Assembly: GCA_024278175.1 (NCBI GenBank)
Contig: JAJRTS010000006.1
Coordinates: 41,036 to 105,035 of the forward strand
DNA: 64,000 nt
Reading direction: 5' to 3'
Source of the DNA: Gemmatimonadales bacterium
GTDB lineage: Bacteria > Gemmatimonadota > Glassbacteria > GWA2-58-10
Part shown: piece by piece, positions 1 through 64,000 of the stretch
How the letters are laid out: every line of letters begins with the position of its first letter
Position numbering within the stretch: position 1 is the stretch's first letter
The notes under the pieces: generated by a model
Told to the model about the DNA's origin: nothing
What the model saw: the letters and a program-made list of their open reading frames with translations, nothing else
The model's database searches: none
Program-made: the position numbers and the translations under genes

Positions 1-821
1 TCGCCACCGGCGGCCGCCCGGACAGGATCGCCGGGCTGGACAATTTCTGCTGGCCCGATCCGGTCGAGTCGATCAAGACGCCCGACGGCCGCTACAAGCT
101 GGCCCAGTTGGTGCGCGCCTGCCAGGCGGTTTACGATTGCTGCACGGCCTGGGGCGTGCCCTGTATCAGCGGCAAGGACAGCATGAAGAACGATTACGGC
201 AGCGGGGAGACGAAAATCTCGATCCCGCCCACACTGCTCTTTACCGCCGTGGGCCTGATCGACGACATCTCACGCGCTGTCACCACCGATTTCAAGCGCC
301 CCGGCGATCTGGTTTACGTGGTGGGCGAAACTTTGCCGGAGCTGGGTTGCAGCGAGTATTTTTCGCTGCTCGGTGCAGTGGGCGGCCAGGTGCCCGTGGT
401 CGATATCGAGCGCTCAAAACTGGCTTTCGAGAAGATGCACGAGGCAATAGCCGCCACTCTGGTGGCCTCCTGCCACGATCTCTCCGATGGCGGCCTGGGA
501 GTCGCTCTGGCGGAGAGCGCACTTGGCGGCGAGTTGGGTGCCAGGGTGGAGATTTCCTCGGTGCCAGGCGCGGAGAACTTCGGCCGCGACGACCTGCTGC
601 TCTTCAGCGAGAGCCAGGGACGGTTCCTGGTCAGTATAAGGCCGGAGAACCGTGGCGAGTTCGAGAGGGTGCTGGGCGGCAAGCTGGCCTGGGGTTGTAT
701 CGGTGAGGTGTGTGATAACGGCCGGCTGGAGATCGAATCGGCCAACATGGTCGGGGGAGCCGCGGTCAGCCTGGAGGTGGAGGAGTTGCGCTCGGCCTGG
801 AGCAGGCCCCTGGACTGGTAG
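1..821 (+). CDS. purL: phosphoribosylformylglycinamidine synthase subunit PurL, C-terminal part (5' end lies outside the window)
   Basis: The frame is open from the window start to the stop at 821. The translation contains the ISGKDSMKN motif and an AIR-synthase-related C-terminal domain typical of PurL. Confidence 0.8.
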   Translation, partial: ATGGRPDRIAGLDNFCWPDPVESIKTPDGRYKLAQLVRACQAVYDCCTAWGVPCISGKDSMKNDYGSGETKISIPPTLLFTAVGLIDDISRAVTTDFKRPGDLVYVVGETLPELGCSEYFSLLGAVGGQVPVVDIERSKLAFEKMHEAIAATLVASCHDLSDGGLGVALAESALGGELGARVEISSVPGAENFGRDDLLLFSESQGRFLVSIRPENRGEFERVLGGKLAWGCIGEVCDNGRLEIESANMVGGAAVSLEVEELRSAWSRPLDW

Positions 822-902
822 GCATAATTTACCAGGCGGGCGGAAAATTATTCCCCTGCCCGTTATGGCGGTTGCTGGCGGTGGCCGGAAGCCGGGCCGG
901 TT

Positions 903-1085
903 TCAGACCTGGATGCTCGAAAGGCCGAGCACGATCAGGAACAGGCCGATAAGCGCGAGGAAATACAGCAGAGACCCGATATTATGGGTTCCCTCCTGCT
1001 TGAAGTCGCGCCACACGTTTTTGATGAATGTGGTCACGGTAGCGGTGCCGTCCGTGCGTTGGTGTATGGAATTGGAAGTGTTCAC
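903..1085 (-). CDS. possible small single-pass membrane protein (60 aa), GTG start
   Basis: The ORF has a hydrophobic C-terminal segment (IGSLLYFLALIGLFLIVLGL) and GC-rich third codon positions. It sits in the purL-purQ spacer on the opposite strand. No clear RBS, so the call is weak. Confidence 0.25.
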   Translation of the reverse strand: MNTSNSIHQRTDGTATVTTFIKNVWRDFKQEGTHNIGSLLYFLALIGLFLIVLGLSSIQV

Positions 1086-1159
1086 GGTTTGCAGTAGCGC
1101 ATTTTTCGTACCAGGTAAAATGACTGATCAATTAATCAAGCAAGTCAGGGAGAGCCTGC

Positions 1160-1942
1160 ATGGCCACACCCAGGGTGATAGTGTTGACGGGGTTCGGGAT
1201 CAATTGCGATTACGAGACCGAGGATGCGTTCAATAGCGCCGGCGCGATGGCGACGCGGGTGCACGTTAACGAGCTGATCAACAATCCTTCGCTGCTGGCC
1301 GGCTACCAGGTGCTGGCCCTGCCGGGCGGGTTCAGTTTCGGTGACGATCTGGGCAGCGGCAAAATACTGGCCAACAAGCTCAAGTACCGTTTAGGCGACG
1401 CTCTGCTGGAGTTCCTGCGGGCGGATAAGCTGGTGATGGGGATCTGTAACGGCTTCCAGGTGCTGGTGCAACTGGGCCTGCTGCCCGGCGGGGTCGAGGG
1501 TGGCCTGCGCCAGAGCGCTACGGTTACGTTCAACGACAGCGGCAAGTTCGAAGACCGCTGGGTGAGTCTGGAGGTCAGCCCGGAGAGTCCCTGCGTGTTT
1601 ACCCGCGGCTTGGAGCGAGTCGAGTTGCCGGTGCGTCACGGCGAGGGGAAATTCTTCAGCGCCGAGGGCGACCGGCTTCAGCGCCTCGCGGACGACCATC
1701 TGGTGACCCTGCGCTACACCAATCCCGACCACACGCGCCCGGCGCGCTACCCTTTCAACCCCAACGGCTCGCTGGACGACATTGCCGGGGTTTGCGACCC
1801 CAGCGGCCGGGTGTTCGGTCTGATGCCGCATCCCGAGGCGTTTACCAGCCGCTGCCATCACCCCCGCTGGACCCGGGAGGGAATAGAGGAGCCGGGGCAG
1901 GGGCTCGTTTTTTTCCAGAACGCTGTCCGCTACTATTGCTGA
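1160..1942 (+). CDS. purQ: phosphoribosylformylglycinamidine synthase I, glutamine amidotransferase PurQ
   Basis: Class-I GATase domain (GICNGFQVL catalytic Cys, HPE). It lies immediately downstream of purL. Confidence 0.85.
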   Translation: MATPRVIVLTGFGINCDYETEDAFNSAGAMATRVHVNELINNPSLLAGYQVLALPGGFSFGDDLGSGKILANKLKYRLGDALLEFLRADKLVMGICNGFQVLVQLGLLPGGVEGGLRQSATVTFNDSGKFEDRWVSLEVSPESPCVFTRGLERVELPVRHGEGKFFSAEGDRLQRLADDHLVTLRYTNPDHTRPARYPFNPNGSLDDIAGVCDPSGRVFGLMPHPEAFTSRCHHPRWTREGIEEPGQGLVFFQNAVRYYC

Positions 1943-1946
1943 GTCC

Positions 1947-2153
1947 AGCGTGTTGAAAAATAATAATATCAGGAAAAAAAGGCTGTCAAGGGCCGTTGCT
2001 AAGCACAATGAATCAGCAACCATTTTTAAAATGTCAAAGCTGATAACAATGGATTGTTCAGTATGTGAGCATAGAAACGGCTTGTCTTGCCCTTGACAGC
2101 CGCACAAACGATAAATTTCATCTTGGGGCGTTGAGGCCTTCTTTCAACGCCCC
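1947..2153 (-). mobile_element. MITE-like repeat, copy 1 (inverted orientation relative to copies 2 and 3)
   Basis: Terminal hairpin ggggcgttgaggccttctttcaacgcccc at 2124-2152. Internal inverted subrepeats ctgtcaagggccgtt (1983-1997) and aacggcttgtcttgcccttgacag (2075-2098). The other end is agcgtgttgaaaaa at 1947. Homologous to 14672-14880 and 24179-24385. Confidence 0.6.
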
Positions 2154-2162
2154 TCCAGCGTC

Positions 2163-2954
2163 GTGCGCGTTCATTTTTCCGCTGAGTTTCCGATGGCTTT
2201 CCCGGCCTGGTTCGATCAAAAATTCGGTCCCCATACAGTGCCGCTTTACCGCGACGAGGTCCGCAACACGGACGCCCAGGTGGAGACCCTGGCCGGCGTG
2301 GCCGGTTCCGCTGCCGCCGGGCCGCTGCTGGACCTGTGTTGCGGCTGGGGCCGTCACGCCCTGGCACTGGCGCGCCGGGGATACCGCGTGGTGGGCCTGG
2401 ACGGATCGAGATATTTCCTTGAAAAACTCTCGGCGGAGATAACGCCCGCTGACCGCCTTCGCCTTGCGCCGGTGCGGGGCGACATGCGTTGCATCCCGTT
2501 GGCGGCCGGTTCGATGGCCTCAGTGTTCCAGATGTACACTTCTTTCGGTTACGGCACGGCCGCCCCGGACGACATGGAAGTGCTCTCTGGTGTTTACCGG
2601 GTGCTCAAGCCCGGCGGTTACTACCTGCTGGACATGATCAACTGGACCTTGGCCCGGCGGGCGTTCGACGGGAATTTCGAGGAGGAGTACGAGGAGTTCG
2701 ACGTGGTGGAGCAGTGCCGGATCGATCCACGGGCGGATCTGCTCAGGATCAAGCGCGCCCTGCTCTACCGCGATGGCCGCAGGCCCCATATCTATGAGTT
2801 CGAGATCAGGATGTTCAGCCGCGCCCGCCTGGCGGCCATGCTGGAGGATGCCGGTTTCCGGGTGGTGGATTTCTGGGGCGATTTCAACCGCGGCAGCTAC
2901 AAAGCGGAGCGAAGTTTGCGCATGATCGCTCTCTGCCGCAAGGAGAGTGGCTGA
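2163..2954 (+). CDS. class I SAM-dependent methyltransferase
   Basis: Motif I LDLCCGWGRHALALARRGYRVVGLD and a post-I acidic motif. The true start is probably the Met at 2193 (MAFPAW). Its stop overlaps the next start (ATGA). Confidence 0.75.
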   Translation: MRVHFSAEFPMAFPAWFDQKFGPHTVPLYRDEVRNTDAQVETLAGVAGSAAAGPLLDLCCGWGRHALALARRGYRVVGLDGSRYFLEKLSAEITPADRLRLAPVRGDMRCIPLAAGSMASVFQMYTSFGYGTAAPDDMEVLSGVYRVLKPGGYYLLDMINWTLARRAFDGNFEEEYEEFDVVEQCRIDPRADLLRIKRALLYRDGRRPHIYEFEIRMFSRARLAAMLEDAGFRVVDFWGDFNRGSYKAERSLRMIALCRKESG

Positions 2955-3811
2955 TGGAACCGGCCAGGATGTTGCTGACCGGGGGAAGCGGTTTTCTGGG
3001 CAGCGTGCTGGCCGTGCTTGCCGCCGCTGCCGGTTACCGGGTCTGGGCCACCCACCTGAGTAACCCCGTCCCGGACCGCCGGGGAGTTACGCCCGTAAAA
3101 ATCAACCTGACCGATTATTCGGCGCTGACCGCGCTGGTACGCGAATCGGCCCCCTCGGTGGTGGTCCACACCGCTTACAGCATGAGCGATTCCGCAATCA
3201 ATGCCGGTTGCAGCGGGGAGTTGGCAGCGGCCTGCGCAGCGCTCGCAAGGCCGCCGTTTTTCCTGTATACTTCCACCGACCTTGTTTTCGATGGCCGCAG
3301 GGGGATGTACTCGGAGCGGGATGAGCCGGGGCCGGTTATCGAATACGGCCGTCAGAAGCTGGCGGCCGAGCGGGCGGTGAGCGCAGCCTTGCCGTCGGCG
3401 GCAATAGTGCGGCCCTCGCTGATCTACGACCTGCGGCGCCTGCCCCTGCACCTGGATTTCGCGCTCAAGGCGCAGCGCGGCGGCCGGACGTTCGAGTTTT
3501 TTGCCGATGAGTTCCGCTCTCCCGTGCACGTGGACGACCTGGCGGCGATGATTGTCGAACTCTGCGGCCGTCGCCTTGGCGGCCTCTGGCACGCCGGAGG
3601 CACCGACAGGGTGGACCGCTGGTGGTTCGGCACCCATCTGCTGCGGGCACTGGGTTACCCCGCAAGCATGGCCCGCCGTGGCAGCAGCGCCGCCAGCGCG
3701 AGCCGCCGTCCCGCGGACTGCTCGCTTTGCTCTGCCAAGGCGGCCGGGCAACTGGATACGGCCTTGCGCGGTGCGGTGGAAGTGCTGGGCAAATTCGATG
3801 GAGAAGGGTGA
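2954..3811 (+). CDS. NAD-dependent epimerase/dehydratase family protein (RmlD-like sugar nucleotide reductase)
   Basis: N-terminal Rossmann motif LLTGGSGFLGS and an SDR-extended fold. It is translationally coupled to the upstream methyltransferase. Confidence 0.7.
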   Translation: MEPARMLLTGGSGFLGSVLAVLAAAAGYRVWATHLSNPVPDRRGVTPVKINLTDYSALTALVRESAPSVVVHTAYSMSDSAINAGCSGELAAACAALARPPFFLYTSTDLVFDGRRGMYSERDEPGPVIEYGRQKLAAERAVSAALPSAAIVRPSLIYDLRRLPLHLDFALKAQRGGRTFEFFADEFRSPVHVDDLAAMIVELCGRRLGGLWHAGGTDRVDRWWFGTHLLRALGYPASMARRGSSAASASRRPADCSLCSAKAAGQLDTALRGAVEVLGKFDGEG

Positions 3812-3816
3812 CGCCT

Positions 3817-4458
3817 ATGGATTCGATGGAGCCGTTTGATTTTAAGCCGCTGGAGCGGGACAAGCAGGACGAGATTGTTCAAAGGATAGAGGCGCAGTTG
3901 GCCGGCGACGATCCTGAGGCCGTGCGCAGGGCGGTGTTGGGCCTGGACTGGCTGGAATCCGGCGAGGAGTTTGTGGAGCCCCTGCTCAGGCTGGCCGCCT
4001 CAGATAATGCGGAGCTGGCGAAAATAGCGCTGGAAGGGTTGGCCCGGATCGGCAGTACCCGGGCAGAGCAGCCGCTGGCCAGGCTGGTGCTGGAGCTGAT
4101 TAGTCACTCCCGACCGGGCCATGACGAGGTCCGCGCCGAGGCGATCCGCTGCCTGGGCAAGGTGGGCGGCCGGCAGTGTCCGCGTTTTCTTGAAGAGTTG
4201 ATTGCCAATCCGGCTCCGGCAAGCGATGGGGACCGGGAGGCGGCGGTGGAGGCGCTGGTTTCGCTGGCCGACAGGGGCGTGGAAGGGGTGGCGGACATTA
4301 TCAGGAAACTGGGCGATAAGGCCGCGGCAGAGCTGGCGAAGTCGCTGCAGGCCGCGCTTTGCGAGTTGAACATCCGGCAGTGGGACGAGAAAGGCTACAT
4401 CACGATCGAGGCTGAGCTTGAGGTCGATGGCGAGGGTGACTCCGGCCAGGATAATTGA
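3817..4458 (+). CDS. HEAT / PBS-lyase-like repeat protein
   Basis: Repeated AVRRAV-LG..G, A..AL..LARIG and AIRCLGKVG units (HEAT_2 / PBS lyase-like). The longer ORF from 3622 is a run-in from the previous gene; Met 3817 follows the upstream stop. Confidence 0.6.
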   Translation: MDSMEPFDFKPLERDKQDEIVQRIEAQLAGDDPEAVRRAVLGLDWLESGEEFVEPLLRLAASDNAELAKIALEGLARIGSTRAEQPLARLVLELISHSRPGHDEVRAEAIRCLGKVGGRQCPRFLEELIANPAPASDGDREAAVEALVSLADRGVEGVADIIRKLGDKAAAELAKSLQAALCELNIRQWDEKGYITIEAELEVDGEGDSGQDN

Positions 4459-4511
4459 AAGCCGTGGAGTGGGGGTGTTGGTACGATTATTGCGCCTGAT
4501 GCGGTTCAGAC

Positions 4512-5549
4512 GTGATTTTGCAGCGATTAACCGATTCGGGGAGGAAACTTTTGCCACAGAAAGAGCGGATGGACCTCAACGGCGCCAGTGTACTGATAAC
4601 CGGCGGCACCGGTTCGTTCGGCCAGCGCTGCTGCCGGGTGCTCACTGAGCGATTCGATCTCTCCCGGCTGATCGTGTTCAGCCGTGACGAGACCAAGCAG
4701 TTCGAAATGATGAGCTGGTTGCGCAACGACAAGGTCCGCTATGTTATCGGTGATGTGCGCGACAAGGCCCGGCTGCTGGAGGTCTCCGGCGGCGTGGACG
4801 TGATTATCCACGCAGCCGCGCTCAAACAGGTGCCCCAGGCAGAGTACAATCCATACGAGTACGTAAAGACCAATATCAACGGTACGCAGAACGTGATCGA
4901 CGTGGCCAGCACGGTAGGGGTCAAGCGCGTTATCACCACCAGCACGGACAAGGCTGTCAACCCGCTGAACCATTACGGAGCCACCAAGCTTTGCGCCGAT
5001 AAGCTGTTTATCTCCGCCAATTTCTACAAATCCGCGGGCGGCACGCTGTTCGCCTGCACGAGGATGGGCAACCTGATCGGCAGCCGGGGCAGTGTGATCC
5101 CGCTTTTCCGCAAGATGAGCACACAGGGCAAGGTCACAATCACCGACCCGGCCATGACCCGCTTCTACCTTACCCTGGACGAGGCGGTGGATTTCGTGCT
5201 GGGCAGGTTATGGGACATGCGCGGCGGCGAGATATTCGTTCCGCGCACCGGTACGATGAAGCTTACGGATCTTGTGGAAGCGGTCGCTCCGGGGGCGGAG
5301 GTCGAGGTGGTGGGGAGCAGGCCGGGGGAGAAACTGGACGAGGAACTGATCAGCCGTCACGAGGCACGCCAGACCGTATCGTTCGACGACTATTTCGCCG
5401 TGCTGCCCGACTACGCGGACGTGGCCGCGTATGCCTCGGCCACCGGCGGCGTCACGTTGCCGGAAGGGTTCGAGTACACCAGCACCAACGCAGACAGGTC
5501 GATCACGATTGAGCGGATGCGGGAGATTCTGCTGCGAGAGGGAATTTAG
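4512..5549 (+). CDS. UDP-N-acetylglucosamine 4,6-dehydratase (PseB/FlaA1/CapD-type polysaccharide biosynthesis protein)
   Basis: Contains VLITGGTGSFG, FSRDETKQFEM, DVRD and the TSTDKAVNPLNHYGATK catalytic YxxxK region typical of short PseB/FlaA1. The start is more likely the Met at 4569. Confidence 0.75.
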   Translation: MILQRLTDSGRKLLPQKERMDLNGASVLITGGTGSFGQRCCRVLTERFDLSRLIVFSRDETKQFEMMSWLRNDKVRYVIGDVRDKARLLEVSGGVDVIIHAAALKQVPQAEYNPYEYVKTNINGTQNVIDVASTVGVKRVITTSTDKAVNPLNHYGATKLCADKLFISANFYKSAGGTLFACTRMGNLIGSRGSVIPLFRKMSTQGKVTITDPAMTRFYLTLDEAVDFVLGRLWDMRGGEIFVPRTGTMKLTDLVEAVAPGAEVEVVGSRPGEKLDEELISRHEARQTVSFDDYFAVLPDYADVAAYASATGGVTLPEGFEYTSTNADRSITIERMREILLREGI

Positions 5550-5688
5550 CAGTGCTCTCCCGGGTGCCACAACACTTCTTATACCCCTCAAGGGGCGTGT
5601 CCCCGCGATGGATTATTGGCGGGTAGCGGATTAGATTACCAGCTATGGCCCGTCGTTACATCTCTTTCAGCCCAGGGTCCTGGAACTC

Positions 5689-6741
5689 ATGAGCGCAGAC
5701 AGGCGACCAGGCGTCCGGCCGCTGACGGTGCTGATGTCGGTTTATAACAGCGAGCGCTTTCTGGCCGAGTCCGTGGAAAGTATTCTGGGCCAGACTTTTA
5801 CGGATTTCGAGTTCGTGATTGTCGATGACGGCTCCAGCGACGGCAGCCGGGAGATAATCGAGCGTTACGCCGCTCTTGACAGCCGGATAGTGGTGCTGGC
5901 CAACGAGGAGAATATCGGCCTGACCCGCTCACTCAACCGTGGCCTGGATGTCGCCCGGGGCCACTACCTGGCCCGTCAGGACGCCGACGACGTCAGTCTG
6001 CCCCAGCGGCTGGCCAGACAGGTGGAATACCTGGACAGACATTTGTCGACAGGCCTGATCTGCAGTGGAATTGAGGTGATAGACTGCAACGGCCGGACCC
6101 TGGCAAGGAAACTCCCCCCGGAGTCCGACAGCGGGATCAAGGCCGGGCTGCTGATCAAGAACCATGTGATCTGGCACACCACCGTGATGGCTCGTCTGGC
6201 TGAGATTCACAAGGCGGGAGGATACGATCCGGCGGTTCGCTATGCGCAGGACTATGATCTGTGGTGGCGGATGGGGCGCTCTACCGGATTCGGTGGCCTG
6301 GGCGAGGCGCTGGTTCGCTGGCGCAGCAATCCGGAGGCAATATCGAGCCGTAGCCGCGAGGAGCAGTTGGAAAGTATGTTCGCCACCTCGCTACGTGCGG
6401 TCCGCGAAAGTCTGGACCCTGGCGAGGCTCTGGACGAAGACGCCTACCACAGGTTCTGGCGGGCATATCATGGCAGCGCCGGAGAGATACGCAGCGGAGA
6501 TATCGACCGTCTGGGACCGCTGTGGAAGCTGCTGGCTGAGCGCAAGGAAGAGTTGCCGGAAACTCTGAAAAATCTGGGAAAAACGGTGCAATACCTGCTT
6601 TCCGCCGGGAAATTCGCCGAGGGCTTCCGGCTTTTCGGTGTTATCAGCAGTACGCTGCCCGGTAGTCCACGCATGAGTGCGTTGGTGCCCGGTCTGTTAA
6701 AGGGGGCGGTTAAGGCCGTTTTACCGGGCGGATTGAAATAG
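5689..6741 (+). CDS. family 2 glycosyltransferase
   Basis: GT-A signature SVYNSERFLAESVESILGQTFTDFEFVIVDDGSSDGS and a DAD motif. Confidence 0.8.
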   Translation: MSADRRPGVRPLTVLMSVYNSERFLAESVESILGQTFTDFEFVIVDDGSSDGSREIIERYAALDSRIVVLANEENIGLTRSLNRGLDVARGHYLARQDADDVSLPQRLARQVEYLDRHLSTGLICSGIEVIDCNGRTLARKLPPESDSGIKAGLLIKNHVIWHTTVMARLAEIHKAGGYDPAVRYAQDYDLWWRMGRSTGFGGLGEALVRWRSNPEAISSRSREEQLESMFATSLRAVRESLDPGEALDEDAYHRFWRAYHGSAGEIRSGDIDRLGPLWKLLAERKEELPETLKNLGKTVQYLLSAGKFAEGFRLFGVISSTLPGSPRMSALVPGLLKGAVKAVLPGGLK

Positions 6742-6777
6742 AAAATATATCTGTGTTGTCGGCGGCCGTGGACAGTA

Positions 6778-8766
6778 TTGCCGGTTACGCTGATCGAAAG
6801 CGATATCTCTAGGAAAGAAGCGATGACCCATTATAATTTCAATACGGAAAAGGAAAAAACGAAACAGGATATTTCAATGCGCGAGGTGATCAAATTCCTG
6901 TTCGCGCAACTCAAGCGCTATCCGTTCAGCCTGACGGCGGTTATTGTTTTCAGCATCATAGCCGCGCTTTGCGAACTGCTCAGTATCGCGCTGTTTCTGC
7001 CTATCCTCGAGAGCTTCCGTCCGGAGGCCGCCTCGCATCTCAGCGACAACCTTCGGATCGGGTTTGTCGCCCATTACCTGGCGCAATTCGACCTGCTGGA
7101 CAAGATCAGAATAATCGCAATTATGCTGCTGGTGGTCGAGAGTGGCAAGGCCATGGCAAGATATACCAGCGGCCGGCTGGGGTATAAGTTCAAGATCAAG
7201 GTGGACAAAAACTTGCGCATGATGTGCTTCCACAGCCTGATGGCCGCCGGGCTGAAGTATATCCACCGGGAAAAGATCGCCAACCTGTTTACGATTATTA
7301 ACAATTTCACCGGGCGTACCAGCCAGGTCGTTTACCTTTTTGTCACCATGGTGCCCGATACGTTTCTGGCGCTTGTCAGCTTTTCGATCCTGCTGTCAAT
7401 TTCGGTGAAAATGACTCTTGTCACCTTTTCCTTCTCGCTGATAACTGTCTGGGCGCTGGGGAGTTTGACTAATCTGACCAAGCGGCTGGGGAAAGAGGCC
7501 AACCGGGCCGCCGTGAGGCTTAACCATACCGGGTTCGAGGTCTTGAGCAGCATGATGTTGATCCGTGTGTTCGCCCGGGAAAAAGATGTCGAGAGCAAAT
7601 TCGAGGCAGCGGTGGACGAGGTGCAGGACAAAGCGTACAAAAAAGGTTTGCTGGAGGCCGCGATCAGCCCGCTGGCCACCACCATGCTGGTGCTGATAGT
7701 GGTTATTCTGCTGATCGTATCGACCTATATCCTGCAGGTGGAGGCCGAGTACTGGCTGGAGATGCTGGGCCTGTTCCTTGTCGTCTTCTCGAGGCTGGGC
7801 GGGCCGCTGGGCCGGATCAACCTTCAGCGGACCCAAATAGTCTCAAGCGCCCATGCAGTGCAGACAGTCAAGGAGTTTATCGACCATCAGGACAAGGAAG
7901 TGCTGGTCGAGGGAGACCGCCGGTTCGATACGCTTAATGATGCAATCGAATTCGAGCACGTGCGGTTCAGTTACGACCAGACCGAGGAAGGAGTGCTCAA
8001 GGACGTGTCTTTCAGGATTCCGCGGGGGAAAATGACCGCCATAGTCGGCGGCTCCGGTTCGGGCAAGTCAACGCTGATTGCGCTTATCTCCCGGCTTTAC
8101 GATGTCGATGCGGGCCGGATTCTGGCCGATGGCGTTCCGCTTCAGGATTTCAAGGCGCGTTCGTGGCGCTCGAAAATCGGCATAGTTACCCAGAACACGA
8201 TCCTGTTCAACGACACGCTGCTGGCCAATATCAAATTTGGTAAGCCCGGGGCAACCATGAGGGAGGTCGAGTCGGCGGTCGCCCAGGCTAACGCCGGGGA
8301 TTTTATCTCGCGGATGAGGGATGGCTACCAGACGCTGCTGGGAGACAGGGGAATCAGGCTCTCGGGGGGGCAGGCCCAGCGGGTCGCCATTGCACGGGCC
8401 ATCCTGATCGACCCGCAGATTCTTCTGCTCGACGAGGCGACCAGCGCCCTGGACACAGTCTCCGAGCGTCAGGTCCAGAAGGCGATCGACCAGGTCAGCC
8501 GCAACAGGACTGTCGTGGTGGTGGCTCATCGCCTTTCCACAATCAGGAACGCGGACAATATCCTTGTGCTCGAAGAAGGCCGGCTTGTCGAGCAGGGGAC
8601 ACACACGGAACTGATTGCGAAGCAGGGCGTTTACTGGAAATACGTTCGCATGCAGGATTTGAACGGAGATGTGGAGCACGGGGCCGGCGGACGGGCCTGC
8701 CAGGGCGACGATGAGTCGGTGGAGGAACCGGAGCCGGACGCGCCGGGTTTTCCCGTTCTCGGTTGA
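6778..8766 (+). CDS. ABC transporter ATP-binding/permease (MsbA-like lipid/glycan exporter)
   Basis: Six-TM N-terminal domain followed by an NBD with Walker A GGSGSGKST, signature LSGGQAQRVAIARA and Walker B LLLDEATSALD. The start may be the Met at 6823. Confidence 0.85.
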   Translation: MPVTLIESDISRKEAMTHYNFNTEKEKTKQDISMREVIKFLFAQLKRYPFSLTAVIVFSIIAALCELLSIALFLPILESFRPEAASHLSDNLRIGFVAHYLAQFDLLDKIRIIAIMLLVVESGKAMARYTSGRLGYKFKIKVDKNLRMMCFHSLMAAGLKYIHREKIANLFTIINNFTGRTSQVVYLFVTMVPDTFLALVSFSILLSISVKMTLVTFSFSLITVWALGSLTNLTKRLGKEANRAAVRLNHTGFEVLSSMMLIRVFAREKDVESKFEAAVDEVQDKAYKKGLLEAAISPLATTMLVLIVVILLIVSTYILQVEAEYWLEMLGLFLVVFSRLGGPLGRINLQRTQIVSSAHAVQTVKEFIDHQDKEVLVEGDRRFDTLNDAIEFEHVRFSYDQTEEGVLKDVSFRIPRGKMTAIVGGSGSGKSTLIALISRLYDVDAGRILADGVPLQDFKARSWRSKIGIVTQNTILFNDTLLANIKFGKPGATMREVESAVAQANAGDFISRMRDGYQTLLGDRGIRLSGGQAQRVAIARAILIDPQILLLDEATSALDTVSERQVQKAIDQVSRNRTVVVVAHRLSTIRNADNILVLEEGRLVEQGTHTELIAKQGVYWKYVRMQDLNGDVEHGAGGRACQGDDESVEEPEPDAPGFPVLG

Positions 8767-8799
8767 GCTTGTTCTTTGTCTTAGGTGGAGTGCCGGAAG

Positions 8800-9873
8800 A
8801 TGCGGATAAGTATTAACGCGCGTAAAATCGATGGGCCCTATGGCGGGGTAAACCAGTTCAGCAACGGCCTGGAAAGCTATTTGACCGGCCACGGCCATCA
8901 CGTCTGCCGGGATCTTCCAGCGGGGCTGGATATAATTCTGGTGGTTGTCTCGCAGTCCAGCGCGGCCACGGCGTCGTATACACCGGAGGAAATCGAGGAC
9001 TACGTTGCGCTCAACCCATTGGCGCATGTGGTGCAAAGGGTTAATACCTGCGACGAGCAGCGCGCGGCCCGCCTTGGTGCGACCGAGGCCATTCTGCGGG
9101 TAAACCGGATCGCCGACTTTACCGTGTTCGTCAGCGCATTCATCCGCGACCTGTACGCCGGGCACGGTCTCGACCTGGGCCGCCCCCACAGCGTGATCCT
9201 CTCCGGTGCGGACGAGGTGGTTTTCAACTCCGAAGGCAGGGCTGATCTGCCTGCCGATGGCAAGCTTGGAATAGTCACTCACCACTGGTCGTCGAACGTG
9301 ATGAAAGGATTCGATACCTACGAAAAACTGGATATGCTGCTGGGACAAAGCCCCTGCGATTCGCTGTTCAGTTTTACATATATCGGCAACATGCCGCCGG
9401 GCTTTCGCTTCAGCAACACCAGAGTGCTGGAGCCTGTCAGCGGCGTAGCCCTTGCGGACTGCCTGAGAAGCCACCACCTGTACCTGACAGCGTCCAGGCA
9501 TGAGCCTGGCGGTAACCATTACATCGAGGCCATGCGTTGCGGCCTGCCCGTGCTGTATCTGCAAAGTGGCTCCAGCTCCGAATACTGCGAGCCGTATGGC
9601 GGGCTGGGTTTTACGCCGTTAAATTTTGAAAGTAAACTGCTCGAGTTCAGGGAAATGGCATCGAAACTGCGGCAAAAGGTATTGGCCTGTCCCTATACAA
9701 CCACCTGGATGTCAACTCAGTATCTGGATCTTTTCAACAGCTTGCTGGCCTCGACTCGCGAGGAGCAGCCAGGGAAACCCTCATGGGTGGCCAGGCTGCG
9801 GGTCGGTAGGAATAAATTGCGAAGATTGACCCGTTACCGCCGTCAACAACTGGCTCGCTTACTGGCCCGCTAG
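8800..9873 (+). CDS. GT4-like glycosyltransferase (Glycos_transf_1-type C-terminal domain)
   Basis: The C-terminal motif HEPGGNHYIEAMRCGLPVLY resembles the GT4 E-x7-E region. It is embedded in the glycan cluster. The N-terminal half is divergent. Confidence 0.5.
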   Translation: MRISINARKIDGPYGGVNQFSNGLESYLTGHGHHVCRDLPAGLDIILVVVSQSSAATASYTPEEIEDYVALNPLAHVVQRVNTCDEQRAARLGATEAILRVNRIADFTVFVSAFIRDLYAGHGLDLGRPHSVILSGADEVVFNSEGRADLPADGKLGIVTHHWSSNVMKGFDTYEKLDMLLGQSPCDSLFSFTYIGNMPPGFRFSNTRVLEPVSGVALADCLRSHHLYLTASRHEPGGNHYIEAMRCGLPVLYLQSGSSSEYCEPYGGLGFTPLNFESKLLEFREMASKLRQKVLACPYTTTWMSTQYLDLFNSLLASTREEQPGKPSWVARLRVGRNKLRRLTRYRRQQLARLLAR

Positions 9874-9887
9874 GCCGGGAAAACACC

Positions 9888-11357
9888 ATGTTCGACGATT
9901 CAGCAAAAATCCAGCAATTGATTGACCGCGATAACCGGATCGGCAAGGTGCGGGTCGCCGGTGACCTGATGCTCGACCGTTACCAGTGGGGACGGGTCGA
10001 ACGGATTTCTCCCGAGGCGCCGGTACCTGTCGTGAGAATCGAAAAGAGGTCCGTCCGGGGCGGGGGAGCCGCCAATGTCGCCCTGAATCTGGTGGAACTG
10101 GGGGCCGATGTGGCGCTGGCCGGATGGGTCGGTGACGACACCGGGGCGGATGAGTTGATCGGGTTGCTTGAAGATAAGGGAGTCGATTGCGCCGCGGTCT
10201 GCCGGCGCGAGGCGCGGACAACGGTGAAAACGAGAGTGTTCGGCGACCATCAGCAGATTGTGCGGCTGGACGACGAGGAGGCCGATTGCCGGATGACTCC
10301 CGAGCAGGAGCAGGCTTTTACAGGCAGCCTGCTGGGTGCGGTGGATGCCCGGACCAGGGTTGTCGTGCTTTCCGATTACGCCAAGGGAACCCTCGGAGGA
10401 TCGTTGTGCAGGCGGGTTATCGAACTGGGAGTGTCCAGGGCGATCCCGGTAATCGCCGACCCTAAAGGATTGGATTTCTCGTGCTACAGGGGCGCCGCCT
10501 ATATTACTCCTAATCTGAAGGAGTTTTGCGCAGCGACGGCGGTGGCGCCGGGCGATGAAGCAGAGTTGATTGCCGCCGCCCGGCGGCTGAGAGAGGATAT
10601 CGGTGTGGAGAATATCCTGATCACCCGCGGTGAGGCCGGGATCGTGCTTGTGGGGGATCGTGTCATTACAGAGTCCGCGGTTGCGCGGGAGGTATACGAC
10701 GTTTCCGGGGCGGGCGACACCGTGGCCGCCTGCCTGGCAGCCGGTCTGCTGGCCGGGATCGAGCTCCCGGATATTCTGCGTCTGGCCAATCTGGCCGCGG
10801 GGATCGTTATCGGCAAGGTCGGGACTACGCCGGTTACGCGGGCTGAATTACAGGGGGCGCTGGCCTCGGCCAACGCGATGGAAATGGGAGAAAAAGTCTG
10901 CTCACCCGGTGAGTTACGCTCAAGGGTGGAGCAGTGGCGGGCGCGGGGGGAGAAAGTGGCGTTCTCCAACGGTTGTTTCGACCTGCTGCACGCCGGGCAC
11001 GTAATTCTGCTCGACAGGGCGCGCGAACAGGCGGACCGCCTGATCGTGGCCCTGAACAGCGACAGCTCGGTGCACAGGCTCAAGGGGGCTGACCGACCGA
11101 TCATCCCGGAAAGCCAGCGGGCCAGGGTAATCGCATCGCTCTCCTGTGTCGATGCGGTGATAGTGTTTGAGCAGGACACCCCGCTGGAGCTGCTTTCCAG
11201 CCTGAAACCGGACGTACTGGTCAAGGGCGACAACTACACGGAGCGCGAAGTGGTGGGCGCCGAGCTGGTCCGGGAATACGGCGGCAAGGTGGTGCGGGTG
11301 CCGGTCCCCCGGGATATCAGTACCGATGGCATCCTCTCCCGGATCGAGAGCCGCTAG
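9888..11357 (+). CDS. hldE: bifunctional D-glycero-beta-D-manno-heptose-7-phosphate kinase / heptose-1-phosphate adenylyltransferase HldE
   Basis: N-terminal PfkB ribokinase-like domain (RVAGDLMLDRYQWG, DVSGAGDT) and C-terminal cytidylyltransferase domain (VAFSNGCFDLLHAGHVILL). Confidence 0.9.
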   Translation: MFDDSAKIQQLIDRDNRIGKVRVAGDLMLDRYQWGRVERISPEAPVPVVRIEKRSVRGGGAANVALNLVELGADVALAGWVGDDTGADELIGLLEDKGVDCAAVCRREARTTVKTRVFGDHQQIVRLDDEEADCRMTPEQEQAFTGSLLGAVDARTRVVVLSDYAKGTLGGSLCRRVIELGVSRAIPVIADPKGLDFSCYRGAAYITPNLKEFCAATAVAPGDEAELIAAARRLREDIGVENILITRGEAGIVLVGDRVITESAVAREVYDVSGAGDTVAACLAAGLLAGIELPDILRLANLAAGIVIGKVGTTPVTRAELQGALASANAMEMGEKVCSPGELRSRVEQWRARGEKVAFSNGCFDLLHAGHVILLDRAREQADRLIVALNSDSSVHRLKGADRPIIPESQRARVIASLSCVDAVIVFEQDTPLELLSSLKPDVLVKGDNYTEREVVGAELVREYGGKVVRVPVPRDISTDGILSRIESR

Positions 11358-11394
11358 GCTGTTTCGATTTCAGCCATGTTAAGCGCTGAATGGA

Positions 11395-12552
11395 ATGCGT
11401 GATGGCGAAAAATGTAAACGTGGGCGCACCATGAGCCTGACTCTTTTTTTTACCGCCGGGACCGGTCTGATCGACTGGGACACGGGCGGCAACCTCGAAC
11501 GCGAACTGGCTCTTTACAGTCGGCTGGGCCAGCGGTTCGGCCCGGTCAATCTGATAACCTACGGCGGCAAGCGCGACAGGCAGTACGCCGGTCGGCTGCC
11601 GGAGTTCAATATCTGCCCGGCACTCTGGCGCAGGCGTCAGGGGCTGACGGCTCTCGAGCTGGCCCTTCGGCACGGCTCCACTCTGGCCCGGACGGACCTG
11701 TTCAAGACCAACCAGATGCGTGGCGCGCAAATCCCGGTCTGGCTAAAGCGCCTGTTCGGCAAGCCATTGATCGTGCGCTGCGGTTTTCTGCACGGCTATT
11801 TTACGGAAAAGCAGACAACCGATCCACTGCTGGTTGCCCGGGCCCATGAACTGGAGCGGCGCGCGTTCCGGGCGGCGGACCTGATTTTCCTGACCTCGGC
11901 GTGGCAGCGAGCTTACGTGCTGGAGCGCTACGGTCTGGATGAAGAGTCGGTCAGTGTCGTGCCCAACTACGTCCAGACCGAACATTTCAGGCCGATGCCG
12001 GACGTACCCAAGCGCTATGACCTGGTGTTTGTCGGCAGGGGAACCGAGCAGAAAAATCTGCCTGAGTTGCTTAGAGCCTTGTGGTTGCTCAAGCGCTCCG
12101 GCCGCGAGGTCCGTGCGCTGCTGGCCGGTTCGTGCAACCGCAACGCACAACTGGCCGAGCTGGTGAAGCGGTACTCTCTGGCCGTGGAGTTTGCCGGGCA
12201 GATACCCACCGCGAGGCTGCCGGAGGTGCTGGGCAGCGCCAGGGCGTTTATTCTGCCCTCGCACTACGAGGGGCACCCCAAGGCGTTGCTGGAGGCGATG
12301 AGTTGCGCTCTGCCGTGTATCGGCACGGATGTGGACGGTATCGGCCAGGAGATAATTCACGGGCAGACCGGCTATCTCTGCCAAACGGATGCCGAGAGTA
12401 TCGCCGAGGCGATCGGTACGGTGCTGGGCGACCGTGAATTGAGCGCAAGGCTTGCAACCGGCGCCAGGGCTGTTGTCGAAAGAGAATTCAGCCTGGAGCG
12501 GGTTGTGGAAATCGAATCCCGGTGGATCAGGAGATTACTCGATGCGTGTTAA
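11395..12552 (+). CDS. GT4 family glycosyltransferase
   Basis: EGHPKALLEAMSCALPCIGTDVDG (E-x7-E) and the GT-B fold. Probable start is the Met at 11431. Confidence 0.8.
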   Translation: MRDGEKCKRGRTMSLTLFFTAGTGLIDWDTGGNLERELALYSRLGQRFGPVNLITYGGKRDRQYAGRLPEFNICPALWRRRQGLTALELALRHGSTLARTDLFKTNQMRGAQIPVWLKRLFGKPLIVRCGFLHGYFTEKQTTDPLLVARAHELERRAFRAADLIFLTSAWQRAYVLERYGLDEESVSVVPNYVQTEHFRPMPDVPKRYDLVFVGRGTEQKNLPELLRALWLLKRSGREVRALLAGSCNRNAQLAELVKRYSLAVEFAGQIPTARLPEVLGSARAFILPSHYEGHPKALLEAMSCALPCIGTDVDGIGQEIIHGQTGYLCQTDAESIAEAIGTVLGDRELSARLATGARAVVEREFSLERVVEIESRWIRRLLDAC

Positions 12553-12587
12553 AGTGGACAGCAACCGATAAGTTGCGGCTCTGGTCA

Positions 12588-12731
12588 ATTATGATGATAT
12601 CGTAAAAAGTCCGCTTTGCCGATGGCAAAGTAGAAAGTTTCAGATACGAGGCGTGTAGATTTTGAGGAGCGAAGCGTACTTGCGCCTGCGCTGCAGTGAC
12701 GAGATAATCTTACGCAACGAAGTAGATGGAA
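12588..12731. repeat. ~140-bp conserved intergenic element, copy A (homolog at 63849-63988)
   Basis: Direct alignment to the window end over about 140 bp: tgatgatWtcRtaaaaagtc, ttgccNNNggcaaagta, gtactt, tgacgagata, cgcaacgaagtagatgga. Confidence 0.6.
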
Positions 12732-13103
12732 GCCATCAATTAATAGAAGTTATTTCAAAACCTCTTAGTAATTGGCTGAAGACAATCGAGTTAGTGGAAT
12801 CGATATTGGTCGATACCCCGTGAAGCTCAGGGCTTGTTTTTTGTGGTGGGGCGGGGTCAGTCCCGGGCCGCATGTCTGAGCCACAGCAAGGGTAGCGTGT
12901 AGTTGTCCCGGATCCCACCGGAGCTGCCGGAAAAAACATTGTCCGGCGTGCGATTCGCTTCCAGCGGGCCAAGCACACGGGAGTGGAGTTTTGCCGATGG
13001 CACACCGCCCGGATTAAAAAAACCACAAGTTTGTGCGAGTTCGGCCCGGAAAAGGCTTTTGCTCTACTTTTGGCCTCAAAAGTAGAAGTACTCTCTCGCT
13101 TTT

Positions 13104-14114
13104 TTGCATAACTTGGGTTTTGAAATAACCTCTAATTCTTCAATGGGTAGCGAGATGCGGAAAAACTTTGCGATCATCGGTGTCGCCGGCTATATCGCGC
13201 CGAAGCACCTGCAGGCGATCAAGCGAACCGGCAACAAGCTGGTGGCGGCGGTTGACCCCCACGACAGCGTGGGCGTGCTGGACAGCTATTTCGATGACGT
13301 GAGTTTCTTCACCGAATTCGAGCGTTTTGACCGGCACATCGAAAAGCAGCGCCGCCAGTCGCCGGACAACCGGATCGACTACGTGAGCATCTGTTCGCCC
13401 AACCATCTCCACGACGCCCATATCCGGTTCGCGCTGCGGGTGGGCGCTCATGCCATCTGTGAGAAGCCGGTGGTGCTCAACCCCTGGAATTGCGATGCCC
13501 TGCTGGAGCTGGAGCAGGAATCCGGCGGCAGGATTTACACGATCCTCCAACTCCGTCTGCATCCTGAGCTTATCGCCATGCGCAAGGAACTCCGGCAGGC
13601 CAGCCAGGGGCGCAGGCACGATGTAGAGCTGACCTACATCACTCCGCGCGGGCTGTGGTATCAGTACTCATGGAAAGGCCAGCGGGAGAAATCAGGAGGC
13701 GTGGCCACCAATATCGGCATTCACATGTTCGACCTGCTGATCTGGATGTTCGGCCCCGTTCAGGGCTGCGAGGTTCACTACGAGGACCCGCGCAGGGTCA
13801 CCGGGCTGCTGGAGCTGGAGCGGGCGAAGGTTAAATGGTTTCTCTCCGTGGATGGCAGAGACCTTCCCGATGGGCCGGACAGCGGCGCGAACGAATCATA
13901 CAGGCTGATCTCGATAGACGGGCGAGAGATCGAGTTCTCGCCCGGTTTCAAGGACCTGCATACCCTTAGTTATCAGGAACTGCTCTCCGGCGGCGGCTTC
14001 GGTATCGAGCAGGCGCGGCCGTCGATTGAACTGTGCAGCACGATCAGAAACAGCCGGGCCACCGGGTTGACCGCCGACTCCCATACGTTGGCCGCTAGGG
14101 CCGCCGGGCGCTGA
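13104..14114 (+). CDS. Gfo/Idh/MocA family oxidoreductase (WbpB/WlbA-like UDP-sugar 3-dehydrogenase)
   Basis: N-terminal Rossmann FAIIGVAGYIAPKHLQAIK and the C-terminal alpha/beta domain of the GFO_IDH_MocA family. Probable start is the Met at 13155. Confidence 0.7.
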   Translation: MHNLGFEITSNSSMGSEMRKNFAIIGVAGYIAPKHLQAIKRTGNKLVAAVDPHDSVGVLDSYFDDVSFFTEFERFDRHIEKQRRQSPDNRIDYVSICSPNHLHDAHIRFALRVGAHAICEKPVVLNPWNCDALLELEQESGGRIYTILQLRLHPELIAMRKELRQASQGRRHDVELTYITPRGLWYQYSWKGQREKSGGVATNIGIHMFDLLIWMFGPVQGCEVHYEDPRRVTGLLELERAKVKWFLSVDGRDLPDGPDSGANESYRLISIDGREIEFSPGFKDLHTLSYQELLSGGGFGIEQARPSIELCSTIRNSRATGLTADSHTLAARAAGR

Positions 14115-14125
14115 AGTGGCCGGTG

Positions 14126-14656
14126 TTATTTCTTGAAGAACGTTTCGTAGGACCCACCGGTGTTCACCCGGATATGCGCCGAGTGCCCCTGCGTTTTCAA
14201 GGCGTCGACCAGGGGAATGGGCGGAAACGAGCTGGTGAGCATGATGGATTCCCCCTCCTCAAGTTCTTTCACGCCGCTGATAACCATGTTAAGCGGATGA
14301 GTTCCGCTCTCGAGCATTTTGTCCGCATCGATAACCTGCTTGACTGTGCACTGGCCCACCCAGAGCGGCTCCTGCCCGGTCTCCCGGGCCGTTGGCTCCT
14401 GCCCGGCGCTCCCGCCCGTCATTTCCGGCAATCCGGCCTCGCGGCGAAGCCTGCCGACCAGCTCAACAACCGGTATGTCCGCCATTTCCGCCGCTTTTTC
14501 CAGGGTGGCTATTTTAGCCACGGTTTTGCGCAGCAGGGGGTTCTGGATTTTCTTGAACACCGGCGCGATTTCTATCAGTACGCTTTCCAGGTCGGGAAAG
14601 TTTTTCAGCAGATCAGCCACCGTGGTCTGCGGGTTAATATCGTTTGTCTCTGCCAT
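14126..14656 (-). CDS. DUF1858 domain protein (hybrid-cluster-protein-associated redox domain)
   Basis: N-terminal ADLLKNFPDLESVL...KTVAKIATLEKAAEMADIPV matches the DUF1858 pattern. A GGAGG RBS lies upstream of the Met at 14656. Partner of the adjacent DUF438 gene. Confidence 0.55.
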   Translation of the reverse strand: MAETNDINPQTTVADLLKNFPDLESVLIEIAPVFKKIQNPLLRKTVAKIATLEKAAEMADIPVVELVGRLRREAGLPEMTGGSAGQEPTARETGQEPLWVGQCTVKQVIDADKMLESGTHPLNMVISGVKELEEGESIMLTSSFPPIPLVDALKTQGHSAHIRVNTGGSYETFFKK

Positions 14657-14671
14657 TACTGCCTCCTGAGT

Positions 14672-14880
14672 GGGGCGTTGAAATAAAACTCTCAACGCCC
14701 TCGAATGAAATATTCTGCCTGGTTAGTTGTCAAGGGCAAAGCAAGCCGTTCCTTTTAAGAAAACTGCTACTCATGTTATTCCAAGTAAGTTACATTGCTT
14801 ACGCCGGCTCTCGGCCAGCAACAGCGAGGAACGGCCCTTGACAACCCAACTCCCATACTTTTGTTATTTTTCAACACGCT
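14672..14880 (+). mobile_element. MITE-like repeat, copy 2, with 7-bp direct repeat CCTGAGT on both flanks
   Basis: Terminal hairpin ggggcgttgaaataaaactctcaacgccc. Internal subrepeats gttgtcaagggcaaagcaagccgtt and aacggcccttgacaac. The end is tttttcaacacgct. CCTGAGT directly abuts both ends. Confidence 0.65.
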
Positions 14881-14889
14881 CCTGAGTAA

Positions 14890-16125
14890 TCAGTCGTTAT
14901 AGCTCAGCAGCCTCTGCTCGCCTTCCAGCTTTCGCAGCGGCGCGATATCCTGCGTCACTTCCAGGGTGCCCAGATACTCGCCCTGTTCGTCGCGCATCGC
15001 AAAGTAGCGGATATGGACGAACATGCCCTGGTGCTGGATCCAGAACTCGGCCACGTCCTGCCGCCCGGCGCGGAAGTCGGAGACGATCCGTTCCACCGTG
15101 TCCACGCTCTTGGGCGGATGGCAGTGCTGCACCTTGCGCCCGATAATCGCCTTGCTGCGCGGGAATACTCTCGAACCGCCCTCGCTGAAAAACGCTACCC
15201 GGTCGTCGGCGTCGACAAAAGTAACGTCCAGCGGCAATGTTTTGAGCATCGCGTCAATCTGCTGGAACGTGAGCGCGCCGGTGCCGAACCGGATCGCGTC
15301 GTTTTCGCCCAGCGAGGCCTCGTGGGACGGTTTGCTCTCCCGTGGAGGGCTGTATTTATTACCGGGCTCCACCAGACACCAGCCGTAGTCCGGGCTTTGG
15401 GTCCAGATTTCTCCCCAGTCGTCGGCGGTCAGGGTCTGCATCGCCATCGGGAACAGAATCTCGGTTTCCTTGAAAATCATCTCCTCCACGGCGGCCAGGG
15501 CCGGTTCCACCACGGCCTCTCCCGCCACTTTCCAGTCTCCGGCCACGGCGTCGCTTTGCTCAAGGGCCTCGCCCAGCACCTTGAGCAACTCCCGCACCTC
15601 GTCGTCCTTGCCCCACATCACCTTGCTGGGACCTGACACTCCATGTCTCTCCAGGAAACTGAACAGCAGGTTTTCCTTGCGTCGGTAGTGCTTCTCCACG
15701 TCCATCAACTCGTTGAAAGCAGCGCGAAGGGCTGTAAGCTGCTTTTCGGGATGAGCGCTGTCGTCCAGGCTGTTTATTTCCTGCAAAGCAGCGCGCATTT
15801 TCGTAACCACCTCGCTCAAGGCGGTGTTTTCCCTGCGCATCGTGTCCACCGGATGGCCCTCGATAATATCCGGGCTGACCGACTCGACCAGCAGGTCGCG
15901 GAGCACCTCGCTGTGAAGGTCGCACATGGACTGGACTTCCTCGATCGGCATGCCCTCGGCGATCAGCGACTGCTCCATCGCGGCGATTTCGCTACTGTCG
16001 GTCTGCTTGACTATCTCGGTCAACTGCTTGCGCACCTCGTCCGGATCGGCGCCCTGGTGTAGGCGCTTGATGATCTTCTTCAGTGTTTCGATCCTGTTGG
16101 CTCTGTTATCGATAAACTCGCTCAT
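14890..16125 (-). CDS. DUF438 / hemerythrin HHE cation-binding / PAS domain protein
   Basis: N-terminal DUF438-like region, central hemerythrin-like H..E motifs, and a C-terminal PAS-like fold. DUF438 is known to co-occur with DUF1858. Confidence 0.6.
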   Translation of the reverse strand: MSEFIDNRANRIETLKKIIKRLHQGADPDEVRKQLTEIVKQTDSSEIAAMEQSLIAEGMPIEEVQSMCDLHSEVLRDLLVESVSPDIIEGHPVDTMRRENTALSEVVTKMRAALQEINSLDDSAHPEKQLTALRAAFNELMDVEKHYRRKENLLFSFLERHGVSGPSKVMWGKDDEVRELLKVLGEALEQSDAVAGDWKVAGEAVVEPALAAVEEMIFKETEILFPMAMQTLTADDWGEIWTQSPDYGWCLVEPGNKYSPPRESKPSHEASLGENDAIRFGTGALTFQQIDAMLKTLPLDVTFVDADDRVAFFSEGGSRVFPRSKAIIGRKVQHCHPPKSVDTVERIVSDFRAGRQDVAEFWIQHQGMFVHIRYFAMRDEQGEYLGTLEVTQDIAPLRKLEGEQRLLSYND

Positions 16126-16237
16126 GAGTAATCTCCATTATTGATTGAAGAAAGCCAGCGATTCTAATACAATATAACAGCGGACACAAGTCCATCAAAG
16201 CCGGAGCATTGCTAAGCGGATTAATCCAGGCACCGGC

Positions 16238-17410
16238 TTGTCACTGGCAGATGTAATATACTCAAATAGCATGGAGATGACAATGATTCGCAAACACGCA
16301 TTAGCACCCCTGCTTTTTCTATTGGGAATCCTGCTGTCGACCGGCGGAGGGGATGCCTCGCCGTTCGACTGGGCGGCTATCCCGGCCGGGGTGTGGGTCG
16401 ATATCCCCACTACCGGCGAGGCCGCGCCGAAAGTGTTCCACGCAGGAGCCACGATTGCTCCCGAGCGCTCCGAAGTGTATTTTTTCGGCTCGGACACGCA
16501 CCATCCAACCGAACTCGAACACGGCGAATCCAACTCGCTGTGGCGGCTGAACCTTGAGACCCTGCGCTGGAGCAAGGACTACGAGCAGGACCCGAAAAGC
16601 AGCTACCGGATTCTTCCCGACTCTCAGACTGTCACCACCAGCGGCCGTCCCTGGGCGATGCACACGTTCGATTGCGTGGAGTGGGACCCTTCCGTGGGGC
16701 GGATCGTGGTGATCAGCCATCCGGTGCATACGCGGTTCAGTCCGGAAAAACGCTTCCCGATGTTTGGCGGAGAGTGGTTCAAGTCGCTGAAAAGTTCTCA
16801 CTGGGAATACAACCCGGAAACAAAGCAGTGGTACCGCTTCAATTTCGATCCGCCGACGCTGTTTGCCAGGGCGATGGTCCTGGACCCGGAGCGCAACCAG
16901 CTTATCGCCACCAGCGGCGACTCCACCTGGGTGTTTGACCGGGCCACTTCCCGCTGGAACCGCTACGGGCGCGGAAGCGTGGGGGGCTGGCACCTGAGCA
17001 TGGTGTATGATACCTACACCGGGCAGGCTCTGCTGCTGGGCCGCAACACCGGCAGCGACACGCTCTACGCCTGGAAGCCGGAGCGCCGGCAATGGCGCAC
17101 CGTTCAGGTTAAGGGACGAGCCATGCCGGCCAACGGCGCGGCGATTGCCTACGATACGAAAAACAACGTGATGCTCTATATCGCCAACGACAACGATAAC
17201 CAGTATAACAACCCCGGCGGCAGGTCGGTCACTTTTATCTACCACTCGGCGGACAGGCGCTGGGAGCGGCTGGCTATCGATTCCCCCGAACTCTATGGAA
17301 TGAACTACCTCACCCAGTACGATCCGGTGCGCAACGTGTTCCTCCATTTCGAGAAATCCCCGGCGGTCACCGGCGAGAGGATCAGGGTTTGGGCTTTGCG
17401 TTACAGATAA
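16238..17410 (+). CDS. secreted Kelch-type / galactose-oxidase-like beta-propeller protein
   Basis: Signal peptide (start probably the Met at 16283) followed by repeated W/Y-rich blades (WRLN, WEYNPETKQWYRF, TWVFDRATSRW). Confidence 0.5.
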   Translation: MSLADVIYSNSMEMTMIRKHALAPLLFLLGILLSTGGGDASPFDWAAIPAGVWVDIPTTGEAAPKVFHAGATIAPERSEVYFFGSDTHHPTELEHGESNSLWRLNLETLRWSKDYEQDPKSSYRILPDSQTVTTSGRPWAMHTFDCVEWDPSVGRIVVISHPVHTRFSPEKRFPMFGGEWFKSLKSSHWEYNPETKQWYRFNFDPPTLFARAMVLDPERNQLIATSGDSTWVFDRATSRWNRYGRGSVGGWHLSMVYDTYTGQALLLGRNTGSDTLYAWKPERRQWRTVQVKGRAMPANGAAIAYDTKNNVMLYIANDNDNQYNNPGGRSVTFIYHSADRRWERLAIDSPELYGMNYLTQYDPVRNVFLHFEKSPAVTGERIRVWALRYR

Positions 17411-17532
17411 GGCGGCGGGGAGTCTGGCTGAACCGCGGGGTCCGGGCGGCGGCATTGCGATTCCGCCGTGTTATAGTAATTGTCAAAATAATTTTCCGAT
17501 TGATTATCTTTCGAAGAGCCGTTCTTTCCCTC

Positions 17533-17610
17533 GTAGGGGCGAGGCATGCCTCGCCCGCAAAGGATACAGCAGGCGCACAGGTTGACGGGCGACACATGTG
17601 TCGCCCCTAC
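17533..17610. promoter_or_regulatory. composite dyad element: two GCGA-nn-CATG-nn-TCGC palindromes nested in a larger inverted repeat
   Basis: ggcgaggcatgcctcgcc at 17538-17555 and gggcgacacatgtgtcgccc at 17587-17606. The outer arms gtaggggcga / tcgcccctac are complementary. Confidence 0.4.
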
Positions 17611-18101
17611 AATTTGCTATAACAAAGGAAGTCTTTCCGTACCATTCTTAGAGTTTTCTTTCCTCTTTAAAAAGAAAAACTTTTGACAACAGCCCTAATC
17701 CGTTGAGCGAGTCATTTTTCAAGCCGATAATATCGGGAGCCTCTAATAATCATCTTTTGGCTGCGCCGCTGCTACGCAACTGCCCGGCTGCGTTTTTGTC
17801 AAAAACCGTCCTCAACATAGCGCTGCTATGTTTCCGGTGGTTTTCTCCTCAGGCCTTGCCGGTGCAGCTTCTCGCTCGGGCTCGTTTCAGTATCTAATTA
17901 TTAGAGTTCCCCTGTCCTCTTGACGGTTGCAGAGAACATTTGCTATTGACCGCCGCCGAAGTTAACATTCATGCGGTGGCGGTTATATTTACCCCTGTCA
18001 GGCCGGTAGACCGTCGCCGGGCCGCATGTTTTCAGGATGAGTTTTTATCAATTGTATCTCAAGTCACAAATAATCAAGACTGAATATGAACCGGAGGACG
18101 G

Positions 18102-19532
18102 ATGAAAAACATCTCGAGACGCGAGTTCGCCCGGATTGGCGGGATGGCCCTTGGTGCGCTCACCACCGCCGCCACTCTCAAGGCGCAACAATACAAGGCC
18201 CAGCCGCCGGCCAAGAAGCGGCCGAATGTGATCTTTTTCATGACCGACGACCAGCGCTGGGACGGGATGAGTATCGCGGGCAACCCTTATTTCCAGACTC
18301 CCAACATGGATCGGATCGGCCACGAGGGCGCCAATTTCACCAACTGTTTTGTCACCAACAGCCTCTGCGGGCCCAGCCGGGCCACCTGCCTGACGGGCAA
18401 GTACTCCCACAACACCGGCGTGCGCCTCAACGAGGGCAGCTTCCCGATCAGCGAGGTCACCTGGCTGGAGGAGACTAAAAAATACGGTTACACCAACGCG
18501 TTTGTCGGCAAATGGCATAACAAGAATTTCGGCCGTGACCGGGGATTCGACTATTATTTCGGCTTCCGCGGCCAGGGCCAGTATATCGACCCGCTGATCC
18601 GGGAAAACGACGGGCCGGAGAAGCAGTACAAGGGCTGGGTGGAGGACATTCTGGCCGATCACACAATCGACTTTATCCGCAAGGCCAGCGAGCAGGGCAA
18701 ACCGTTCGCCATGTGCCACTGGTTCAAAACTCCGCACCAGGGCTGCATACCCGCCAAGCGTCACGAGAACCTTTACAACGATATCGATTTCCCCAAGCCG
18801 CCCACTTTCGACACCGATTACGAGGGCAAACCCCGGGCGGTGGCCGAGGCGGACATGAAGATCGGCGGGCAGGGCGAAACCTCCTACGTGCAGGACTGGA
18901 ACGAGTTCATGCGCGATTACCATCGTGTGCTCAAGGGTGTGGACGAGAACGTGGGCCGGATCCTGGACCTGCTCGATGAGTTGGGGATCGCCGATGACAC
19001 GGTGGTGGTTTTTACTTCCGACAACGGCTATTTCCTCGGCGAGTTCGGCTTTTTCGACAAGCGGCTGATGTACGAGCCGTCCCTGCGGATTCCGCTGGTG
19101 ATCCGCTATCCGCGCATGATCAAGCCGGGCACGGTAGTTGACGAGTTCGCGCTCAATGTCGACTTCGCGCCCACGCTGATGGAGTACATGGGGATGCCCG
19201 TGCCCAAGGCGGTCGATGGCCGCAGCCTGAGGCCCCTGCTGGAGGGCAAACAGGTGCCCGACTGGCGCGAGGACTTTCTCTACGAGTATTACGCCTACCC
19301 GGACTGGCACTACGTGCGGCCCAATAAAGGCGTGCGGAACAAGCGCTGGAAGTACATCCATTACTACGATTTCCCCAAGCACGAGTACGAACTCTACGAC
19401 CTTCAGAACGACCCGCTGGAGGAAGATAACCTCTACGGCAAGCCCGGGTACGAGGAGACGACGCAATACATGGCCGAACGCCTTCGCCAACTGCGGATCG
19501 AGTCCGGCGACCCGGACCTGAAATTTGAGTAG
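18102..19532 (+). CDS. formylglycine-dependent sulfatase (arylsulfatase / GlcNAc-6-sulfatase family), TAT-secreted
   Basis: TAT motif RREFARIG, sulfatase signature C-G-P-S-R (SLCGPSRATCLTGKY), and a GKWH metal-binding region. Confidence 0.85.
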   Translation: MKNISRREFARIGGMALGALTTAATLKAQQYKAQPPAKKRPNVIFFMTDDQRWDGMSIAGNPYFQTPNMDRIGHEGANFTNCFVTNSLCGPSRATCLTGKYSHNTGVRLNEGSFPISEVTWLEETKKYGYTNAFVGKWHNKNFGRDRGFDYYFGFRGQGQYIDPLIRENDGPEKQYKGWVEDILADHTIDFIRKASEQGKPFAMCHWFKTPHQGCIPAKRHENLYNDIDFPKPPTFDTDYEGKPRAVAEADMKIGGQGETSYVQDWNEFMRDYHRVLKGVDENVGRILDLLDELGIADDTVVVFTSDNGYFLGEFGFFDKRLMYEPSLRIPLVIRYPRMIKPGTVVDEFALNVDFAPTLMEYMGMPVPKAVDGRSLRPLLEGKQVPDWREDFLYEYYAYPDWHYVRPNKGVRNKRWKYIHYYDFPKHEYELYDLQNDPLEEDNLYGKPGYEETTQYMAERLRQLRIESGDPDLKFE

Positions 19533-19657
19533 TCCGGCGGCTTGAATTTTTTTACCGATCACTATGTTTTATACGGCTAAAGTATTGTTGACCTGGAAGT
19601 TAAACGAAGAGAACCCATTGCGGCTTGCCGTGGGGTAGTTCATTACCCGGCATAGCA

Positions 19658-19692
19658 TAAAAAAGGGGAGACCGGCGGTTGCCGGTCTCCCC
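19658..19692 (-). terminator. rho-independent terminator of the amidohydrolase gene
   Basis: Perfect hairpin ggggagaccggc-ggtt-gccggtctcccc. It is followed by a T-run on the minus strand (A-run 19658-19664 on the plus strand). Confidence 0.7.
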
Positions 19693-19719
19693 TTAAACTC
19701 TTGCAATCTTGCTTACCTG

Positions 19720-21480
19720 CTATTTCTCGTAGACTGTCCTGCCGTCCACCACTGTCCTGAGCACCTGCGTATCCTTGATCTCCTCCAGCGGGCAACTCAG
19801 GTAATCACGGTCGATCACGATCATGTCGGCCAGCTTGCCCGGCTCGATAGAGCCTTTCAGCTCTTCCTCGAAACTGGCATAGGCGTTGTTGGTCGTGTAG
19901 CAGCGCAGGGCCTGCTCGCGGGTGAGCGCCTCTTCGGGTACAATCACCGTGCCGCGCTCGGTGGTGCGGGTAATCATCGACCACATGGCCAGCCACGGGC
20001 TATAGGGGTTGATCGATTCCATGTCGTCGAGAATCACCATGTGGTCGCTGCCCGCGCTGACCACCACCCCGGCCTCGATCAGCGACTTGTAGGGGTGGAA
20101 CGTCTTGATCCGTTCGGGGCCCAGAATGTGCAGCATGGCGTCGGCATCCTTGTAAAACCAGGCCGGCTGGGCGTCGGCGATTATGTTGAGTCTCGCGGAG
20201 CGCTCAATGGCCTGGGCGGTAAAAAAATTGCCGTGGATAAACGAACAGCGCAGCGGCGCAACCGGGATTTCCTCGTTCACCCGCTCGAACACGTCAAGCA
20301 TCATGTCCACACCCGCGCCGCCGGTAACGTGAGCGGTCACTTTCCAGCCCTCGCCGGCCCCGGCCCGCGCGAACGCGTAGAAATCCTGCTCGCCCATACG
20401 CGGAATTCCCCTGTACTGTGGGTCCGTAACGCCAAAAAGCTCGCGCGCTTTCGGCCCCCAGGGCTCCCGCAGCCAGGCCGTGCCGGTCAGAATGCCCCCG
20501 TCGATCACGTTCTTGAGCGCGCCGATCCGAATCCATTTATCCCCGTGGCCCGTGCTGACCTTGAGGGCATGGAGATTTTGCTGGACTTCCCCGGCGCTGC
20601 GGCCCATGAATTTCACCGGGTTGTAGATGTTAATAAATACGCGGGCCGAGAGCATATCGTTACCGCGCATGTACTGGTAGAGCAGGGTGTCCGCCAGCGA
20701 CATGCCGCCGGAGGTGTAGCTGGTGAACCCGACCGCGTTGTAACGGCCCAGCATCAGTTGCAGGGCCTCGGCCCGCTCGGCGATGGAATATTGGGGTGGA
20801 GCGGGCAGCTTGAGCAACTTGAAAGCAGTAAAGCGAATTTGGCCGTTGAGCCGGCCCGTGTCCGGGTCGCGCAGCAGACCCGGGTTATCCATCTCGTTCG
20901 TGATAGCGCTGGCGCGCATGGCGGCGCTGTTGATCGAGCCGCCGTAGGAACCGTCGAGGAACACCGGGTTGTCCGGGGCCACGCTGTCAAGCTCGGCCAG
21001 GCTGGGCGGGCGAAGTTCGGCCAGGCGGGTGGCGAACAGCTTGTCGTGGATGATCCACTGGCCGCTCTGCCTGCTTGCGGTCATCCGGGTAATCCAGTCG
21101 AGGCACTGAGCGACAGTGCGCGGGTTGTCCAGCGGCATTTCCTTTTCGCTCAGGCTGGCCTTCTCCGGGTGGGCGTGGGCATCTATCAGCCCCGGCAGCA
21201 CAGTGCGGCCACCCAGGTCAACCACGTCCGTTTCCGGCCCGGCCAGCGCCAGGATTTCCTTGTTACCGCCGATGGCCACAAACGTGTCCGCGTGGATCGC
21301 CACGGCCTGCGCAAAATCGAACCCGCTGTTTACCGTTACCACTTTGGCGTTGTGGTAGATCGTATCCGGGGCCGGGCCGGAGGGGCCGCAGGCCGCCACG
21401 GCCAGCAGCGCCGCCAGCAGCAGCACCAGGCTGCCCGAGGAAAAACATTTCGCCGGATTGTTATTACCTGAGAATCGCAT
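19720..21480 (-). CDS. amidohydrolase family protein (Amidohydro_3, metal-dependent hydrolase), lipoprotein-type signal
   Basis: N-terminal signal with a Cys lipobox (LLAVAACG), GLIDAHAHP metal-binding motif, and a C-terminal HGxxxD-like region. Confidence 0.75.
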   Translation of the reverse strand: MRFSGNNNPAKCFSSGSLVLLLAALLAVAACGPSGPAPDTIYHNAKVVTVNSGFDFAQAVAIHADTFVAIGGNKEILALAGPETDVVDLGGRTVLPGLIDAHAHPEKASLSEKEMPLDNPRTVAQCLDWITRMTASRQSGQWIIHDKLFATRLAELRPPSLAELDSVAPDNPVFLDGSYGGSINSAAMRASAITNEMDNPGLLRDPDTGRLNGQIRFTAFKLLKLPAPPQYSIAERAEALQLMLGRYNAVGFTSYTSGGMSLADTLLYQYMRGNDMLSARVFINIYNPVKFMGRSAGEVQQNLHALKVSTGHGDKWIRIGALKNVIDGGILTGTAWLREPWGPKARELFGVTDPQYRGIPRMGEQDFYAFARAGAGEGWKVTAHVTGGAGVDMMLDVFERVNEEIPVAPLRCSFIHGNFFTAQAIERSARLNIIADAQPAWFYKDADAMLHILGPERIKTFHPYKSLIEAGVVVSAGSDHMVILDDMESINPYSPWLAMWSMITRTTERGTVIVPEEALTREQALRCYTTNNAYASFEEELKGSIEPGKLADMIVIDRDYLSCPLEEIKDTQVLRTVVDGRTVYEK

Positions 21481-21596
21481 CGTCGTACCTTCTGGCTTGG
21501 ATTTGCAGAGCTATCACTCCAAAAATGACTACCAATAATAACGGGTCCGGCCCCGCAAGGCCAGACCCGTTTTGGGACTGTGTTTAGCACATGAAG

Positions 21597-22943
21597 CTAT
21601 AGTTTTACCACCTCGTCGATCCGGATCCGGCGGCCGGTGTCGATACTGGTGTAACCGGCGATCCCGATCGCCGAGCTGAGGATACCGGCCCTGAGGCCCG
21701 CGCGCTGGGCCAGGGGATCGGGCATCGAGGGATCGAAAACCATCCTCTTGATCCGCTGGTCCGCTCCGCCGTGCTCGAAAAACTCACCGCGCTGCGGATC
21801 GACCGTGATCACCTTGCTGCCCTTGAAATTATGGGTCAGCCTGATTTCGCTCTCGTGGTCCACCTCCCAGGGCTGGCGATGGAAGTTGCGCATTTCGATG
21901 CGACCCTTGGTGCCGTTGAACACGATCAACTGGCCCTCATAGGGCACGGTGGCGTTGAGGCTGTAGGTGACCAGCACTTTGTTGTCATACCTGACCAGGA
22001 CGCTGTAGGTGTCGGGGATGTTGATCGCATGGCGGAACAGGCAGCCGTCGCGGTAGTAGCCGTCCTGGTCCTCGCAGTCCACGTACAGCTCCATGTACTG
22101 CTTGTTGGTGGTGATGTCCCAGTAAAACTCGCACTGTTTCTTGTACGTGCAGAGGCGGCAGTTGGCGTGACGGAACGGTCCGTTATTGCCGTACTTGTTA
22201 AGCCGGCCGTAGGCGGTCACTTCCACCGGATCGGCGTCGATCCACCAGTTCAGCTGGTCGAAATGATGACTGGCCTTGTGGCAGAGCAGGGTGCCGCTTT
22301 CCTGCTTGAGTCCGTGCCAGCGGCGGAAATAGCTGGCTCCGTGATCCAGGTCCAGGAATTCCTCGTAGTTGACCGAATACAAGTCGCCGATCTCGCCATC
22401 GAGCAGCAGTTCCTTGACTTTCATATCGCTGGCCCCGTGACGGGCGTTGAACGTAACGTCCAGCTTGCGGCCGGTGCGCTTCTGGGTATCGACAATCTGC
22501 TGGGCCTGGTAGTCGTGGGTGCAGAGCGGTTTTTCGCTTATCGGGTCGACCCCGAGTTCCATCGCGCGGCAGACGTACTGGTAATGAGTGGCATCCACCG
22601 TGGTGACGATTACCCGCTCGGGTTTGGTTGTGCGGATCATCTCGTCGAAATCGGTGAACGTGGGGATTTTGCCGCCCATCCAGCGCTGGGCCACCTTGAC
22701 CCTGTCGGGATTGACGTCGCACAGGCCCACCATCTCCACCAACTCGCCGACATCGCGCAGCAGGTTCATCCCCCAGGTGGTGCTGCCCCGGATACCCGTG
22801 CCCACCAGGGCCACCCTGGTTTTGGCCGGAGCGGCGAACGCTCCCATCGGGTTGGTGAGGGCTGCCGCGCCCAGCGCCGCGGCGGCAACCGAGCTGTTAC
22901 GGATAAACTGACGCCGATTGATTGCCTTGGGATCGTCCTGCAT
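21597..22943 (-). CDS. TAT-secreted Gfo/Idh/MocA oxidoreductase (GH109-like)
   Basis: TAT motif RRQFIRNSS, Rossmann VALVGTGIRG, GFO_IDH_MocA N- and C-terminal domains. Confidence 0.7.
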   Translation of the reverse strand: MQDDPKAINRRQFIRNSSVAAAALGAAALTNPMGAFAAPAKTRVALVGTGIRGSTTWGMNLLRDVGELVEMVGLCDVNPDRVKVAQRWMGGKIPTFTDFDEMIRTTKPERVIVTTVDATHYQYVCRAMELGVDPISEKPLCTHDYQAQQIVDTQKRTGRKLDVTFNARHGASDMKVKELLLDGEIGDLYSVNYEEFLDLDHGASYFRRWHGLKQESGTLLCHKASHHFDQLNWWIDADPVEVTAYGRLNKYGNNGPFRHANCRLCTYKKQCEFYWDITTNKQYMELYVDCEDQDGYYRDGCLFRHAINIPDTYSVLVRYDNKVLVTYSLNATVPYEGQLIVFNGTKGRIEMRNFHRQPWEVDHESEIRLTHNFKGSKVITVDPQRGEFFEHGGADQRIKRMVFDPSMPDPLAQRAGLRAGILSSAIGIAGYTSIDTGRRIRIDEVVKL

Positions 22944-23312
22944 GGAGGCCTCCGGAAATGAATGGTTAACAGCTACCGGTAGTTTGAAGTCAGCCGGTCC
23001 AGGCGAGCGCTCATCCACGGCGGGAGTGCGCCTGCCTGCCTGCGGCGGAAGGTGTTTGAACTGGTGGAAAGTAAATATAAATTGTATGGCCGTATGAAAA
23101 TATCTGGAAATGAGTCACTTGTGTCAAGAATGTTAACGAATCGTCAAGTGTTGAGTTTGCCGCGGGGAATAAGAATAACTCCATGCCTGAAAAATATCCG
23201 CGCCGGTTTATCTTGCATTGAACGGGGAGCAGCCGATATTACTATGGAGTGTTTTTGAGGTGCGCCACGTGCGCGACGAATATCTTCTGTCAGAACCAGC
23301 AGAGGAGGAGCG

Positions 23313-24110
23313 ATGGGCTACGGACTGAAAAAATATGGGAAATGGGCGCTCGTAACCGGGGCATCGGCCGGGTTAGGCCGGCATTTCGCCCGCTATATCG
23401 CCGCCGAGGGAGTCAACGTGGCGCTGGTCGCCCGCCGCAGGGAGCGCTTGGATGAGCTGGCCTCCAGCCTGGAGGACGACCACGGGGTCCGTACGCTGGT
23501 GATCGAGCAGGACCTCTCGCGGCCGGAGAGCACGGCCAGGGTCAACGCCGAGTTCGGCGAGCGGGAGTTGGGGCTGCTTGTGCTCAATGCGGGATTTGGT
23601 TATCACGGCGCATACCTTGAGCAGGGAGAGCCGCAGATGGCGGAGATGATCAATCTGAACTGTGTCTCCTACGCTACGCTGGCCCGCAGGTTTCTGCCAT
23701 CGATGGTGGAGCGGGGGCGGGGAGCGCTGATTATGGTCTCCAGCGTGCTGGGCTACTTCCCCGGCCCCTGGAACGCGGTCTACACGGCCACCAAGGCGTT
23801 CGACCTGGCCCTGGGCGAGAGTATCCGCCAGGAGCTTAAAGGCACGGGTGTGGAACTGCTCAATCTGTGCCCGGGCATGACCGACACGGAGTTTCACGAG
23901 GTGGCCAACGAGCAGAACCGCAAGCGTAAAGTGATCCCTGAGCGCCCGATGGACAAGCCGGAAGAGATTGTGGAACTGGCGCTGAAGAGCCTGGGGCGCA
24001 AGGGGACCGTGTACCCGATGCAGGGCCTGCCCGCGGCGCTGATCACCCGCCTGTTGCCCCGTGGCTGGGCGGCCAGGATCGCCGGGAAAGTAATGGAGAT
24101 GGACGACTGA
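23313..24110 (+). CDS. SDR family oxidoreductase
   Basis: TGASAGLG cofactor motif and a catalytic YxxxK (YTATK). Confidence 0.8.
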   Translation: MGYGLKKYGKWALVTGASAGLGRHFARYIAAEGVNVALVARRRERLDELASSLEDDHGVRTLVIEQDLSRPESTARVNAEFGERELGLLVLNAGFGYHGAYLEQGEPQMAEMINLNCVSYATLARRFLPSMVERGRGALIMVSSVLGYFPGPWNAVYTATKAFDLALGESIRQELKGTGVELLNLCPGMTDTEFHEVANEQNRKRKVIPERPMDKPEEIVELALKSLGRKGTVYPMQGLPAALITRLLPRGWAARIAGKVMEMDD

Positions 24111-24135
24111 GCGCTTACGCCCCGCCCCGGGGCGG

Positions 24136-24164
24136 TTGACTTGCCGGTGGGGCCGGTCTATATT
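24136..24164 (+). promoter_or_regulatory. near-consensus sigma70-type promoter TTGACT-N17-TATATT
   Basis: TTGACT at 24136-24141, a 17-nt spacer, and TATATT at 24159-24164. It points toward surE, through MITE copy 3. Confidence 0.5.
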
Positions 24165-24178
24165 CCGCTCTGTTTTAA

Positions 24179-24385
24179 GGGGGCGCTCTCAATAAAACGT
24201 TCAACGCCCTTAAATTAAATATTTCATCCGGGCAAGTTGTCAAGGGCAAGGCAAGCCGTTTTTTACCGGTTCTGCTATTCGTTTTATTTCAAGCAGTTAG
24301 ATTGCTCCCGCCGGCTTTCGGTAGGCATAATCATGAACGGCCCTTGACAACCCCAACATCCATACTTTCGTTTTTTTCAACACGC
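24179..24385 (+). mobile_element. MITE-like repeat, copy 3, flanked by direct repeat TGTTTTA
   Basis: gttgtcaagggcaaggcaagccgtt at 24236-24260, aacggcccttgacaac at 24335-24350, and the end ttttttcaacacgct. TGTTTTA lies immediately before and after the element. Confidence 0.65.
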
Positions 24386-24426
24386 TTGTTTTACCTGTCA
24401 GGCAACCTGATCGCGAAGGGCGCTAA

Positions 24427-25188
24427 GTGGCGGAGAAAATATTTTTATTAACCAACGACGACGGCCACAGGGCGGTGGGATTACGTGTCCTGGCCAATAT
24501 TCTGAAACGGTTCGGCAGGGTAGTGATTGTCGCTCCCGAGACCGAGCAGAGCGCCTGCAGCCACGCGATCACCCTGCACCGTCCACTGCGGATGAAACAG
24601 TTCGCTCCGGAGTGCTACGCCGTGGACGGCACCACCAGCGATTGCGTGCTGCTGGCCAGTCAGCGTCTGCTGGCCGATCGCAAGCCGGACATGGTGTTCA
24701 GCGGAATCAATCACGGGCCGAACCTGGGCGATGACATAACCTACAGCGGCACGGTGGCCGGTGCGTTCGAGGGCAGATTGTTCGGAGTGCGCTCGATGGC
24801 TGTCAGCAGCGGGGACATGGCCCGGTTCGAGGACGAGCGCTGCCTGCGGATGCTGGCCGGGATTATCGAGCGGGCGCTGAGCGAGGATTGGGAGGACGAC
24901 GTTCTGCTCAACGTAAACCTTCCGCCGAGCAACCGGGAACTCAAGGGTGTGAAACTCACCTGCCTGGGACGTAGCCATTACGCCGAGAGCGTTATCGAGA
25001 AAACCGACCCCCGCGGCCAGACTTACTACTGGATAGGCGGGGTCAACTCCGAGTGGTTCGGCGCGCGGAACTCCGATTTCCGCGCGGTGGATAAAGGCTA
25101 TATCAGTGTCACCCCCCTGCATCTTGATTTAACCCACTACCCGAGCCTGAGTAAATTCGGTTCTCTGGAAGCGGGCGGCGAGGACTGA
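24427..25188 (+). CDS. surE: 5'/3'-nucleotidase SurE (GTG start)
   Basis: N-terminal LLTNDDG motif and SurE fold signatures (GINHGPNLG). Confidence 0.85.
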   Translation: MAEKIFLLTNDDGHRAVGLRVLANILKRFGRVVIVAPETEQSACSHAITLHRPLRMKQFAPECYAVDGTTSDCVLLASQRLLADRKPDMVFSGINHGPNLGDDITYSGTVAGAFEGRLFGVRSMAVSSGDMARFEDERCLRMLAGIIERALSEDWEDDVLLNVNLPPSNRELKGVKLTCLGRSHYAESVIEKTDPRGQTYYWIGGVNSEWFGARNSDFRAVDKGYISVTPLHLDLTHYPSLSKFGSLEAGGED

Positions 25189-25222
25189 TCCCGCGGCGTA
25201 GCTTGATCGTAAGGAGGAATAA

Positions 25223-25891
25223 CTGGGCCAGGCAAACGGCAATCAAAACGCTAAACTGGTAGACCTGCTTGCCGGCAGCGGTATCACGGACCGCCGGGTA
25301 CTCGGCGCAATCGGCGCGGTGCCCCGCCATCTGTTCGTGCCAGAGGCGCTGCGGGGCAAGGCTTACGCCAACACCAGCCTGCCGATCGGCGATGGGCAGA
25401 CGATCAGCCAGCCGCTGACAGTGGCCGGGATGTTGCAGATGCTGCGGCTCACGGGGGCTGAGCGCGTGCTGGAAGTGGGTACGGGTAGCGGCTACCAGGC
25501 CGCTCTGCTGGCCCGGCTCTGCGAGCAGGTGTTCACGGTGGAGCGGATCGAAAGCCTGGGCCGCCAGGCGCGCAGAGTGTTGGACAGTCTGGGTATTTTT
25601 AACGTGAACGTGCGTATCGGCGACGGGACGATGGGCTGGAGCCGTTATCAGCCCTACGATGCGATCGTGATCGCCGCGGCGGGTCCCTCGCCGCCCCGCG
25701 TGTTGCTGGAGCAACTGGCTCCCGGCGGCAGGATGGTGATGCCCGAGGGTGGCAGCCAAGGTGCGCGGATAGTGCTGGTGGAGCGGTGTGAGAATGGTTA
25801 TACGCGGACCTCGGGCGGGCAGTGCCGGTTCGTGCCACTGATCGGAAAGGAAGCCTGGAGCGATGAGTCATCGGCAGCAAACGGCGGATAG
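25223..25891 (+). CDS. pcm: protein-L-isoaspartate O-methyltransferase
   Basis: VPRHLFVP and SAM motif I VLEVGTGSGYQAALLA. The ORF tool starts at GTG 25319, but the conserved N-terminal region extends upstream to the stop at 25220. No ATG/GTG/TTG is available there, so a CTG at 25223 preceded by AAGGAGG is the only candidate. The start is uncertain. Confidence 0.75.
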   Translation: MGQANGNQNAKLVDLLAGSGITDRRVLGAIGAVPRHLFVPEALRGKAYANTSLPIGDGQTISQPLTVAGMLQMLRLTGAERVLEVGTGSGYQAALLARLCEQVFTVERIESLGRQARRVLDSLGIFNVNVRIGDGTMGWSRYQPYDAIVIAAAGPSPPRVLLEQLAPGGRMVMPEGGSQGARIVLVERCENGYTRTSGGQCRFVPLIGKEAWSDESSAANGG

Positions 25892-26504
25892 CGGGCGGAT
25901 GGGGAGCAAAAACATTGTCCGTCGTCTATATGACTGGGTACTGCACTGGGCTGAGACCCCCTATGGTCCTGTTGCGCTGTTTGTCAACGCGTTCGCGGAG
26001 AGTTCGTTTTTCCCGCTTCCGCCGGACCCGCTGCTGATAGCCCTTTGTATCGGCAAGCCATCGCGGGCTTTCAGGTTCGCGCTCTGGTGCAGTGTGGCCA
26101 GCGTGCTGGGGGGTGCGGCCGGTTACCTGATCGGCTGGGGAGTGTGGGAGGTGGTGGACCAGTATTTCTATCGCTGGGTGCCCAGTTTCACCCCCGAGGC
26201 TTTCGAGCATATCCGCGCTCTGTACGATAAATGGGATTTCTGGGTGGTGTTAACCGCCGGTTTTACTCCGATTCCCTACAAGCTGATCACGATCGGTGCG
26301 GGTGTGTTCGCGGTCAATTTTCCGGTATTCATGGTTGCCAGCGTGCTCAGCCGTTCGGCGCGGTTTTTTCTGGTAGCCTGGCTGATCCGCCGTTTCGGCC
26401 CCTCGATCACCGGTTTTATCGACCGCTATTTCAACCTGGCCACGCTGGTATTCATGGTGTTGCTGGCAGGCGGGTTCGTCCTGTTCAAGTACGTGCTGCA
26501 CTGA
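25863..26504 (+). CDS. YqaA-family / DedA-VTT domain membrane protein
   Basis: Conserved F.P.P. and VTT-domain pattern (FPLPPDPLLIALCIGKP). Four TM helices. Probable start is the Met at 25899. Confidence 0.6.
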   Translation: MSHRQQTADSGRMGSKNIVRRLYDWVLHWAETPYGPVALFVNAFAESSFFPLPPDPLLIALCIGKPSRAFRFALWCSVASVLGGAAGYLIGWGVWEVVDQYFYRWVPSFTPEAFEHIRALYDKWDFWVVLTAGFTPIPYKLITIGAGVFAVNFPVFMVASVLSRSARFFLVAWLIRRFGPSITGFIDRYFNLATLVFMVLLAGGFVLFKYVLH

Positions 26505-26581
26505 ACGGGGAAATCATCGGGCGCAGGCTTGCCAAAAAGCGGATAGGATTGTATTTTACAGCTCTTTTTCGAAGAAGATGT

Positions 26582-26659
26582 CGGGGCGTAGCGCAGCCCG
26601 GTTAGCGCGCGTGCTTCGGGAGCACGAGGTCGGGAGTTCAAATCTCCCCGCCCCGACCA
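26582..26659 (+). tRNA. tRNA-Pro (anticodon CGG), CCA encoded
   Basis: Cloverleaf: acceptor cggggcg/cgccccg, D-arm gcgc..gcgc, anticodon stem cgtgc/gcacg with loop ttCGGga, T-arm gggag-ttcaaat-ctccc, discriminator A plus CCA. Confidence 0.85.
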
Positions 26660-26667
26660 TAAATATC

Positions 26668-26720
26668 AAGGGTTTGCGAAGATTGCCGGCATCAAAGGCA
26701 TGGAGCGCAACCCTTTTTTT
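26668..26720 (+). terminator. putative terminator after tRNA-Pro
   Basis: agggtttgcg ... cgcaaccct stem followed by tttttttg. The long loop lowers confidence. Confidence 0.4.
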
Positions 26721-26942
26721 GTGCCTATATGTGCCAACTCGGGCCTCTTTCTATTCGTTGTCCTGCTGCGGCAGAAGTTTAACCTTTGAAAAATTGGGCG
26801 ACTGAATTGTGATGAGGGAGTTTTTCAGCTCACTCATTTTTGTGTATCAAAAGAAAATTAAGGGGTTGTTGCTTGTAACTGAATGATATAGTTGCAGATA
26901 TGCCCCTTGTATAAAAAATTTTGGAAAAAGAGTGGGGGAGTG

Positions 26943-26993
26943 TGAGGGGGAGAGAAAAGAACCTTTTTTAAAAGGTTTTGTCTCTCCCCCTCA
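26943..26993. terminator. palindromic hairpin downstream of the MFS gene (putative bidirectional terminator)
   Basis: gagggggagaga...tctctccccctc with an inner aaccttttttaaaaggtt. It lies 3' of the minus-strand gene that ends at 27029. Confidence 0.5.
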
Positions 26994-27028
26994 CTATTCT
27001 TTCAATTCTTTGATTAAATCAAAGGTTT

Positions 27029-28276
27029 CTATTTATCGGAAATAAGCAATGCAAGGCCCGCGGCAACCAGGCAGGCGATTCCCGCCGGAGCAAATGCCAT
27101 TAAGAATGAGCCGGTTGAATCCCTGACAAATCCGCCAAGCATCGGGCCGGCTATTCCTCCAATTCCATAAGCTGTAAAGACAAATGGATAGTTGGATGCA
27201 ACGTTCTTTGTGCCGAATAATTTAGCTGTTGCCACTGGAAACAGTGCAAAGTTGCCTCCAAAGTTAAAGCCAATCAAAGAAGCGTATACTGCAAGCATTA
27301 ACGGCGTTGTTCCCATCTTGTAGAATGTAAGCATCAGGAAACCCTGGATAACACACATGTAAAACAATGACATCTTAGGACCAACCCAGTCAGACACTTT
27401 GCCCCATACGATCCGGCCCAGGCCGTTAAAGATAGCATACCATGCCATTGCGGTTCCCGCGGCGGCTCCGGCGGCCGCCATCGGCAAACCTGAAGCTTGC
27501 AAAGAATCGAGCCCAAATAATTTGATAGTACCAATAACCATCAACCCGGCCATTCCACTAAAGGTAAATATGAGCCAGATTGTCCAGAAACTGGACTTGC
27601 CAAGCATCTTTTTCCAACTGAACTCAATAGATTTTTCAGCCTTTTTCTCTTTTTCAGCCTTTTTTTCAACTGGGCCCTCAACCTGATAGTCGGCAGGAGG
27701 ATCTATCATCCAGATTGAGCCGATAAGAACCATTACCATGAATGCAATTCCGTAATACAGGAAAACACTCTGGACGCCAAGCTTGTCGATCAAGCCAAAC
27801 CACGATCCGGCTACTTTAACCCAGATTGTTGCTCCAAAGCCGAATCCTGCAACCGCGAGACCTGAAACGAGACCTTTCTTGTCGGGAAACCAACTCATGC
27901 CAACAGCGATTGGAACGACATATGCCATGCCGATTCCAGCTCCGCCAATAATTCCTATCGTTATTAATTGGATGATAAAGGAATTACCCAGTAACGCTCC
28001 CAGGATATAACCGGCTCCAAGAGTAATGCCTCCGGCAATTGCTGTCCGGCGCGGGCCTACTCTCTTCATCCTGAGGCCCGAGAAAATCATCACTACGGCA
28101 AATGTAAAAAGCCCGGCGGAAAAAATGGCCTGGGTCTGCGGAGTAGTAAAGTTATAAGGTGCTTCCTTAAGCGCCCTGGTAAAAACCGACCACGCATAAA
28201 TGGCGCCTAAAGCCAGTTGAATCAATATTGCACCAAAAACAACAAACCATCTGTTAATAGTTTTGCTTTGTTCCAT
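27029..28276 (-). CDS. MFS transporter, OFA (oxalate/formate antiporter-like) family
   Basis: Twelve TM helices with a central hydrophilic loop. GC content is markedly lower than the neighbours (about 48%). Confidence 0.75.
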   Translation of the reverse strand: MEQSKTINRWFVVFGAILIQLALGAIYAWSVFTRALKEAPYNFTTPQTQAIFSAGLFTFAVVMIFSGLRMKRVGPRRTAIAGGITLGAGYILGALLGNSFIIQLITIGIIGGAGIGMAYVVPIAVGMSWFPDKKGLVSGLAVAGFGFGATIWVKVAGSWFGLIDKLGVQSVFLYYGIAFMVMVLIGSIWMIDPPADYQVEGPVEKKAEKEKKAEKSIEFSWKKMLGKSSFWTIWLIFTFSGMAGLMVIGTIKLFGLDSLQASGLPMAAAGAAAGTAMAWYAIFNGLGRIVWGKVSDWVGPKMSLFYMCVIQGFLMLTFYKMGTTPLMLAVYASLIGFNFGGNFALFPVATAKLFGTKNVASNYPFVFTAYGIGGIAGPMLGGFVRDSTGSFLMAFAPAGIACLVAAGLALLISDK

Positions 28277-28370
28277 CTGATAGCCCCCTTTTCGTTATCC
28301 AGCTTTCTGGATGTCCGGTTAAGCGCGTGGCTACACTGCAGAAAAAATCAGTCAATTCCTTGATTGCCGC

Positions 28371-30308
28371 CTATTCGTTTCCGCTGCCGGCACTGGCCAG
28401 CGAATCGGCCAGGCGGTAGGCGTGGCGCGCCTGTTCGCCCCGGCCAAGCTCTTCCAGCAGACGGCCCATCAGGCTGTACGTATCCGCTGTCGGTCGAACC
28501 CTGTTGGCCACGGCAACGAAGTCGAGCGCCCGCTCGGGCTGTCGCTTGTCCTGCCAGTAGATCATGGCCAGGCTGAGGCTCGCCGCGTAGAGCTGTTCCA
28601 CGTTCTCGGTGATCAAGCGCTTGTAATGTTCCACCGCCTCATCCGTGCGCCCGGCCTGGAACAGGTTGGCCGCCAGCCGGCCCTCTATCTTGCGCGGATC
28701 AGCGTTGTCGGCCAGCCGGCTTTTCAGCAGTCCTATCGCTTCTTCCATCTTGCCCCTGGAGTAAAGCACTCCCTCCAGGGCCAGGATTATTTCGGTCTGG
28801 TTGGGTCTGTATGCCAATGTTTTGCGCAATAAATTCTCGGCGTCTTCCAGCCGGTTTTGTTCCCTGTAAATATCGCACATGATCAGAATGCTGTTGAAAT
28901 CGATGGGGTTGATCGCAAGGCCCCGGTTGTAGTTGCGCAGCGCCGCCTCGAGATTGTCCATGTTGAAATACGTCCAGCCCAGATTGAAATAGGCATAGGC
29001 ATAGCTGTTGTCGCACTCCACCGCCCGATCCAGGACCTTGCGCGCGGAACTGAAACGATGGGCCTTGTTCAGGCGTGCTCCCAGCAGGTTGTAGTGGAAA
29101 GCGTCCTCCGGGCGAACAGGCGTGGGAAACTCCTCCAGCAGGCTGTCTACCTGCGCCAGGCTGGTTGCCTGCATCAGGTCGCTGGCGAGTGGCTGGAACC
29201 GGTCGTAGCGCAGCTGGCGTTGACGGTAGAGCCACGTATTCCACACCAGGGCCAGCCCGATCGTGGCCAGGGCGATCTCGCGCCTGCGTGGGGCGCTCAG
29301 GCGCCGTTGGACCTCTTGTGCGCCGAATGCGAACGCGGCGAACATTACCGCCGGGGCCAGCAGGTACGTCCATTGTCCGCCTGCCAGCAGGTACGTCAGC
29401 GAACTCAGCGCCAGAAAAGCCGTCGCCAGGAGGGGGCGGAAAAACAGCACGCCAACCACGAACGGCGCCATGCTGATCGCATCAAGCGGCCGTCCGGTTA
29501 CCCAAAAATGCACCACCGCCAGCACGGCCAGAAAACCCGCCAGCGCCACATGCACGCCCCACTTGCGCCAGTTGCCTTTCGACTTGTCCGCGCCCGCGGC
29601 CACGGTCCAGGGGGTAATTTGCGGTCCGTCCACGGCGATCCCCCAGACCAGCAGGGCGATCATCGCAAAATGCCAGAGCTCGTTGGGACTGTACGGCAGC
29701 CATGGGCCCAGGTCATCCAGCTTGAGATGGGTCAGCATGTGGAGCGGGAATAGCAGCGGCAGCGCGAACGCAAGCCGGCCCCGTACGGCGCGATGGCGGA
29801 TCAGCAGGAACACGGCCAGGAAATCCACGGCAACACTGAGCCAGGCCACGATCCCCACGAACGGGGTCTCGACGAAATAGGGGTTCTTGATCGGGAAAAC
29901 CCAGACCCACCACTGCGCCGCGGCCGCCTCCACGGCGTAGGCGACAGCGCCCATCATCAGGCCCGCCAGCCCGATCAGCCGGTAGAGGCCGATTTTAGCC
30001 TGGCCCCGGCGGCCCAGGACCCACTCCGCCGTGCTCCAGCAGAGGTAGAGCGCGAATATCCAGCCGATACACTCCTGCAGCGATGCGTTCCCCAGCCTGA
30101 TCGCCGGCCGCAGGAACAGGTAGGGCAGAGTGTCGCCTTTCAGGAACGTGGTGATTATCCAGAAGATCGTGTTCCCACGCAGCAGACCGAAACCGAAACA
30201 GAGGCCGAAAAAGGCGATTGTAGCACTCCGGCCGCGGTAGCGCCACGAATGCAGGAACATCATCACCAGCAACAGACTGCTCGGAATCAACAACAACAGG
30301 TGCATCAC
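28371..30308 (-). CDS. polytopic membrane protein with C-terminal TPR repeats
   Basis: About 380 aa of multi-TM N-terminal region, followed by five or more TPR units (AYAYFNLGWTYFNMDNLEAALRNYNRGLAINP...). Confidence 0.6.
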   Translation of the reverse strand: MMHLLLLIPSSLLLVMMFLHSWRYRGRSATIAFFGLCFGFGLLRGNTIFWIITTFLKGDTLPYLFLRPAIRLGNASLQECIGWIFALYLCWSTAEWVLGRRGQAKIGLYRLIGLAGLMMGAVAYAVEAAAAQWWVWVFPIKNPYFVETPFVGIVAWLSVAVDFLAVFLLIRHRAVRGRLAFALPLLFPLHMLTHLKLDDLGPWLPYSPNELWHFAMIALLVWGIAVDGPQITPWTVAAGADKSKGNWRKWGVHVALAGFLAVLAVVHFWVTGRPLDAISMAPFVVGVLFFRPLLATAFLALSSLTYLLAGGQWTYLLAPAVMFAAFAFGAQEVQRRLSAPRRREIALATIGLALVWNTWLYRQRQLRYDRFQPLASDLMQATSLAQVDSLLEEFPTPVRPEDAFHYNLLGARLNKAHRFSSARKVLDRAVECDNSYAYAYFNLGWTYFNMDNLEAALRNYNRGLAINPIDFNSILIMCDIYREQNRLEDAENLLRKTLAYRPNQTEIILALEGVLYSRGKMEEAIGLLKSRLADNADPRKIEGRLAANLFQAGRTDEAVEHYKRLITENVEQLYAASLSLAMIYWQDKRQPERALDFVAVANRVRPTADTYSLMGRLLEELGRGEQARHAYRLADSLASAGSGNE

Positions 30309-30361
30309 TCACTCCAGGCTCTATAAATTACCAGCGGCCCCGCGGCGGGCGCCAATCGTGG

Positions 30362-33300
30362 TTAATTCCCCGGGGCTGGCGGCGGCGGCTGTTGCAGGCG
30401 GCGCAGAAGCCGCAGGTATTTATCCGCCTCCTCCGGCCGCCCCATCTTATCATAAGTGAGCGCCAGGTTATTGTAGGCGGTCGGCTGTAGCGGGTTGAGC
30501 TCGATTGAGCGCTTGTAGTATCTCACGCTCTGTTCGTAGTCTCCCCGGTTGGTCAGGATCACGCCCAGGTTCAGACACGCCAGCGGGTTGAACGGGTCTT
30601 TCTCCAGACTGAGGCGGTAGAGCCTCTCGGCCTCGTCGCGGTTGCCGCGCTTCAGCTCCAGGTTGCCGAGGTTGAAAATCGCCGAGCCGTAGTCCGGGCT
30701 GGCGCTGATCGCGCGGCGCAGCAGCTTCTCGGCGGCGGACAAGTCCCCGGCGCGGTAGCGCACCAGGCCCAGGTTCAGCATCGTCTGGGGGCTGGCCGGG
30801 TTAAGCTTGAGCGCCCTGCGGAAGTAGCGTTCGGCCTGGGTTTCCAGCCCCTGGTTGCTGGCGCAGACGCCGAGCTGGAACCAGCTCTGGGCGTGCTCGG
30901 GGATAATCCGGGTTACCTGGCCGAACCACTGCCGCGCGGTTTCCAGCTCCCCACGGGAGTAGTAATATTGACCGAGCTGGTAGCGCACCACGAAATCGCC
31001 GGGGTTTTGCCTGGCGATTGCCAGCAGCGAATCGGCGTCCGGGGCTGGCGGGTTCGCGAAATGACGGATGTAGTCGTCCGCCGGGTTACGGGCGAGCGCC
31101 CTGCGATAAAGGTTGATCGAGGCCGCCGGCTGCTGGAATACCCAAGCGGCGAACTTGCCCTCGTAGAAATCGATCCGCGGCTCGTACCAGTGATTTATCC
31201 TCTCCACGAGCGAGAGCATACTGTCGGCCGGGGCATCGCCTCCGTTCCACTGCGTGTAACCGGTAATCGGCTCCAGGTTGTCGATCATCCAGTGGTAGGT
31301 ATCCATCGGCACCGTGGGGGCCATCGTGCGGCTGAACTCGATCACCGGGCGGCTGTCGGTGTTGAGCGGGGCGTCAGCGGTGAGTTCCCGCAGCTTGCGC
31401 GGCCCCATCATGAACAGCGAGGCCAGCGAGAGCGGATTGTCCAGGAATACCTCGGCCAGATCGGCCCGCACTTTGGGCTGGCCAAGCAGCCGCCGCCAGC
31501 GCGGGTAGTCGATTACGGTTTCCTCGCTGGTGCCCAGCAGGATCACGTTGGCCGGGTTGCACCACCACAGGCTGCTGTTGGGGAAGACTTCCACGAAAGA
31601 GCGCAGCAGGCTCTTGAATTCTCTCAGGGTAAGCCCGTTGGTGGGCAGCCAGGCACAGACAGTGCCGCCGGGCTTGAGGGCGCGACGGCAGAGCTGGTAG
31701 AAATCCATCGTGTAGAGCATCGGACTCAGCTTGGGATGGATCGCGTTGAAGCTGATCACGTCGTACTCTTCATTGCTGGTCAGGATCAGGTTGCGCCCGT
31801 CGTTGAAGACGATTTTTACATTCGGGCTGTCGAGCACCCCGTGGTTCTCCGGCAGGAAAAACTCCGCTGTCGAGGCTTCCTCCGGCACCAGCTCCACGCA
31901 CTCGATCCTCGGCAGGTCGTAGCGGGTGGCGGTGTAGAGCGTGCTGCCGAAGCCGAAACCCACCACCAGCATACTCTTCGGGTCGGGGTGGAACAGGATC
32001 GGCAGGTGGGAGAGCAGCTTGTGGATCACGATATCGTCGAAACCGGTGTAGGCCGTGCTCTCGCCGTTGATATTCAGTTCCCTGTTCCCGTCGGTGTTGC
32101 GCAGCACGGCCACGCTGGCCTCGGTGGTCTCGTTGACGTAGATGATTTCCTTGCCCGTGTTCGGCAGGCTGAAGCGCATTATCGGACCCATCGAGCCGGA
32201 AGCCACTACCCAGACCAGCACGGCTCCCAGCACGGCGGGCCCCGCGATTGCCAGCCGCGCGCGCAGGGGGCCTGGGCCGCTTTCCAGTTTCAGCGCCCAC
32301 AGCGCCAGACCGGCGCCCAGCAGCGAGACAGCCACCAGCGAGCCGCTGATGCCCAGCAGGGGCAGCAGGAACATGCCCGCGGCCAGTGAACCGCCGATCG
32401 TGCCCACCGTGTTGGCCGCGTACAGCTTGCCTACCCCGCGCCCCAGCTCCTCACACCTGGAGATGAACAGCCGGTTGACCACCGGGAACGCCACGCCCAT
32501 CGCCAGCGTGGGGATTCCCAGCACCAGCAGGCAGAGCGAGAACTTGACCAGCGTAACCTGGTTCCAGCTGTTGGCCCCGAACCAGAGGTTGAGTTGCTGA
32601 TAGATCTCAGGCAGACGGCCGATCAGCGGCAGGCTGGCCAGCCCGGCTACCGCGATAACCCATTGCAGCGCGCCGAAAACGAGAAACAGCCTGCGGAATC
32701 TGTCGACCAGGGGAGTGACAGCCAGTGAGCCCAGCGCGATGCCGGTCAGAAAGCAGGTGAGGATGATCGTGAAGGCGTGGGTCGAGAGGCCGACGAAGTA
32801 GATCAGCGCCCGGGTCCAGAGCACCTGGTAGGCCATCGCGGCGAACCCGCTGATCGCGAATAACAGCGGTACCAGGTCGATAGAGCGCTTGGCATAGGCG
32901 GGGCTGTCCGCGCGCTTTTTCTTTTTTTCCACAGTGGTTTGTACGGGCGAGGCGGCCACCAGCACGACCAGGGCCAGTGCGGCGGCGATTAAGTTACCGC
33001 AGGCGGCGATTATCACGCTCACGGTTTCTCCGTAAAGCATGATCAGCCAGAAGCCGGTGGCCAGCGTGCCGATAACCGCGCCAGCCGTGTTGAGACCGTA
33101 GAGCGTACCGATCCGGGCGCCAAGCTCACCGCGCGAGCGCACCAGGTAGCGGCCCACCACGGGCAATGTTCCACCCATCAGCACGGTGGGCGCCAGCATG
33201 ATAGCCGCCCCGAGCAGGAGCCGGACCGAAAACAACAGGATCCCGCTGCTCATGCCCAGGCCGTGAAGGCTCGTGTAAACCCCATCGAGCACCGGCAGCA

Positions 33301-33577
33301 GGCCCAGGCTGATCGCAGCTCCGAGGACGGCGATACCAAGTTCGATCAGCACGTAAAGGCGCAACAGCTTGTCCGAGCGGTCGGCCAGCCGCCCGAACAG
33401 CCAGCTTCCCAGGGCCAGCCCGCCCATGAACACGGCCACCACCGTGCTGACCGCGTGGACCGTGTTGCCGAACACCAGGGCCAGTTTGCGCATCCATAAA
33501 ACCTCGAAAGCCAGACCGCTGGCGCCCGAGAACAGGAAACAGATGTAGAGCAGAACATTGATTCGCTGTCGATTCAT
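30362..33577 (-). CDS. fused MFS / spermidine-synthase-like membrane protein with C-terminal TPR repeats
   Basis: N-terminal 12-14 TM region, a central SpeE-like Rossmann domain (VVGFGFGSTLY...VELVPE...DVISFNAIHP), and a C-terminal TPR array. Start chosen at Met 33577 (MNRQRIN). Confidence 0.65.
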   Translation of the reverse strand: MNRQRINVLLYICFLFSGASGLAFEVLWMRKLALVFGNTVHAVSTVVAVFMGGLALGSWLFGRLADRSDKLLRLYVLIELGIAVLGAAISLGLLPVLDGVYTSLHGLGMSSGILLFSVRLLLGAAIMLAPTVLMGGTLPVVGRYLVRSRGELGARIGTLYGLNTAGAVIGTLATGFWLIMLYGETVSVIIAACGNLIAAALALVVLVAASPVQTTVEKKKKRADSPAYAKRSIDLVPLLFAISGFAAMAYQVLWTRALIYFVGLSTHAFTIILTCFLTGIALGSLAVTPLVDRFRRLFLVFGALQWVIAVAGLASLPLIGRLPEIYQQLNLWFGANSWNQVTLVKFSLCLLVLGIPTLAMGVAFPVVNRLFISRCEELGRGVGKLYAANTVGTIGGSLAAGMFLLPLLGISGSLVAVSLLGAGLALWALKLESGPGPLRARLAIAGPAVLGAVLVWVVASGSMGPIMRFSLPNTGKEIIYVNETTEASVAVLRNTDGNRELNINGESTAYTGFDDIVIHKLLSHLPILFHPDPKSMLVVGFGFGSTLYTATRYDLPRIECVELVPEEASTAEFFLPENHGVLDSPNVKIVFNDGRNLILTSNEEYDVISFNAIHPKLSPMLYTMDFYQLCRRALKPGGTVCAWLPTNGLTLREFKSLLRSFVEVFPNSSLWWCNPANVILLGTSEETVIDYPRWRRLLGQPKVRADLAEVFLDNPLSLASLFMMGPRKLRELTADAPLNTDSRPVIEFSRTMAPTVPMDTYHWMIDNLEPITGYTQWNGGDAPADSMLSLVERINHWYEPRIDFYEGKFAAWVFQQPAASINLYRRALARNPADDYIRHFANPPAPDADSLLAIARQNPGDFVVRYQLGQYYYSRGELETARQWFGQVTRIIPEHAQSWFQLGVCASNQGLETQAERYFRRALKLNPASPQTMLNLGLVRYRAGDLSAAEKLLRRAISASPDYGSAIFNLGNLELKRGNRDEAERLYRLSLEKDPFNPLACLNLGVILTNRGDYEQSVRYYKRSIELNPLQPTAYNNLALTYDKMGRPEEADKYLRLLRRLQQPPPPAPGN

Positions 33578-33844
33578 CCTTTTGACCTGTGAAAATTGTG
33601 CCGAGCGACGCAGGCAATTGCCGGGAAACAGATGGCCTACCGGCTCGAAACTAACAAATCGAACTGCAAATAACAAAATAAAATGGTATGCGCCCCACAC
33701 TGGCCGAGACTCGTGGTTGTTGTTAATATTGCAGAAATGCTTTAAAATTCGGTTGACATTCAAATATAAAAGAGTGGATAAATACTGGTTGTTCGGGTTG
33801 TGACCAGCCTGATTGCAGTATAACAGGAGTAATGTCAGCGATTA

Positions 33845-35737
33845 GTGTGGATCAGGCAGGCCGCGCTGGCTAGAAAACTCATCGGCGGTACTGAATTGTC
33901 AATGTTCGAAAACAGGAAAAAGAAAAAGAAAGGAACCTCCCGGGTATTGGCTCCGCCGTGGGAGAAAATGACACAGTCCGCGGAGGTCAATCTGGGGCCG
34001 GCCAGCAGGGTGGAGCTGGCCAAGGATATTTATACTATCCGTTCGACTGTCAACAATCCGGAATTGGTGCTCAATGAAAAATGGCAGATAATCGGCTACT
34101 CCAGCTCGTTTTTACCGCTCACGGGCAAGGTGACTGATCTGGCCCAGCGGCGAGCCTCGTTGAAGGAGTTTTTGACCGACGAGGATTTCGAGAAAATTCT
34201 CGATTACCAACGGGCGGTGGAGCGTCTGGAGCATTTGCCCTATAACGAGGGCGAACCGTGGGAATTGCGCTACGAGGGTCCGGAGTCGGTTGACAGGATC
34301 GGCGAAACGTGGCTTTGTTCCGCCGGGGAAGACGAGAGCGGGTGGGACATTCTCGGGCAGGGGGGGCGCCGCCGGCTGATCCATCGGGCCAACCTGGAAG
34401 ATTCACGTGACTGCTATGCGATGTACTATCAGGAGTTCGGCAGAGCCGACGAGGATATCCGCCTGGAGTACATTACCCGGACTTCGCCCACCAAGGAGCA
34501 CATCCTGGACGTTTCCGCGGTTATTTCCGGTTCTCCGGGCAGCGTGTCTCACTACCCTGACATCACGGGTTACTCGATCTGCACCGGCTCGGCCTGGAAC
34601 ACGGTGGGGCGCCTGCAGCGGATGTGCGTCGATATAGTTTCCCGCCCGGAAGTACTGAAACCGGCCGCCGCGTACAAGATCCAGATCGAACGCACCGGCG
34701 GCCGGCTGATCAGAAGGCTGACGGATTTGTCCAGTGGCGTGGAGTCCGAGCCGCTGCAAATGATCGATCCTCACGCGCTATACGACTTTACCAATCATGT
34801 GGGATTCACAACCTTTGCCGGCGACCTGGAGATATACGACATTAAACTTTTTACGCGCAAGAGCATGTTCAGCCTCGATCAGTTCAAGCTGACTTTCGAC
34901 ATGGACGTGCAGTTGCGCGACCCGAATCTGGCGGGCAGGGTGTTCAAGCTCAAGATCGGCCGCGATGTGCGGCAGAATATGTCGCTTACCAGGATGATGT
35001 TCGAGGACATCACCGAGCGGGTGAAAATCGAAAACGAGTTGAAACGCAGCCGTCAGCAACTGCGTGAACTGGCACTTCATCTGCAAATGGTACGGGAGCA
35101 GGAGCGGCGGATGATCGCCAGGGAAATTCACGACGAGCTGGGTCAGGATCTCACTGCCCTGCAACTGGATCTGCACGGGATGAAAAAACGGATGCCCGAT
35201 GACATGCCGCAGTTGCAGGCGAAAGCCGATTCGATGTTGCGCCTGATCGATGTTACCAACCGCTCCGTACAGAGGATATCAACCTACCTGCGCCCGGCGT
35301 TGCTGGACGATCTTGGCTTGACCGCGGCGATCGAATGGCAGTTGGAAGAATTTGCCGGACGGACCGGGATTAAATGCGAGCTTCAGATCGAAGCCGATGA
35401 GAGAGGGCTGGAGGATGAGCTCTCCACGGCTATTTTCAGGATATTCCAGGAAACCCTGACCAATATCGCCCGCCATGCCGAGGCAAAGCGCGCCTGGGTC
35501 AGCCTGGTGCGCCAGGGCGGCTGCCTGGTGCTGGAAGTGCGCGACAACGGCAGGGGGATCACCAGAGCGCAGATGGAGCATTCCCGTTCGTTCGGGGTGA
35601 TCGGTATGCGCGAGCGGCTCTATCCGTGGGGCGGGGAGGTTGATTTCCAGGGGGAGCAGGGTAAGGGAACCACCGTGAGGGTAAGCGTCAAGTTGCCCGA
35701 GGACGGAGAAGAAGATGATCAAGATTCTGATAGCTGA
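33845..35737 (+). CDS. cytoplasmic sensor histidine kinase (HisKA_3 + HATPase_c) with an uncharacterized ~400-aa N-terminal domain
   Basis: H-box REIHDELGQDLTALQL (NarX/DegS-type HisKA_3) and GHKL ATPase motifs (RDNGRGI, GVIGMRER). No TM helices. Start possibly Met 33902. Confidence 0.8.
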   Translation: MWIRQAALARKLIGGTELSMFENRKKKKKGTSRVLAPPWEKMTQSAEVNLGPASRVELAKDIYTIRSTVNNPELVLNEKWQIIGYSSSFLPLTGKVTDLAQRRASLKEFLTDEDFEKILDYQRAVERLEHLPYNEGEPWELRYEGPESVDRIGETWLCSAGEDESGWDILGQGGRRRLIHRANLEDSRDCYAMYYQEFGRADEDIRLEYITRTSPTKEHILDVSAVISGSPGSVSHYPDITGYSICTGSAWNTVGRLQRMCVDIVSRPEVLKPAAAYKIQIERTGGRLIRRLTDLSSGVESEPLQMIDPHALYDFTNHVGFTTFAGDLEIYDIKLFTRKSMFSLDQFKLTFDMDVQLRDPNLAGRVFKLKIGRDVRQNMSLTRMMFEDITERVKIENELKRSRQQLRELALHLQMVREQERRMIAREIHDELGQDLTALQLDLHGMKKRMPDDMPQLQAKADSMLRLIDVTNRSVQRISTYLRPALLDDLGLTAAIEWQLEEFAGRTGIKCELQIEADERGLEDELSTAIFRIFQETLTNIARHAEAKRAWVSLVRQGGCLVLEVRDNGRGITRAQMEHSRSFGVIGMRERLYPWGGEVDFQGEQGKGTTVRVSVKLPEDGEEDDQDSDS

Positions 35738-36347
35738 CGACCATCCGATAGTCCGTAAGGGTCTGCGGGAAATACTGACCGAGACCAATGACGTGTTCGA
35801 TGTCCACGAGGCGGAAAACGGCCCGGAGGTACTGGAATTAATGGAGGGCGGGCAGTACGACGTACTGGTGCTGGATATCTCGATGCCCGGCATCAGCGGC
35901 CTGGACGTGCTCAAACAGATTAAAAAGAAGAGCTGCTCGATTCCGATCCTGATTTTGAGCCGCCACCCGGAGCATCAGTACGCGGTGCGCTCGCTACGAG
36001 CGGGCGCCAGCGGATATCTTACCAAGGAAAGCGCACCGCAGGAGCTTTCCAGCGCTATCCGGAAACTGGCCCGGGGCGGTAAGTACGTCAGCGCCTCGAT
36101 GGCCGACCAGTTGCTTGATTACTTCAATGATGATTCCAGCAAAAGGCCCCACGAAAAGCTCTCCGACCGTGAGTTCCAGGTGATGCAGATGATCGCTTCC
36201 GGCAAAACCGTGGGTGAGATTGCCGAGGAGATGCTGCTGAGCGTGAACACGATCAGCACCTACCGGATGCGGGTACTGGAAAAAATGAACCTGGAGAACA
36301 ACGCGCAGATTATGTACTACGCTATGAATGAAGGACTTATCAGCTAA
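35715..36347 (+). CDS. NarL/LuxR-family response regulator
   Basis: REC domain (ADDH, D at VLDISMP, K) and a LuxR HTH (LSDREFQVMQMIASGKTVGEIA). Overlaps the HK stop by 23 nt. Confidence 0.9.
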   Translation: MIKILIADDHPIVRKGLREILTETNDVFDVHEAENGPEVLELMEGGQYDVLVLDISMPGISGLDVLKQIKKKSCSIPILILSRHPEHQYAVRSLRAGASGYLTKESAPQELSSAIRKLARGGKYVSASMADQLLDYFNDDSSKRPHEKLSDREFQVMQMIASGKTVGEIAEEMLLSVNTISTYRMRVLEKMNLENNAQIMYYAMNEGLIS

Positions 36348-36741
36348 GCCCCTCGCCAATTGATTGAACCTCCCTGCAAGCCCCTTTTCGCCTATAGTAC
36401 GAACCACTACAAGCCATTCGGACAAACTGCCCGCTTAAAATAGTAATCCAACGACATATTTTTTTAAGATTGAGTGTTAAATCATTAAATGTCAGGCCGG
36501 TGATGTTGCCCCGGCCCAATCGTCTTTAACGGCGGGAAAGGGAGTGGCGGCATAGACGATACTTTGTGAGCCTCCTAGCTGGAAATTCATATCACCGATC
36601 TTACCGGAATTTACTTTCATTGCGGAATCTCGTGCGGCCAGTGCGGGAAGAAGAAGCCGTGCGCGGATTACTCTCGGTGCCTGTTCGAGGGCCTTTATGC
36701 TGCTGATAATAGCAGGCGGTTTCTGCATATCACGAAAATAG

Positions 36742-37125
36742 GTGCAAATGAGAGTTGTAATCGCCGACGATTCTGAAATCATGCGGGAACATCTGGCGGG
36801 CGCCCTGTCCGGCCTTGAAGGTATCGAAATAGTCGGCAGCGCCGGCAGTGGTGCTCAGGCGCTCGAATCCATCAGAAAATTAAACCCTGACGTAGTGGTG
36901 CTTGACATCAGGATGCCGGGTGGCAGCGGGATCGAGGTCCTGGAGCGGATCAAGCAGGACGCCCGTTGTCCGGTGGTGATCATGTTCACCAACTATCCAT
37001 TTCCCCAATACCGCAAGAAATGCGAACAGGCGGGAGCGGATTTCTTTTTCGAAAAAACCAGCGAATCCCATCTGGTGATTGAAACCCTGGAATCACTGAC
37101 CAGCCGCTTTCGGGCAAGTGGATAA
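36742..37125 (+). CDS. stand-alone CheY-like receiver domain protein
   Basis: REC motifs (IADD, VVLDIRMPGGSG, and the K in FFEK). No output domain. Confidence 0.8.
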   Translation: MQMRVVIADDSEIMREHLAGALSGLEGIEIVGSAGSGAQALESIRKLNPDVVVLDIRMPGGSGIEVLERIKQDARCPVVIMFTNYPFPQYRKKCEQAGADFFFEKTSESHLVIETLESLTSRFRASG

Positions 37126-37407
37126 AGCTGTGGCGATAGCAGCGCCCGGGGCAGTTGGCACCGGTTGTTCCGCCGGCCGTCGCATAACATGAAATCTCCC
37201 GGCGGATAAGAGCCTCGATCGGCGAGAAAAAAACTCGGCACGAAAGGAGGATCGCGGGTTGCAACCACTGCGGGAAGACACACCACCTGGCGCGCTATGG
37301 CCTGTTGGCTATCACCGTGCTGAAAAAAAAAACGATGATAAGGAGGTGAGAGAACCAGCAGAAATCTGAATTGTCCGGTTCAACATCTTCACAATTCTGG
37401 AGGGTGT

Positions 37408-40400
37408 ATGTCCATGAATGGTAAAGCTTACAGCTTAAGAGCCGCACTGCTCGGCCTGACGCTGGCATTGCTGGCAGCCGGTTCGGCTTTCGCCCAGGCG
37501 CTTAACACGGCGAAACTCGAGGGCGTTGTCAGAGATGCCGACACCGGCCAGCCGCTGGCCGGGGTACAGGTCGTGGTCGAGGGGACCCGGCTCGGCAACG
37601 TAACCAACAACGATGGTTACTATTTCATTCTCAACGTGTCTCCAGGCCGGCGTGGCGTCACTTTCAGCTATACCGGTTACCAGAAAACCACGGTTGCCAA
37701 CCAGTTGTTGCTGGCGGGTCAGACTATGACAGTGGATTGCAATCTCAGCTCCACCGTGGTCCAGCTCGAAGGGATCGTGATCGAGGGACAAAACGACATC
37801 CTGATCCCCCGTGACAACACGGCTTCCAAGCAGCGCATCACCAGTGAGAAGCTGACCGGGGCGCCCGCCACCAGGCTGGAAGACCTGATGGTGCTCGAGG
37901 CCGGCGTATCGCTCGGCGGCGAGGGCGGCAAGGCCCGCGGCCTTCGTATCCGCGGCGGCCGTCTGGGCGAGGAGGCGATGGTGGTTGACGGCGTGACGGT
38001 GCGTAACTACACCGCCGACCCCTACCGCACCGGTACTTTCTGGGTTTACACTCAGGAAGAGGGTTCGCTGAGCGAGGACACCACGCCGCTGGAGTTCTCC
38101 ACGAGCGCGGTGGAAGAAGTCGATATTATCACAGGCGGTTTCCAGGCCGAGTACGGTAACGCCCAGAGCGGTATCGTCAATATCGTGACCAAGGAAGGCG
38201 GACCTGATCTCAGGGGTAACGCTCGCTGGACCACCGACGAGGCCAATCCCCGTACCTCCGACTATGGTTACAACCAGCTTACCACCAGCGTGGGCGGCCC
38301 GGTACCGTTGATCCCTCACCTGAACTTCCAACTTACCGGTGAGCTGCAGGGCGTGGAGGATATCAGTCCCACTCACGCCAGCGAGGGTTTCCGCGGAGTA
38401 AACCAGCAGTTTGTCGACCGCCTGAACTGGGCCGTGCGTAACGACCCGGTCTACGGAGATCCCAAGTGGTGGAACGATGCGGGCTACGACGAGCCCCGTC
38501 CCGCCTTTATCCTGAGCGAGATGGTTTCCGCCCGCGAGATCTGGGCCGGGCGGATGGGAGAGGACTTTTTCTCCGGCCATCCCTGGGTTTCGCAGGGAGT
38601 TTACTCTCCGCCCAACCCCGTGCGGATCCCGGATAACTGGCAGGACAGGAACCTGCTCAACGGCAAGCTGACCTATTCGCCGATCCGGGGCCTGAAATTC
38701 TTAATGAGCGAGAACTTCTCCCGCTACCAGCGTCAGTGGCCTTCGGAGTCGGACGCCTACTGGCGTCAGGGCTGGGTAACGCCCGACATGCTCGGCAAGC
38801 GCATGTGGTCCACGCTCAAGGGCGACATGATCGCCGGGCCCGACACGTTTGCCTACGTGCCGATCGGCCTGGGACGGCGCACGCGTACGGGCCAGTTCCT
38901 GGCCGGTGTCAACTGGGACTTCTACCAGAGCGCCGAGCGCAGCGCATCGCTGCAGTTCCGGTTCATGAACATGCGCGTACAGGATATCAACTCCTCGAAC
39001 ATCAAGGAGAACTGGCGGCGTGATCCTCAGTTCCTCACCTTCAACGTGCACGATCTGCCGTTCATGGTCGAGACGTTTCCGGGCAGGGATCACCTGAACA
39101 ATCCCGAGGACGCGGCCTGGTACTATACCGATGGTACCGGCGTGTGGAACCGGGATCATACCTACTGGACTCCGTTCGGCTATTCGACCAACTCGCAGCT
39201 CTACTATCTGAACTACCGTTACCTGCGCGAGGACCAGAACACGTTCAAGCTGGATATGGAGTTCCAGCTCGACCGCCACAACCGGATGAAATTCGGCTGG
39301 CAGGGCACGTTCTTCCAGAACAACCAGTTCCAGGTCCGCCAGCAGCCGCGAATCCTGGACAACGAGTTCGATTACCGTCCGAGACTGTTCGCCGCTTACA
39401 TTCAGAACCGTACCGACCTCGGCGATTTCGTGTTCGACTACGGCCTGCGCTGGGACCAGTTCCAGCCGCGTGACAACTGGGGCTTTCGCAACAACGACCA
39501 GTACGGCGAGCGTTACTTCCCCAAAGACCAGAGCGAGTTATCGCCGCGCTTCAACGTGGCCTTCCCGGTTACCGACAAGGCCCAGATGCGTTTCAGCTAC
39601 GGCGTTTTCACCCAACTGCCCAGCTTCACGTTCATCTTCAGCGGCAATAACCCCGGCGGTCTGGGGTACTCCAGGACTGATGCTTTCGAGGCCGGCCTGA
39701 GTTACCTGCTCTCCGATGAGACGGTGCTGGATTTTACGGGATTCTACCGCGATGCCGACGGCAACGTGTCCTCCGGCTCGTTCTTCCGTGATTATACCCA
39801 GGCCGTTACCGGCCGCTGGGTGCGCGGAATCCAGGGCGCCTTCACCAACAGCGACCGCGCTAACGTGAAGGGTTTCGACCTCACGCTGCGCAAGCGTTTC
39901 AGTAACCACTACTCGCTGAACCTGATCTACACCCTGCAGTTCTCGCGGACCACCGGTTCGAGCTACCAGGCGTCGACCAACGACGGACTGCGGCCCGCGC
40001 GCGAGGACAGGACCCATAAGCTGTCGGCGCACTTGAGCTACATGACCGACGAAGACGTTTTCGCCGGCACCTGGGCCAACAAGGTCTTCAAGAACGTAAG
40101 GGCCTACCTGTTGCCCAGCGTGATGAGCGGCAAGCCCACCGGTGTGTACGTGCCGTATACGGCTGCCAACGCAAGTCTCAACCGCATGCGCGGCCGCTGG
40201 GATTACAACGTCGATCTCAGGCTGAACAAGGAATTTGGCCTGTCCGGCAGAAAAAGGATCAGCTTGTTTGCGGAAGTTTACAACCTGACCAACCGCAAGC
40301 TGCCGCAGCCGTATCCTTCCGGATACACGTTCCAGGGTTATCGGTACGCAACCGGTGGAGTCGAGTACAAGTGGGACACCGCTCCCTCTGATGCAAAATA

Positions 40401-40554
40401 CCTGTTCGTTCGTGATTTCGACGGGGACGGCGTACTCACCATCGATGAAGCGGCCAGGGGCGCAATTGCCGACGCCTTTGCCAGGGCCACGGACAATTTC
40501 AGAGCATGGGGCCTGGCCCGTCAGATCAGAAGCGGTATCGAGTTCACCTTCTGA
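37408..40554 (+). CDS. TonB-dependent-receptor-like outer membrane protein (CarboxypepD_reg + plug + beta-barrel)
   Basis: Signal peptide, carboxypeptidase-regulatory-like domain (GVVRDADTGQPLAGVQVVVEG), plug region, long barrel, and C-terminal aromatic residue (EFTF). Confidence 0.7.
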   Translation: MSMNGKAYSLRAALLGLTLALLAAGSAFAQALNTAKLEGVVRDADTGQPLAGVQVVVEGTRLGNVTNNDGYYFILNVSPGRRGVTFSYTGYQKTTVANQLLLAGQTMTVDCNLSSTVVQLEGIVIEGQNDILIPRDNTASKQRITSEKLTGAPATRLEDLMVLEAGVSLGGEGGKARGLRIRGGRLGEEAMVVDGVTVRNYTADPYRTGTFWVYTQEEGSLSEDTTPLEFSTSAVEEVDIITGGFQAEYGNAQSGIVNIVTKEGGPDLRGNARWTTDEANPRTSDYGYNQLTTSVGGPVPLIPHLNFQLTGELQGVEDISPTHASEGFRGVNQQFVDRLNWAVRNDPVYGDPKWWNDAGYDEPRPAFILSEMVSAREIWAGRMGEDFFSGHPWVSQGVYSPPNPVRIPDNWQDRNLLNGKLTYSPIRGLKFLMSENFSRYQRQWPSESDAYWRQGWVTPDMLGKRMWSTLKGDMIAGPDTFAYVPIGLGRRTRTGQFLAGVNWDFYQSAERSASLQFRFMNMRVQDINSSNIKENWRRDPQFLTFNVHDLPFMVETFPGRDHLNNPEDAAWYYTDGTGVWNRDHTYWTPFGYSTNSQLYYLNYRYLREDQNTFKLDMEFQLDRHNRMKFGWQGTFFQNNQFQVRQQPRILDNEFDYRPRLFAAYIQNRTDLGDFVFDYGLRWDQFQPRDNWGFRNNDQYGERYFPKDQSELSPRFNVAFPVTDKAQMRFSYGVFTQLPSFTFIFSGNNPGGLGYSRTDAFEAGLSYLLSDETVLDFTGFYRDADGNVSSGSFFRDYTQAVTGRWVRGIQGAFTNSDRANVKGFDLTLRKRFSNHYSLNLIYTLQFSRTTGSSYQASTNDGLRPAREDRTHKLSAHLSYMTDEDVFAGTWANKVFKNVRAYLLPSVMSGKPTGVYVPYTAANASLNRMRGRWDYNVDLRLNKEFGLSGRKRISLFAEVYNLTNRKLPQPYPSGYTFQGYRYATGGVEYKWDTAPSDAKYLFVRDFDGDGVLTIDEAARGAIADAFARATDNFRAWGLARQIRSGIEFTF

Positions 40555-40612
40555 ACCCGGCTCGGTCAATTGTGCTACTGAACGTCAGTCTTGAATCGAC
40601 GGGAGAAAGATT

Positions 40613-43600
40613 ATGTTGAAAAACAGTAGAATACTTTTCACTCTGGCCACGATGGCCCTGGTGCTCTGCATGGCTGTGGACGGTTTCGCTCTGCAGACCC
40701 GGACCAGAAAATCCCAGGGTAATAATTTCGGCCTGGAGTTGAACCTCGGTGGCACCGTTTTAGCGGGGACCAGTGAATATCCCCGCGGGTCGGGGAACTC
40801 CATCCCTACTTTCGAGGGTGGCTGGGGGCACTTCCTGGCGGTAGCCAGGGACCTCGATGGCGACGGGTATGCTGAGGACACCCTCTATGGCCGCAGCCGT
40901 GGCCGTACCGTGGGTGGCCGCAGAGCGTCACTTGAAGCGATGGATCTTGTACTGGAAGGTTTCAATGCCGGCCATCGGATGGATCAGTGGATGGGCCGTG
41001 TGGAAAACAACGAGATCTGGAGCTCCCTTGACCCCGACAACCTCACGCGCTGGCCGGCCGAGTTCCGCGAAGGCCGTACGATGAGCGGCGCCCCGATCCT
41101 GTTTGGCCGCGAAACCATCGGCGCCATGCACTCGGACGCCTACAATCGCAGCTATCACGGATCGGTACCGCCTACAGGCGTTTCGCTTGAATACCAGTTC
41201 TATTTCCTCGATTTCGGTGAAAGCAACGATCTGGCTTTCGGCCATCTGTTTATCCGCAACATGAGCGAATACCTGAAATACAACGATAACCAGAGTTTCA
41301 GGGACCAGGTTGCCGCAACTCCCGATGGGCAGGTCTGGGACAGCTTCGCGCTGATGTATGTCGAAAACTACTTCGGTATCGGTTTCAGCACGACCGGGAT
41401 GGATGAAGGCTGGGCTTTCCATCCGGCTCGCGTGATCAAGTGCATGGTCGATCAGGACGGGCTGGAAGACGGTTTCACCAACGGCGGCATGGCTTTCATT
41501 ATCGGTTACACGCCGCTGAAGAATATGGAGTTCAAGGGCGAGACCGCCTACCTGTCCAACACCACCAACTTCCGCTGGAGCGCTGATTTCGGTATCTCGA
41601 AGGCGCTGGACATGGGTACGCGCTCCGATCCCGGGCATACCTTTCGCTGGGCTACCTGCTTGCAGCCGGATGGGACAGAAAGGGACATCTCCGACTTCTA
41701 CGGCGATGAGATCAGCCCCTACACCGGCCGCGCCCTTACCGGCAACCCCGGTGTGATCGTGCCCTCCGATTCCCGTTACAACCAATGGCTGTGGGGCCGC
41801 CAGGCCCGGATCAATTACCATGCCTGGAGCGGACTGCACCAGTTCGGTCCCCGCGATACCACCACCACCGATTTCGCGATCATGGCGGCTTATCCCACTA
41901 ATCCTCCGCTGGTGATGAAGCCCAACGATATCGCCAATATCGACGATCCCGACATCCAGGTCCAGCTCGCTCCTCTGGAGCGGATGCAGGACGTTGCAAA
42001 GATCGTTTACAAGGGCGGATATATTCTGCCTCAGACACCTGTGCCGCCCCCGCTGACTATCGTGCCGGGTGACAGAGAGGTGACGATTACCTGGAGCAAC
42101 GTTAACCTGAACACCCCGGATGAATACTATTATTTCATCCAGGATAATCCCGAAGTCGATCCCGAAGGCGTATACCGGGAGTACGATTTCGAGGGATATC
42201 GTCTTTATCGCAACTATGTGGGACCGAGCGACGCCCATTCCGAATTGATTTATGAATCCAGTCTGGGCGCGGGTGATCTTGCATTCCACTACGTGGACAC
42301 AAGGGACAAGGACGACCCGTACTACAGGATGCGTAACGGGCTAAAGATCTGGTACGCTCTCGTACCTTACGACCTGAACTACGATCCGGCCACGGGGGAC
42401 GAACTCAGCCTGCCTGATCCCGGGCAGTCGAAGGTTTGGAACCGCACGTTCCCGGAAGGTTACTACACGGTTCGGCCGCGCAGCGATGCAAGCAACTTCA
42501 AGCCTGCCGAAGTCGCCTCGATAACCTATCTGCCGAGCGCGGGAGAAGCGATCCAGGTAACTGAGGTGGCGCTGGCCGGTTCCGAGGGTATGATCACCGA
42601 GACCCCGAAGTTTCTCGAGCCTTATACCGACATTGCCGTCGAGGTCGTAAACAGTGAAAGGATAACCTCGGATCAGACGGTTTACCTCGCTGTTACGGGG
42701 ATGGGGCCTCATGGTGGTCTGGCCGGTAGCAGGACCGTGGTCCTGCAAGACGCCGGTGGCACCCTGGTCGATCCGTTCAAACAGAGCATTATGGTCAACG
42801 GCCGCGGCAGGGACTACAATAAAAGTCTTGCCTATTCCGCCGGTATGAGTGGTGACGGTATTTCATACTCGGTCAACATGTCGATCAGCCAGCAGACTAT
42901 TCGGAACATGCAGACCCAGATGGACCTGGGTGGTTACGGTGGTGATGTCTCTTTTGCCACTTACCGCTGGGGTGAAGGCTCGGGCGGACTTGTCTACAAC
43001 AGCGGTGGCTCAAATGCCGCCTACACCAGGGCCGGTGAGTTCAAGGTTACCTGGAGCGCCTCCGGCGGCGGCCTGACCTGTACGGTTCAGGACCTGACCC
43101 ACGGCAAGGCGATCCCCTTCAGCCCGTATATCGATGATGAGAACTGGGGATTCATCGTCGGTGGCGCTACGTATGCGGATATTACCGGAGACGCGGGCCG
43201 TGAATGGGGCGGCCCCAGCAACGTGCTGGTTCCGCAGAGTGAACGCAGCATCATGCTGGCCGAGACAGTCCCTGCCAATAATACGGAGGACTTCTACCTC
43301 TACGTTAACGGGCAGGCCTGGAAGTTCACCAATCTCAGCGCGATGCCGGCCTCCGGCACCGTTATGACGGTGATTACGGCATACGGCAGCTGGAACGGCG
43401 ACGGTACGGCTTTTACCCAGACACCGGAACCGATCTTTCCCGGTGACAAATGGCAAGTCATCATCAAGGCGATGAGTATGAGCACCGATGATATTGACCT
43501 GTCAAAAATCAGGGTCGTGCCGAATCCATACATCGCCAGTTCGATGCTCGATCAGTCCGGCGGCAGCCGCAGGATCGATTTCGTCAACCTGCCGGGCCGC

Positions 43601-43876
43601 TGCACGATCAGGATTTATTCTCTGGGCGGAAATCTGGTCAATGTGCTCAATCACATCGGTTCAGGCCGGACCGGTTGGGGTAACTATACCGACCTGGACA
43701 ACATCCAGCCGGATAACACTCCGCTGGAGTTCACGGGCTACGATAACCACGGCGGCACCGAACCCTGGAACGTGAAAAACCGTTTCGGACAGACTGTAGC
43801 CAGCGGGTTGTATTTCTACCATGTGACGGACGAGCGGGGAGAAACGCACACGGGTAAGTTCTACATCGTCAACTGA
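40613..43876 (+). CDS. large secreted protein of unknown function with a T9SS C-terminal sorting domain
   Basis: Signal peptide. The last ~80 aa (IRVVPNPYI...CTIRIYSLGGNLVNVL...ASGLYFYHVTDERGETHTGKFYIVN) match Por_Secre_tail / type-A CTD architecture. Confidence 0.65.
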   Translation: MLKNSRILFTLATMALVLCMAVDGFALQTRTRKSQGNNFGLELNLGGTVLAGTSEYPRGSGNSIPTFEGGWGHFLAVARDLDGDGYAEDTLYGRSRGRTVGGRRASLEAMDLVLEGFNAGHRMDQWMGRVENNEIWSSLDPDNLTRWPAEFREGRTMSGAPILFGRETIGAMHSDAYNRSYHGSVPPTGVSLEYQFYFLDFGESNDLAFGHLFIRNMSEYLKYNDNQSFRDQVAATPDGQVWDSFALMYVENYFGIGFSTTGMDEGWAFHPARVIKCMVDQDGLEDGFTNGGMAFIIGYTPLKNMEFKGETAYLSNTTNFRWSADFGISKALDMGTRSDPGHTFRWATCLQPDGTERDISDFYGDEISPYTGRALTGNPGVIVPSDSRYNQWLWGRQARINYHAWSGLHQFGPRDTTTTDFAIMAAYPTNPPLVMKPNDIANIDDPDIQVQLAPLERMQDVAKIVYKGGYILPQTPVPPPLTIVPGDREVTITWSNVNLNTPDEYYYFIQDNPEVDPEGVYREYDFEGYRLYRNYVGPSDAHSELIYESSLGAGDLAFHYVDTRDKDDPYYRMRNGLKIWYALVPYDLNYDPATGDELSLPDPGQSKVWNRTFPEGYYTVRPRSDASNFKPAEVASITYLPSAGEAIQVTEVALAGSEGMITETPKFLEPYTDIAVEVVNSERITSDQTVYLAVTGMGPHGGLAGSRTVVLQDAGGTLVDPFKQSIMVNGRGRDYNKSLAYSAGMSGDGISYSVNMSISQQTIRNMQTQMDLGGYGGDVSFATYRWGEGSGGLVYNSGGSNAAYTRAGEFKVTWSASGGGLTCTVQDLTHGKAIPFSPYIDDENWGFIVGGATYADITGDAGREWGGPSNVLVPQSERSIMLAETVPANNTEDFYLYVNGQAWKFTNLSAMPASGTVMTVITAYGSWNGDGTAFTQTPEPIFPGDKWQVIIKAMSMSTDDIDLSKIRVVPNPYIASSMLDQSGGSRRIDFVNLPGRCTIRIYSLGGNLVNVLNHIGSGRTGWGNYTDLDNIQPDNTPLEFTGYDNHGGTEPWNVKNRFGQTVASGLYFYHVTDERGETHTGKFYIVN

Positions 43877-43944
43877 TGAGGACGCGGTGTGAGCAGCTTA
43901 CTTAGCAAGCGTTCTTCCCATTCAAGAGTATATGGAGGTTAGTT

Positions 43945-45156
43945 ATGTTGAGAAAGATGGCATTAAGAGCCATAACGACCGCTGGCGTACTCCTCGCGTT
44001 CGTCGCCTTGCCCCTGCTAGGACAGGGTATCGAGCGTAAGGAATACAACGGTCTGGACAAATATCCCACACAGGGACGCCCGGGCGCCAGCAGCTCCGTG
44101 GGCGTTCGTGCGGCGGAGTTCCTGACCATCCCGGTGGGTGCCCGCGGTATCGGCATGGGCGGCGCCAGTTCGGCGGTGCTTGACGATATTTCCGCGATCT
44201 GGTGGAATCCGGCCGGACTGGGACTGCTCGAGCAGAGCGAAGTGATGTTGACGGTTGTGGACTACACGATGAACCTGTCCTACAGCTATGCCGCATTCGC
44301 CACGCCGATTGCCGATAACGTAATGACCATCGGTGTGTTCGCCGGCTATCTGGACATTCCGGATGAGGAAATCACAACCATCACCAGTCCCAACGGCACA
44401 GGGCAGTACTACAACGCCTACGATTTCCAGATGGGCGCCAGTTTCGCCTACAACCTCTCGGACCGCTTCACGGCCGGGATCAACGTGAAGTACATCCATC
44501 AGGATTTCTTCCAGAACCTTGCCGCCAACGCATTAGGAATCGATGCCGGAGCGATCTATCACACCGAGCTGGCTGACCGTGAAATCCGTTTCGCCTTCAC
44601 GGTCCAGAACCTCGGTACCAACCTCACCATGAGGGGTGAGAACCTGCGGGTCAATGTCGGGCCCGAGCGGCTCAATGGCGGAGTGCCCGACGGTTACGGC
44701 GACTACTCCACTGATCCGTTCGCCCTGGCCACGCGTAATACCCGTGAAGCCTTCCGCGCGACCAACACCTACCGCCTGCCCACCACGGTGAAAATCGCGC
44801 TGGCCTACAACCTCTACACCAGCGAGTCAGCCAACTGGCTGGCCAGCGCGGAGCTCTGGCGCAACAGCAACATCCCGATCAGCTACGCGGTTGGTTCGGA
44901 AGTGAATTATAACTTCACTCCCTTCCTCTCCGGCGCTGTCAGGATGGGCTGGTTGATCCAGACCGATGAGTTCACCGACAGTGCCGACCAACTGGGTTAC
45001 GCCTATCTGGGTGATAATCCCACCTGGCGCGGACTGAGCTTCGGCGGCGGACTCAAGCAGATTTTCGGCAGCAAGGCAGTCAGCTTCAACTACGCCTATC
45101 AGAACAAGGGCCGCCTTTCAGCCGATAACTTCTTCAGTCTGCAGTTTGGATTCTAA
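43945..45156 (+). CDS. PorV/PorQ-family outer membrane protein (T9SS-associated)
   Basis: Signal peptide, the hallmark AAEFLTIPVGARGIGMGGASSAVLDDISAIWWNPAGLG region, and a beta-barrel ending in an aromatic residue (LQFGF). Confidence 0.65.
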   Translation: MLRKMALRAITTAGVLLAFVALPLLGQGIERKEYNGLDKYPTQGRPGASSSVGVRAAEFLTIPVGARGIGMGGASSAVLDDISAIWWNPAGLGLLEQSEVMLTVVDYTMNLSYSYAAFATPIADNVMTIGVFAGYLDIPDEEITTITSPNGTGQYYNAYDFQMGASFAYNLSDRFTAGINVKYIHQDFFQNLAANALGIDAGAIYHTELADREIRFAFTVQNLGTNLTMRGENLRVNVGPERLNGGVPDGYGDYSTDPFALATRNTREAFRATNTYRLPTTVKIALAYNLYTSESANWLASAELWRNSNIPISYAVGSEVNYNFTPFLSGAVRMGWLIQTDEFTDSADQLGYAYLGDNPTWRGLSFGGGLKQIFGSKAVSFNYAYQNKGRLSADNFFSLQFGF

Positions 45157-45254
45157 CGCCTTGGAGGGCGCCCGAAGAAGTTAGCAAAAAAGAGCCGGCC
45201 GCGGAATTCCGCGGCCGGCTTTCTATTATCGCCTTGGATTATTTAAACTCTGCG

Positions 45255-46289
45255 TTATGTGGAAAGCTCCACCTCGCGATGAGCTTTCGCGGCACGGTAG
45301 ATCGTTTCGATCAGCAGCCCGGTCCTGCGGGCTTCCTCGCCGCTGACCGCCGGATCGCGGCCCTCGCGCACCGCCGAGCAGAAATCCTCGATAATCGCTT
45401 CGTGCCCGCTGGTGTCGGTTACCGCCACGCCGCCGGCTCCGGCTCCGCTATGGATCGTCTCGGCGCTCTCCACCTCCGGCCGCTGTACCCCCTCGACGTC
45501 CCAGGCCACTATCTCGTCGTTGACAGTCAGCACGGAGCCGCGCTCGGCGTGAATCTCCAGGCGCACCGGGTAGCCGGGGGCGGTCACCGTGCTGGCCACT
45601 ATCGTGCCGATCATCCCCCCGGCCCAGGTAAGGATCGCCGCGCCGTGGTCCTCCACCTCGATCCCGGTATGGGCCAGCACCCCGGTGGCCGCCTGCACCC
45701 TGGCGGGCAGACCGAAAAACCAGGTGAGCGTGTCCACGTTGTGGCTGGCCTGCTGGATGAACGGCCCGCCGCCATCGACTTCCAGTGTGCCGCGCCAGGG
45801 TGCGCTGTCGTAGTAGTCCTGGCCGCGAAGGAATTTCACGCTCAGGTCGGCGCAATAGAGCTTGCCCAGTGCGCCGTTGTCGAGCAGCTTTTTCATCGCG
45901 ATATTGGCCGGACTCATCCGCCGCTGGAACGCCACGCCCAGCCGAAGGTTGGCCTTGCGGCAGGCGGCGATCATCTCGTCCATCTTCGCGATTGTCACAT
46001 CCAGCGGTTTTTCGGTGAGTACGTGCTTGCCCAGCGCGGCCGCCGCCAGCGTGTCGCGGCAATGCAGACCGTTGGGAGTTGCCAGCATCACGGCGTCGTA
46101 GTCCGTCTCTATCGTATCCAGACTGCCGCCGCTCTCGCCCAGCGAGTGCTCGGCCGCGTAGGCGGCCGCCCGGCCGGTGTCGCGGCTAACCACGCCCACA
46201 ATCTTTGCCCCGGCCACCTTGGCCGTGGCGTTCACGTAAGTTCCCGCGATATTACCTGTCCCTACCAGCACGAATCTGACTGGTTGCAT
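45255..46289 (-). CDS. Gfo/Idh/MocA family oxidoreductase
   Basis: Rossmann VLVGTGNIAG, E-K-P motif (LTEKPL), and a C-terminal domain. Confidence 0.8.
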   Translation of the reverse strand: MQPVRFVLVGTGNIAGTYVNATAKVAGAKIVGVVSRDTGRAAAYAAEHSLGESGGSLDTIETDYDAVMLATPNGLHCRDTLAAAALGKHVLTEKPLDVTIAKMDEMIAACRKANLRLGVAFQRRMSPANIAMKKLLDNGALGKLYCADLSVKFLRGQDYYDSAPWRGTLEVDGGGPFIQQASHNVDTLTWFFGLPARVQAATGVLAHTGIEVEDHGAAILTWAGGMIGTIVASTVTAPGYPVRLEIHAERGSVLTVNDEIVAWDVEGVQRPEVESAETIHSGAGAGGVAVTDTSGHEAIIEDFCSAVREGRDPAVSGEEARRTGLLIETIYRAAKAHREVELST

Positions 46290-46339
46290 TTACCACGCTC
46301 CTTCATAATTATAAACTGGATTAACTCTCGATTTTCAGC

Positions 46340-47200
46340 TCACGCCAGCCTGACCCACTCTTTTTCCGCCGCCTTTATCGCGTCAATCGTGTAGCGCACG
46401 TCCAGCCGGGGCTGGTCGGTGTACTTGGGGAACATCCCCACCACCACGGCGTCGCCCGGCTTGATCCTGGCGAACGCCCAGCGGAACGCTGCGGCCGCTT
46501 CCTCCTGCGATCCTGCCTTGCGGCCGCAACCGAGAATCTTGTAGGCCAGGCACATCCTGCCGGTCTGCTGGATAAAGCGGCAGATGCGTTCCGGGTCGTC
46601 GGGGTGGAACTCCTCCTGCTCGAACTTTCCGCTTACAACCGCGCTCTGGCGGGGTTTGCGGGCCACGTTGTAGAACGGAGTCATGTAGAAATCAATGTCC
46701 CAGCCGGCGTTCTCCACGTAGTCGAAAATCTGGGGGATATGGGCGGCCAGGCCCACCTGAACCCCGTTGTCGCGGATGGTTTTCAGGTAGTCCCGCACGT
46801 CGTCGATTCGCCCCTCGCGCCAGTACTTGTCGGTTTCGGTGCCGTGGAAATAGATCCCCTGCGCGCCGAACGCGGCGATCATTTTGATATTGTGGTGAAT
46901 GTCGTGCATCTCGCTGGCGGTCTGGGCGATAAACTGGATATCCTCACCCCGGCGGTGCAACAGCTCCAGGTAGTGCAGGATCCGATGGTAGTCGCCCCGG
47001 CCCTGGAACGTGTCTATCCCGGCGCGCTTGCAGGCAATCAGCGTGTCGACAATCCGCTCGGCGGAGAAATAGCTCTCCATGTCCCTGTTCATCGGCTCGC
47101 TGAAATGGCTGTTCCAGACAAACGGGTTGCCGCCCACAATCAGGCGGGTCACCCTGTGCGCTCCGAAAGGCACCGTGGGCAGTGCGTATTTATCGCTCAT
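46340..47200 (-). CDS. hypothetical protein
   Basis: A GGAGG RBS lies 9 nt upstream of the Met at 47200. No family recognised from sequence. Confidence 0.5.
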   Translation of the reverse strand: MSDKYALPTVPFGAHRVTRLIVGGNPFVWNSHFSEPMNRDMESYFSAERIVDTLIACKRAGIDTFQGRGDYHRILHYLELLHRRGEDIQFIAQTASEMHDIHHNIKMIAAFGAQGIYFHGTETDKYWREGRIDDVRDYLKTIRDNGVQVGLAAHIPQIFDYVENAGWDIDFYMTPFYNVARKPRQSAVVSGKFEQEEFHPDDPERICRFIQQTGRMCLAYKILGCGRKAGSQEEAAAAFRWAFARIKPGDAVVVGMFPKYTDQPRLDVRYTIDAIKAAEKEWVRLA

Positions 47201-47237
47201 TATCTTTTTCCTCCATGATAGCCGGGTCAGTTTTTGC

Positions 47238-48272
47238 TCAGTTCCCGCCGGTCTCGCCGGGGGGCGAATCGTCACTTACGGAAGGCTCCACGTGAACAGT
47301 AACATCGTACACGTTGCCCAGCTCACTGCAGATAGCCGCCTCCACCGCGCTGGCGATCCGATGGCCTGCCAGCACACTGATCCGCGGGTCGACCTTGATG
47401 TGCAAATCGGCGATTATCTGGCCGCCCAGATAACGGGCGCGCACCTTGTGCAGGCCGAGCACCCCCTCCTGCTCGATCGACACGTCCCAGATACGTTCAA
47501 CCACATGCGGTTCAGGGGCCGTGTCGATTATACCGTGGAATGCGGCGCGTGCTATATCCACGCCTACCTTGCCCACCAGTACCGATACGCCAATCGAGGC
47601 CAGCGGGTCGAGAATAACCAGCGAGGGGTGCAGCCGGGCCAGGGCTATGGCGGCCAGGGTGACCACTGATGTGAGCGCATCGCTGCGATGGTGCCAGGCG
47701 TTGGCCACCAGCGCGCCGCTGCGCAGTTTGCGGCCCAGGCGATGGGTGGCGCGGAACAGCCATTCCTTGGCCGCTATGCTCACCGCGGCGATAGCCAGCG
47801 CCAGAGTCGAGGGCGCTGCCAGCGATGGCTGGCCCAGGGCCTTTACCGACGAGGCCACCATCCAGACGGCGAATGCTATCAGCAGACCGCCCGTAACCAG
47901 CTCGGCCAGCGTCTCGATTTTTTTGTGCCCATAGGGATGGTTGGCGTCGTAGGGCTGGTTACCATAGTAGAGCCCCAGCGCCACCACCGCGTCGGTAGCC
48001 AGATCGCTCAACGAGTGCAGCCCGTCGGCTACCAGCGCCCGGCTGCTGCCGTAGATACCCGCGGTCACCTTGGCGGCGCAGAGCAGGATGTTGATCGCCG
48101 CGCCCAGTGCCGAAATGCGCAGGCCTGACGACGCTGCGCTGCTGTGTCGGCTCTCGCTGCCCATCTTCCTTCCCGCGCTCCCCTGCCTCAGGATGGCCCG
48201 GCGGGGGGGCGAAAGCAGCGGCCTCTCCACCGGAAAGGTGTTGACCGGCAACCGGTTATAAAAATGGCGCAA
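47238..48272 (-). CDS. cation diffusion facilitator family transporter
   Basis: CDF signature (HSLSDLATD...PYGHKKIETL), six TM helices and a C-terminal cytoplasmic domain. The start may be internal (MGSESRH). Confidence 0.8.
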   Translation of the reverse strand: MRHFYNRLPVNTFPVERPLLSPPRRAILRQGSAGRKMGSESRHSSAASSGLRISALGAAINILLCAAKVTAGIYGSSRALVADGLHSLSDLATDAVVALGLYYGNQPYDANHPYGHKKIETLAELVTGGLLIAFAVWMVASSVKALGQPSLAAPSTLALAIAAVSIAAKEWLFRATHRLGRKLRSGALVANAWHHRSDALTSVVTLAAIALARLHPSLVILDPLASIGVSVLVGKVGVDIARAAFHGIIDTAPEPHVVERIWDVSIEQEGVLGLHKVRARYLGGQIIADLHIKVDPRISVLAGHRIASAVEAAICSELGNVYDVTVHVEPSVSDDSPPGETGGN

Positions 48273-48388
48273 CCAGTTGCCGCTACACCGATAAAATGGC
48301 GGATGAGGATGGATTAGTCAAGGGAAGGGCCGGAAGGGAGAACCGGCTTTCGTCATTTCCATGCGCTGATTTCGGGAGTTTGGGCAAC

Positions 48389-49645
48389 TCAGGCAGCTTG
48401 CTCGTTTCGCTCTTTGGCCCGTCGCAGACCGAACACGCCCCAACCGGCCAGCAGCAACACGATCGCCAGGCTGTAGAAAATCCAGCCCATACCCAGCCTG
48501 TCGCCGATCCAGCCGCAAAGGGGCGCCGCCAGCGCGCCGATCCCGAGGTTCAGGCCGAACTTGACCCCGTAGCTGGTGCTGCGCCAGGCCGGGGGAGTGG
48601 CCCGGGCAAGCATCTGGTTTTCCAGCGGCTGACTGGAGAAGAAAAAGAAGAAGAACACGCACATGCCCACGATCAGCGGCCAGCCGCCGAACAGGGTGGC
48701 GATCAGCAGCAGGGGGGCGAACACGGGCACGACCCGGCTGTAAATTTTGAACGGGTCGACTTTGTCCGAGAGATGCCCGCCCCAGATCTGTCCCAGCCCG
48801 CCGACTGTCAGCGAGATCGAGGCGAACAGCCCGCCGGCCACCACCGCGCCCAGCGTTTCCACCTCGAACCGCTCACCGATAAACTTGGGCAGATATGTCA
48901 TCACACCGCGATATACGAAACCGAGCACGATCATGATCCCATAGAGCCACAACAGGGTTCTGCGGGTGCCGGCCGCGATAGAGGGTTTGACAGTGTTGCC
49001 GTGCTCGTCGAGCTCGTGATGAGCGATCCGGATCGGGAAAATCAGCAGGGCCAGGCCACATGCGGCGCTCATCGCCGCCGGAACCACGAACGCGGCCCGC
49101 CAGCCAAAACGCACACCCAACAAGCCGGCCAGAAACGGGCTTACCGCCAAGCCGATACTGCCGAATATCCCGTGGATACCCATCACCAGGCCCTGGCGGC
49201 GCACACCCATCGAGATCAGGCCCAGCCCCGATGGGTGATACATGCTGAGAAACAGCCCCAGTAACGCCAGCGAGCCCGCCAGTTGCCAGAGCGAGTCTGA
49301 AAGGGCGGCAAGCAGGCAACTGGCCGCCGAGCCGAAAAAAAACAGCAGAAAAATGCGGTAGCTGTCCCAGCGGTCGGAGAGAAAACCGGCGGGAAAACTG
49401 CCCACGCCCAGCATCACCAGCCCCGGAAACACCAGCAGCCCTGCCTGGGTCAGGTTCAGGTCGAAACTCACCAGCAGCAGCGGCAGGATACCCGCGTAGA
49501 TCAACTCCATCACGTGCATCATCCCGTGGCCCAGGCCGGTGAACCAGATCACCCGCCGCTCATAGGGAAATTCTCCGCCGCTGGATGCCGCGCACCCGGC
49601 CGCTGCGCCCCCGGACAATTCAACTTCTGTGGTTTTGGAACTCAT
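48389..49645 (-). CDS. MFS transporter
   Basis: Twelve TM helices and MFS loop 2-3 motifs. Confidence 0.75.
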   Translation of the reverse strand: MSSKTTEVELSGGAAAGCAASSGGEFPYERRVIWFTGLGHGMMHVMELIYAGILPLLLVSFDLNLTQAGLLVFPGLVMLGVGSFPAGFLSDRWDSYRIFLLFFFGSAASCLLAALSDSLWQLAGSLALLGLFLSMYHPSGLGLISMGVRRQGLVMGIHGIFGSIGLAVSPFLAGLLGVRFGWRAAFVVPAAMSAACGLALLIFPIRIAHHELDEHGNTVKPSIAAGTRRTLLWLYGIMIVLGFVYRGVMTYLPKFIGERFEVETLGAVVAGGLFASISLTVGGLGQIWGGHLSDKVDPFKIYSRVVPVFAPLLLIATLFGGWPLIVGMCVFFFFFFSSQPLENQMLARATPPAWRSTSYGVKFGLNLGIGALAAPLCGWIGDRLGMGWIFYSLAIVLLLAGWGVFGLRRAKERNEQAA

Positions 49646-49677
49646 TCGCCCTTACCCGCTTCCATCTGCAGTGCGGA

Positions 49678-50387
49678 TCAGAAAGTAAAATACACGCCGA
49701 TTCTGGCCTGGATGATATCCGTGGCCGAGCGGATGGTATCATAGCGGATCGAAGCATTATTGAGCCGCTCGATAGAGCCTCGTTTCAGGTACTCGGCCTC
49801 GCCACCCTTGATATAGCTGAACTTGAGATCCAGCAGCGCCTCGCCCAGGCTCACGGCCGGAGTGGAAACCTTACCCTGCCAGAGCCGGAACTTGAGTCCG
49901 CCGCCGAAGCCGATATTGTAGGTGTAGTCGTTGAAATTGGTGCTTTCGGCAATTGGCTCCGAGGCCAGTCTGCGGTTCTCGATCCTGGTCTTGGTGGCGA
50001 TATAGGTTACCCCGCCGAACACCTCGGCGTAGGGGCGGACCACGCCGTGGCTTCTGCCAACGGAAATACCGGGGCTGAAATGGATCAGGAAGTTGTCGGT
50101 CACCACGTCCACCACCACGTCCGGGATCGTGTAGCTCAGCGGCTCAATGCGCCGTTCGCGGCCGTAGTTGAGGTAGTTGACGTCGAAAAAGACCGTGGCC
50201 TTGATCGGAGAGGGCTCGCCGAAGCTCCAGCCGACCCGTCCGCCGCCACCCCAGGCGAACTCGACCTCGTCCTTGAAATCAGCGGCCGGCCACCCCAGCG
50301 AGAGGCCCAGTCCCGCCTCAAGGCGCGCCGAGGCCAGCGAGGGAATCAACAGAGCGGAAAGCAATAACGGAAGCAGCCTGCGCATCA
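49678..50387 (-). CDS. outer membrane beta-barrel protein (OmpW/porin-like)
   Basis: Signal peptide MMRRLLPLLLSALLIPSLASA, alternating amphipathic strands, and a C-terminal YFTF. Confidence 0.6.
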
Positions 50388-50469
50388 TCGACTCCTGCGG
50401 AAGTGCGTTGGTTGCACGCTCACCAGGTGGTCCGGCGGCGTTCGCATAAAGGAGAAATAATATAGTCGA

Positions 50470-50565
50470 ATCGGTGAATTTGACAAGGCTCAGGGGGCAG
50501 TTGAAGAAAGCTCTCAACGGCCCTGAAAGAAATATTTTCCCGGTTGGCCACCCAGGGGCAAGGCC
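50470..50565. mobile_element. degenerate partial copy of the MITE-like repeat
   Basis: gggggcagttgaagaaagctctcaacggccctgaaagaaatattttcc resembles the terminal hairpin plus the adjacent segment of copies 2 and 3. Confidence 0.35.
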
Positions 50566-50581
50566 GGAGGAGCTATGTGGT

Positions 50582-51529
50582 TCAACGGCGGATGTTGTTC
50601 TGGGTTAAAAGTTTACGGGTGAGCCATTCGATAAAGCGGTCGGTTGTGATCCGCATCCCGATCCGGCAGTTGGCCGCTTTGCTCTCGTCCACCACGGTGA
50701 AGCCCTCAGCGGTTACCCGCACATGGGCCTCGCGGAGCTGGACGAACTCATCGGTGATCGCCATCGCCACCGCCACCGGGTCGAACAGCGTGGGGTCGCG
50801 CCGCTCCGGGTGGGGAAGCGCCCAGAGGGTGTAGAGCGCACAGATCGCGTCTGTCAGCGGCGAGTTGCGGTAGAGCAGTTGCAGGCGGCGTTCCTTGCCG
50901 AACCTGACCATCGTGGTCACATCCAGCCCGGCCAGGGTGATCGGCACGCCGCTGGTCATCAGAAGCTGCGCGCTCGGCACGTCCGCCCGCACGTTCCACT
51001 CGGCGCTGGGGCGGCTGTCGCCGCCGTAGCCCATGTAGAACGAACCGAACATCGCGTAGACTTCCCTGACCAGTTTCCAGGCCCCGGGGTCCTTGCGGAT
51101 CACATCGCCCAGGTTGGTCACCGGCCCCACGCTGATGATCGTTACCTCGCCGGGGTACTTTCTCAGCATGCGGATGATAAAATCAGCGGCCGGCTCGTCG
51201 GTTGGCCGGTAGCGGGCGAAACCGTCGCCCCAATGAAGCTGCGGGGGTGGGCTGGCCTCCGGGCGGGTGGAGCGGCCCACGGCCACGGGGATCGAGTCCT
51301 GGCCGGCCTCCCAAAGCATCCGGCAGCTCAGGCGGCCGCGTCCCTCGGTGGGGCCGTCGCAAACAGTGATTCCCAGCACCTCGAACTCCGGGCTGATCTG
51401 CACCAGCGCCTGGGCGAACGCATCGTCGACATCCCCGCCCAGATCGGTGTCGAAAATGATTTTCCGGCCGGCGAACAGGCTTCCGGCCCAAAGCAAACCG
51501 GCGAACATCAGCAGGGTGAAAAACCTCAT
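50582..51529 (-). CDS. nucleoside hydrolase (IU-NH family), secreted
   Basis: N-terminal signal and the DTDLGGDVDDAFAQAL aspartate cluster. Confidence 0.8.
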   Translation of the reverse strand: MRFFTLLMFAGLLWAGSLFAGRKIIFDTDLGGDVDDAFAQALVQISPEFEVLGITVCDGPTEGRGRLSCRMLWEAGQDSIPVAVGRSTRPEASPPPQLHWGDGFARYRPTDEPAADFIIRMLRKYPGEVTIISVGPVTNLGDVIRKDPGAWKLVREVYAMFGSFYMGYGGDSRPSAEWNVRADVPSAQLLMTSGVPITLAGLDVTTMVRFGKERRLQLLYRNSPLTDAICALYTLWALPHPERRDPTLFDPVAVAMAITDEFVQLREAHVRVTAEGFTVVDESKAANCRIGMRITTDRFIEWLTRKLLTQNNIRR

Positions 51530-51544
51530 CAGGCCTCCGGGGAA

Positions 51545-53416
51545 TTACAGCCATTGGTTGAAAAATTTAACCAGTTCCTCGAACATCTCCGGGGTGAACG
51601 AGTGCTTGCCGGGCGGACGGTAGCCGATCAGGGCTCCGGGCCTTCCCGCGCGCACGTAAGCGGGACGCGCTTTTTCCAGCAGCTCGTCCACGCCCTCCCT
51701 GGGCATCCCGATATCATCGAGCGGGGCGGCGATAAAGTAGGGCCGGGGGGCCTGGGCCGCCACCAGCTCCGGCTGGTCGAAATGCTGAAGGATTCCCGGC
51801 AGCCACCAGTAGTGACCGTGGTAGCCGGGCGTACCGACCGCGAGCATGTGGCGCAGGGTGCCCACTCCGCCGCACAGAGGCGCGGCGGCCGCGAACCGGC
51901 TGTCTGCCGCCGTGCTGTAGAAGGTGGTAATCCTGCCGAAACTCATGCCCGTGCAGCCGATCCGCTCTGGATCGACATCATCAAGGGTGGTCAGGTAACT
52001 GAGCGCCTGGCGGATCTCGTGGGCGTGGATTCCCTGGCTGGTGAAACCTTGAATCAGGGCGGCCTTGCTCTGGTCGCCGCTGTTGAAACCCCGGTCGCCC
52101 AGCCCCCGCTGAGTCATCGCCAGTGTGACATAGCCCCTGCGGGCAAGCTCCGCGGCCCAGCCGATCAATCTGCTGTGTGGCGGTCTGGGTTCCTTGCGGC
52201 CCAACGACACGTACTCGCCGATCCCGAAATCTGGGCGGGTGAGCACAATCCTGTCCCCGCCGGTGCCGGAGAGGCAGATCACCGCGGGCAGTTTTTTGCC
52301 TTTCGCGCCGGTGGGACGGCAGAGGTAGGCCGGTACCCACTGGCCGAAAATGGTGGGCCAGCGCACCTCCTGCCGCGTGTACCCGTCGAACTGCTCCACC
52401 TCGCCTTCCACGGCCTGCACATCCGGTGCGCCGGGATGGATATTCAGCACGGCGCAAAGCTCCTCGCGCACGTTGCTCGGCTGGCCGGGAGCGGCCGCGT
52501 CGATCTTGTCGTAGAATTCATCCCACAGTGGGACCGGCCCGCCGAAAACGTTTTCCACCAGCCCGGTGGCCACCTTGACGGGGCCGAACGTGCGGGAGAA
52601 ATCGAAATTGCCGCGCTCATCGAGCGAGGGCGCCGGGCTCTCTAACCAGTTAAACAGCTCCGGGTGGGCCAGTGCGCCCACGGCCGCAAGATCGGCGATA
52701 TTGAACGGCTCGTCCATCTGCCAGCCGTTGGTCATCATCAGCAGGTTGAGATAGTCTCCCAGCGGGCCCCGGCCCCGCAGCGCACGCTTGCTGTGATGCT
52801 TGGTCTGGATCATCACGTTGTTCCCGCAGGGGATATAGAGCAGCTTGACTCCGGAACTGAACAGCACACGGGCGGCGGTCAGGTCCTGCATCATGTTATG
52901 CTCGCCGCCCTCGCCGTCGGGCCAGTCCACTCCACCGAGCCAGGCGAAAGTCACCCGCCCGGCAATACCCGGATCGAGCAGGATGGCGCTGGCCAGGTTG
53001 GTGGCCGCGCCGATTCCAAGCACCACCAGTTCGCCCTGCCCGGCGGCCTTGCTGCGCTCGATGATGAATTTTACGGCATCGCTGACCACAGGGGTTTTAC
53101 TGTCCGTAAGCGGTTTGTCGGCCCCCATAATCACGGGGATACCCCTGATCCCCGCCAGGCCAATCATGTTGTGGATTTCCAGGAAATTTTTCTCCGAGGT
53201 CCCCGGGCCGTTGTGTACCGAGGTGAACCCCTCGATAGTAAAATGCTCGGGGCTGAGCAGAGCGTAGGCGATCGCATGCTGGTCGTCGCGCTCACAGGCG
53301 GCGTCGGTGTCGATAATAACCCTCACCCTGTGCGGGGCGGCGATCAACAGGGCCGGCAGCAGCAAGGCAAACAGGATAAGCGACAGTCGAGATTTGAAGC
53401 GGACCGGGGAATCCAT
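51545..53416 (-). CDS. fusion protein: nucleoside-hydrolase-like N-terminal domain plus C-terminal alpha/beta-hydrolase (esterase/DLH-like) domain
   Basis: N-terminal IIDTDAACERDDQHAIAYAL. C-terminal GCTGMSFGR (GxSxG nucleophile elbow), a downstream Asp (APLDDIG), and a signal peptide. Confidence 0.6.
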   Translation of the reverse strand: MDSPVRFKSRLSLILFALLLPALLIAAPHRVRVIIDTDAACERDDQHAIAYALLSPEHFTIEGFTSVHNGPGTSEKNFLEIHNMIGLAGIRGIPVIMGADKPLTDSKTPVVSDAVKFIIERSKAAGQGELVVLGIGAATNLASAILLDPGIAGRVTFAWLGGVDWPDGEGGEHNMMQDLTAARVLFSSGVKLLYIPCGNNVMIQTKHHSKRALRGRGPLGDYLNLLMMTNGWQMDEPFNIADLAAVGALAHPELFNWLESPAPSLDERGNFDFSRTFGPVKVATGLVENVFGGPVPLWDEFYDKIDAAAPGQPSNVREELCAVLNIHPGAPDVQAVEGEVEQFDGYTRQEVRWPTIFGQWVPAYLCRPTGAKGKKLPAVICLSGTGGDRIVLTRPDFGIGEYVSLGRKEPRPPHSRLIGWAAELARRGYVTLAMTQRGLGDRGFNSGDQSKAALIQGFTSQGIHAHEIRQALSYLTTLDDVDPERIGCTGMSFGRITTFYSTAADSRFAAAAPLCGGVGTLRHMLAVGTPGYHGHYWWLPGILQHFDQPELVAAQAPRPYFIAAPLDDIGMPREGVDELLEKARPAYVRAGRPGALIGYRPPGKHSFTPEMFEELVKFFNQWL

Positions 53417-53466
53417 TTCGGTTTTCGCTTTTTAAGGTGAATGCCAGGTGTTCCAAAAGCTCAGGG

Positions 53467-53553
53467 GCGCGGGGTGGCATCCTTTTTGCTAAAACGCTGA
53501 AGGGCTGGGAGTTGCGCCGATGGTGCTTACGCAAAAAGGATGCCGCCCCGCGC
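53467..53553. promoter_or_regulatory. 23-bp near-perfect inverted repeat with a ~41-nt spacer
   Basis: gcgcggggtggcatcctttttgc (53467-53489) and gcaaaaaggatgccgccccgcgc (53531-53553). Located between two minus-strand genes. Confidence 0.4.
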
Positions 53554-53715
53554 CTGTCCGGGAGGCCATCCACGTGGGTAGCTCGTGGTAGCTTTCACGG
53601 ATCGGTTTGACACCGGTGCGTTCGTGCTGCTCGAGGATTTTACGGGCGCGGTCGATCCGGTTGAACACGCTTCGGCGCTCATGGGGTTTTATATTGTTCT
53701 TTCGGCGAGAGTCAG

Positions 53716-54390
53716 CTATTTCAGTTCCTTGACCGCAATCTTGCGAAACAACACCTTGCTGCCCTTGCGCCAGTTCTCGCCCGGGTGGACCTGGATCGCT
53801 ATCGCACCGCTGCGGGGTACCACCGGGGTGCCGTCCTCTTGAAGCGCGCCCTGGTAGTCGTTGATTTTCTCCCCGTTGAGCCAGACCTGGATTCTCGGCG
53901 GCTGGCTCTCGATCCGGATCCTCATCGCGTTATAGTCGAACGGGTCCCAGAGGCTGAAACCGCGGTAGCAGTGCTGGGCAAAACCGCCGCCACGAGGGAT
54001 GTAGACCGCGCCGATCTCGCCCTCGGGACGGTGATCGATCGTGATCTGGTAGGAGAGCACGTCGGGCTGCACGCGAAGGAACAGGCCGGAGTCTTGGGGA
54101 TAAGTGGTTTTCACCTCGGCGTAAACCTCGAAATCGCTGTACATTTTCTCGGTGGCCAGCAGGCCGCCCTCACCCTTGGGCCACTGGTCACCGGCAATAG
54201 CCCCGTCGATTACCTCCCACTGGCCGTGGTCGTTGTAGCTGGTCAGCTTGGCCCAGCCATCGAGTGACTTCCCGTCGAATATGTCCACGAAACCGCTGAG
54301 GTCGGTTTCCTGCCCGGCGGCCCGCGAGCTTTGTGCGACAAAGAGTCCGAGTGCCAGGGCCATTGCTACGAGGATCGATGGAATACGCAT
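53716..54390 (-). CDS. DUF1080 (3-keto-disaccharide hydrolase-like, LamG-type jelly-roll) protein, secreted
   Basis: Signal peptide, FDGKSLDGW, and the C-terminal FRKIAVKEL motif typical of DUF1080. Confidence 0.7.
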   Translation of the reverse strand: MRIPSILVAMALALGLFVAQSSRAAGQETDLSGFVDIFDGKSLDGWAKLTSYNDHGQWEVIDGAIAGDQWPKGEGGLLATEKMYSDFEVYAEVKTTYPQDSGLFLRVQPDVLSYQITIDHRPEGEIGAVYIPRGGGFAQHCYRGFSLWDPFDYNAMRIRIESQPPRIQVWLNGEKINDYQGALQEDGTPVVPRSGAIAIQVHPGENWRKGSKVLFRKIAVKELK

Positions 54391-54572
54391 TATTCAAGGT
54401 CTCCCGTGTTGGAATGAGAGTGTAAAATAGTGGCGAATGAGTTATATTGCTGCTATGATAGTTGATGATCAACCGATGTGCAAGATAAAGTACAACGCGC
54501 CTTTCCCCGGTTCATTCCTTCGCTGGAGTCTGGCCGGTTAATCCAGACTGAATTCAATCCAGGAGCCGAAAA

Positions 54573-56807
54573 ATGAGAAGTGGCCTGCTCTCTTTTATGT
54601 TGGCGGTAATTGTGTCGCTATCCTGGGCCGATAGCTCCAGCGCTTTTGTGACTGAGCTTCGCCAGCGCGGATATGCCCTGATTCCCACGCCCCAGCGGGT
54701 GGAGCTTGAGAACGGCGATATAACACTGGGCCCGGGCTGGGCGATTGAGGCCGAGGGCCGTGCCCGGGGAGATATCGCCGTGCGGCGGTTGACAGAGGGT
54801 GCACGGGAGCTGCACGGGCTGGTTTTAGCGGGTAAGGGCGAGGGCAAAATCGTGCTGAAAATAGCCGCTGGGACCGTTAAAGGCACGGATGATCCCGAGC
54901 TGCTTAAGCAGGCCTACAGGCTGACAGCTACGCCGGGCAGGGTGGAAATAACGGGTAACGATGCGCCGGGGCTGTTTTATGGCGTCCAGAGTTTTTTGCA
55001 GCTCCTGCGCCGCAATCCTGACGGCAGTCTCAGTCTGCCGGCGGGCACTATCACCGACTGGCCCGACCTTCAGCTTCGCTTCGCCCACTGGGACACCAAG
55101 CACCACCAGAAAAGAATCGAAACGCTGAAGCGGCTTATCGACTGGCTGGCTTATTTCAAGGTCAACATGATCGGTTTCGAGATGGAGGATAAGTACGAGT
55201 ACCCCAGCCACCCGATTATTGGCGCGCCGGGCGCATACACCAAAGAGCAGATGCAGGAGCTTACCCGCTACGCCCTGGAGCGCCACGTTCAGCTTGTCCC
55301 GGTTATCCAGAGTCCGGCGCACATGGCTTACGTGCTCAAGCACGAAGAGTTCGCCCACCTTCGCGCCGACGGCTGCAACTACCAGATCTGCATGTGTGAC
55401 CCCGAGGCGATCCAACTCATTTTCGACATGTTCGACGACATGATCGAGGCCACGCCGGGAGTGGAGTATTTCCACGTCTCCACCGACGAGGTCTATTTCG
55501 CCGGAACCTGCGACAAGTGCGAGCGGGAGTACAACGAAGAGAACCGCAGCCAGGCCTGGATCGATTTCGTGCTTAAGGCCCACGAGTTTCTTGCCTCCCG
55601 TGGCCGGACGATGCTGGCCTGGGTGGAGTACCCGGTGCTGGCCGAGCATATCCTCCAGTTGCCGCCGGATTTGATCGACGGGGTGATGGGCGGCGACCAG
55701 GATTTCCTCGATATGGAAAAAGCTGTCGGGATCAGGCAACTGGCCTACAGCAGCACCCAGGGCTCGGAGTTCCTGTTCCCCAACCATCTGCCTACAACTT
55801 ACCGTGGCCGCTATACGCGGGGCAGGGTGGAGGGCAACGTGCAAACCGTGCGCAGGGGACTGGCCATGGGGGCCAACCCGATTGGCTCGTTCGCGGCCGC
55901 CTGGGACGACTCCGGCCTGCATGAGGAAACTTTCTGGCTCGGCTGGGCCTCTGTAACCCAGTACGCCTGGACCCACCTGACACCCACTCCGGAGCAGACC
56001 ACGGCCGATTTCATGGATGTGTTTTATGGACCCGGCCATCAGGATATGCTGGAGGTCTACAACCTGCTTGAGCAGGGCGCGCGCTTTTTCGAGGATGGCT
56101 GGGAATCGGTTATCAGCTCCGAGCGCAATCCGGGCTACGGGAACAGTGATGGTAAGGGTATCCATACCGAGCGCTACGACCAGTTGCTGGTGCCGCCCTC
56201 GCTCCCCGATCCTGCCGACCTCGCTATCGAATCCGTGTTCAGCACCAGGTATGCCGGAAGGGTTGAGCAGGCCCGCGCCCTGCTGCCGGAGAGCGACAGG
56301 CTGATCGCTCTGCTGAACCGCAACATGACCAGCCTGTCTCGCAACCGCTACAACCAGGAAGTATATTTGAGTATCGCCCAGCTTGAACGACACTTTATCG
56401 AAACTCTGCTTGAGTTGGACGAGACCGAGCGTTCGCTGATCTCGGCCTCCGAAGCCGCGGCGAAAGGGAATCACGGCCGGGCGGTGAACTATATGGTGGA
56501 GGCCAACAACTCCGTGGCCGCTCTGCTGGAGAGGCGCGAATGGATGTGGAACAACCTGACGGAGGTCTGGGAAAAAAGCCGCTACGAGAAGGGTCGGAGC
56601 GTGGACGGGCGGAAGTTCGTGCACGTGCTTGACGATCTCAAGGACCACTGGGCCGACCGCCGCCGTGGCCTGGACTATATGATGGCCCCGTTCCAGCGCA
56701 TGCAACTGCCCGCCTGGCGCGGCGCTCTGGTGAAAATTATCGACTCCTACGCCGCCGCCCACGGCGTGCCCGTGCGGGGGCTGGCTGTTCCCCGGCTGGA
56801 GGACTGA
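54573..56807 (+). CDS. GH20-like glycoside hydrolase (beta-N-acetylhexosaminidase-type catalytic domain), secreted, paralog 1
   Basis: Signal peptide, an N-terminal GH20b-like domain, and a TIM barrel beginning ITDWPDLQLRFAHWD. Shares the same 744-aa length and domain order with the next gene. Confidence 0.5.
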   Translation: MRSGLLSFMLAVIVSLSWADSSSAFVTELRQRGYALIPTPQRVELENGDITLGPGWAIEAEGRARGDIAVRRLTEGARELHGLVLAGKGEGKIVLKIAAGTVKGTDDPELLKQAYRLTATPGRVEITGNDAPGLFYGVQSFLQLLRRNPDGSLSLPAGTITDWPDLQLRFAHWDTKHHQKRIETLKRLIDWLAYFKVNMIGFEMEDKYEYPSHPIIGAPGAYTKEQMQELTRYALERHVQLVPVIQSPAHMAYVLKHEEFAHLRADGCNYQICMCDPEAIQLIFDMFDDMIEATPGVEYFHVSTDEVYFAGTCDKCEREYNEENRSQAWIDFVLKAHEFLASRGRTMLAWVEYPVLAEHILQLPPDLIDGVMGGDQDFLDMEKAVGIRQLAYSSTQGSEFLFPNHLPTTYRGRYTRGRVEGNVQTVRRGLAMGANPIGSFAAAWDDSGLHEETFWLGWASVTQYAWTHLTPTPEQTTADFMDVFYGPGHQDMLEVYNLLEQGARFFEDGWESVISSERNPGYGNSDGKGIHTERYDQLLVPPSLPDPADLAIESVFSTRYAGRVEQARALLPESDRLIALLNRNMTSLSRNRYNQEVYLSIAQLERHFIETLLELDETERSLISASEAAAKGNHGRAVNYMVEANNSVAALLERREWMWNNLTEVWEKSRYEKGRSVDGRKFVHVLDDLKDHWADRRRGLDYMMAPFQRMQLPAWRGALVKIIDSYAAAHGVPVRGLAVPRLED

Positions 56808-56866
56808 CTTAACAACCTGATCATTATAATATCAAGATAACTCTTTATTGTGGAGAGCGGTAGCTG

Positions 56867-59101
56867 ATGATAACCAGGGTCAATATTCTGTTGAGTGCTC
56901 TGCTGCTTTGCCTTGCGCTGCCGGCTCAGGCCGCAATCACCATGACTCCCACCGACCTTCGCCTGCGGGGCTACAGCCTGGTGCCATCACCCCAGAAAGT
57001 CGAACTCAGGCAGGGCGATGTGGTGATCGACCAGAGCTGGGCGGTAGAGACTGAAGCCGATGGCCTGGCAGCCGGCTGGCTGGAAGAATGGGCGGAAGAC
57101 CTTCACGGGTTAACGCTGGCAGGCACCGGCGATGGCAAAATAACTCTGGCGGTGGACAAGCGGGCCGTGACCGGTGTGGACGATCCGGGTCGTAGCGCAC
57201 AGGCGTACAAGCTGGAAATTTCCGCGAGCCGGGTTACGATTACCGGCAACACTGAGCAGGGGCTGTTCTACGGCGTCCAGAGTTTTTTGCAGCTCCTGCG
57301 CCGTAAGCCCGATGGCCGCCTGTGCGTACCGGCGGGCAGCATTATCGACTGGCCGTCGCTGGAGCTGCGCTTTGTCCACTGGGACACCAAGCACCACCAG
57401 AAACGCCCCGAGACCCTGCGCCTGATAATCGACTGGCTGGCCTTTTTCAAGGTCAACGCGATCGGTTTCGAGATGGAGGACAAGTACGAGTTTCCCAGCC
57501 ATCCGCTGGCAGGTGCGCCGGGCGCTTATACCAAGGAGGAGCTGCAGGCTCTTACCCGCTACGCCCTGAAACGTCATATCCAGCTTGTGCCCCAGATCCA
57601 GGCTCCGGCCCATATGAACTGGCTGCTCAAGTACAAGCAGTACGAGCATCTCAGGGCGGACAATTCCAACTACCAGATGTGCATGTGCGACGAAGAGGGG
57701 ATGGACGTTATCCGTGACCTCTACCAGGACATGATAGACGCCACGCCGGGAGTGAAGTACTTCCACGCCTCCACCGATGAGATTTATTACGCCGGTATCT
57801 GCGACAAGTGCGGCAGGCCGTACAACGACGAGAACCGCAGTCTGTACTGGGTGGAGTACGCAAGCTGGATGCACCGCTGGCTGGCCGAGCGCGGCCGAAC
57901 GATGCTCTGCTGGGTTGAGTATCCCCTGCTGCCGGAGCATATCAGGATGCTGCCCTCGGGCATTATCGACGCGATCACCAACGGCAGCAAGGCCCCTGTC
58001 TGGATCGATGAGATGAACAAGGCGGGGATTCCCCAACTGGCCTATTCCAGCATGCAGGGCTCGGAGTTACTGTTTCCCAACCTGTTCCCGACCACCTACC
58101 GCGGCCGTCGCACCGAGGGCAGGCTGAAGGACGCTTCCACCACGGTACCGCGCGTGCTGGATAAGGGGGCGAACCTGTTGGGTACTTTCTGCGCCAGCTG
58201 GGACGATTCCGGTCTTCACGAGGAAGCGTTCTGGCTTGGCTGGGTGGTTGTCAGCCAGTACGGCTGGAACTATGCCTCGCCCGGTGTGGACCAGGCGGTG
58301 GCGGACTTTATGGATGTGTTCTACGGCCCGGACGCGGGTGAGATGGTGGAAGCCTACAAGCTGCTCGAGCAGGGTGCGCGCTTTTTCGAGGACGGCTGGG
58401 ACCGGGTAAAAAGCAAAGAGCGCGGACCCACCTACGGCAGCAGTGTAGGGCCGTTTCCTTACGACCGCCAGGACCAGACCCTGTCCATGCCCCAGTTGCC
58501 TGAGGGCGAAACCATCCGCGTTACACCCACGTTCGCGGAAAAATACCGCGAGCGGATCGACGGGGCCTGGGAGCAGAAAAGGCTCAACGACTCTCTGGTG
58601 GCCATGCTGATGCGCAACCTGGGCCGGGTGGAGCGCAACCGCTACAACCTGGAAGTGCTGCTCTCGCTGGCGCGCCTGGAGCGCTATTTCATGGATATGC
58701 TTACCACCATGGAGCAGGCGGAAAGCTCCATGGTCGCGGCCTCGGCGGCGGACGCGGAGGGCAAGCACGCCGCGGCCGTGGGACAGCTGGTGGTGGCCTC
58801 GAACAGCGTGGCGTCCCTGCTGGAGCAGGAGAGTGCGATGTGGAGCAACCTGGTCACCGTCTGGGAGAAGAGCCGTTATCCCAAGAACCGCAGCGTGGAT
58901 GGCCGCGAGTTCTTCCATGTGCTGGACGACGTGAAGGACCATTTCGCTGACCGCCGCAAGGGGCTGGACTACATGATGGCCCCGTTCCAGCGGATGGACA
59001 TCCCCGGCTGGAGAGAGCGTCTGGTGAGCTTTATCGACTCCTATGCCGCCGCCCACGGTGTGCCCGTGCAGGGGCTGGCCGTTCCCCGGCTGGAGGACTA
59101 A
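56867..59101 (+). CDS. GH20-like glycoside hydrolase, paralog 2 (tandem duplicate)
   Basis: Co-linear with 54573-56807 (GLFYGVQSFLQLLRR, FKVN.IGFEMEDKYE, identical C-terminal HGVPV.GLAVPRLED). Confidence 0.5.
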   Translation: MITRVNILLSALLLCLALPAQAAITMTPTDLRLRGYSLVPSPQKVELRQGDVVIDQSWAVETEADGLAAGWLEEWAEDLHGLTLAGTGDGKITLAVDKRAVTGVDDPGRSAQAYKLEISASRVTITGNTEQGLFYGVQSFLQLLRRKPDGRLCVPAGSIIDWPSLELRFVHWDTKHHQKRPETLRLIIDWLAFFKVNAIGFEMEDKYEFPSHPLAGAPGAYTKEELQALTRYALKRHIQLVPQIQAPAHMNWLLKYKQYEHLRADNSNYQMCMCDEEGMDVIRDLYQDMIDATPGVKYFHASTDEIYYAGICDKCGRPYNDENRSLYWVEYASWMHRWLAERGRTMLCWVEYPLLPEHIRMLPSGIIDAITNGSKAPVWIDEMNKAGIPQLAYSSMQGSELLFPNLFPTTYRGRRTEGRLKDASTTVPRVLDKGANLLGTFCASWDDSGLHEEAFWLGWVVVSQYGWNYASPGVDQAVADFMDVFYGPDAGEMVEAYKLLEQGARFFEDGWDRVKSKERGPTYGSSVGPFPYDRQDQTLSMPQLPEGETIRVTPTFAEKYRERIDGAWEQKRLNDSLVAMLMRNLGRVERNRYNLEVLLSLARLERYFMDMLTTMEQAESSMVAASAADAEGKHAAAVGQLVVASNSVASLLEQESAMWSNLVTVWEKSRYPKNRSVDGREFFHVLDDVKDHFADRRKGLDYMMAPFQRMDIPGWRERLVSFIDSYAAAHGVPVQGLAVPRLED

Positions 59102-59189
59102 CAAAGGTGGCACAGGTCGGCTCTAATAGCTCTTGCGTACATAGTGCGCAAGAGCTATTATTTTATGAACTAACGTCAAGGGAGGCGTC

Positions 59190-59723
59190 TTGCGAACAAC
59201 AGTGTATTGCCTGGTATCGCTGCTGGGGGCCGTGCTGATACAGGCAGGTTACGGGCAGCAGGCGGCGGAAGAGCAAGTTACCCCCACAGTACGAATCCGG
59301 CAGATAGCGGAGCCAACCGTGCTGCCAACTGACTCGATCACCTCCCTGACGGATACCCGCCCGCCGATTGACGAGTTTGGTACGCCCTACCTGTTGCCCC
59401 ATGAGCACCCGGACCTGCCCACCCATATAGCGGACTGGCTGGACGAGCAGAGGTATGTTATTCCGCAGGGATTAATAACAGAGACAAGCGGACGGATTAA
59501 TGTGGTTGCAGGAGAATTTGCGAATCCAGGGCAGCAAGATATAGCGGTCTGTTGTACTAACCGAGAGACCAGTTCGATTATCATGTTTTGGGGTAGTGCA
59601 ATTGACAGTATTTCCCAAATCGATAAAATGCCTACCAGCACCTTTGAAAGTGACGGGTTCAGTGATATCGAGCTTTTTTGCTGTTCGTACTACATATCCA
59701 AATATGTCGCAGGGTACTCATAA
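59190..59723 (+). CDS. small secreted hypothetical protein (paralog A)
   Basis: Signal peptide. Conserved block DEFGTPYLLP.E.PDLP...WL...YVIPQG ... NPGQQDIAVCCTN ... IMFWG is shared with the next ORF. Low-GC region. Confidence 0.45.
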   Translation: MRTTVYCLVSLLGAVLIQAGYGQQAAEEQVTPTVRIRQIAEPTVLPTDSITSLTDTRPPIDEFGTPYLLPHEHPDLPTHIADWLDEQRYVIPQGLITETSGRINVVAGEFANPGQQDIAVCCTNRETSSIIMFWGSAIDSISQIDKMPTSTFESDGFSDIELFCCSYYISKYVAGYS

Positions 59724-60378
59724 TAAGATTATTGCAATTATGATATCGCTATGTCTCACAGTTGTTGTCTTGGATTTTTCAAATGTGTTTGCAGAAGTCC
59801 AAAACACCATAAGGAAGAACAGGGATCAGCAGGAAAAAGCTTCATCGCATCAGCAGAAGCTTACCATCGATGAATTTAATACTGATTATATTATCCCGGC
59901 TGAATTTCCGGACCTGCCCAGCAAAATCGTGCAATGGCTAACTGCACGGCAATTCGTAATTCCGCAGGGAATCCCGGAGTACATGGTGGATGACGTCTTG
60001 CCCATTAATGCCATCAAAGGTCGGTTTAGGAATCCAAATCAACAGGACTGGGCTGTATATTGTACTAATATAGATAGCGCTTGTATCATCTTGTTTTGGG
60101 AAGGAGATACTATCCAACCTGAGGTTTTATCCAGGGATCCTGATTCGGCTAGTACTTACAAGCCGGATGGCGAAAGCATATCTTGTTGTTTTTTTTATAT
60201 AAGCCCCGCCGGGGTGAAATTAATGCTCAGGCAATATGAATTGCTGAAATCTGATGGTGCTCTTGAACCGCCGCCCATTAACCATGACGGTATTTCTTTT
60301 GGAATATTGGACCAGGCAATTATATATATTTTATACAAATACAAGGGGAAATGGCTGAGCCTCGCTGGAACTGATTAA
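59704..60378 (+). CDS. small secreted hypothetical protein (paralog B)
   Basis: Start at Met 59704 (MSQGTHNKIIAIMISL...), with a signal/TM segment. Shares the DEF.T.Y..P.EFPDLP, VIPQG, NPNQQDWAVYCTN and ILFWEG blocks with paralog A. Confidence 0.45.
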   Translation: MSQGTHNKIIAIMISLCLTVVVLDFSNVFAEVQNTIRKNRDQQEKASSHQQKLTIDEFNTDYIIPAEFPDLPSKIVQWLTARQFVIPQGIPEYMVDDVLPINAIKGRFRNPNQQDWAVYCTNIDSACIILFWEGDTIQPEVLSRDPDSASTYKPDGESISCCFFYISPAGVKLMLRQYELLKSDGALEPPPINHDGISFGILDQAIIYILYKYKGKWLSLAGTD

Positions 60379-60404
60379 TATTTGTCAGTATTGAAAACCA
60401 GATT

Positions 60405-60830
60405 TCAGATATACACGGAACAATGCCAGTGGAGCGGAGTTCCGTGCAATTTAGCAGTCTTAAAGTAGTTTTTCAGCTGGTTTTTTTGCCAGGTTTTCTG
60501 GGCCTCATTCATTTTGTTGTAATTTATATCCACATTCTGGCCCCATCTGTGGTTCTTGTGGCCATCACCGTCCATTTTTCCACCAGTTTTGAATAATCCT
60601 CCCCACGGCAAACTCAGGTCGTTGACCCATAACCTGTTTTGTTCTTCTGTTGTTTCGCCGAAATTACCCGCCTCGTACTGCCTGCCGAACGCATCGGCCA
60701 CGCTCTTGATTGCCGCCACCGGCGGGGGCCTGCCCCAGTGCGAGTCGGGGTGTGCGCCGTCGTTGGTGTAGGTCTCTATGTACGGATGGTCAATAGCGCT
60801 CAGGTTTTCCATGGTCTTGCCAAATTTCAC
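60405..60830 (-). CDS. peptidase M15-like (VanY / endolysin-type zinc peptidoglycan peptidase) domain protein; possibly the 3' part of a frameshifted gene
   Basis: GHKNHRWGQNVDI fits the M15 H-x-x-G-x-A-V-D-I zinc-ligand signature. C-terminal PLHWH fits the E/P-W-H motif. The reading frame stays open for about 30 codons upstream of the annotated GTG and overlaps the end of the next ORF. Confidence 0.45.
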   Translation of the reverse strand: MKFGKTMENLSAIDHPYIETYTNDGAHPDSHWGRPPPVAAIKSVADAFGRQYEAGNFGETTEEQNRLWVNDLSLPWGGLFKTGGKMDGDGHKNHRWGQNVDINYNKMNEAQKTWQKNQLKNYFKTAKLHGTPLHWHCSVYI

Positions 60831-60862
60831 GTCAACGAAAAACGACCGGCTGCCGAACCCCT

Positions 60863-61609
60863 CTATGTTGATCGTAACTTTGAATCTCGAGCAGAAATCA
60901 GTGGCTGGTAAGTTGCGTTCACCGCCAGGCGGCTCCAGGGCAACTTGAATTCCAGGACCGGATTATTGCCGGGTGTTGAGCTGGCGGTAACACCCTGCTG
61001 AACAGTAAACGTACCCACCTGGCCTTGGTTCCGGCCGACAGAGTGGATGTGCCCGCCGTATGCCGCTCCCCGCACGTGCCCGATATCGACTGATGCGTGG
61101 GTACCCTTAAGGCCGGATATTTCCAGTAGCGCACACGGTGGGGCTGATTTTTTTGATGTTCCGCCCGGATGCTTAAGTATGATCGGCTCCAGCCTGTTCC
61201 CGGCATTTATCGCCAACCAGTTGAACATTACGATTGGTTGGTTCGGGCCGTTATCGACTTCCAGCAAAAGGTTGGTGATCGTATCCCGCGTCGTACGCAA
61301 TGTTCTGGAATGAGCGCTTAATTGCCTGGTCTGCTCGTTATTTTTCCCGATTCCTGTTGCCATCCGGCTGAGTTCCTGCGATAAACCGGCGCTTTTGTTG
61401 AGCATGATGCGCGCCGCGCGGTTTATTTTGTCTTTCCCACTGGCAAAGGAACCGCCGGTAGTGTCACTCAGCAGCGTATCGGCTCCGCGTTGCATGTCCT
61501 GCATGACTCTCTTGCTGCTGGAGTCGTTCTTGCCATAGTTTATCATAATACCATCAATTTCGAGCGCTTTGGTCCATATTTGCCTGAATAATTCCATTGC
61601 TCCCCTCAC
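60863..61609 (-). CDS. hypothetical protein; possible N-terminal part of a frameshifted toxin/peptidase gene
   Basis: The ORF ends within the region where the downstream frame is still open (about 90-nt overlap). Contains HASVD...GGHIH. Low-GC region. Confidence 0.35.
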   Translation of the reverse strand: MRGAMELFRQIWTKALEIDGIMINYGKNDSSSKRVMQDMQRGADTLLSDTTGGSFASGKDKINRAARIMLNKSAGLSQELSRMATGIGKNNEQTRQLSAHSRTLRTTRDTITNLLLEVDNGPNQPIVMFNWLAINAGNRLEPIILKHPGGTSKKSAPPCALLEISGLKGTHASVDIGHVRGAAYGGHIHSVGRNQGQVGTFTVQQGVTASSTPGNNPVLEFKLPWSRLAVNATYQPLISARDSKLRST

Positions 61610-61801
61610 GGTGCGCGGATCAGTTTACCTTGCGAATCTTTTCGCGCTTAAAATAACACCGTAAAGGGCGCTTGTCCAGCGCAACTGATTATATAATATT
61701 AACTTAGGCGCATTCTGGTAAAATATTTTTTCTGTGCGGGTGCGCTGAACAGGCAAAAATATCAATTTTGCGCGGTGGGGGCGGCAGGGGGCCAGGAGGC
61801 C

Positions 61802-62923
61802 TTAGTGGCGAAGGTGGCGGATGCCTTCGGAGACCTCGAATATCAGGGTCTGGATGATACTTGCCAGTGGGATCGAGATGATCATGCCGATGATGCCCAG
61901 CATTTTCGCGCCCAGGATAACCGCCAGCAGCACGATCAGCGGATGCACGTTCACCGAGCGGCCCAGCAGCACCGGGACCAGGTAGACGTTATCTACGAGT
62001 TGGGCGAAAGCCAGCACGCACACGATTGCCAGCACCGGCCCCCAGTTCGGCGCCACCGTACCGGCGAACTCCGGGAACTGTGGCAGCAGCACGTATTGCA
62101 CAATCGCGACCAGCAGCACGGGTATCGCGCCGATAGCAGGGCCCAGGTAGGGGATGATGTTAAACAGGCCCACCACTATCGCCAGGAACACCATATAGTA
62201 AAGCGGCTGGAACAGCAGCCCCACCACGAAAAAACCGGCCAGGGCGCACAGGCCCACCACCAGCGACTCGATCAGCTTGGCGCGGATGAAGCTGCCGACG
62301 ATCTGGTTGATTTTCTGGTGGATGTTCAGGCTCATCTCAAAATAGCGGTTCGGCAGGAACCCGATCAGGGCGCGCTTGATCCTGTAACCGTCGAGCAGGA
62401 AAAAGAACAGCGCCAGCGGCACTATCGCCATCCAGGTCAGCACGGTCCCGAAAGTCGCCCCGGTAAACAGCAGCGCCTCGCGAATCTTGTCCTGGGCCAT
62501 GCTCAGCAGCCGCTGGCCGAAATCGAAACGGTCCAGGCCGAAGCTGCTTTCCAGTTCGCCGATCCTGCGGGTGATCTCGTCGTTGATCATGCTGCTGTAA
62601 AAATCGAGGCGGCTGGCGAAATCCTCGTATTCTCCCAGCACCAGATTGCTCAGCAGCATACCCAGCATCACTGCCGTGAACGCCAGTGCAAGCATAACGA
62701 TCAAGATCGCCCAGGAGCGGCCGAGACCGTGGCGTTCGATGTAATCGACCGCCGGCGAGAAGATGAAAACGAAAATCAACGCGAGCAGGAACGAGGAGAG
62801 CAGGCCAGGAATCCAGAGCAGCACGGAGATAAGCAGGATGGCGCAGAACGCCAGCACACCGAGCTTGAACGCGGGCCGGAAGATGAGCGGTGAAGATTTA
62901 CTGCTCTCCAGGGCAATCATCAC
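61802..62923 (-). CDS. AI-2E family transporter (PerM/TqsA-like, formerly UPF0118)
   Basis: Eight TM helices and the conserved C-terminal LGIIGMIISIPL region. ATGA overlap with the upstream gene. Confidence 0.8.
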   Translation of the reverse strand: MMIALESSKSSPLIFRPAFKLGVLAFCAILLISVLLWIPGLLSSFLLALIFVFIFSPAVDYIERHGLGRSWAILIVMLALAFTAVMLGMLLSNLVLGEYEDFASRLDFYSSMINDEITRRIGELESSFGLDRFDFGQRLLSMAQDKIREALLFTGATFGTVLTWMAIVPLALFFFLLDGYRIKRALIGFLPNRYFEMSLNIHQKINQIVGSFIRAKLIESLVVGLCALAGFFVVGLLFQPLYYMVFLAIVVGLFNIIPYLGPAIGAIPVLLVAIVQYVLLPQFPEFAGTVAPNWGPVLAIVCVLAFAQLVDNVYLVPVLLGRSVNVHPLIVLLAVILGAKMLGIIGMIISIPLASIIQTLIFEVSEGIRHLRH

Positions 62924-63654
62924 GTGGCTTGTTCCTCCGCGGCTGTGCTGGAGCGCGCCTCGAGCTGTTGCCGCAGTTCGAGGTTTTGCTCGTTACAATC
63001 GTGGAGGCGCAGGTCGGTGATCCTGAGCCGTTTGACCAGTATCTGCATCATGTTCTGCTGAAGTTTGACTCCCAGCCGGGGGGTGCGGCTGATGATTGAG
63101 ATCAGCTCGCTGCGGAAGAAGCCGATCAGCCGGGTAGGGGCCACCGCCACGGCGGTGGCCGAGCGCGGATGGTCGTCGATCAGTGCCAGCTCACCGAAAA
63201 AGTCCCCGTTCTCCAGCAGAGCGATCTCATGTGCCTCGTCCGTGTTGGGACCGAGGCAGATTCTGATCTTGCCGCTTTCGATCACGTACATACCGGCGCC
63301 CGGCTCACCCTCTACAAAGATGACTTCACCCTCATGGTAGGTGCGCAGATAGACTATTTTCTCCACCTGCTTTATCTCTGATTTGGACAGGCCGCTGAAC
63401 ACCGGGATCCGCCGCAGAACGGCGGCCACCGAGCGCTCGTTGGTTTCTTCCTTGAACACGTTTCCCCATAGGGCGCTGATCCTGCTCAACGCAGCCCTCC
63501 CTGTTCGGTTGCGGGACGAGTGCCGGAGTTGCCGCCGGCGGCTGGACGGTGAATTTTCAATATATCGCGAGCCGGCGGATGGCGCAACAGTATCCCAAAA
63601 GGATGTTGAAAAAAACGGTCGCCATGAGAGTTTCGCCTCCCATCGGTCAGCCAA
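62920..63654 (-). CDS. cyclic nucleotide-binding domain protein
   Basis: cNMP-binding beta-roll (FFGELALIDDHPRSATAVA with the conserved GE...R.A motif). The N-terminal extent is uncertain. Confidence 0.75.
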   Translation of the reverse strand: MADRWEAKLSWRPFFSTSFWDTVAPSAGSRYIENSPSSRRRQLRHSSRNRTGRAALSRISALWGNVFKEETNERSVAAVLRRIPVFSGLSKSEIKQVEKIVYLRTYHEGEVIFVEGEPGAGMYVIESGKIRICLGPNTDEAHEIALLENGDFFGELALIDDHPRSATAVAVAPTRLIGFFRSELISIISRTPRLGVKLQQNMMQILVKRLRITDLRLHDCNEQNLELRQQLEARSSTAAEEQAT

Positions 63655-63848
63655 AGGGGCAATTCCACTGCTCTTGACAGCGAAAAAGATAATAAATTTG
63701 ATTTCAGGTCCGTTGAATGTTTTTCAGGCGGCCAACGGGTCATTCGTTACCCGTCGGCGGTCCAAAATACTTGACATCAGGTACATGGAAGGACTATTTG
63801 GATAAGAGGCATATTGCGCTCTCAATCGGAAAATTCAGCGGCCACTCA

Positions 63849-63988
63849 CGATGATTTCATAAAAAGTCATATTTGCCAACGGCAAAGTAAAAAGCTCCGG
63901 ATGCAAGGCGCGAAAATATCGAGCAATAGAGGTGTACTTAAAGGCACTCCGCAACTGACGAGATATGTAGCGCAACGAAGTAGATGGA
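63849..63988. repeat. ~140-bp conserved intergenic element, copy B (homolog of 12588-12731); may continue beyond the window end
   Basis: Aligned with copy A over its full length, including ttgccaacggcaaagta and cgcaacgaagtagatgga. Confidence 0.6.
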
Positions 63989-64000
63989 CTTTTTACAAAA

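Follow-up and report, generated by a model that had tools for sequence, protein, structure and literature searches.

A probable MITE-like mobile element with a conserved single-strand fold, common to distant bacterial phyla

Background

Nezha and Correia are among the MITEs of bacteria. REP/BIME and ERIC repeats are thought to be transcribed and to affect mRNA ends, and REPs, which measure 20-40 nt, are RAYT-dependent. PATEs of the IS200/IS605 type have no terminal inverted repeats, generate no duplications and insert 3' of a fixed tetra- or pentanucleotide. Integron attC sites possess R''/R' core sites (RYYYAAC...GTTRRRY) and a variable centre, and are found in cassette arrays.

A further MITE, Chunjie of Geobacter uraniireducens, is 178-235 bp long, with 21-bp TIRs and 9-bp direct repeats (PMC3184786, PMC10969869), and about 98% of MITE clusters are confined to one genus (PMC11602168). 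Among the mobile/repeat sequence candidates of Narunsky et al. (2024) is MRSC-65-2, a single long stem with a UYCCGG repeat, often found in dozens of copies per genome; candidates of this type were judged selfish, possibly acting as DNA (PMC11109978).

The element described here was found in two copies (A and B) in a window of 64,000 nucleotides (64 kb), the whole stretch analysed, from contig JAJRTS010000006.1 of a Gemmatimonadales bacterium. As is typical of MITEs, it is shorter than 600 bp, non-coding, bounded by terminal inverted repeats and target-site duplications, and present in multiple copies and at filled/empty sites. Its sequence suggests that it is probably a MITE-like mobile element with a functional folded core resembling a bidirectional terminator.

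The two copies in the window

A first-pass annotation had reported two look-alike stretches, at 12588-12731 and 63849-63988, aligning base for base. The resemblance is real and lies on the same (+) strand, but the identity over the aligned region is 76%, with a few small indels. The 18-mer CGCAACGAAGTAGATGGA has 2 sites in the 64 kb, even at up to 3 mismatches (0.07 expected), and the 30-nt pattern TAAAAAGTC-N3-TTTGCC-N3-GGCAAAGTA matches only copies A and B in the window (0 expected). Both copies were also recovered by a covariance model built solely from foreign relatives (26 copies), copy B at 63888-63998 (71.1 bits, E 3e-17) and copy A at 12615-12743 (57.2 bits, E 2e-13), the third-best match in the window reaching only 15 bits.

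The element, of about 145-175 bp, consists in order of X (left terminal repeat), a short spacer, Y, a core of about 95 nt and Z (right terminal repeat). X and Z are terminal inverted repeats of about 18-20 bp, Y is an inner direct copy of X, and Z is complementary to both; Y pairs with Z, with a conserved internal loop in this pairing, and so closes the core hairpin (stem P1).

Copy A extends over 12593-12736 on the + strand, like all the parts that follow, and is flanked exactly at its boundaries by a direct repeat, the left (CAATTAT, 12586-12592) and right (CAATTAA, 12737-12743) target-site duplications. Its X, GATGATATCGTAAAAAGTCC (12593-12612), corresponds to the first shared segment of the initial alignment and is complementary to the Z of intact relatives, whose reverse complement reads GATGGCTTCGTAAAAAGTCC. 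The X-Y spacer, GCTTTGCC (12613-12620), makes with the start of Y a ttgcc-gat-ggcaa hairpin. The ttgcc-N3-ggcaa stem had indeed been correctly seen in both copies; it is a sub-family feature, confined to A, B and the relatives L065 and L089, and not family-wide. Y, the 5' strand of P1 (12621-12637), was delimited by covariance-model alignment and by regex comparison of X, Y and Z. The folded core (12638-12730), which rests on the model score and on family covariation, runs from UUCA-GA-UAC-GAGGCG through a variable stem and an apical hairpin that differs from the consensus GGCGUAC/GUACGCC to CGCAACGAAGUAGAUGGA. Z is reduced to a remnant, AGCCAT (12731-12736), identified by covariance-model alignment and comparison with L065 and L089: about 10 nt (CUUUUUACG) are deleted directly 5' of it, leaving a 10-position gap against the model's cuUUuuCaac, and the closing stem of copy A is thereby short of CUUUUUAC in its 3' strand. 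A glycosyltransferase gene lies on one side of this copy and a Gfo/Idh/MocA oxidoreductase gene on the other.

Copy B starts at 63850. Its X, GATGATTTCATAAAAAGTC (63850-63868), was assigned by its match to Z (12 of 15 positions agree with the reverse complement of the visible part), and is followed by the spacer (63869-63877), by Y as the 5' strand of P1 (63878-63894, covariance-model alignment) and by the folded core (63895-63988, carrying the 71.1-bit match), whose minimum free energy is -39 kcal/mol (z = -2.75). The window ends inside the right terminal repeat, of which only the start, CTTTTTACAAAA (63989-64000), is visible, and the match was flagged as 3'-truncated.

The variable stem shows a compensatory difference between the two copies (AGAUU/AAUCU vs AUAUC/GAUAU), and the apical hairpin is off consensus in both. 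They score 57-71 bits, against 110-140 for typical family copies, and their closest relatives, L065 and L089, are both intact. Because they are only 76% identical to each other, the window copies appear to be old, and both are eroded or cut off. The gtagATGGA that ends both stretches had been proposed as a start-codon context; its ATG sits in a conserved paired segment, GUAGAUGG opposite CCAGAUAC, and is not a start codon, since the sequence 3' of it is not conserved.

At the left end of both copies (12594-12630 and 63851-63886), the - strand carries a small hairpin followed by a T-run, resembling a terminator, and a simple scan placed a -35/-10-like pair facing outwards in the same intervals. 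An outward promoter was discarded as a family feature: the - strand sites are present in the window copies and, by eye, are not conserved family-wide. In the relatives L003 and L005, an additional small hairpin lies between the A-tract and the core, in the 5' strand of the closing stem, at the same place as the ttgcc-N3-ggcaa hairpin of the window copies.

The window holds other features. A separate intergenic repeat of about 190 bp, presumably the first of the repeated elements in the first-pass annotation, occurs in three copies (1947-2135; 14691-14880, reverse; 24223-24386, reverse); it starts with AGCGTGTTGAAAAATAA, carries GTTGTCAAGGGCCGTT and AACGGCTTGCCTTGCCCTTGACAAC as an internal inverted pair and closes with a GGGGCGTTGA...TCAACGCCCC hairpin, and its GCGTGTTGAAAAA start resembles the X of the element's commonest sub-family. 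Positions 54909-59102 are a tandem duplication with a unit of about 2.29 kb and halves 71-78% identical, probably two adjacent paralogous genes. After a tRNA gene (26582-26656, 65 bits), the G+C content falls to 0.46-0.52 (26000-28000), with a strong hairpin nearby (26937-26999), and this region could be an integration site or an island boundary. A second low-G+C stretch (0.47-0.53, 59000-62000), just upstream of copy B, includes two paralogous ORFs (59190-59723 and 59596-60378) with the common motif PDLP..I..WL.

Relatives in other genomes

The species scan, performed with the exact 18-mer on one genome per species, gave 22 loci, about 17 of them with the whole element. The carriers are Smithella, Syntrophobacteraceae and other Thermodesulfobacteriota, Glassbacteria, Binatia, Aminicenantes, Omnitrophota, Selenomonadales, a Pseudomonadota MAG, Paceibacterota and two Saccharibacteria, and the copy number per genome is low in this set. 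The metagenome scan used the pattern AGGCG-N50-75-GCAACGAAGTAGATGG and returned at least 120 loci, most of them genuine. When the covariance model was applied to the fetched DNA, 107 + strand copies were obtained (37-142 bits), some of them without the exact 16-mer. As the metagenome sample was ascertained on AGGCG and the 16-mer, the invariance of the loops is inflated; they vary in copies recovered by the covariance model alone. The similarity, first noticed at two sites, thus extends to more than 100 relatives from genomes and metagenomes in more than 10 bacterial phyla. Scans of viral contigs and of 72,556 plasmids for the element gave zero matches.

At the gathering thresholds of Rfam 15, the window and 13 loci with complete copies yielded tRNA only, and at E<=10 the surroundings of copy A and of complete copies yielded noise only. 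A literature search by sequence strings of the element returned unrelated primers only. Several known classes were considered and rejected: a C/D-box RNA, whose sole support was a 15-bit noise match; a hammerhead core (CUGACGAG...GAA), as the stretch belongs to the variable stem in relatives; a JUMPstart/ops element, suggested by the position of copy A in a polysaccharide gene cluster, as conservation of the GGCGGTAG-like stretch does not extend to copy B; and a small-peptide or toxin gene, as no reading frame is conserved, stem lengths varying by non-multiples of three. To our knowledge, the core does not resemble 6S, SRP, 5S or Y RNA.

Fold, strand and selection

In the 107-sequence alignment, 92.1% of the cells are paired, against 70.8% after shuffling; double changes occur in 37 of the 41 pairs, and the covariation score is 0.561, against 0.18 for shuffled alignments and at most 0.089 with partners slid. 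Fitting of this alignment to the covariance model favours structure, but the margin is very large nonetheless. The suspicion, raised from the two window copies, of an RNA-like structure with pairing-preserving changes is thus borne out on the family alignment, as a conserved, covarying single-strand fold of the + strand.

The core folds into a long and irregular rod-shaped hairpin whose loops hardly vary (CCA-GA-UAC-R-AGGCG facing GCAACGAAGUAGAUGG). From the outside inward, it is composed of the outer stem, the A5GG/CCU5 stem, CCA-GA-UAC opposite GUA-GA-UGG (a tandem G·A motif), an asymmetric loop with RA opposite GAA, a GCGC/GCGC stem, a variable stem with more GA/GA loops and an apical GGCGUAC-loop-GUACGYY hairpin. 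The hairpin is about 110 nt long and its A5GG/CCU5 frame is conserved, the A-tract/U-tract pairs that frame it being A-U in 67-90 of the 107 sequences.

Over all stems, G·U outnumbers A·C by 319 to 75, and two apical pairs hold 91 G·U and zero A·C; such an excess indicates that the + strand folds, as RNA or as single-stranded DNA. It was seen for the inner stems in every class of neighbour-gene orientation. In the outer P1, G·U (28) shows no excess over A·C (21).

Selection was examined on copies at orthologous sites. At the lipoyl synthase (lipA) locus, compared in six lineages, the element has an identity of 0.79-0.94, against 0.45-0.65 for the third codon positions of lipA. In seven other diverged orthologous pairs, the 88 nt 5' of the 16-mer, which lie upstream of this ascertained segment, are 0.81-0.99 identical, against 0.48-0.77 for adjacent third positions; three near-identical pairs were uninformative. 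As the orthologous copies have changed less than the third codon positions beside them, they are under selection and not decaying relics. The core appears to be kept by selection as a folded single strand, and it matches no Rfam 15 family.

Termini and insertion sites

At the exact ends, X agrees with the reverse complement of Z in 10-14 of 15 positions, and X is placed outside the core fold. Since the mismatches between X and Z are of the A·C type and P1 is without G·U excess, the ends act as DNA repeats and not as RNA helices. Direct repeats flank the X/Z boundaries in L022 (CATAACAT), L065 (CAGATAT), L087 (ATAAGGAA), L089 (CAGGATT), L116 (ACTATTT) and window copy A (CAATTA(T/A)), and L093 has one too. 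Boundary repeats of at least 5 nt were found in 7 of the 14 copies of the window sub-family, where 0.93 were expected (permutation test, P<0.0002); they measure 5-8 nt, or 7-9 bp with the element ends as placed here. The apparent duplication length is unequal between sub-families: many copies are without a clear duplication, above all in the commonest sub-family, in which repeats are only 4-5 bp (TTAG, GCAA, TTCGA, TTAAT) or absent.

In L022, the element splits the overlapping stop of fixC and start of fixX, and the junction is duplicated, so that both genes are intact. The syntenic Saccharibacteria contigs L018 and L020 carry the element at differing sites (gap/rpiB vs between two transketolase genes), the counterpart site being empty or differently organised in each. 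Seven contigs (L014, L043, L051, L070, L093, L094 and L116) hold 2-3 copies each, some in tandem, and such clustering suggests insertion beside or into existing copies. Two or three copies stand in tandem or nearly so at 13429-13968 of L093 (a contig shared with L104) and at 6830-7136 of L070, and in L116 a solo right end lies immediately upstream of a complete copy. No autonomous element sharing these termini turned up in the roughly 1 Mb of fetched DNA, in the 72,556 plasmids or in viral contigs; the additional terminal-repeat-like sites sought for this purpose in the fetched loci were few, weak or partial.

The first-pass annotation was right to link the two stretches to mobile DNA. They are not the end of a bigger element, however: every copy is a small unit complete in itself. 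Copy B, which had been thought to be perhaps one end of something longer, belongs to a family whose units have their own inverted termini and target-site duplications.

These termini have to be weighed against another reading, in which the family would be a free-standing small RNA gene of about 110-140 nt, trans-acting or protein-binding; it would have its own promoter and U-tract end and spread by ordinary horizontal transfer, its inverted ends would be the closing stem and its flanking repeats incidental. The strand-specific fold independent of neighbour orientation, the invariant loops with covarying stems, the purifying selection on resident copies, the few copies per genome in the species set and the lack of a transposase among the commonest neighbour families listed would all suit such a gene. 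It does not account for boundary direct repeats far above chance, for the duplicated junction within the overlapping gene pair of L022, for an X that lies outside the fold with A·C-type mismatches to Z and no G·U excess in P1, or for tandem and clustered copies; moreover, no convincing or conserved + strand promoter was seen. We regard as unlikely both the gene family itself and this account of its ends.

Genomic context

The neighbours of the element are unrelated housekeeping genes, and no protein is encoded within it. The 139 nearest neighbours represent 204 Pfam families and 150 further ORFs 218; the 25 commonest families listed for each set include neither a transposase nor any other partner. 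The sole recurring neighbour is lipA, and all its cases represent one orthologous locus. Three YhcG-type PDDEXK nuclease/DUF1016 proteins were found among the 150 ORFs near the element, too few for an association.

The orientation relative to genes is biased. Convergent contexts (20) exceed divergent ones (4), and between co-directional genes the strand that folds is more often antisense (30 cases) than sense (12). Of 92 copies, 48 have a convergent gene that terminates at their right terminus, and for 33 of these 48 the stop codon is no more than about 2 nt away from it; in the Saccharibacteria and in L013, the final codons and the stop of the gene even come from the right repeat itself.

A hairpin of single-stranded DNA, used by an HUH/Y1 or a tyrosine recombinase as in IS200/IS605-type PATEs, REP/RAYT systems and integron attC sites, would also fold on one strand, tolerating G·T and not A·C; tandem G·A motifs are stable in DNA too, copies do lie directly after ORFs, and no promoter was found. 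Such systems, however, do not make terminal inverted repeats with variable flanking duplications. By eye, the listed ends contain no RYYYAAC/GTTRRRY core sites and no cassette arrays, and the recurrent families listed for the 289 neighbouring ORFs include no Y1 transposase, RAYT or integrase. The preference for the strand antisense to co-directional genes (30 vs 12) also speaks against it, because this strand would usually be the leading-strand template and not the exposed lagging-strand template. Taken together, this explanation appears improbable.

Still less credible is a cis-regulatory leader or riboswitch for the downstream gene, which had been among the initial suggestions. Several copies do lie 8-30 nt 5' of a start codon, notably that of lipA in seven related loci, and X and Y could alternate in pairing with Z in the manner of an attenuator. 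Nevertheless, in 55 of 81 cases the gene that lies downstream uses the opposite strand, the element orientation is mixed, the neighbouring families are unrelated, the lipA cases are one vertically inherited locus, and some 370 nt separate copy A from the next gene. A riboswitch or leader class was also rejected for want of a consistent same-strand position upstream of a coherent gene set. Chance similarity or fragments of a duplicated gene, for which nothing speaks beyond the initial observation of two copies, can be dismissed in view of the statistics of the 18-mer and of the 30-nt pattern, the covariance-model scores, the family covariation and stem lengths that vary out of frame, with no reading frame conserved among relatives.

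Proposed mode of action

For the MITE-like element, the following course of events may be proposed. A DDE-type transposase, supplied in trans, would bind X and Z, and perhaps Y, and would cut in a staggered manner at A/T-rich sites, which in G+C-rich genomes would mostly be stop codons. Disruptive insertions would then be removed by selection, leaving the flush position at gene ends. After insertion, the core would be retained for what it does as a folded single strand, which is most likely RNA. With its A5GG...CCU5 frame, the hairpin would resemble an intrinsic terminator in both directions, and the element would be tolerated flush with gene ends; this terminator-like appearance fits both that position and its tolerance within compact genomes. 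The invariant loops imply a specific partner, and may be the binding site of a conserved factor.

It is also conceivable, though we would advance it only tentatively, that the core functions as an RNA, be it as a ribozyme or as the dedicated partner of a conserved protein of the cell or the transposon, and that it is moved between phyla in a minimal transposon shell and then kept by the host; if so, it would be a mobile non-coding RNA gene of an uncatalogued class.

Unlike the usual lineage-specific and internally neutral MITEs, this family occurs in phyla as far apart as Saccharibacteria and Thermodesulfobacteriota, its interior changes in the manner of a functional RNA, and its resident copies are held by selection. 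Should the core turn out to act as an RNA or as a portable terminator module, it would add a new class to the catalogued RNAs, exemplify a non-coding function spread by transposition and provide a marker of gene flow among uncultivated anaerobes. For annotation, the element accounts for intergenic islands in small genomes and for the "extra" codons with which some of their genes end.

Comparison with known systems

The element differs from integron attC sites in its conserved centre and in having no core sites (by eye), no arrays and no recurrent integrase, and from IS200/IS605-type PATEs in its terminal repeats and variable duplications. REP/BIME and ERIC repeats are likewise structured extragenic repeats at gene 3' ends, but they are lineage-restricted and without the element's core. 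With bidirectional intrinsic terminators it has in common a G+C-rich stem base, an upstream A-tract and a downstream U-tract, and a position directly after stop codons, often between convergent genes; its hairpin, however, is of about 110 nt with invariant internal loops, mobile and homologous across phyla.

MRSC-65-2 also combines a long covarying stem with many phyla, multiple copies and a mixed orientation to neighbours (PMC11109978). The element differs by the absence of the UYCCGG repeat in sequences inspected by eye, by other invariant loops, by its low copy number and by clear terminal repeats and duplications.

Bacterial MITEs are, like the element, small, non-coding and intergenic, with terminal inverted repeats, target duplications and a stable hairpin; they may sit inside operons and be mobilised in trans, as would be the element. 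It is probably not Chunjie, since the 18-mer, by which alone the two were compared, has no match in genomes of Geobacter species (one genome per species). In contrast to MITEs, its interior and not its ends is the most conserved part, with strand-specific compensatory evolution, and its resident copies are under strong purifying selection, which is unusual for a selfish repeat. It spans more than 10 phyla, whereas MITE clusters are nearly always genus-specific (PMC11602168), so that its cross-phylum breadth and its RNA-like constraint are the features that set it apart.

Follow-up and report, generated by a model that had tools for sequence, protein, structure and literature searches.

The stretch of DNA analyzed here (the window) comprises 64,000 nt of a Gemmatimonadales bacterium (GCA_024278175.1, contig JAJRTS010000006.1, positions 41,036-105,035 of the forward strand) and contains three full copies of a dispersed intergenic repeat, one left-end fragment and one possible relic. 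Copy 1 (1947-2153, minus strand) lies between a purQ-like GATase_5 gene (1160-1942) and a methyltransferase gene (~2190-2954). Copy 2, on which we focus (14672-14880, plus strand), separates a DUF1858 gene (14126-14656) from a DUF438/hemerythrin/PAS gene (14890-16125), both on the minus strand. Copy 3 (24178-24386, plus strand) lies in the 5' leader of surE, inserted ~8 nt past the -10 box of a native sigma-70-like promoter (TTGACT-17-TATATT, 24136-24164, plus strand) that is outside the element. The fragment (50492-50564, plus strand) retains the hairpin, the linker and the start of the left arm and lies upstream of a gene with an ATG near 50390, and the possible relic (63669-63733, minus strand) is decayed and gives a marginal match to profile positions ~8-73. 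The hairpin end of the repeat adjoins the start of the downstream gene in copies 1 and 2 and in the fragment, and copy 3 is reversed.

A first-pass annotation had reported three full copies and a degenerate fragment. A profile HMM built only from the copies of another genome, a Glassbacteria MAG, recovers them all, and their positions hold to within one base, the start of copy 3 moving from 24179 to 24178 (AGGGGGCG). The nhmmer matches span 1946-2158 on the minus strand (E 2e-34), 14668-14883 (E 2e-26) and 24176-24388 (E 4e-20) for copies 1 to 3, and the fragment matches profile positions 5-77 (E 2e-5). For the relic the match at 63669-63725 on the minus strand reaches an E value of 1.6e-3 with the profile of MAG copies and 1.4e-4 with a window-type profile. 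In the window, patterns for the conserved blocks are found 3-4 times, whereas shuffles predict 0.00-0.33 occurrences and none of them equals the observed count. The right-arm 16-mer gave five matches with up to three mismatches (1.25 expected; five reached in 1 of 100 shuffles), and its three exact matches are the three full copies. Overall identity between the window copies is 53-70%, with the conserved blocks nearly identical, and a variable center of ~75-85 nt, which in copy 1 is unalignable with the centers of copies 2 and 3. The copies are ~206-209 bp long, AT-richer than the host and without coding capacity, all overlapping ORFs being spurious. The only Rfam match in the window at the gathering threshold is a tRNA gene (26582-26656), with none for the element, and three loci with copies gave no relevant Rfam match at E ≤0.1.

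Architecture and distribution of the element

The left end of the element is formed by (A)GGGGCGTTGAAA, a loop and TCAACGCCCC, in which the left terminal repeat and an inverted copy of itself make up a 10-bp hairpin. After a linker of ~25 nt comes the left arm, G(C/T)TGTCAAGGGCAARRCAAGCCGTTTCC, then a center of ~75 nt that varies between subfamilies, the right arm GGAAACGGCCCTTGACA(G/A)CC, a spacer of ~20 nt and the right terminal repeat TTTCAACACGCT(T). In copy 2 the terminal hairpin occupies 14672-14701 on the plus strand, where GGGGCGTTGA and its inverted copy TCAACGCCC fold with 10 pairs (14672-14681 with 14692-14701). The left internal arm GTTGTCAAGGGCAAAGCAAGCCGTT (14726-14750, plus strand) pairs with the right internal arm AACGGCCCTTGACAAC (14830-14845, plus strand), the most conserved block of the family, and the right terminal repeat TTTTTCAACACGCT (14867-14880, plus strand) is identical in all three full window copies. 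Read directly from copy 2, the right terminus repeats the left one imperfectly in inverted orientation, with 9 of 12 bases matching; in the 48-copy consensus together with the window copies, A-GGGGCG-TTGAAA and the reverse complement A-AGCGTG-TTGAAA agree at ~10 of 13 bases. The terminal motifs can be written as (A)GGGGCGTTGAA at one end and TTCAACACGCT at the other.

The terminal inverted repeats, hairpin, internal inverted pair and conserved second terminus of the first-pass description are all present in the window copies. Its inverted repeats and internal pair stand as described, and its hairpin is better described as the left terminal repeat plus an inverted copy of itself. Because the terminal motif occurs three times and the internal arms are strongly conserved, the element is more than a plain pair of terminal repeats. 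Single-strand folding is strong (z = -3.8 for copy 2, and -5.3). The hairpin of copy 2 also stands alone in the MAG at L028 1953-1986 and L029 2769-2806, and another solo hairpin lies in L048.

A scan of species-representative genomes with the left-arm pattern gave at least 63 loci, and all matches listed come from one Candidatus Glassbacteria MAG (JAFGTO01). Within these loci (406 kb) nhmmer found at least 54 full-length copies of ~206 bp and at least ~20 partial ones. Among the MAG copies listed, mean pairwise identity is 79% and nearest-neighbor identity 88%, reaching 97.6%, and the whole element is conserved, center included. Conservation in the MAG alignment drops to background exactly outside two junctions, between ...YTAR-A and GGGGCG on the left and between CGCT-T and YTAR... 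on the right. The window organism is related to this MAG: locus L022 is syntenic with 37.9-45.1 kb of the window at ~70% identity, the nearest named homologues of the window proteins are from Glassbacteria or Gemmatimonadota, and GC content is 59-60% in both. Exact-protein look-ups of window genes gave no recorded match. A metagenome scan with the arm of the window subfamily retrieved a single locus (L067), whose element is 80% identical to copy 3. Three matches on viral contigs were due to chance, none being a copy, and a plasmid search found no copies.

Many MAG copies are rearranged. Copies lie head to tail in L037 and probably also in L023, L017 and L006, and one copy is nested within another in L026. 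Other inserts interrupt copies in L052 (163 bp), L022 and L039, the last two sharing the same ~116-bp insert at the same position of the element, and L035 has an internally deleted form. These structural variants are of the kinds typical of active repeats. About eight copies lie at contig ends, and the element provides a marker of strain-level variation and of assembly breaks in Glassbacteria MAGs. The ~116-bp insert (L022 197-306, L039 3311-3420 and L015 near 421) is itself a third small repeat that starts with TTGAACAGCGAGCGC and has a hairpin CCCCGCAG..CTGCGGGG. In L022 and L039 it is nested just past the MITE hairpin in copies of different subfamilies, and its start recurs close to the right end of another copy, in L015.

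The MAG copies are intergenic and lie in both orientations: co-directional genes flank 15 copies one way round and 7 the other, divergent genes flank 12, and convergent genes 6. In 31 of 45 cases, against 14, it is the right end that points toward a gene start, a mild excess that rests on crude ORF calls.

Insertion sites and target duplications

Relatives of the window organism were reached through homologues of the DUF438 gene beside copy 2, which gave four related contigs. In three contigs with 75-83% nucleotide identity (L065, L066 and L071) the copy-2 site is empty and the DUF438-DUF1858 spacer is 15-17 nt long; the gap in the window is 233 nt. Removal of copy 2 and one of its flanking CCTGAGT repeats from the window sequence leaves TGA-17 nt-ATG and preserves the ribosome-binding site. 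For copy 3, empty sites are found in L066 (CCGCTC-TGATTTA-CTG) and L074 (CGGCTC-TGTTTTT-CTG), where the 7-mer is present once, in each case with one mismatch to TGTTTTA, and the filled site in the window reads ...GCTC-TGTTTTA-element-TGTTTTA-CCTG.... As the 7-mer is single in these relatives and double in the window, it is duplicated target rather than element sequence, and the empty orthologous sites argue for a non-autonomous DNA transposon.

A closer relative at 94% identity (L072, GCA_054474455.1) has the orthologue of copy 3 at 6493-6701, again with the 7-mer twice, the right one a base shorter, and has two further copies absent from the window (3786-3993 and a truncated one at 5244-5328). 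Around the truncated copy, synteny between L072 5244-5456 and the window (~23137) stops ~130 bp from the element; from the sequence comparison, this break may reflect a repeat-associated rearrangement. In L064, also of the 94% relative, the copy-2 site holds a different insert of ~150 bp (3206-3355) with a hairpin AGCGTGCCCGCAAAAACACGCT first and TTTTTCAACACTCT at its end. This insert is unique in the data examined and is not alignable with copy 2, so that homology between the two was rejected; it could be a distant family member that inserted independently, or a replacement.

The first-pass annotation had assigned the repeat 7-bp target duplications, which hold for copy 2, copy 3 and one L072 copy and not for the family as a whole. 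CCTGAGT brackets copy 2 at 14665-14671 and 14881-14887, TGTTTTA brackets copy 3 at 24171-24177 and 24387-24393, and a perfect TCTTAAA flanks L072 3791-3992, a copy whose right end lacks ACGCT. In all three the 7-mers abut GGGGCG, and the chance of a 7-mer match in a fixed register is ~6e-5. Copy 1 has no clean duplication: ACGCTGGA occurs on both sides, and the flanking repeat is ambiguous because the right-hand ACGCTGGA overlaps the element's own terminal ACGCT.

Covariation between the flanks of 49 MAG copies is confined to four position pairs, from -5 to -2 on the left and from +2 to +5 on the right, with 33, 33, 38 and 33 matches (permutation p <5e-5, 0.01, 0.03 and <5e-5), and the adjoining positions do not (-6/+1, p = 0.08; -1/+6, p = 0.6). 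The flanking 4-mers are identical in 17 of the 49, a number that none of 2000 shuffles reached, and differ by one base in 13 more. The left site is YTAR in 27 of 49 copies, against a background of 2.8 YTAR sites per kb, and the target sites TTAG, CTAA, CTAG, TTAA or ATAG conform to NTAR, most of them to YTAR. The duplicated TAG/TAA provides the stop codon for the upstream ORF in at least seven copies. Repeats in the MAG exceed shuffled expectation at 4-6 bp, with none above 6 bp. The duplication in the MAG is thus 4 bp of NTAR; a duplication of 6 or 7 bp was rejected there, since no repeat reaches 7 bp and the outer positions do not covary. Conversely, a 4-bp duplication was rejected for copies 2 and 3 and L072 3791-3992, each of which would need three extra chance matches. 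The flanks of the metagenomic element in L067 (CTAG-A on the left and T-CCAG on the right) follow the MAG pattern and are compatible with 4 bp. The left junction is alike everywhere (NN-YTAR-like-A before GGGGCG), with TTAG-A, TTAA-A and CTAG-A in L072. A single transposase family does not normally change its duplication length in this manner, and the difference between 4 and 7 bp may reflect different resident transposases.

The insertions at DUF438-DUF1858 and in the surE leader probably change expression. Copy 2 would separate two genes that are tightly coupled in the relatives. The surE promoter lies upstream of copy 3 and is conserved in relatives without the element, so copy 3 should be transcribed within the surE leader, to which it would add a structured segment of 209 nt that, to judge from the fold of copy 2, would form a long stem. 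Outward promoters from internal TTGACA motifs had been suggested; a simple sigma-70 scan finds one in copy 1 and does not bear them out as a general feature. A simple terminator scan found no terminators in the element. With both scans negative except for copy 1, a general promoter or terminator role was rejected. The reported presence of copies in both orientations relative to genes is borne out in the window and in the MAG, and since the neighbors are unrelated genes, the argument made earlier against a dedicated leader RNA stands. The element accounts for several long AT-rich intergenic stretches of the window that could otherwise be mistaken for regulatory RNAs.

Mobilization, affiliation and alternative explanations

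A Pfam scan of 30 ORFs in the window revealed ordinary domains or none and no transposase domain, in agreement with the first-pass statement that a cognate transposase is absent from the window. Gene tables of the syntenic relatives list no transposase, and none with matching termini was found in the ~560 kb examined, which take in the MAG loci (406 kb); insertion sequences are usually lost from MAG assemblies. Additional terminal-repeat motifs outside the known copies were limited to chance matches with one mismatch. A scan of all six frames for Y..R...E......K recovered one IS4-family fragment, in L046, and this truncated gene (L046 2560-3429, minus strand; NF033592, E 1.5e-52) is the sole transposase found. 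It was rejected as the partner because the terminal repeat adjoining it differs (CCGGATTATTCAC). An inverted-repeat family with CCGGATTATTCAC directly at a YTAR duplication lies beside the MITE at L046 2232-2375, L054 1-84 and L022 140-152.

Conservation is highest in the internal arms of the element and lower at its termini; in most MITEs it is the other way round. Arms and termini are the only parts common to MAG and window copies. Across 50 MAG copies the right arm, which lay outside the search pattern that retrieved them, has 0.26 singletons per column compared with 0.6-1.2 in the other blocks, and the arms persist between genomes whose genes are only ~70% identical. This raises the question of whether the element has been co-opted by its hosts, with arms and stem kept for a host function as a 5' leader, a protein-binding palindrome or a promoter. 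Such a role, which would supplement mobility, is also favored by the position of copy 3 within the surE leader, by the excess of MAG right ends toward gene starts and by a few compensatory stem changes (e.g. CG to UA at alignment columns 64/185). Against it, the element of copy 3 and its L072 orthologue are only 78% identical (164/210) and their flanking genes 93-94%, with four changes in the 26 nt of the left arm in L072; orthologous copies thus diverge ~3x faster than their flanks, which speaks against constraint in place. Mutations in the hairpin break pairs rather than compensate, stem pairing is found in 89.6% of cells against 88.5% in shuffles, and RNA-structure covariation was rejected as weak, most of it being due to pairs that do not vary and to the divergent window copies. 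The element has no general sigma-70 promoter or terminator match, and the same loci work in relatives without it. Host co-option is in our judgment unlikely, and because of the copy 3/L072 pair we read the conservation of arms and termini as a requirement in cis over a host function. The divergence of this pair is patchy: only 11 of 25 linker positions match, the L072 linker resembles the MAG consensus, and a 13-nt patch that matches copy 2 in L072 differs in copy 3 of the window. Such a mosaic suggests, at the level of sequence, conversion among element copies.

The GC-rich hairpin at one end, the long hairpin-forming body and the solo hairpins scattered in the MAG are what would be expected of a REP/REPIN-like or IS200/IS605-type element mobilized in single-stranded form by a tyrosine HUH transposase (RAYT/TnpA) that acts on the hairpin. 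Elements of this type are not known to make a target duplication and insert beside a fixed tetra- or pentanucleotide, however, whereas variable 4-bp and 7-bp duplications and true inverted termini are found here and no Y1 transposase was seen in the sequences searched, which leaves this explanation highly improbable. We give as little credence to an IS630/Tc1-mariner-type MITE that duplicates TA only. TA is indeed the best-conserved part of the MAG flanks, and many sites are CTAG, but the bases on both sides of TA covary between left and right (p <5e-5), so that at least 4 bp are duplicated, and the window lineage has the 7-bp CCTGAGT and TGTTTTA, the former without any TA; a TA-only duplication was rejected on these grounds. 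A conserved, immobile family of cis-regulatory leaders or small-RNA genes would account for the stable RNA fold and for the hairpin lying immediately before a gene start in three of the four window copies, fragment included. Yet the repeat is absent from orthologous sites in relatives, occurs in both orientations and in nested and tandem copies, has target duplications and matches no Rfam family, and we consider an immobile family the least credible of the explanations weighed here.

The repeat is dispersed in many copies, is present or absent at orthologous sites and duplicates its target. As the first-pass annotation had proposed a non-autonomous transposable element, its view is supported by these three observations, and we conclude that the repeat is very probably a non-autonomous DNA transposon (MITE) of ~206 bp that has spread in Glassbacteria genomes. 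The family is new but belongs to a well-known kind, the prokaryotic MITE, and does not represent a new kind of system. Apart from an identified partner, it has the structural features by which a review defines MITEs (PMC10969869), a review that also describes the Correia element of 204 bp and documents its IHF site and promoters. Our family resembles prokaryotic MITEs such as Correia/NEMIS of Neisseria in its size, its lack of coding sequence, its inverted termini and short target duplication, its tens to hundreds of intergenic copies, the stem-loop formed if transcribed, and its location near promoters and gene ends. Its sequence is unrelated, its termini are ~12 nt with the left one doubled into a hairpin, and the internal arms are best conserved; Correia, by comparison, has terminal repeats of 26 bp and duplicates TA. 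With the REP/BIME/REPIN elements mobilized by RAYT it shares high-copy intergenic palindromic units and hairpin-forming doublets. REPINs accompany a RAYT gene and are not known to have target duplications or such terminal inverted repeats, whereas target duplications are demonstrated for our element and a RAYT gene was not seen in the sequences searched. Membership in the Correia, REP/REPIN and IS630-type groups was rejected after their defining features had been tested, as the family lacks them.

IS5 makes a 4-bp duplication of YTAR (PMC5009759). The IS5 family and its MITE derivatives include ISNme1/ATR and BrickBuilt/MITE464 of P. gingivalis (PMC4596501), and GAGACCTTTGCAAAA is among the published terminal repeats of the family (PMC4596501). 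The 4-bp, YTAR-preferring duplication of the MAG copies and their non-coding, AT-rich sites are alike, and more loosely a GAG...TTG.AAAA pattern is common to GAGACCTTTGCAAAA and GAGGGGCGTTGAAAA of our element. From the 4-bp YTAR duplications we infer that the mobilizer would be a DDE-type, IS5-like transposase. Unlike the IS5 group, window-lineage copies have 7-bp duplications, and no IS5-family transposase with these termini was found in the sequences searched. The IS5 group is not known to make 7-bp duplications.

For the MITE, we envisage that a transposase encoded elsewhere in the genome would recognize GGGGCGTTGAA-type termini and direct insertion into AT-rich, NTAR-like intergenic targets, often the TAG/TAA stop codon of the upstream gene, and that repair of the staggered target cut would leave the short direct repeat. 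Mobilization would probably depend in cis on the terminal motifs and on both internal arms, which would explain why arms and termini are conserved across genera and the center is not. Both the discrepancy between 4 and 7 bp and the strong conservation of the arms bear on how the element is recognized. On another reading, to which we assign a small probability, a single MITE family moves with two duplication lengths according to genus (4 bp NTAR or 7 bp) and keeps an internal palindrome of 19-27 nt near-invariant between genera as its termini drift; this could point to a new transposase that recognizes the arms or hairpin instead of the termini, to two unrelated transposases that act on the one non-autonomous substrate, or to arms with a host function. 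Our literature search found no paper mentioning both Glassbacteria and "transposable," and the present data document an abundant mobile element in this uncultured lineage, Candidatus Glassbacteria (also Glassiibacteriota).

Other repeats and features of the window

A second dispersed repeat of ~140 bp occurs at 12593-12730 and 63850-63988 of the window, its two copies 73% identical. It starts with GTAAAAAGTC..TTGCC.A.GGCAAAGTA and ends with GCGCAACGAAGTAGATGGA, bears no relation to the MITE and matches no Rfam family. In the comparison with the 94% relative L064 (4897-4908), ~80 bp (12652-12732) and ~390 bp (12743-13133) of the window are missing from the relative, between the GT4 glycosyltransferase and GFO_IDH genes, as lineage-specific insertions or deletions.

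Between convergent or adjacent genes at 45186-45227 lies a near-perfect palindrome of 42 bp (AAAAAAGAGCCGGCCGCGGAATTCCGCGGCCGGCTTTCTATT), with overlapping arms of 25 nt that are 88% complementary, which probably acts as a terminator in both directions; the equivalent stretch of the syntenic MAG locus L022 is occupied by a MITE copy instead. Two tandem paralogous GH20 (beta-hexosaminidase-like) genes, at 54573-56807 and 56867-59101, share ~70-78% DNA identity.

Follow-up and report, generated by a model that had tools for sequence, protein, structure and literature searches.

In spermidine synthases (SpeE), the aspartate of the GGGDG motif and the catalytic aspartate bind the amine of the aminopropyl group and remove a proton from putrescine, which is held by a further aspartate and a tyrosine (PMC6514230). 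Replacement of the GGGDG aspartate by isoleucine abolished spermidine-synthase activity and conferred a weak methyltransferase activity (PMC3725402). NHMT (AN4663), a fungal protein that has been auto-annotated as a spermidine synthase, acts in the ER as a methyltransferase of secreted proteins and contains seven membrane helices, which are reported to be confined to filamentous fungi; it carries isoleucine at the position of the GGGDG aspartate and a SAM-binding glutamate (PMC10349129). Human METTL13 and plant PMT are related SpdS-like methyltransferases that are grouped with NHMT. Among other membrane enzymes, the TMTC / PMT-type GT-C glycosyltransferases join a polytopic enzyme domain in the membrane to a C-terminal TPR array outside the cytoplasm, and the sulfatase-superfamily domain is extracytoplasmic in its characterised membrane-anchored members.

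The window analysed here, a stretch of 64,000 nucleotides from an uncultured Glassbacteria bacterium, contained two adjoining genes on the minus strand, gene A (30362-33577, 1071 aa) and gene B (28371-30305), which had been predicted as a co-directional pair of open reading frames. Because homologues of both are numerous, these are, judged from sequence, real genes and not chance ORFs. Gene A starts at an ATG at 33577 that is shared by its homologues (consensus 'MRxI...FSGASGL'), and gene B at an ATG at 30305, with an 'MH(L/F)LL' N-terminus in 26 of 26 homologues. This start gives gene B 644 aa and a spacer of 56 bp (30306-30361) instead of the 645 aa and 54 bp first proposed. The spacer carries a GGAG ribosome-binding site ahead of gene B, and a scan of its minus strand found no terminator-like site; co-transcription of A and B is likely from these features, and the pair probably forms an operon. 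Gene A and a histidine-kinase gene diverge from an AT-rich intergenic region of 267 bp (33578-33844) that presumably holds the promoter; promoter and terminator scans gave results no better than shuffled sequence. Gene C (27029-28276), located downstream, matches an L-lactate MFS transporter equivalog (348 bits, cut-off 320); its inclusion in the module as a further component was considered and rejected, since it is absent from all of the other loci. Membership in an anti-phage defence system was also rejected, as PADLOC returned only a weak match to a methyltransferase domain. In several Glassbacteria loci, the pair lies close to a cluster of a TonB-dependent receptor, a possible T9SS cargo and a PorV-like protein.

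Gene A belonged to the NCBIfam family NF037959 'fused MFS/spermidine synthase' (128.1 bits, cut-off 40), in which an N-terminal MFS fold is followed by a SpeE-fold domain in a single polypeptide, and was modelled by AF2 with a pLDDT of 89.3 and a pTM of 0.87. Residues 1-430 (32288-33577) formed a 12-helix MFS domain (6 + 6) with motif-A-like loops between TM2 and TM3 ('GRLADRSDK', residues 62-70) and between TM8 and TM9 ('LVDRFRRL', 290-297), and an 'EVLWxR' motif in both TM1 and TM7. The match to Pfam MFS_1 was weak (32.9 bits against a gathering threshold of 33.4), and amine transporters, such as VMAT2, were among the top neighbours in fold comparison. In the model, a 13th membrane helix followed (437-460; 32198-32269), which corrects the original prediction of about 14 helices. 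The SpeE-fold domain (476-690; 31508-32152) comprised an N-terminal beta sheet and a Rossmann fold, and was succeeded by a linker domain (691-849; 31031-31507) that was mostly helical in the model and had no match in Pfam. The C-terminal array of approximately six TPRs (850-1062; 30392-31030) appeared as helix pairs in the model and matched TPR_1/TPR_2 and related Pfam families (residues 850-1060, E about 1e-35). The MFS, SpeE-type and TPR domains originally assigned to gene A were thus all recovered. The fused architecture was, as proposed, widespread (>2300 matches) and functionally uncharacterised: a literature search for the fused MFS/spermidine synthase family and for membrane-bound spermidine synthases yielded no paper on the family. 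TPR-tailed members of 1040-1080 aa were frequent in Poribacteria and KSB1, with further examples in Planctomycetota; no feature sets A apart from its family.

The SpeE fold of the central domain, on which the original prediction had been staked beforehand, was found by both sequence and structure comparison. Pfam Spermine_synth matched residues 518-672 (E 3e-17), the best sequence and fold matches were genuine spermidine synthases, and NCBIfam PRK03612 'polyamine aminopropyltransferase' matched residues 224-640. Scores against the equivalogs TIGR00417, PRK00811, and PRK03612 fell below their cut-offs (80.5 against 249.55, 84.5 against 260, and 133.6 against 472, respectively). The pocket residues were compared over 51 NF037959 members, with T. 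maritima SpeE as the reference for numbering. In SpeE, the acidic residue of GxG(D/E)G contacts the aminopropyl amine of dcSAM and keeps SAM out, and it was used here as the criterion for that enzyme. The family carried G-F-G-(M/F/L)-G in place of GGGDG, and the position of the aspartate (F543 in A) was occupied by methionine in 28 members, phenylalanine in 16, leucine in six, and threonine in one. In the 'Y(H/Q)E' motif, the tyrosine was replaced by serine, isoleucine, or valine, and the glutamate by arginine or lysine. Asp170 of T. maritima corresponded to N611 (N29/G21/S1), and Asp173 to H614 (H42/D6/N2/Y1). Compared with SpeE (PDB 1uir, 3o4f, and 1inl), A therefore shares the fold but lacks the GGGDG aspartate, the aspartates of the DSTDP loop (aspartate at 614 persists in six of the 51 members), and the tyrosine and glutamate of the polyamine pocket; its domain is also fused to the membrane and is predicted to lie outside the cytoplasm. 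On the other hand, E562, which contacts the ribose, and D593-G594, which contact the adenine, were invariant in the 51 members. Approximately 20 polar residues in or around the pocket were invariant across phyla, including H524, T546, E562, N578, and D593, as well as R595, Y605, D606, S618, and Y622. Thr546 was dropped as a PMT-like marker, since threonine also occupies this position in the genuine SpeE of T. maritima and the residue is non-discriminating. As read from this alignment, the aminopropyl/polyamine pocket is lost throughout the family and the adenosyl pocket is kept. We infer that the SpeE-like domain of A is not a spermidine synthase because the acidic residues for aminopropyl transfer have been lost in the 51 family members.

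By analogy of architecture, the closest characterised analogue of A is NHMT. Both contain a multi-pass membrane domain, a beta sheet, an SpdS-like Rossmann domain, and a helical extension, both have a hydrophobic residue in place of the acidic residue of GxG(D/E)G and a glutamate 18-19 residues later, and both are auto-annotated as spermidine synthase. The criterion for SpdS-like N-methyltransferases, a non-acidic residue in GxG(D/E)G with the glutamate kept (PMC10349129, PMC3725402), describes F543 and E562 of A. NHMT differs from A in its seven helices and in having neither an MFS domain nor TPRs. No METTL13 entry was among the PDB sequence matches of A at E<=0.001. The loss of the catalytic aspartates could also mean that the SpeE-like domain is catalytically dead and serves a ligand-binding or structural role, with A and B acting as scaffolds or chaperones for envelope assembly, for example of an outer-membrane or surface protein. 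The long TPR arrays of both proteins and the nearby TonB-dependent receptor cluster agree with such a role; however, the invariant polar pocket residues are more than a scaffold usually requires, and we regard this explanation as unlikely.

Gene B combined a membrane domain of approximately 12 helices that belongs to no described family (residues 1-365; 29211-30305) with a TPR array (residues 383-639; 28389-29159), in which several TPR_1/TPR_2 matches exceeded the threshold, and its AF2 model had a pLDDT of 87.9. The prediction of a second membrane protein with a TPR tail was thus borne out; however, the tails of A and B are only generically alike (27% identity). The membrane domain differs from that of A, as had been proposed, and a relationship to the MFS part of A was rejected (hhalign probability 0.2%), as was an internal duplication (0.8%). 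No credible match to the membrane domain was found in Pfam at E<=10 with five diverse members, three of which gave isolated sub-threshold matches to unrelated families and two none. No match was found in NCBIfam at E<=1 with the membrane domain and six stand-alone members, or among PDB sequences at E<=10 with the membrane domain. In fold searches with B, TPR proteins filled both result lists and masked the membrane domain. Among 1.84 billion proteins, the family was represented by 250 clusters, and its members were stand-alone, TPR-fused, or sulfatase-fused. E126, W133, and W135 were invariant in 118 of 118 members, among which H19, R/K43, E94, D/E161, H189, and H193 (as H189-x3-H193) were highly conserved and P61-Y62, G81-W82, W132-W133-x-W135, and W155 were also conserved family-wide. 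The cysteine of a 'QEC' motif and the HxxxH motif were not family-wide. Motif sets of CREST/PAQR-like hydrolases, PAP2, CAAX proteases, exosortases, and di-iron His-box enzymes did not fit by eye, and these assignments were rejected. By its sequence conservation, the membrane domain of B is a distinct family with an enzyme-like pattern.

In its order of membrane domain and TPR array, B resembles the TMTC / PMT-type GT-C enzymes; Pfam profiles of PMT_2 and other GT-C families gave no match to B at E<=10. Three relatives of B (P0180, P0213, and P0222) carried a C-terminal Sulfatase domain, which B itself lacks, with weak matches to CptA, MCR, LtaS, and YejM. These relatives share with LtaS/EptA/PbgA-type proteins, in which it is extracytoplasmic, a sulfatase-superfamily domain joined to a membrane domain, whereas their membrane domain is of the ~12-helix B type and not of the 5-helix LtaS/EptA type.

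The topology of both proteins was derived from helix parity and charge bias. In A, the mean number of K + R per loop was 1.9-5.5 for loops predicted inside and 0-1.4 for loops predicted outside, and this bias alternated cleanly for 13 helices across 51 family sequences. An uncharged hydrophobic 13th segment was present family-wide, the best window of which may overlap TM12 in the Poribacteria-type proteins. These data suggest that A is N-in with 13 helices, and that everything after the 13th helix, including the SpeE-like domain and the TPR array, lies on the periplasmic side, where this helix would place it. In NHMT, the catalytic domain is on the non-cytoplasmic side of a multi-pass membrane anchor, and a like arrangement is predicted for A from its 13 helices and the charge bias. 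B would be N-out with approximately 12 helices, which also places its TPR array outside the cytoplasm; sulfatase or LtaS/EptA-like domains are fused to B-type membrane domains at the place where B has its TPRs. Both TPR tails thus probably face the periplasm. SAM is not known to be available in the periplasm, and a periplasmic SAM-dependent enzyme would therefore need an unproven export step. LapB, in addition, is a TPR protein that works at the inner membrane from its cytoplasmic surface. The cytoplasmic location of SAM, the LapB-like precedent, and the strict conservation of the Rossmann GxGxG, E562, and D593 would all suit a cytoplasmic SAM-dependent methyltransferase, in which case the predicted topology is wrong or helix 13 does not span the membrane, and the TPRs are cytoplasmic. 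However, the clean charge alternation, the family-wide uncharged segment, with its caveat for the Poribacteria-type proteins, and the sulfatase-like fusions of B-type domains argue against a cytoplasmic placement, which we consider rather improbable.

In ten other loci (L003, L010-L017, and L019), A was located immediately upstream of B and in the same orientation, so that the proposed conservation of the two genes as neighbours held, but no spread beyond one class was seen: all ten loci were from Glassbacteria, and the pair was not found outside this class. NF037959-type A is a known kind of protein, and its pairing with B is new. Because the ten loci all come from one class, the adjacency could in part reflect inherited synteny. 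No B-type neighbour was present at three sampled A-type loci outside Glassbacteria, where the neighbours were unrelated, and no A-type gene adjoined the B-type genes of Acidobacteriota or of other loci; in Acidobacteriota, B-type genes pair with a different conserved membrane protein of 365 aa. Furthermore, none of 149 representatives of the B family was a Rosetta-stone fusion of an A-type with a B-type domain. These observations would suit separate functions for A and B, with an adjacency that was inherited within one class. In contrast, order, strand, and short spacing were kept at 44-68% protein identity while the flanking genes, upstream and downstream, changed, and we give functional independence only a small chance. 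An A that is a membrane-bound polyamine aminopropyltransferase with its own polyamine transporter, in a pair that links polyamine chemistry to the envelope, is hardly credible: the spermidine-synthase and PRK03612 matches and the amine-transporter neighbours of the MFS fold point that way, but the equivalog scores are far under their cut-offs, the pocket aspartates, tyrosine, and glutamate are replaced in 51 of 51 members with the one exception at 614, mutation of the GGGDG aspartate alone inactivates spermidine synthases (PMC3725402), and a polycationic substrate is disfavoured by the change of four acidic positions to neutral or basic residues.

The explanation that we tentatively prefer as a whole is that A and B are a conserved two-gene unit specific to Glassbacteria, which sits in the inner membrane and presents TPR protein-docking arrays to the periplasm. 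Their function is probably that of a periplasm-facing envelope module. The envelope-facing assembly of the original prediction remains plausible given the predicted periplasmic position of both TPR arrays; its coupling to an aminopropyltransferase or a polyamine-like substrate is not supported, the defining residues being replaced throughout the family. In the preferred explanation, the SpeE-like domain of A would be a methyltransferase-like or adenosyl-ligand-binding module, comparable to NHMT, METTL13, and PMT, that acts on or binds a non-polyamine acceptor on the periplasmic side. To supply this module, the fused MFS domain may transport a small-molecule co-substrate or ligand through the membrane, and the TPR arrays may bind a partner protein or a protein substrate. 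B, in turn, would work at the periplasmic leaflet, as an enzyme embedded in the membrane or as a lipid-handling protein, with an envelope target in common with A. A more specific version, drawn by analogy, makes NF037959 the bacterial counterpart of NHMT: a periplasmic methyltransferase whose MFS domain exports a SAM-like co-substrate and whose TPRs capture the acceptor, an exported protein or another envelope acceptor, for N-methylation, with B in Glassbacteria as an undescribed enzyme on the same target. This version is speculative and doubtful at present.

The name 'fused MFS/spermidine synthase' or 'spermidine synthase' is attached to thousands of bacterial proteins. The residue comparison indicates that the NF037959 branch cannot perform the spermidine-synthase reaction, and polyamine-pathway reconstructions that count these genes would thus be misled. 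If the outside-facing topology is true, it raises the question of what role an adenosyl-binding Rossmann domain has in the periplasm, and whether the fused transporter feeds it. NHMT, the one characterised membrane-anchored look-alike, modifies secreted proteins and therefore offers a testable lead. B adds a compact, unnamed polytopic family of approximately 250 clusters with an enzyme-like pattern of invariant Glu, Trp, and His.

The region at 28371-33577 of the window (G+C approximately 60%) is occupied by two minus-strand ORFs, genes A and B, and the closest relatives of the window are MAGs named Candidatus Glassbacteria, a group mentioned in PMC11596202 that falls within Gemmatimonadota in recent genome-based classifications. 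Gene A (30362-33577, minus strand, 1071 aa) begins with an ATG at 33577, the same start position as in its homologues. Gene B (28371-30305, minus strand) was listed with a GTG at 30308; the ATG at 30305 was taken as its start (644 aa) because 26 of 26 homologues begin with "MH(L/F)LL", and an NCBI protein of 644 aa (P0001) is identical to its product. The 56-bp spacer between them carries a GGAG ahead of the gene B start, and neither a terminator scan nor the sequence revealed a terminator-like site in it. Two adjoining minus-strand genes with TPR-tailed membrane proteins, as described in the original prediction, were confirmed, and the interpretation offered there proved partly right.

Pfam searches identified Spermine_synth at residues 518-672 of gene A (E 3e-17), a dense TPR array at residues 850-1060, and an MFS_1 match slightly below threshold. 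The helix pattern is 6 + 6 + 1, with motif-A-like loops ("GRLADRSDK" and "LVDRFRRL") after TM2 and TM8, a Lys-rich central loop (residues 209-229), and a hydrophobic 13th helix (residues 437-460). In NCBIfam, gene A scored 128 bits against a cut-off of 40 for NF037959, "fused MFS/spermidine synthase", and fell far under the cut-offs of all true SpeE equivalogs. Gene A is an ordinary member of this widespread, unstudied family.

The SpeE fold proposed for the central domain is thus present, whereas the aminopropyl transfer implied by a SpeE-type assignment did not hold up, its residues being gone. Gene A was aligned residue by residue with E. coli and T. maritima SpeE, and columns were counted over 51 family members from several phyla. 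In place of the SpeE GGGDG stands an invariant G540-F541-G542-(M/F/L)-G544. The "Y(H/Q)E" motif has S, I, or V for its Tyr and R or K for its Glu. The DSTDP loop is replaced by (F/T)-(N/G)-(A/I)-I-H-P, with N or G where T. maritima has the catalytic D170 and, in 42 of the 51 members, His where it has D173, the second Asp. The ribose-binding Glu (E562) and the adenine-binding Asp-Gly (D593-G594) are kept, and further invariant polar residues include H524, T546, N578, R595, Y605, D606, S618, and Y622. In Arabidopsis SPDS, the aminopropyl amine is held by the GGGDG Asp, the catalytic Asp, and a Gln, and putrescine is deprotonated by the catalytic Asp and held by a further Asp and a Tyr (PMC6514230). 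Changing the GGGDG Asp to Ile abolished spermidine synthase activity and conferred weak methyltransferase activity, and the equivalent change in the T. maritima enzyme lowered kcat approximately 2000-fold (PMC3725402). Since four acidic pocket positions have turned neutral or basic, a polycationic acceptor is unlikely. Judged by these substitutions, gene A does not encode a spermidine synthase, and its pocket resembles those of SAM- or adenosyl-binding proteins, not those of dcSAM-dependent aminopropyltransferases.

The nearest characterized analog is the fungal NHMT (AN4663), in which seven membrane helices are followed by a beta sheet, a SpdS-like Rossmann domain, and a helical extension, and which is also automatically annotated as a spermidine synthase (PMC10349129; bioRxiv 10.1101/2022.10.03.510680). 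NHMT resides in the ER and methylates the N-terminal His of secreted LPMOs; Ile replaces the D/E of its GxG(D/E)G motif, an essential SAM-binding Glu lies 18 residues after that position, and its authors pointed out the SpdS-like N-terminal methyltransferase domain of human METTL13 (PMC10349129; bioRxiv 10.1101/2022.10.03.510680). The corresponding Glu spacing in gene A is 19, and the second half of gene A (TM7-13, the SpeE-like domain, and the helical region), to which the 7-helix PRK03612 model of NCBIfam aligns, shares the NHMT layout. The likeness is to be read as functional analogy.

The AF2 model of gene B (pLDDT 87.9) showed approximately 12 helices up to residue 380, followed by TPRs, and both fold searches with the full-length model returned TPR matches only. 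The membrane domain had no sequence match in Pfam (E ≤ 10), NCBIfam (E ≤ 1), or PDB sequences (E ≤ 10), and no internal repeat was seen in it. Kinship with the MFS domain of gene A was rejected, as the two were unrelated by comparison. Among 1.84 billion representatives searched by profile, 250 clusters contained this domain, in three architectures, namely, fused to TPR (500-790 aa), fused to Sulfatase (800-836 aa), and stand-alone (approximately 340 aa). The sulfatase-superfamily domain of the fused B-type proteins (P0180, P0213, P0222, and locus L008, 8001-10448) is C-terminal and gave weak CptA, MCR, LtaS, and YejM matches; by eye, Thr replaces the sulfatase Cys motif. Five tandem stand-alone B-type paralogs (hmmsearch E 3e-19 to 8e-36) lie at 1-6335 of locus L009 (GCA_041643025.1, JBGGHK010003884.1), with a B12-binding radical SAM gene immediately after them. 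Among 118 B-family members, E126, W133, and W135 are invariant, G81-W82, W155, W132, and P61-Y62 nearly so, and H19, R/K43, E94, D/E161, H189, and H193 highly conserved. Most of these positions fall in the loop "WWxW" and at those ends of helices 3, 4, and 6 that are predicted to be periplasmic, a pattern suggestive of an enzyme or of a specific site for lipid/glycan binding at the outer leaflet, although it does not identify the chemistry. Gene B is a member of a polytopic protein family that has no name and bears an enzyme-like signature.

In the 51-sequence alignment, the predicted cytoplasmic loops of gene A carry on average 1.9-5.5 Lys+Arg each, versus 0-1.4 in alternate loops. Throughout the family, the 13th segment lacks charges and is hydrophobic, although the best hydrophobic segment may overlap with TM12 in sequences of the Poribacteria type. 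Thirteen helices with the N-terminus inside would place the SpeE-like domain and TPR array outside the cytoplasm. The Arg-rich loops of gene B follow helices 1, 3, 5, and 7 and precede the last helix; hence, its N-terminus and TPR array are also predicted to be outside. Relatives of gene B have a sulfatase-superfamily domain where gene B has TPRs, and this domain is extracytoplasmic in the characterized membrane-anchored members LtaS, EptA, and PbgA. These relatives lend independent support to the predicted outside position of the gene B TPRs, and the prediction is that the SpeE-like domain and both TPR arrays face away from the cytoplasm.

The 16 species-representative loci on the B side comprised 11 Glassbacteria/"Gemmatimonadales" MAGs and five Acidobacteriota. 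Gene A was found by tblastn directly upstream of gene B on the same strand in L010-L017 and L019 (L014 and L001 are the same contig), and the same order occurs in the metagenome locus L003; conservation of the pair as neighbors elsewhere was therefore borne out, in Glassbacteria only. The Glassbacteria loci without gene A (L018 and L020) hold second, shorter B paralogs in MAGs that also have the pair. Such paralogs (approximately 525-535 aa, fewer TPRs, not adjoining gene A; P0013, P0015, P0018, and P0025) occur in L018, L020, and L026 (8001-9578), the last among sugar-utilization genes beside a receptor/PorV-like cluster. No A-type neighbor of B-type genes was found in Acidobacteriota or elsewhere (L004, L008, L009, and L021-L025), and in three loci sampled outside Glassbacteria, A-type genes adjoin unrelated genes. 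The genes flanking the pair differ between Glassbacteria loci. Taken together, these loci show the pair to be conserved as a unit and confined to a single class. The TPR tails of A and B share only 27% identity, and no A/B domain fusions were found in 149 B-family representatives. In Acidobacteriota, a B-like membrane + TPR gene is followed by a membrane protein of approximately 365 aa (L004, 11582-12673; L024, 9586-10719), a partner other than A; the two copies are 60% identical and have no family match. On the 1.16-Mb contig of L001, the gene calls divide the A orthologue (6575-9798) between two overlapping genes, one for MFS (509 aa) and one for SpeE-TPR (575 aa), between which approximately 110 residues are absent from the tblastn match; this looks like an assembly frameshift, not a real split.

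Downstream of gene B, gene C (27029-28276, minus strand) matched an L-lactate MFS transporter equivalog (348 bits, cut-off 320); it lies in a region of lower G+C (0.49 vs. approximately 0.60), is missing from the other loci that carry the pair, and may have been acquired recently. The SurE and protein-L-isoaspartate O-methyltransferase genes (24427-25891, plus strand) form an ordinary surE-pcm arrangement. Upstream of and divergent from gene A, a HisKA_3 sensor kinase, a LuxR-type response regulator, and a single-domain receiver (33845-37125, plus strand) are common only to L010, the closest locus. Beyond them lies a three-gene cluster (37408-45156, plus strand). Its first gene encodes a TonB-dependent receptor that carries a CarboxypepD_reg domain. 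The second encodes a secreted protein of 1087 aa that has a signal peptide and weak matches to T9SS C-terminal sorting domains (CHU_C, E 0.015; Por_Secre_tail, E 0.035), and the product of the third resembles FadL/PorV barrels, with a sub-threshold PorV match (E 2.8e-4). A homolog of the receptor is adjacent to and divergent from gene A in L012, L013, L017, and L019, and lies within approximately 9 kb in L003/L026. This proximity points weakly to an outer-membrane connection of the pair and may be plain synteny.

The family name "fused MFS/spermidine synthase" is misleading, as the residues for aminopropyl transfer have been lost. The reading of gene A with the best support is a methyltransferase-like or adenosyl-binding module, probably periplasmic, joined to an MFS transporter and to a TPR array for docking. 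The conserved, operon-like pairing of genes A and B suggests a common envelope target in Glassbacteria.

Follow-up and report, generated by a model that had tools for sequence, protein, structure and literature searches.

TonB-dependent receptors (TBDRs) of the Oar type, which carry a CarboxypepD_reg domain, occur in Myxococcus, Acidobacteriota and Gemmatimonadota, and we know of no association of these receptors with a PorV-like barrel or with a protein that bears a T9SS C-terminal domain (CTD). The CTDs of PorZ and PorU are the two that T9SS leaves uncleaved. In a review, both are described as retained in the bound state, the former on PorQ and the latter on PorV, and CTDs are proposed to gain protection from cleavage via cognate PorV-like barrels (PMC10202324). 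A dedicated barrel gene also adjoins a large surface-protein gene in the SprB-SprF pair of Flavobacterium johnsoniae, which combines a type B CTD with a PorP/SprF barrel (PMC10202324), and in BamG-BamH of the Bacteroidota BAM a FadL/PorV-like 14-strand barrel grips an extracellular protein via loops (PMC12578637). Here we compare these systems with a three-gene locus (the triad) of which no published description was found in the literature.

The locus lies in a stretch of 64,000 nucleotides, which was analysed as a whole (the window). Its three co-directional genes at 37408-45156, noted in the preliminary description, were re-derived as + strand ORFs separated by 58 and 68 bp. The ribosome-binding sites claimed for them are also evident, as each ATG is preceded at 6-8 nt by GGAGG or GGGAGA. 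All three translations start with a signal-peptide-like segment. The features of the triad and its surroundings are as follows.

33845-35737, + strand: sensor histidine kinase, 630 aa; HisKA_3 and HATPase_c at aa 420-618 (Pfam, NCBIfam)
35715-36347, + strand: LuxR/NarL-type response regulator, 210 aa; Response_reg 110.9 bits, GerE 62.2 bits
36742-37125, + strand: stand-alone receiver domain protein, 127 aa; Response_reg 83.5 bits
37126-37407, + strand: leader 5' of the triad genes, in which two Shine-Dalgarno-like motifs lie distant from the start codon
37243-37250, + strand: leader motif 1, AAAGGAGG
37340-37347, + strand: leader motif 2, AAGGAGGT
37408-40554, + strand: TBDR gene, ORF of 1048 aa
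TBDR aa 37-125, after the signal peptide: N-terminal extension, CarboxypepD_reg-like (Pfam)
TBDR, between the N-terminal extension and the plug: TonB-box-like LEGIVIEG, spotted by eye
TBDR aa 135-255: plug, followed by a large barrel (Pfam)
40613-43876, + strand: cargo gene, ORF of 1087 aa
40613-40699, + strand: cargo aa 1-29, signal peptide region of Sec type with an A-x-A-like end (translation)
40700-42022, + strand: cargo aa 30-470, head, alpha+beta domain (AF2 pLDDT about 90)
42050-42502, + strand: cargo aa 480-630, FN3-like stalk (mean identity 64%)
42503-43492, + strand: cargo aa 631-960, all-beta middle, about 21 strands (AF2)
43493-43876, + strand: cargo aa 961-1087 and stop codon, T9SS CTD-like
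43945-45156, + strand: PorV/PorQ-family barrel gene, ORF of 403 aa
45193-45220, no strand assigned: GC-rich perfect palindrome with a 12-bp stem, flanked by an A6 run on one side and a T-rich run on the other

To explore how well the triad is conserved, a check proposed in the preliminary description, we compared 50 related loci, all from uncultured Glassbacteria. The order TBDR, cargo, PorV-like barrel is invariant in 50 of 50 wherever flanking DNA exists, and because it is identical in all of them a chance arrangement is excluded. Moreover, single genomes bear many copies: DATKXY has 11 or more, CAYLSM 9 or more and MFIX01 6 or more. Paralogous cargos within one genome share 41-67% identity, and these within-genome triad paralogues are evidently old. 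Remote homologous triads, some of them permuted, are present in other Gemmatimonadota (L052-L057), and their third genes all match the PorV-like HMM (E 1e-42 to 1e-101).

Judged from its sequence, gene 1 is a true TBDR with a SusC-style N-terminal extension. It passes the Pfam thresholds for CarboxypepD_reg, Plug (40.2 bits, cut-off 23.9) and TonB_dep_Rec_b-barrel (47.4 bits, cut-off 27); searches with CarboxypepD_reg and TonB_dep_Rec had been suggested earlier. The label "SusC-like" given to it is appropriate for the N-terminal extension and the plug, but not for the family as a whole: TIGR04056 scores 53.9 bits against a cut-off of 368.25 and covers model positions 2-206 only, that is, the N-terminus. 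The same N-terminal-only match is found in 14 of 15 triad TBDRs. Membership in the SusC/RagA family was thus rejected, with the score below the cut-off and the whole barrel uncovered. When 15 family members are combined in a profile, it aligns with Cir, PfeA and FepA over the plug and the initial strands of the barrel (E 1e-17) and with the SusC N-terminal extension (9hfj); no full-length SusC chain is among its PDB matches. The domain order of CarboxypepD_reg, plug and large barrel is the same as in Oar-type TBDRs.

The third gene had been assigned to the PorV/PorQ family from its motif region, which reads GARGIGMGGA at aa 65 and WNPAGL at aa 87. The assignment is borne out by the family model NF033709 (PorV_fam; 138.8 bits, cut-off 90), which aligns aa 55-403 with model positions 2-326 of 326. 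PorV, PorQ and PorV2 proper were rejected (NF033710, 55.6 against 250 bits; NF033711, 81.4 against 220; NF052325, 72.9 against 325). PorV is also the closest match in a phmmer comparison (6h3i_F, E 2e-9) and in structure: the AF2 model has 14 long strands (pLDDT 70.9), and Foldseek places PorV 8gl6_F at the top (E 3.7e-14, TM 0.58/0.63), then 6h3i_F, with FadL, TodX and BamG (9hjm_F, E 4.5e-9; 9n2d_B) behind. The best Pfam match of the N-terminus is Toluene_X/FadL at 26.1 bits, under threshold. With at least 11 copies in one genome the gene is not the housekeeping porV, as had been stated, and the proposal of a barrel dedicated to the neighbouring CTD-bearing protein also stands, the triad being kept as a unit.

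The cargo matches no Pfam domain over its 1087 aa, in agreement with the earlier remark that it has no recognisable catalytic domain. It is Gly/Asp/Tyr-rich as described, but modestly so (11.1, 7.1 and 5.4%, against 8.6, 6.0 and 2.8% in the other proteins of the window). The AF2 prediction is of a beta-rich protein with an alpha+beta head and not of a TPR fold, which fits the former description of a beta protein. No conserved lipobox cysteine is present in the cargo family consensus. The mean pairwise identity among triads is 75% for the CTD, the most conserved part, 66.5% for the barrel, 64% for the FN3-like stalk (present in remote cargo family members too), 58% for the TBDR and 39% for both the head and the middle. 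TBDR divergence follows that of the cargo head (r 0.79). The middle varies most freely: its divergence is uncoupled from that of the TBDR, the barrel and the rest of the cargo (r 0.09-0.48). The head module also stands alone, fused to dockerin, in P0088 and P0091 (head, dockerin and FlgD_ig).

The tail of the cargo had been called a clear type-A CTD, a description that is too strong, for the native tail is under the cut-off of both TIGR04183 (18.3 bits, cut-off 23) and PF18962 (15.0 bits, cut-off 27). The shortfall probably stems from a conserved insertion, about 31 residues long (aa ~1018-1049); once it is deleted in silico, the scores rise to 23.4 and 18.5 bits against the same cut-offs. A type B CTD was rejected (TIGR04131, 13.1 bits against 35, and solely after this deletion). 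Scores of 26.6-32.7 bits were obtained with the PorZ CTD model, and among seven natural family CTDs the PorZ CTD part was matched in all seven, TIGR04183 (best E 3.4e-7) in four and the PorU CTD in four. The best PDB match is the PorU CTD (6za2, E 0.0033). By profile and structure-database matches, the cargo CTD is thus most similar to those of PorZ and PorU. Type A CTDs are compact Ig-like sandwiches of 7 beta strands; here AF2 predicts about 8 strands at aa 967-1085, at low confidence, with pLDDT below 50 at 971-986 and 1015-1060. In 919 kb of fetched DNA this CTD type is restricted to triad cargos, with the sole exception of a small ORF that adjoins a cargo gene in L053. The length of the CTD insertion correlates only loosely with that of a barrel-loop insertion (n=7).

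The triad thus resembles PorQ-PorZ and PorV-PorU of Porphyromonas gingivalis in pairing a 14-strand PorV/PorQ barrel with a surface protein whose uncleaved CTD is barrel-bound (for the triad, we infer this), in CTDs that match the PorZ and PorU models best, and in that PorQ, at 81 bits and under the cut-off, is the highest equivalog score of its barrel. It differs in having many copies per genome where these systems have one, in the constant joining of the pair to a TBDR, and in a cargo without PorZ or PorU features beyond the CTD (the PorZ match spans aa 987-1087 only); a role in A-LPS attachment is not implied. Unlike SprB-SprF, it has a type A-like CTD, a PorV/PorQ-family barrel and coupling to a TBDR. 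Unlike BamG-BamH, it has no BamA context, occurs in multiple copies and has a partner with a CTD, and PorV ranks well above BamG among the matches of its barrel. Likeness to the SusC/SusD pairs of Bacteroidota PULs, and to related pairs of a TonB-dependent transporter and a surface lid such as BtuB-BtuG, lies in the many paralogues, in a TBDR with an N-terminal extension next to a surface protein, in a sensor or regulator that is often the unit's own and in carbohydrate-related genes nearby. A PUL as defined by SusC/SusD was nevertheless rejected, since the gene adjacent to the TBDR has no SusD or other Pfam match and no lipobox, and its fold is not TPR. In contrast to SusC/SusD, the TBDR fails TIGR04056, its partner is a 1087-aa beta-rich Sec protein, the barrel gene is obligatory, and the operon lacks a CAZyme in most triads, which classical PULs do not.

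Upstream, the LuxR/NarL-type regulator gene overlaps that of the histidine kinase, whose N-terminal ~400 aa matched no family in Pfam or NCBIfam. This kinase is likely the sensor for the triad locus; its homologues are found 5' of triads in L012, L015, L019, L021, L025 and L028, and response-regulator orthologues with 59-74% identity in L019 and L028. The receiver gene lies 283 bp 5' of the TBDR gene, and similar short receivers lie 140-800 bp 5' of the TBDR in L008, L014, L015, L019, L028 and L032 (the counterpart in L001 has 142 aa). Regulators 5' of triads are of the two-component or sigma-54 type in 21 loci and ROK in 6, and L001 has a Reg_prop/Y_Y_Y sensor kinase similar to PUL hybrid sensors. 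The 3' neighbours include TAT-signal GFO/IDH/MocA oxidoreductases, AXE1-like esterases and Pel9A-like beta-helix proteins.

On balance, we favour the triad as a PUL-like nutrient-uptake module with a barrel-anchored capture protein, built from T9SS-type parts and without a lipid anchor. Such a modular unit would be the functional counterpart of a Bacteroidota SusC/SusD pair, made of other components. An uptake unit with borrowed T9SS-type anchoring is preferred over a secretion accessory because the linkage to the TBDR is strict, because the TBDR co-diverges with the cargo head (r 0.79), because a separate sensor or regulator lies 5' of many copies, because neighbours are sugar-related, and because the CTDs that the cargo tail resembles most, those of PorZ and PorU, are retained ones. 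From these comparisons we infer surface location, CTD retention, complex formation, substrate class and T9SS dependence of the triad. The cargo would be exported by Sec and then cross the outer membrane, presumably via T9SS, and its uncleaved CTD would dock on the dedicated barrel, as the PorZ CTD does on PorQ and the PorU CTD on PorV. The barrel could thereby anchor the cargo at the cell surface next to the TBDR. The stalk and CTD would form the constant scaffold of the cargo, while the variable head and middle may serve to capture one specific substrate and perhaps to process it; a glycan is the most likely candidate, and its import would be through the TBDR. Control would lie with the kinase, the LuxR-type regulator and the separate receiver encoded 5' of the triad, which would switch the operon on in response to a substrate. 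Each of the many anciently diverged copies in a genome probably has a substrate of its own and, in many cases, a separate regulator. What speaks against this reading is that the window and the fetched flanks, a small sample of the genomes, contain no T9SS core gene, that the native CTD is under the cut-offs of TIGR04183 and PF18962 and is modelled at low confidence, that a CAZyme is missing from the operon in most triads, and that the insertion lengths of CTD and barrel loop are only loosely correlated.

The cargo-specific T9SS shuttle or attachment system envisaged in the preliminary description is an unlikely alternative as a whole. Its dedicated PorV/PorQ barrel and conserved unit were confirmed, while the CTD profile as is and the SusC family were not. 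On that view the PorV paralogue only ferries or attaches the cargo, the module serves secretion, and the TBDR is a mechanistically separate, co-regulated neighbour. A PorV/PorQ-family barrel with a CTD-like cargo tail would be expected, and cognate barrel genes beside cargos have a precedent in SprF/PorP with type B CTDs (PMC10202324). However, a TBDR is in every unit, the remote permuted triads included, its divergence tracks that of the cargo head (r 0.79), and a 75% identity that is highest in the cargo is unexpected for a transient secretion signal. We consider it still less probable that the module works independently of T9SS, either with the TBDR exporting the cargo or with barrel and TBDR as an autonomous surface display that uses a CTD/PorV-like anchor. 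Oar of Myxococcus, a CarboxypepD_reg-type TBDR, reportedly exports the protease PopC, and the triad TBDR has the same domain architecture. It is also in line with such a module that the CTD type is confined to triads and that neither the 64 kb window nor some 0.9 Mb of DNA from related loci showed a T9SS core gene, a sample of the genomes that is far too small for proof of absence (no ORF of SprA size was seen in the first 51 fetched loci). Yet there is no structural precedent for a plugged barrel of 22 strands that lets through a folded, beta-rich protein of 1087 aa, and ordinary Por_Secre_tail or FlgD_ig tails on other proteins of these lineages (P0087, L057) suggest that a general T9SS exists there.

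A similarly low probability is given to the cargo family as a variable surface coat or adhesin on PorV-like anchors, serving attachment between cells or to surfaces, or phage evasion, so that the diversity of paralogues would be antigenic or adhesive and not a matter of nutrient specificity. Two hypervariable regions upon a constant scaffold, with a middle that diverges independently, could be explained in this way, and surface coats are commonly T9SS-built (PMC10202324). It would be unexplained, however, why the TBDR is obligatory, why regulators are of the substrate type (ROK, Reg_prop/Y_Y_Y kinase) and why sugar-related enzymes lie nearby; the paralogues are old and stably maintained, and no signs of recombination cassettes were seen in them. 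It is very improbable that the 403-aa barrel works in the manner of FadL, as a channel through which a hydrophobic compound passes, with the cargo as the extracellular protein that binds or solubilises this compound. Toluene_X/FadL is indeed the best Pfam match of the barrel N-terminus (26.1 bits, under threshold), and FadL and TodX come structurally next after PorV; but the PorV family model passes its threshold where the FadL model fails, PorV is first by sequence and by structure, and a substrate of FadL would have no need of a TBDR.

Sequence features of the triad also occur outside the three genes. Of 36 loci, 64% have AAGGAGG at 60-170 nt before the start codon of the TBDR gene; among random segments, 3.5% do. 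At the other end, the palindrome at 45193-45220 is likely a bidirectional terminator shared by the triad and a convergent oxidoreductase gene.

The three genes of the triad lie at exactly the positions reported in the preliminary description, whose spacers of 58 and 68 bp and good ribosome-binding sites also stand: GGAGG-type Shine-Dalgarno sequences are located 6-8 nt 5' of all three ATGs. Each of the three proteins has an N-terminal signal-peptide-like segment.

Genes and features at the triad locus of the window
33845-35737, +, histidine kinase (Pfam), upstream of the triad
35715-36347, +, LuxR-type response regulator, upstream of the triad
36742-37125, +, stand-alone receiver, upstream of the triad
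37408-40554, +, gene 1, TonB-dependent receptor (TBDR), 1048 aa
40613-43876, +, gene 2, cargo, 1087 aa
43945-45156, +, gene 3, PorV-like barrel, 403 aa
45193-45220, perfect GC palindrome with a 12-bp stem, 3' of gene 3
45255-46289, -, GFO/IDH/MocA oxidoreductase convergent to the triad (Pfam, 96, 69 and 67 bits)

A candidate fourth gene (45234-46394, +) was rejected as a shadow ORF of the convergent oxidoreductase gene, which occupies that stretch on the - strand, and the operon thus comprises exactly three genes. At two related loci, L004 and L035, the forward-strand counterparts probably likewise shadow the GFO/IDH/MocA gene found there.

Close homologues of the cargo, about 1080 aa long, number 94, the named ones all from Candidatus Glassbacteria or Gemmatimonadota MAGs and several per genome; among the labels of these MAGs are one 'archaeon' and one that reads just 'bacterium'. 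A scan of one genome per species yielded 50 loci, nearly all in Glassbacteria MAGs, some of them wrongly labelled (e.g., 'archaeon' and 'Deltaproteobacteria'). The triad is conserved as a unit, as its description as a system had implied, with the order TBDR, cargo, PorV-like barrel in every locus that has flanking DNA. As lower bounds, there are at least 11 triads in MAG DATKXY, at least 9 in CAYLSM and at least 6 in MFIX01, and the paralogues within a genome are old (41-67% cargo identity). It is worth noting that DATKXY (SMAG_U14205; loci L004, L006, L008 and others), with all its bacterial outer-membrane triads, is labelled 'archaeon', and that a 'Deltaproteobacteria' bin (L010) carries one triad; in both cases the public record probably has a wrong taxonomic label or a binning error. 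At four loci of MAG CAVVYO (MFD03899.bin.2.138; L031, L034, L048 and L051), frameshifts split triad genes into several ORFs; the cause is either indel errors in the assembly or genuine pseudogenisation of the triads.

The family extends well beyond these close homologues. Against 1.84 billion cluster representatives, the cargo profile gave 3961 matches at E <= 1e-3 and 1375 at E <= 1e-10, many of them 950-1350 aa long and strongest over the FN3-like and C-terminal parts; the head motifs are also common to remote members in the alignment. The cargo proteins examined carry no Pfam domain, and the source names given are all 'hypothetical protein'. Homologous partner genes are present in all six remote contexts.

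Gene order in six remote contexts
L052: barrel, cargo (5.9-kb contig with a cut 318-aa ORF upstream; TBDR not assessable)
L053: cargo, barrel, TBDR
L054: TBDR, cargo, barrel, GWxTD protein
L055: TBDR, cargo, barrel
L056: TBDR, cargo, barrel, GWxTD protein
L057: TBDR, cargo, barrel (Por_Secre_tail and FlgD_ig proteins on the flanks)

In a branch with cargo of about 1250-1330 aa, whose sole named member comes from a Gemmatimonadetes MAG, GWxTD-domain genes lie 3' of the triad (L054, 15282-16679; L056, 14948-16294), followed in L054 by a gene for a 1011-aa protein. From this arrangement, the GWxTD protein may be a fourth component in that branch; no paper mentioning GWxTD was found.

Divergence differs between the parts of the triad.

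Mean pairwise identity across 31 complete triads
Cargo CTD (T9SS-CTD-like C-terminal domain): 75%
PorV-like barrel: 66.5%
Cargo FN3-like region: 64%
TBDR: 58%
Cargo head: 39%
Cargo middle: 39%

In the same 31 triads, TBDR divergence goes with head divergence (r = 0.79) and with barrel divergence (r = 0.71), and the cargo middle region diverges independently.

The assignment of gene 3 to the PorV/PorQ family is upheld by the family model (138.8 bits versus a cut-off of 90), and the protein fails the equivalog models for PorQ (81 bits), PorV2 (73 bits) and PorV (56 bits). At the sequence level it matches PorV of Flavobacterium (E = 2e-9), and its AF2 model is a 14-strand barrel. The closest structures to this model are PorV chains, 8gl6_F from the substrate-bound translocon (E = 3.7e-14) and 6h3i_F, with FadL/TodX and BamG ranking lower. 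Among the barrel homologues listed, paralogues of at least 62% identity fill the matches, so that a housekeeping PorV could not be distinguished.

Gene 1 carries CarboxypepD_reg, Plug and TonB barrel domains, all above Pfam thresholds. When 15 family members are combined in a profile, it aligns with the plug and the first strands of the barrel in Cir, PfeA and FepA (E about 1e-17), and also with an isolated N-terminal extension from a SusC homologue. The receptor, which had been called SusC-like, is not of the SusC family, with TIGR04056 scoring 53.9 bits against a cut-off of 368 in an N-terminal match only.

At the outset the cargo was described as lacking a recognisable catalytic domain, and it has no Pfam domain: an FG-GAP repeat below threshold was all that Pfam searches of the whole protein and of its two N-terminal pieces detected, and the cargo profile found no match among PDB sequences. 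The AF2 model (pLDDT 80.9) has four parts.

Parts of the cargo in the AF2 model
aa 30-470: head, well modelled
aa 480-630: FN3-like region
aa 631-960: all-beta region
C-terminal part: CTD, poorly modelled

The tail, which had been called a clear type-A CTD, is CTD-like but not clearly so, scoring 18.3 bits with TIGR04183 against a cut-off of 23; in silico removal of a conserved 31-residue insertion lifts the score to 23.4. The best-matching model for the cargo tail is always the CTD portion of PorZ. Among seven natural CTDs from across the cargo superfamily, all match the PorZ CTD (best E = 1.9e-12), four match TIGR04183 and likewise four the PorU CTD. The best PDB match of the family CTD profile is the PorU CTD (6za2, aa 1083-1144, E = 0.0033), with PorZ as a weak second. 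According to a T9SS review, PorU and PorZ are the two proteins that keep their CTDs, which stay bound to PorV and PorQ, respectively (PMC10202324), and the likeness of the family CTD to theirs supports CTD retention. Moreover, the CTD is the most conserved region of the triad, which argues against a mere cleavable signal. A retained CTD would anchor the cargo to the PorV/PorQ-family barrel of its own triad, next to the TBDR. Co-variation of CTD insertion length with barrel loop length is only loosely consistent (n = 7).

In 919 kb of fetched DNA, the family CTD HMM detected triad cargo only, bar one 346-aa ORF in L053. This ORF (HMM E = 5e-43) adjoins the cargo gene and is one of three genes without Pfam match upstream of it (4109-9886; 749, 795 and 346 aa); because its product has the same CTD, a single barrel may be shared by two CTD proteins in L053. 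The cargo head also occurs fused to dockerin and FlgD_ig beside cohesin scaffoldins, which fits an extracellular role of the head. The locus concerned (L058, 10001-22433) encodes an 810-aa head-dockerin-FlgD_ig protein, a PQQ-propeller-dockerin protein and two cohesin-rich scaffoldin-like proteins, and these genes have the look of a cohesin-dockerin system of the cellulosome-like kind, in an organism related to the window lineage.

Upstream of the triads, on the same strand, 21 loci have two-component or sigma-54 regulators, 6 have ROK-family regulators and locus L001 has a Reg_prop/Y_Y_Y kinase. Downstream genes encode TAT-signal GFO/IDH/MocA oxidoreductases (5 loci, including the window), AXE1/S15-like esterases (4 loci), Pel9A-like beta-helix proteins (3 loci) and TPR proteins (5 loci).

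The constant CTD, barrel and FN3-like region, the variable head and middle, the head-coupled TBDR, the high copy number, the separate regulators of many copies and the sugar-related neighbours together fit a PUL-like uptake module, in which the cargo would be a surface capture (or processing) protein beside the transporter. That the module lies at the surface, forms a complex and depends on a T9SS is inferred, as is its substrate class; no T9SS core genes were found within the 64-kb window, and one paper goes no further than to say that a T9SS 'may be present' in Gemmatimonadetes (PMC11285876). The triad could instead have a pure secretion shuttle or attachment role, or be a T9SS-independent or Oar-like export device; the cargo family could be a variable surface coat; or the barrel could be a FadL-type channel. 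All four explanations are weaker, mainly because none accounts for an obligatory, co-diverging TBDR together with regulators.

The components of the triad are all of known kinds, and its closest precedents are PorQ-PorZ, SprF-SprB, SusCD and BamG-BamH. We found no published description of a cassette of TBDR, CTD-protein and PorV-like barrel, nor of PorV paralogue expansions, and we came across no account of the triad in the literature on Glassbacteria with T9SS or TonB or on T9SS in Gemmatimonadota. Gemmatimonadota, including Glassbacteria, are mostly uncultured, and the use of SusD-type lipoproteins is not known from them. If the triad is a PUL equivalent, a TBDR, a family-CTD protein and a 403-aa PorV-like barrel would form a sequence signature predicting substrate repertoires, PorV-family barrels would have a role not only as secretion shuttles but also in anchoring uptake machinery permanently, and the triad would be a natural case in favour of the published proposal that CTDs are shielded from cleavage by cognate PorV-like barrels. 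We tentatively propose, as a reading that falls somewhat short of probable, a third TonB-dependent 'utilisome' architecture beside the lipoprotein-lidded SusCD and BtuBG, in which a PorV-family barrel permanently holds a substrate-capturing protein beside its transporter by an uncleaved PorZ/PorU-type CTD, the cassette having been amplified in Glassbacteria and other Gemmatimonadota into a substrate-specific uptake repertoire. T9SS-type CTD-barrel docking would then be a general surface-anchoring principle reused outside secretion. A more radical form of this reading, that such a cassette works without any T9SS, is distinctly unlikely.

In the leaders of the TBDR genes of the triad loci L002-L051, a strong Shine-Dalgarno-like motif, AAAGGAGG(T), occurs 60-170 nt 5' of the start in 64% of 36 loci versus 3.5% of random segments. 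An ATG with a mini-ORF of 1-4 codons comes after the motif in 10 of 35 loci (shuffle mean 0.84), as in GGAGGCAGGCCTATGTAA of L014. The window leader has the motif twice (37243-37250 and 37340-37347), with no mini-ORF after either, and possibly a 36-codon TTG uORF. Judged from these motifs, the leader may be a translational leader or attenuator. An Rfam scan of the window from 33 to 46 kb, leader included, gave no credible match. Since sigma-54 activators are present at many loci, a strict-consensus sigma-54 promoter was sought upstream of the TBDR genes and found in 0 of 40.

Away from the triad, the window has two tandem GH20-like genes (744 aa each), a 3-keto-disaccharide hydrolase gene and, in total, at least three GFO/IDH/MocA oxidoreductase genes (sugar-gene stretches 53716-59101, 13104-14114, 21597-23018 and 45255-46289), a gene content that suggests oxidative (3-keto) glycoside degradation in this genome. 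At 30362-33763 (-), the window encodes a 1133-aa protein in which an MFS-like membrane region is combined with a spermine/spermidine synthase-like domain and with TPR repeats at the C-terminus. Four loci, the window among them, have such a gene (product 1075-1133 aa) upstream of the triad and on the other strand. GC content is 0.49-0.50 at 26001-28000 and 60001-62000 versus about 0.60 elsewhere in the window.
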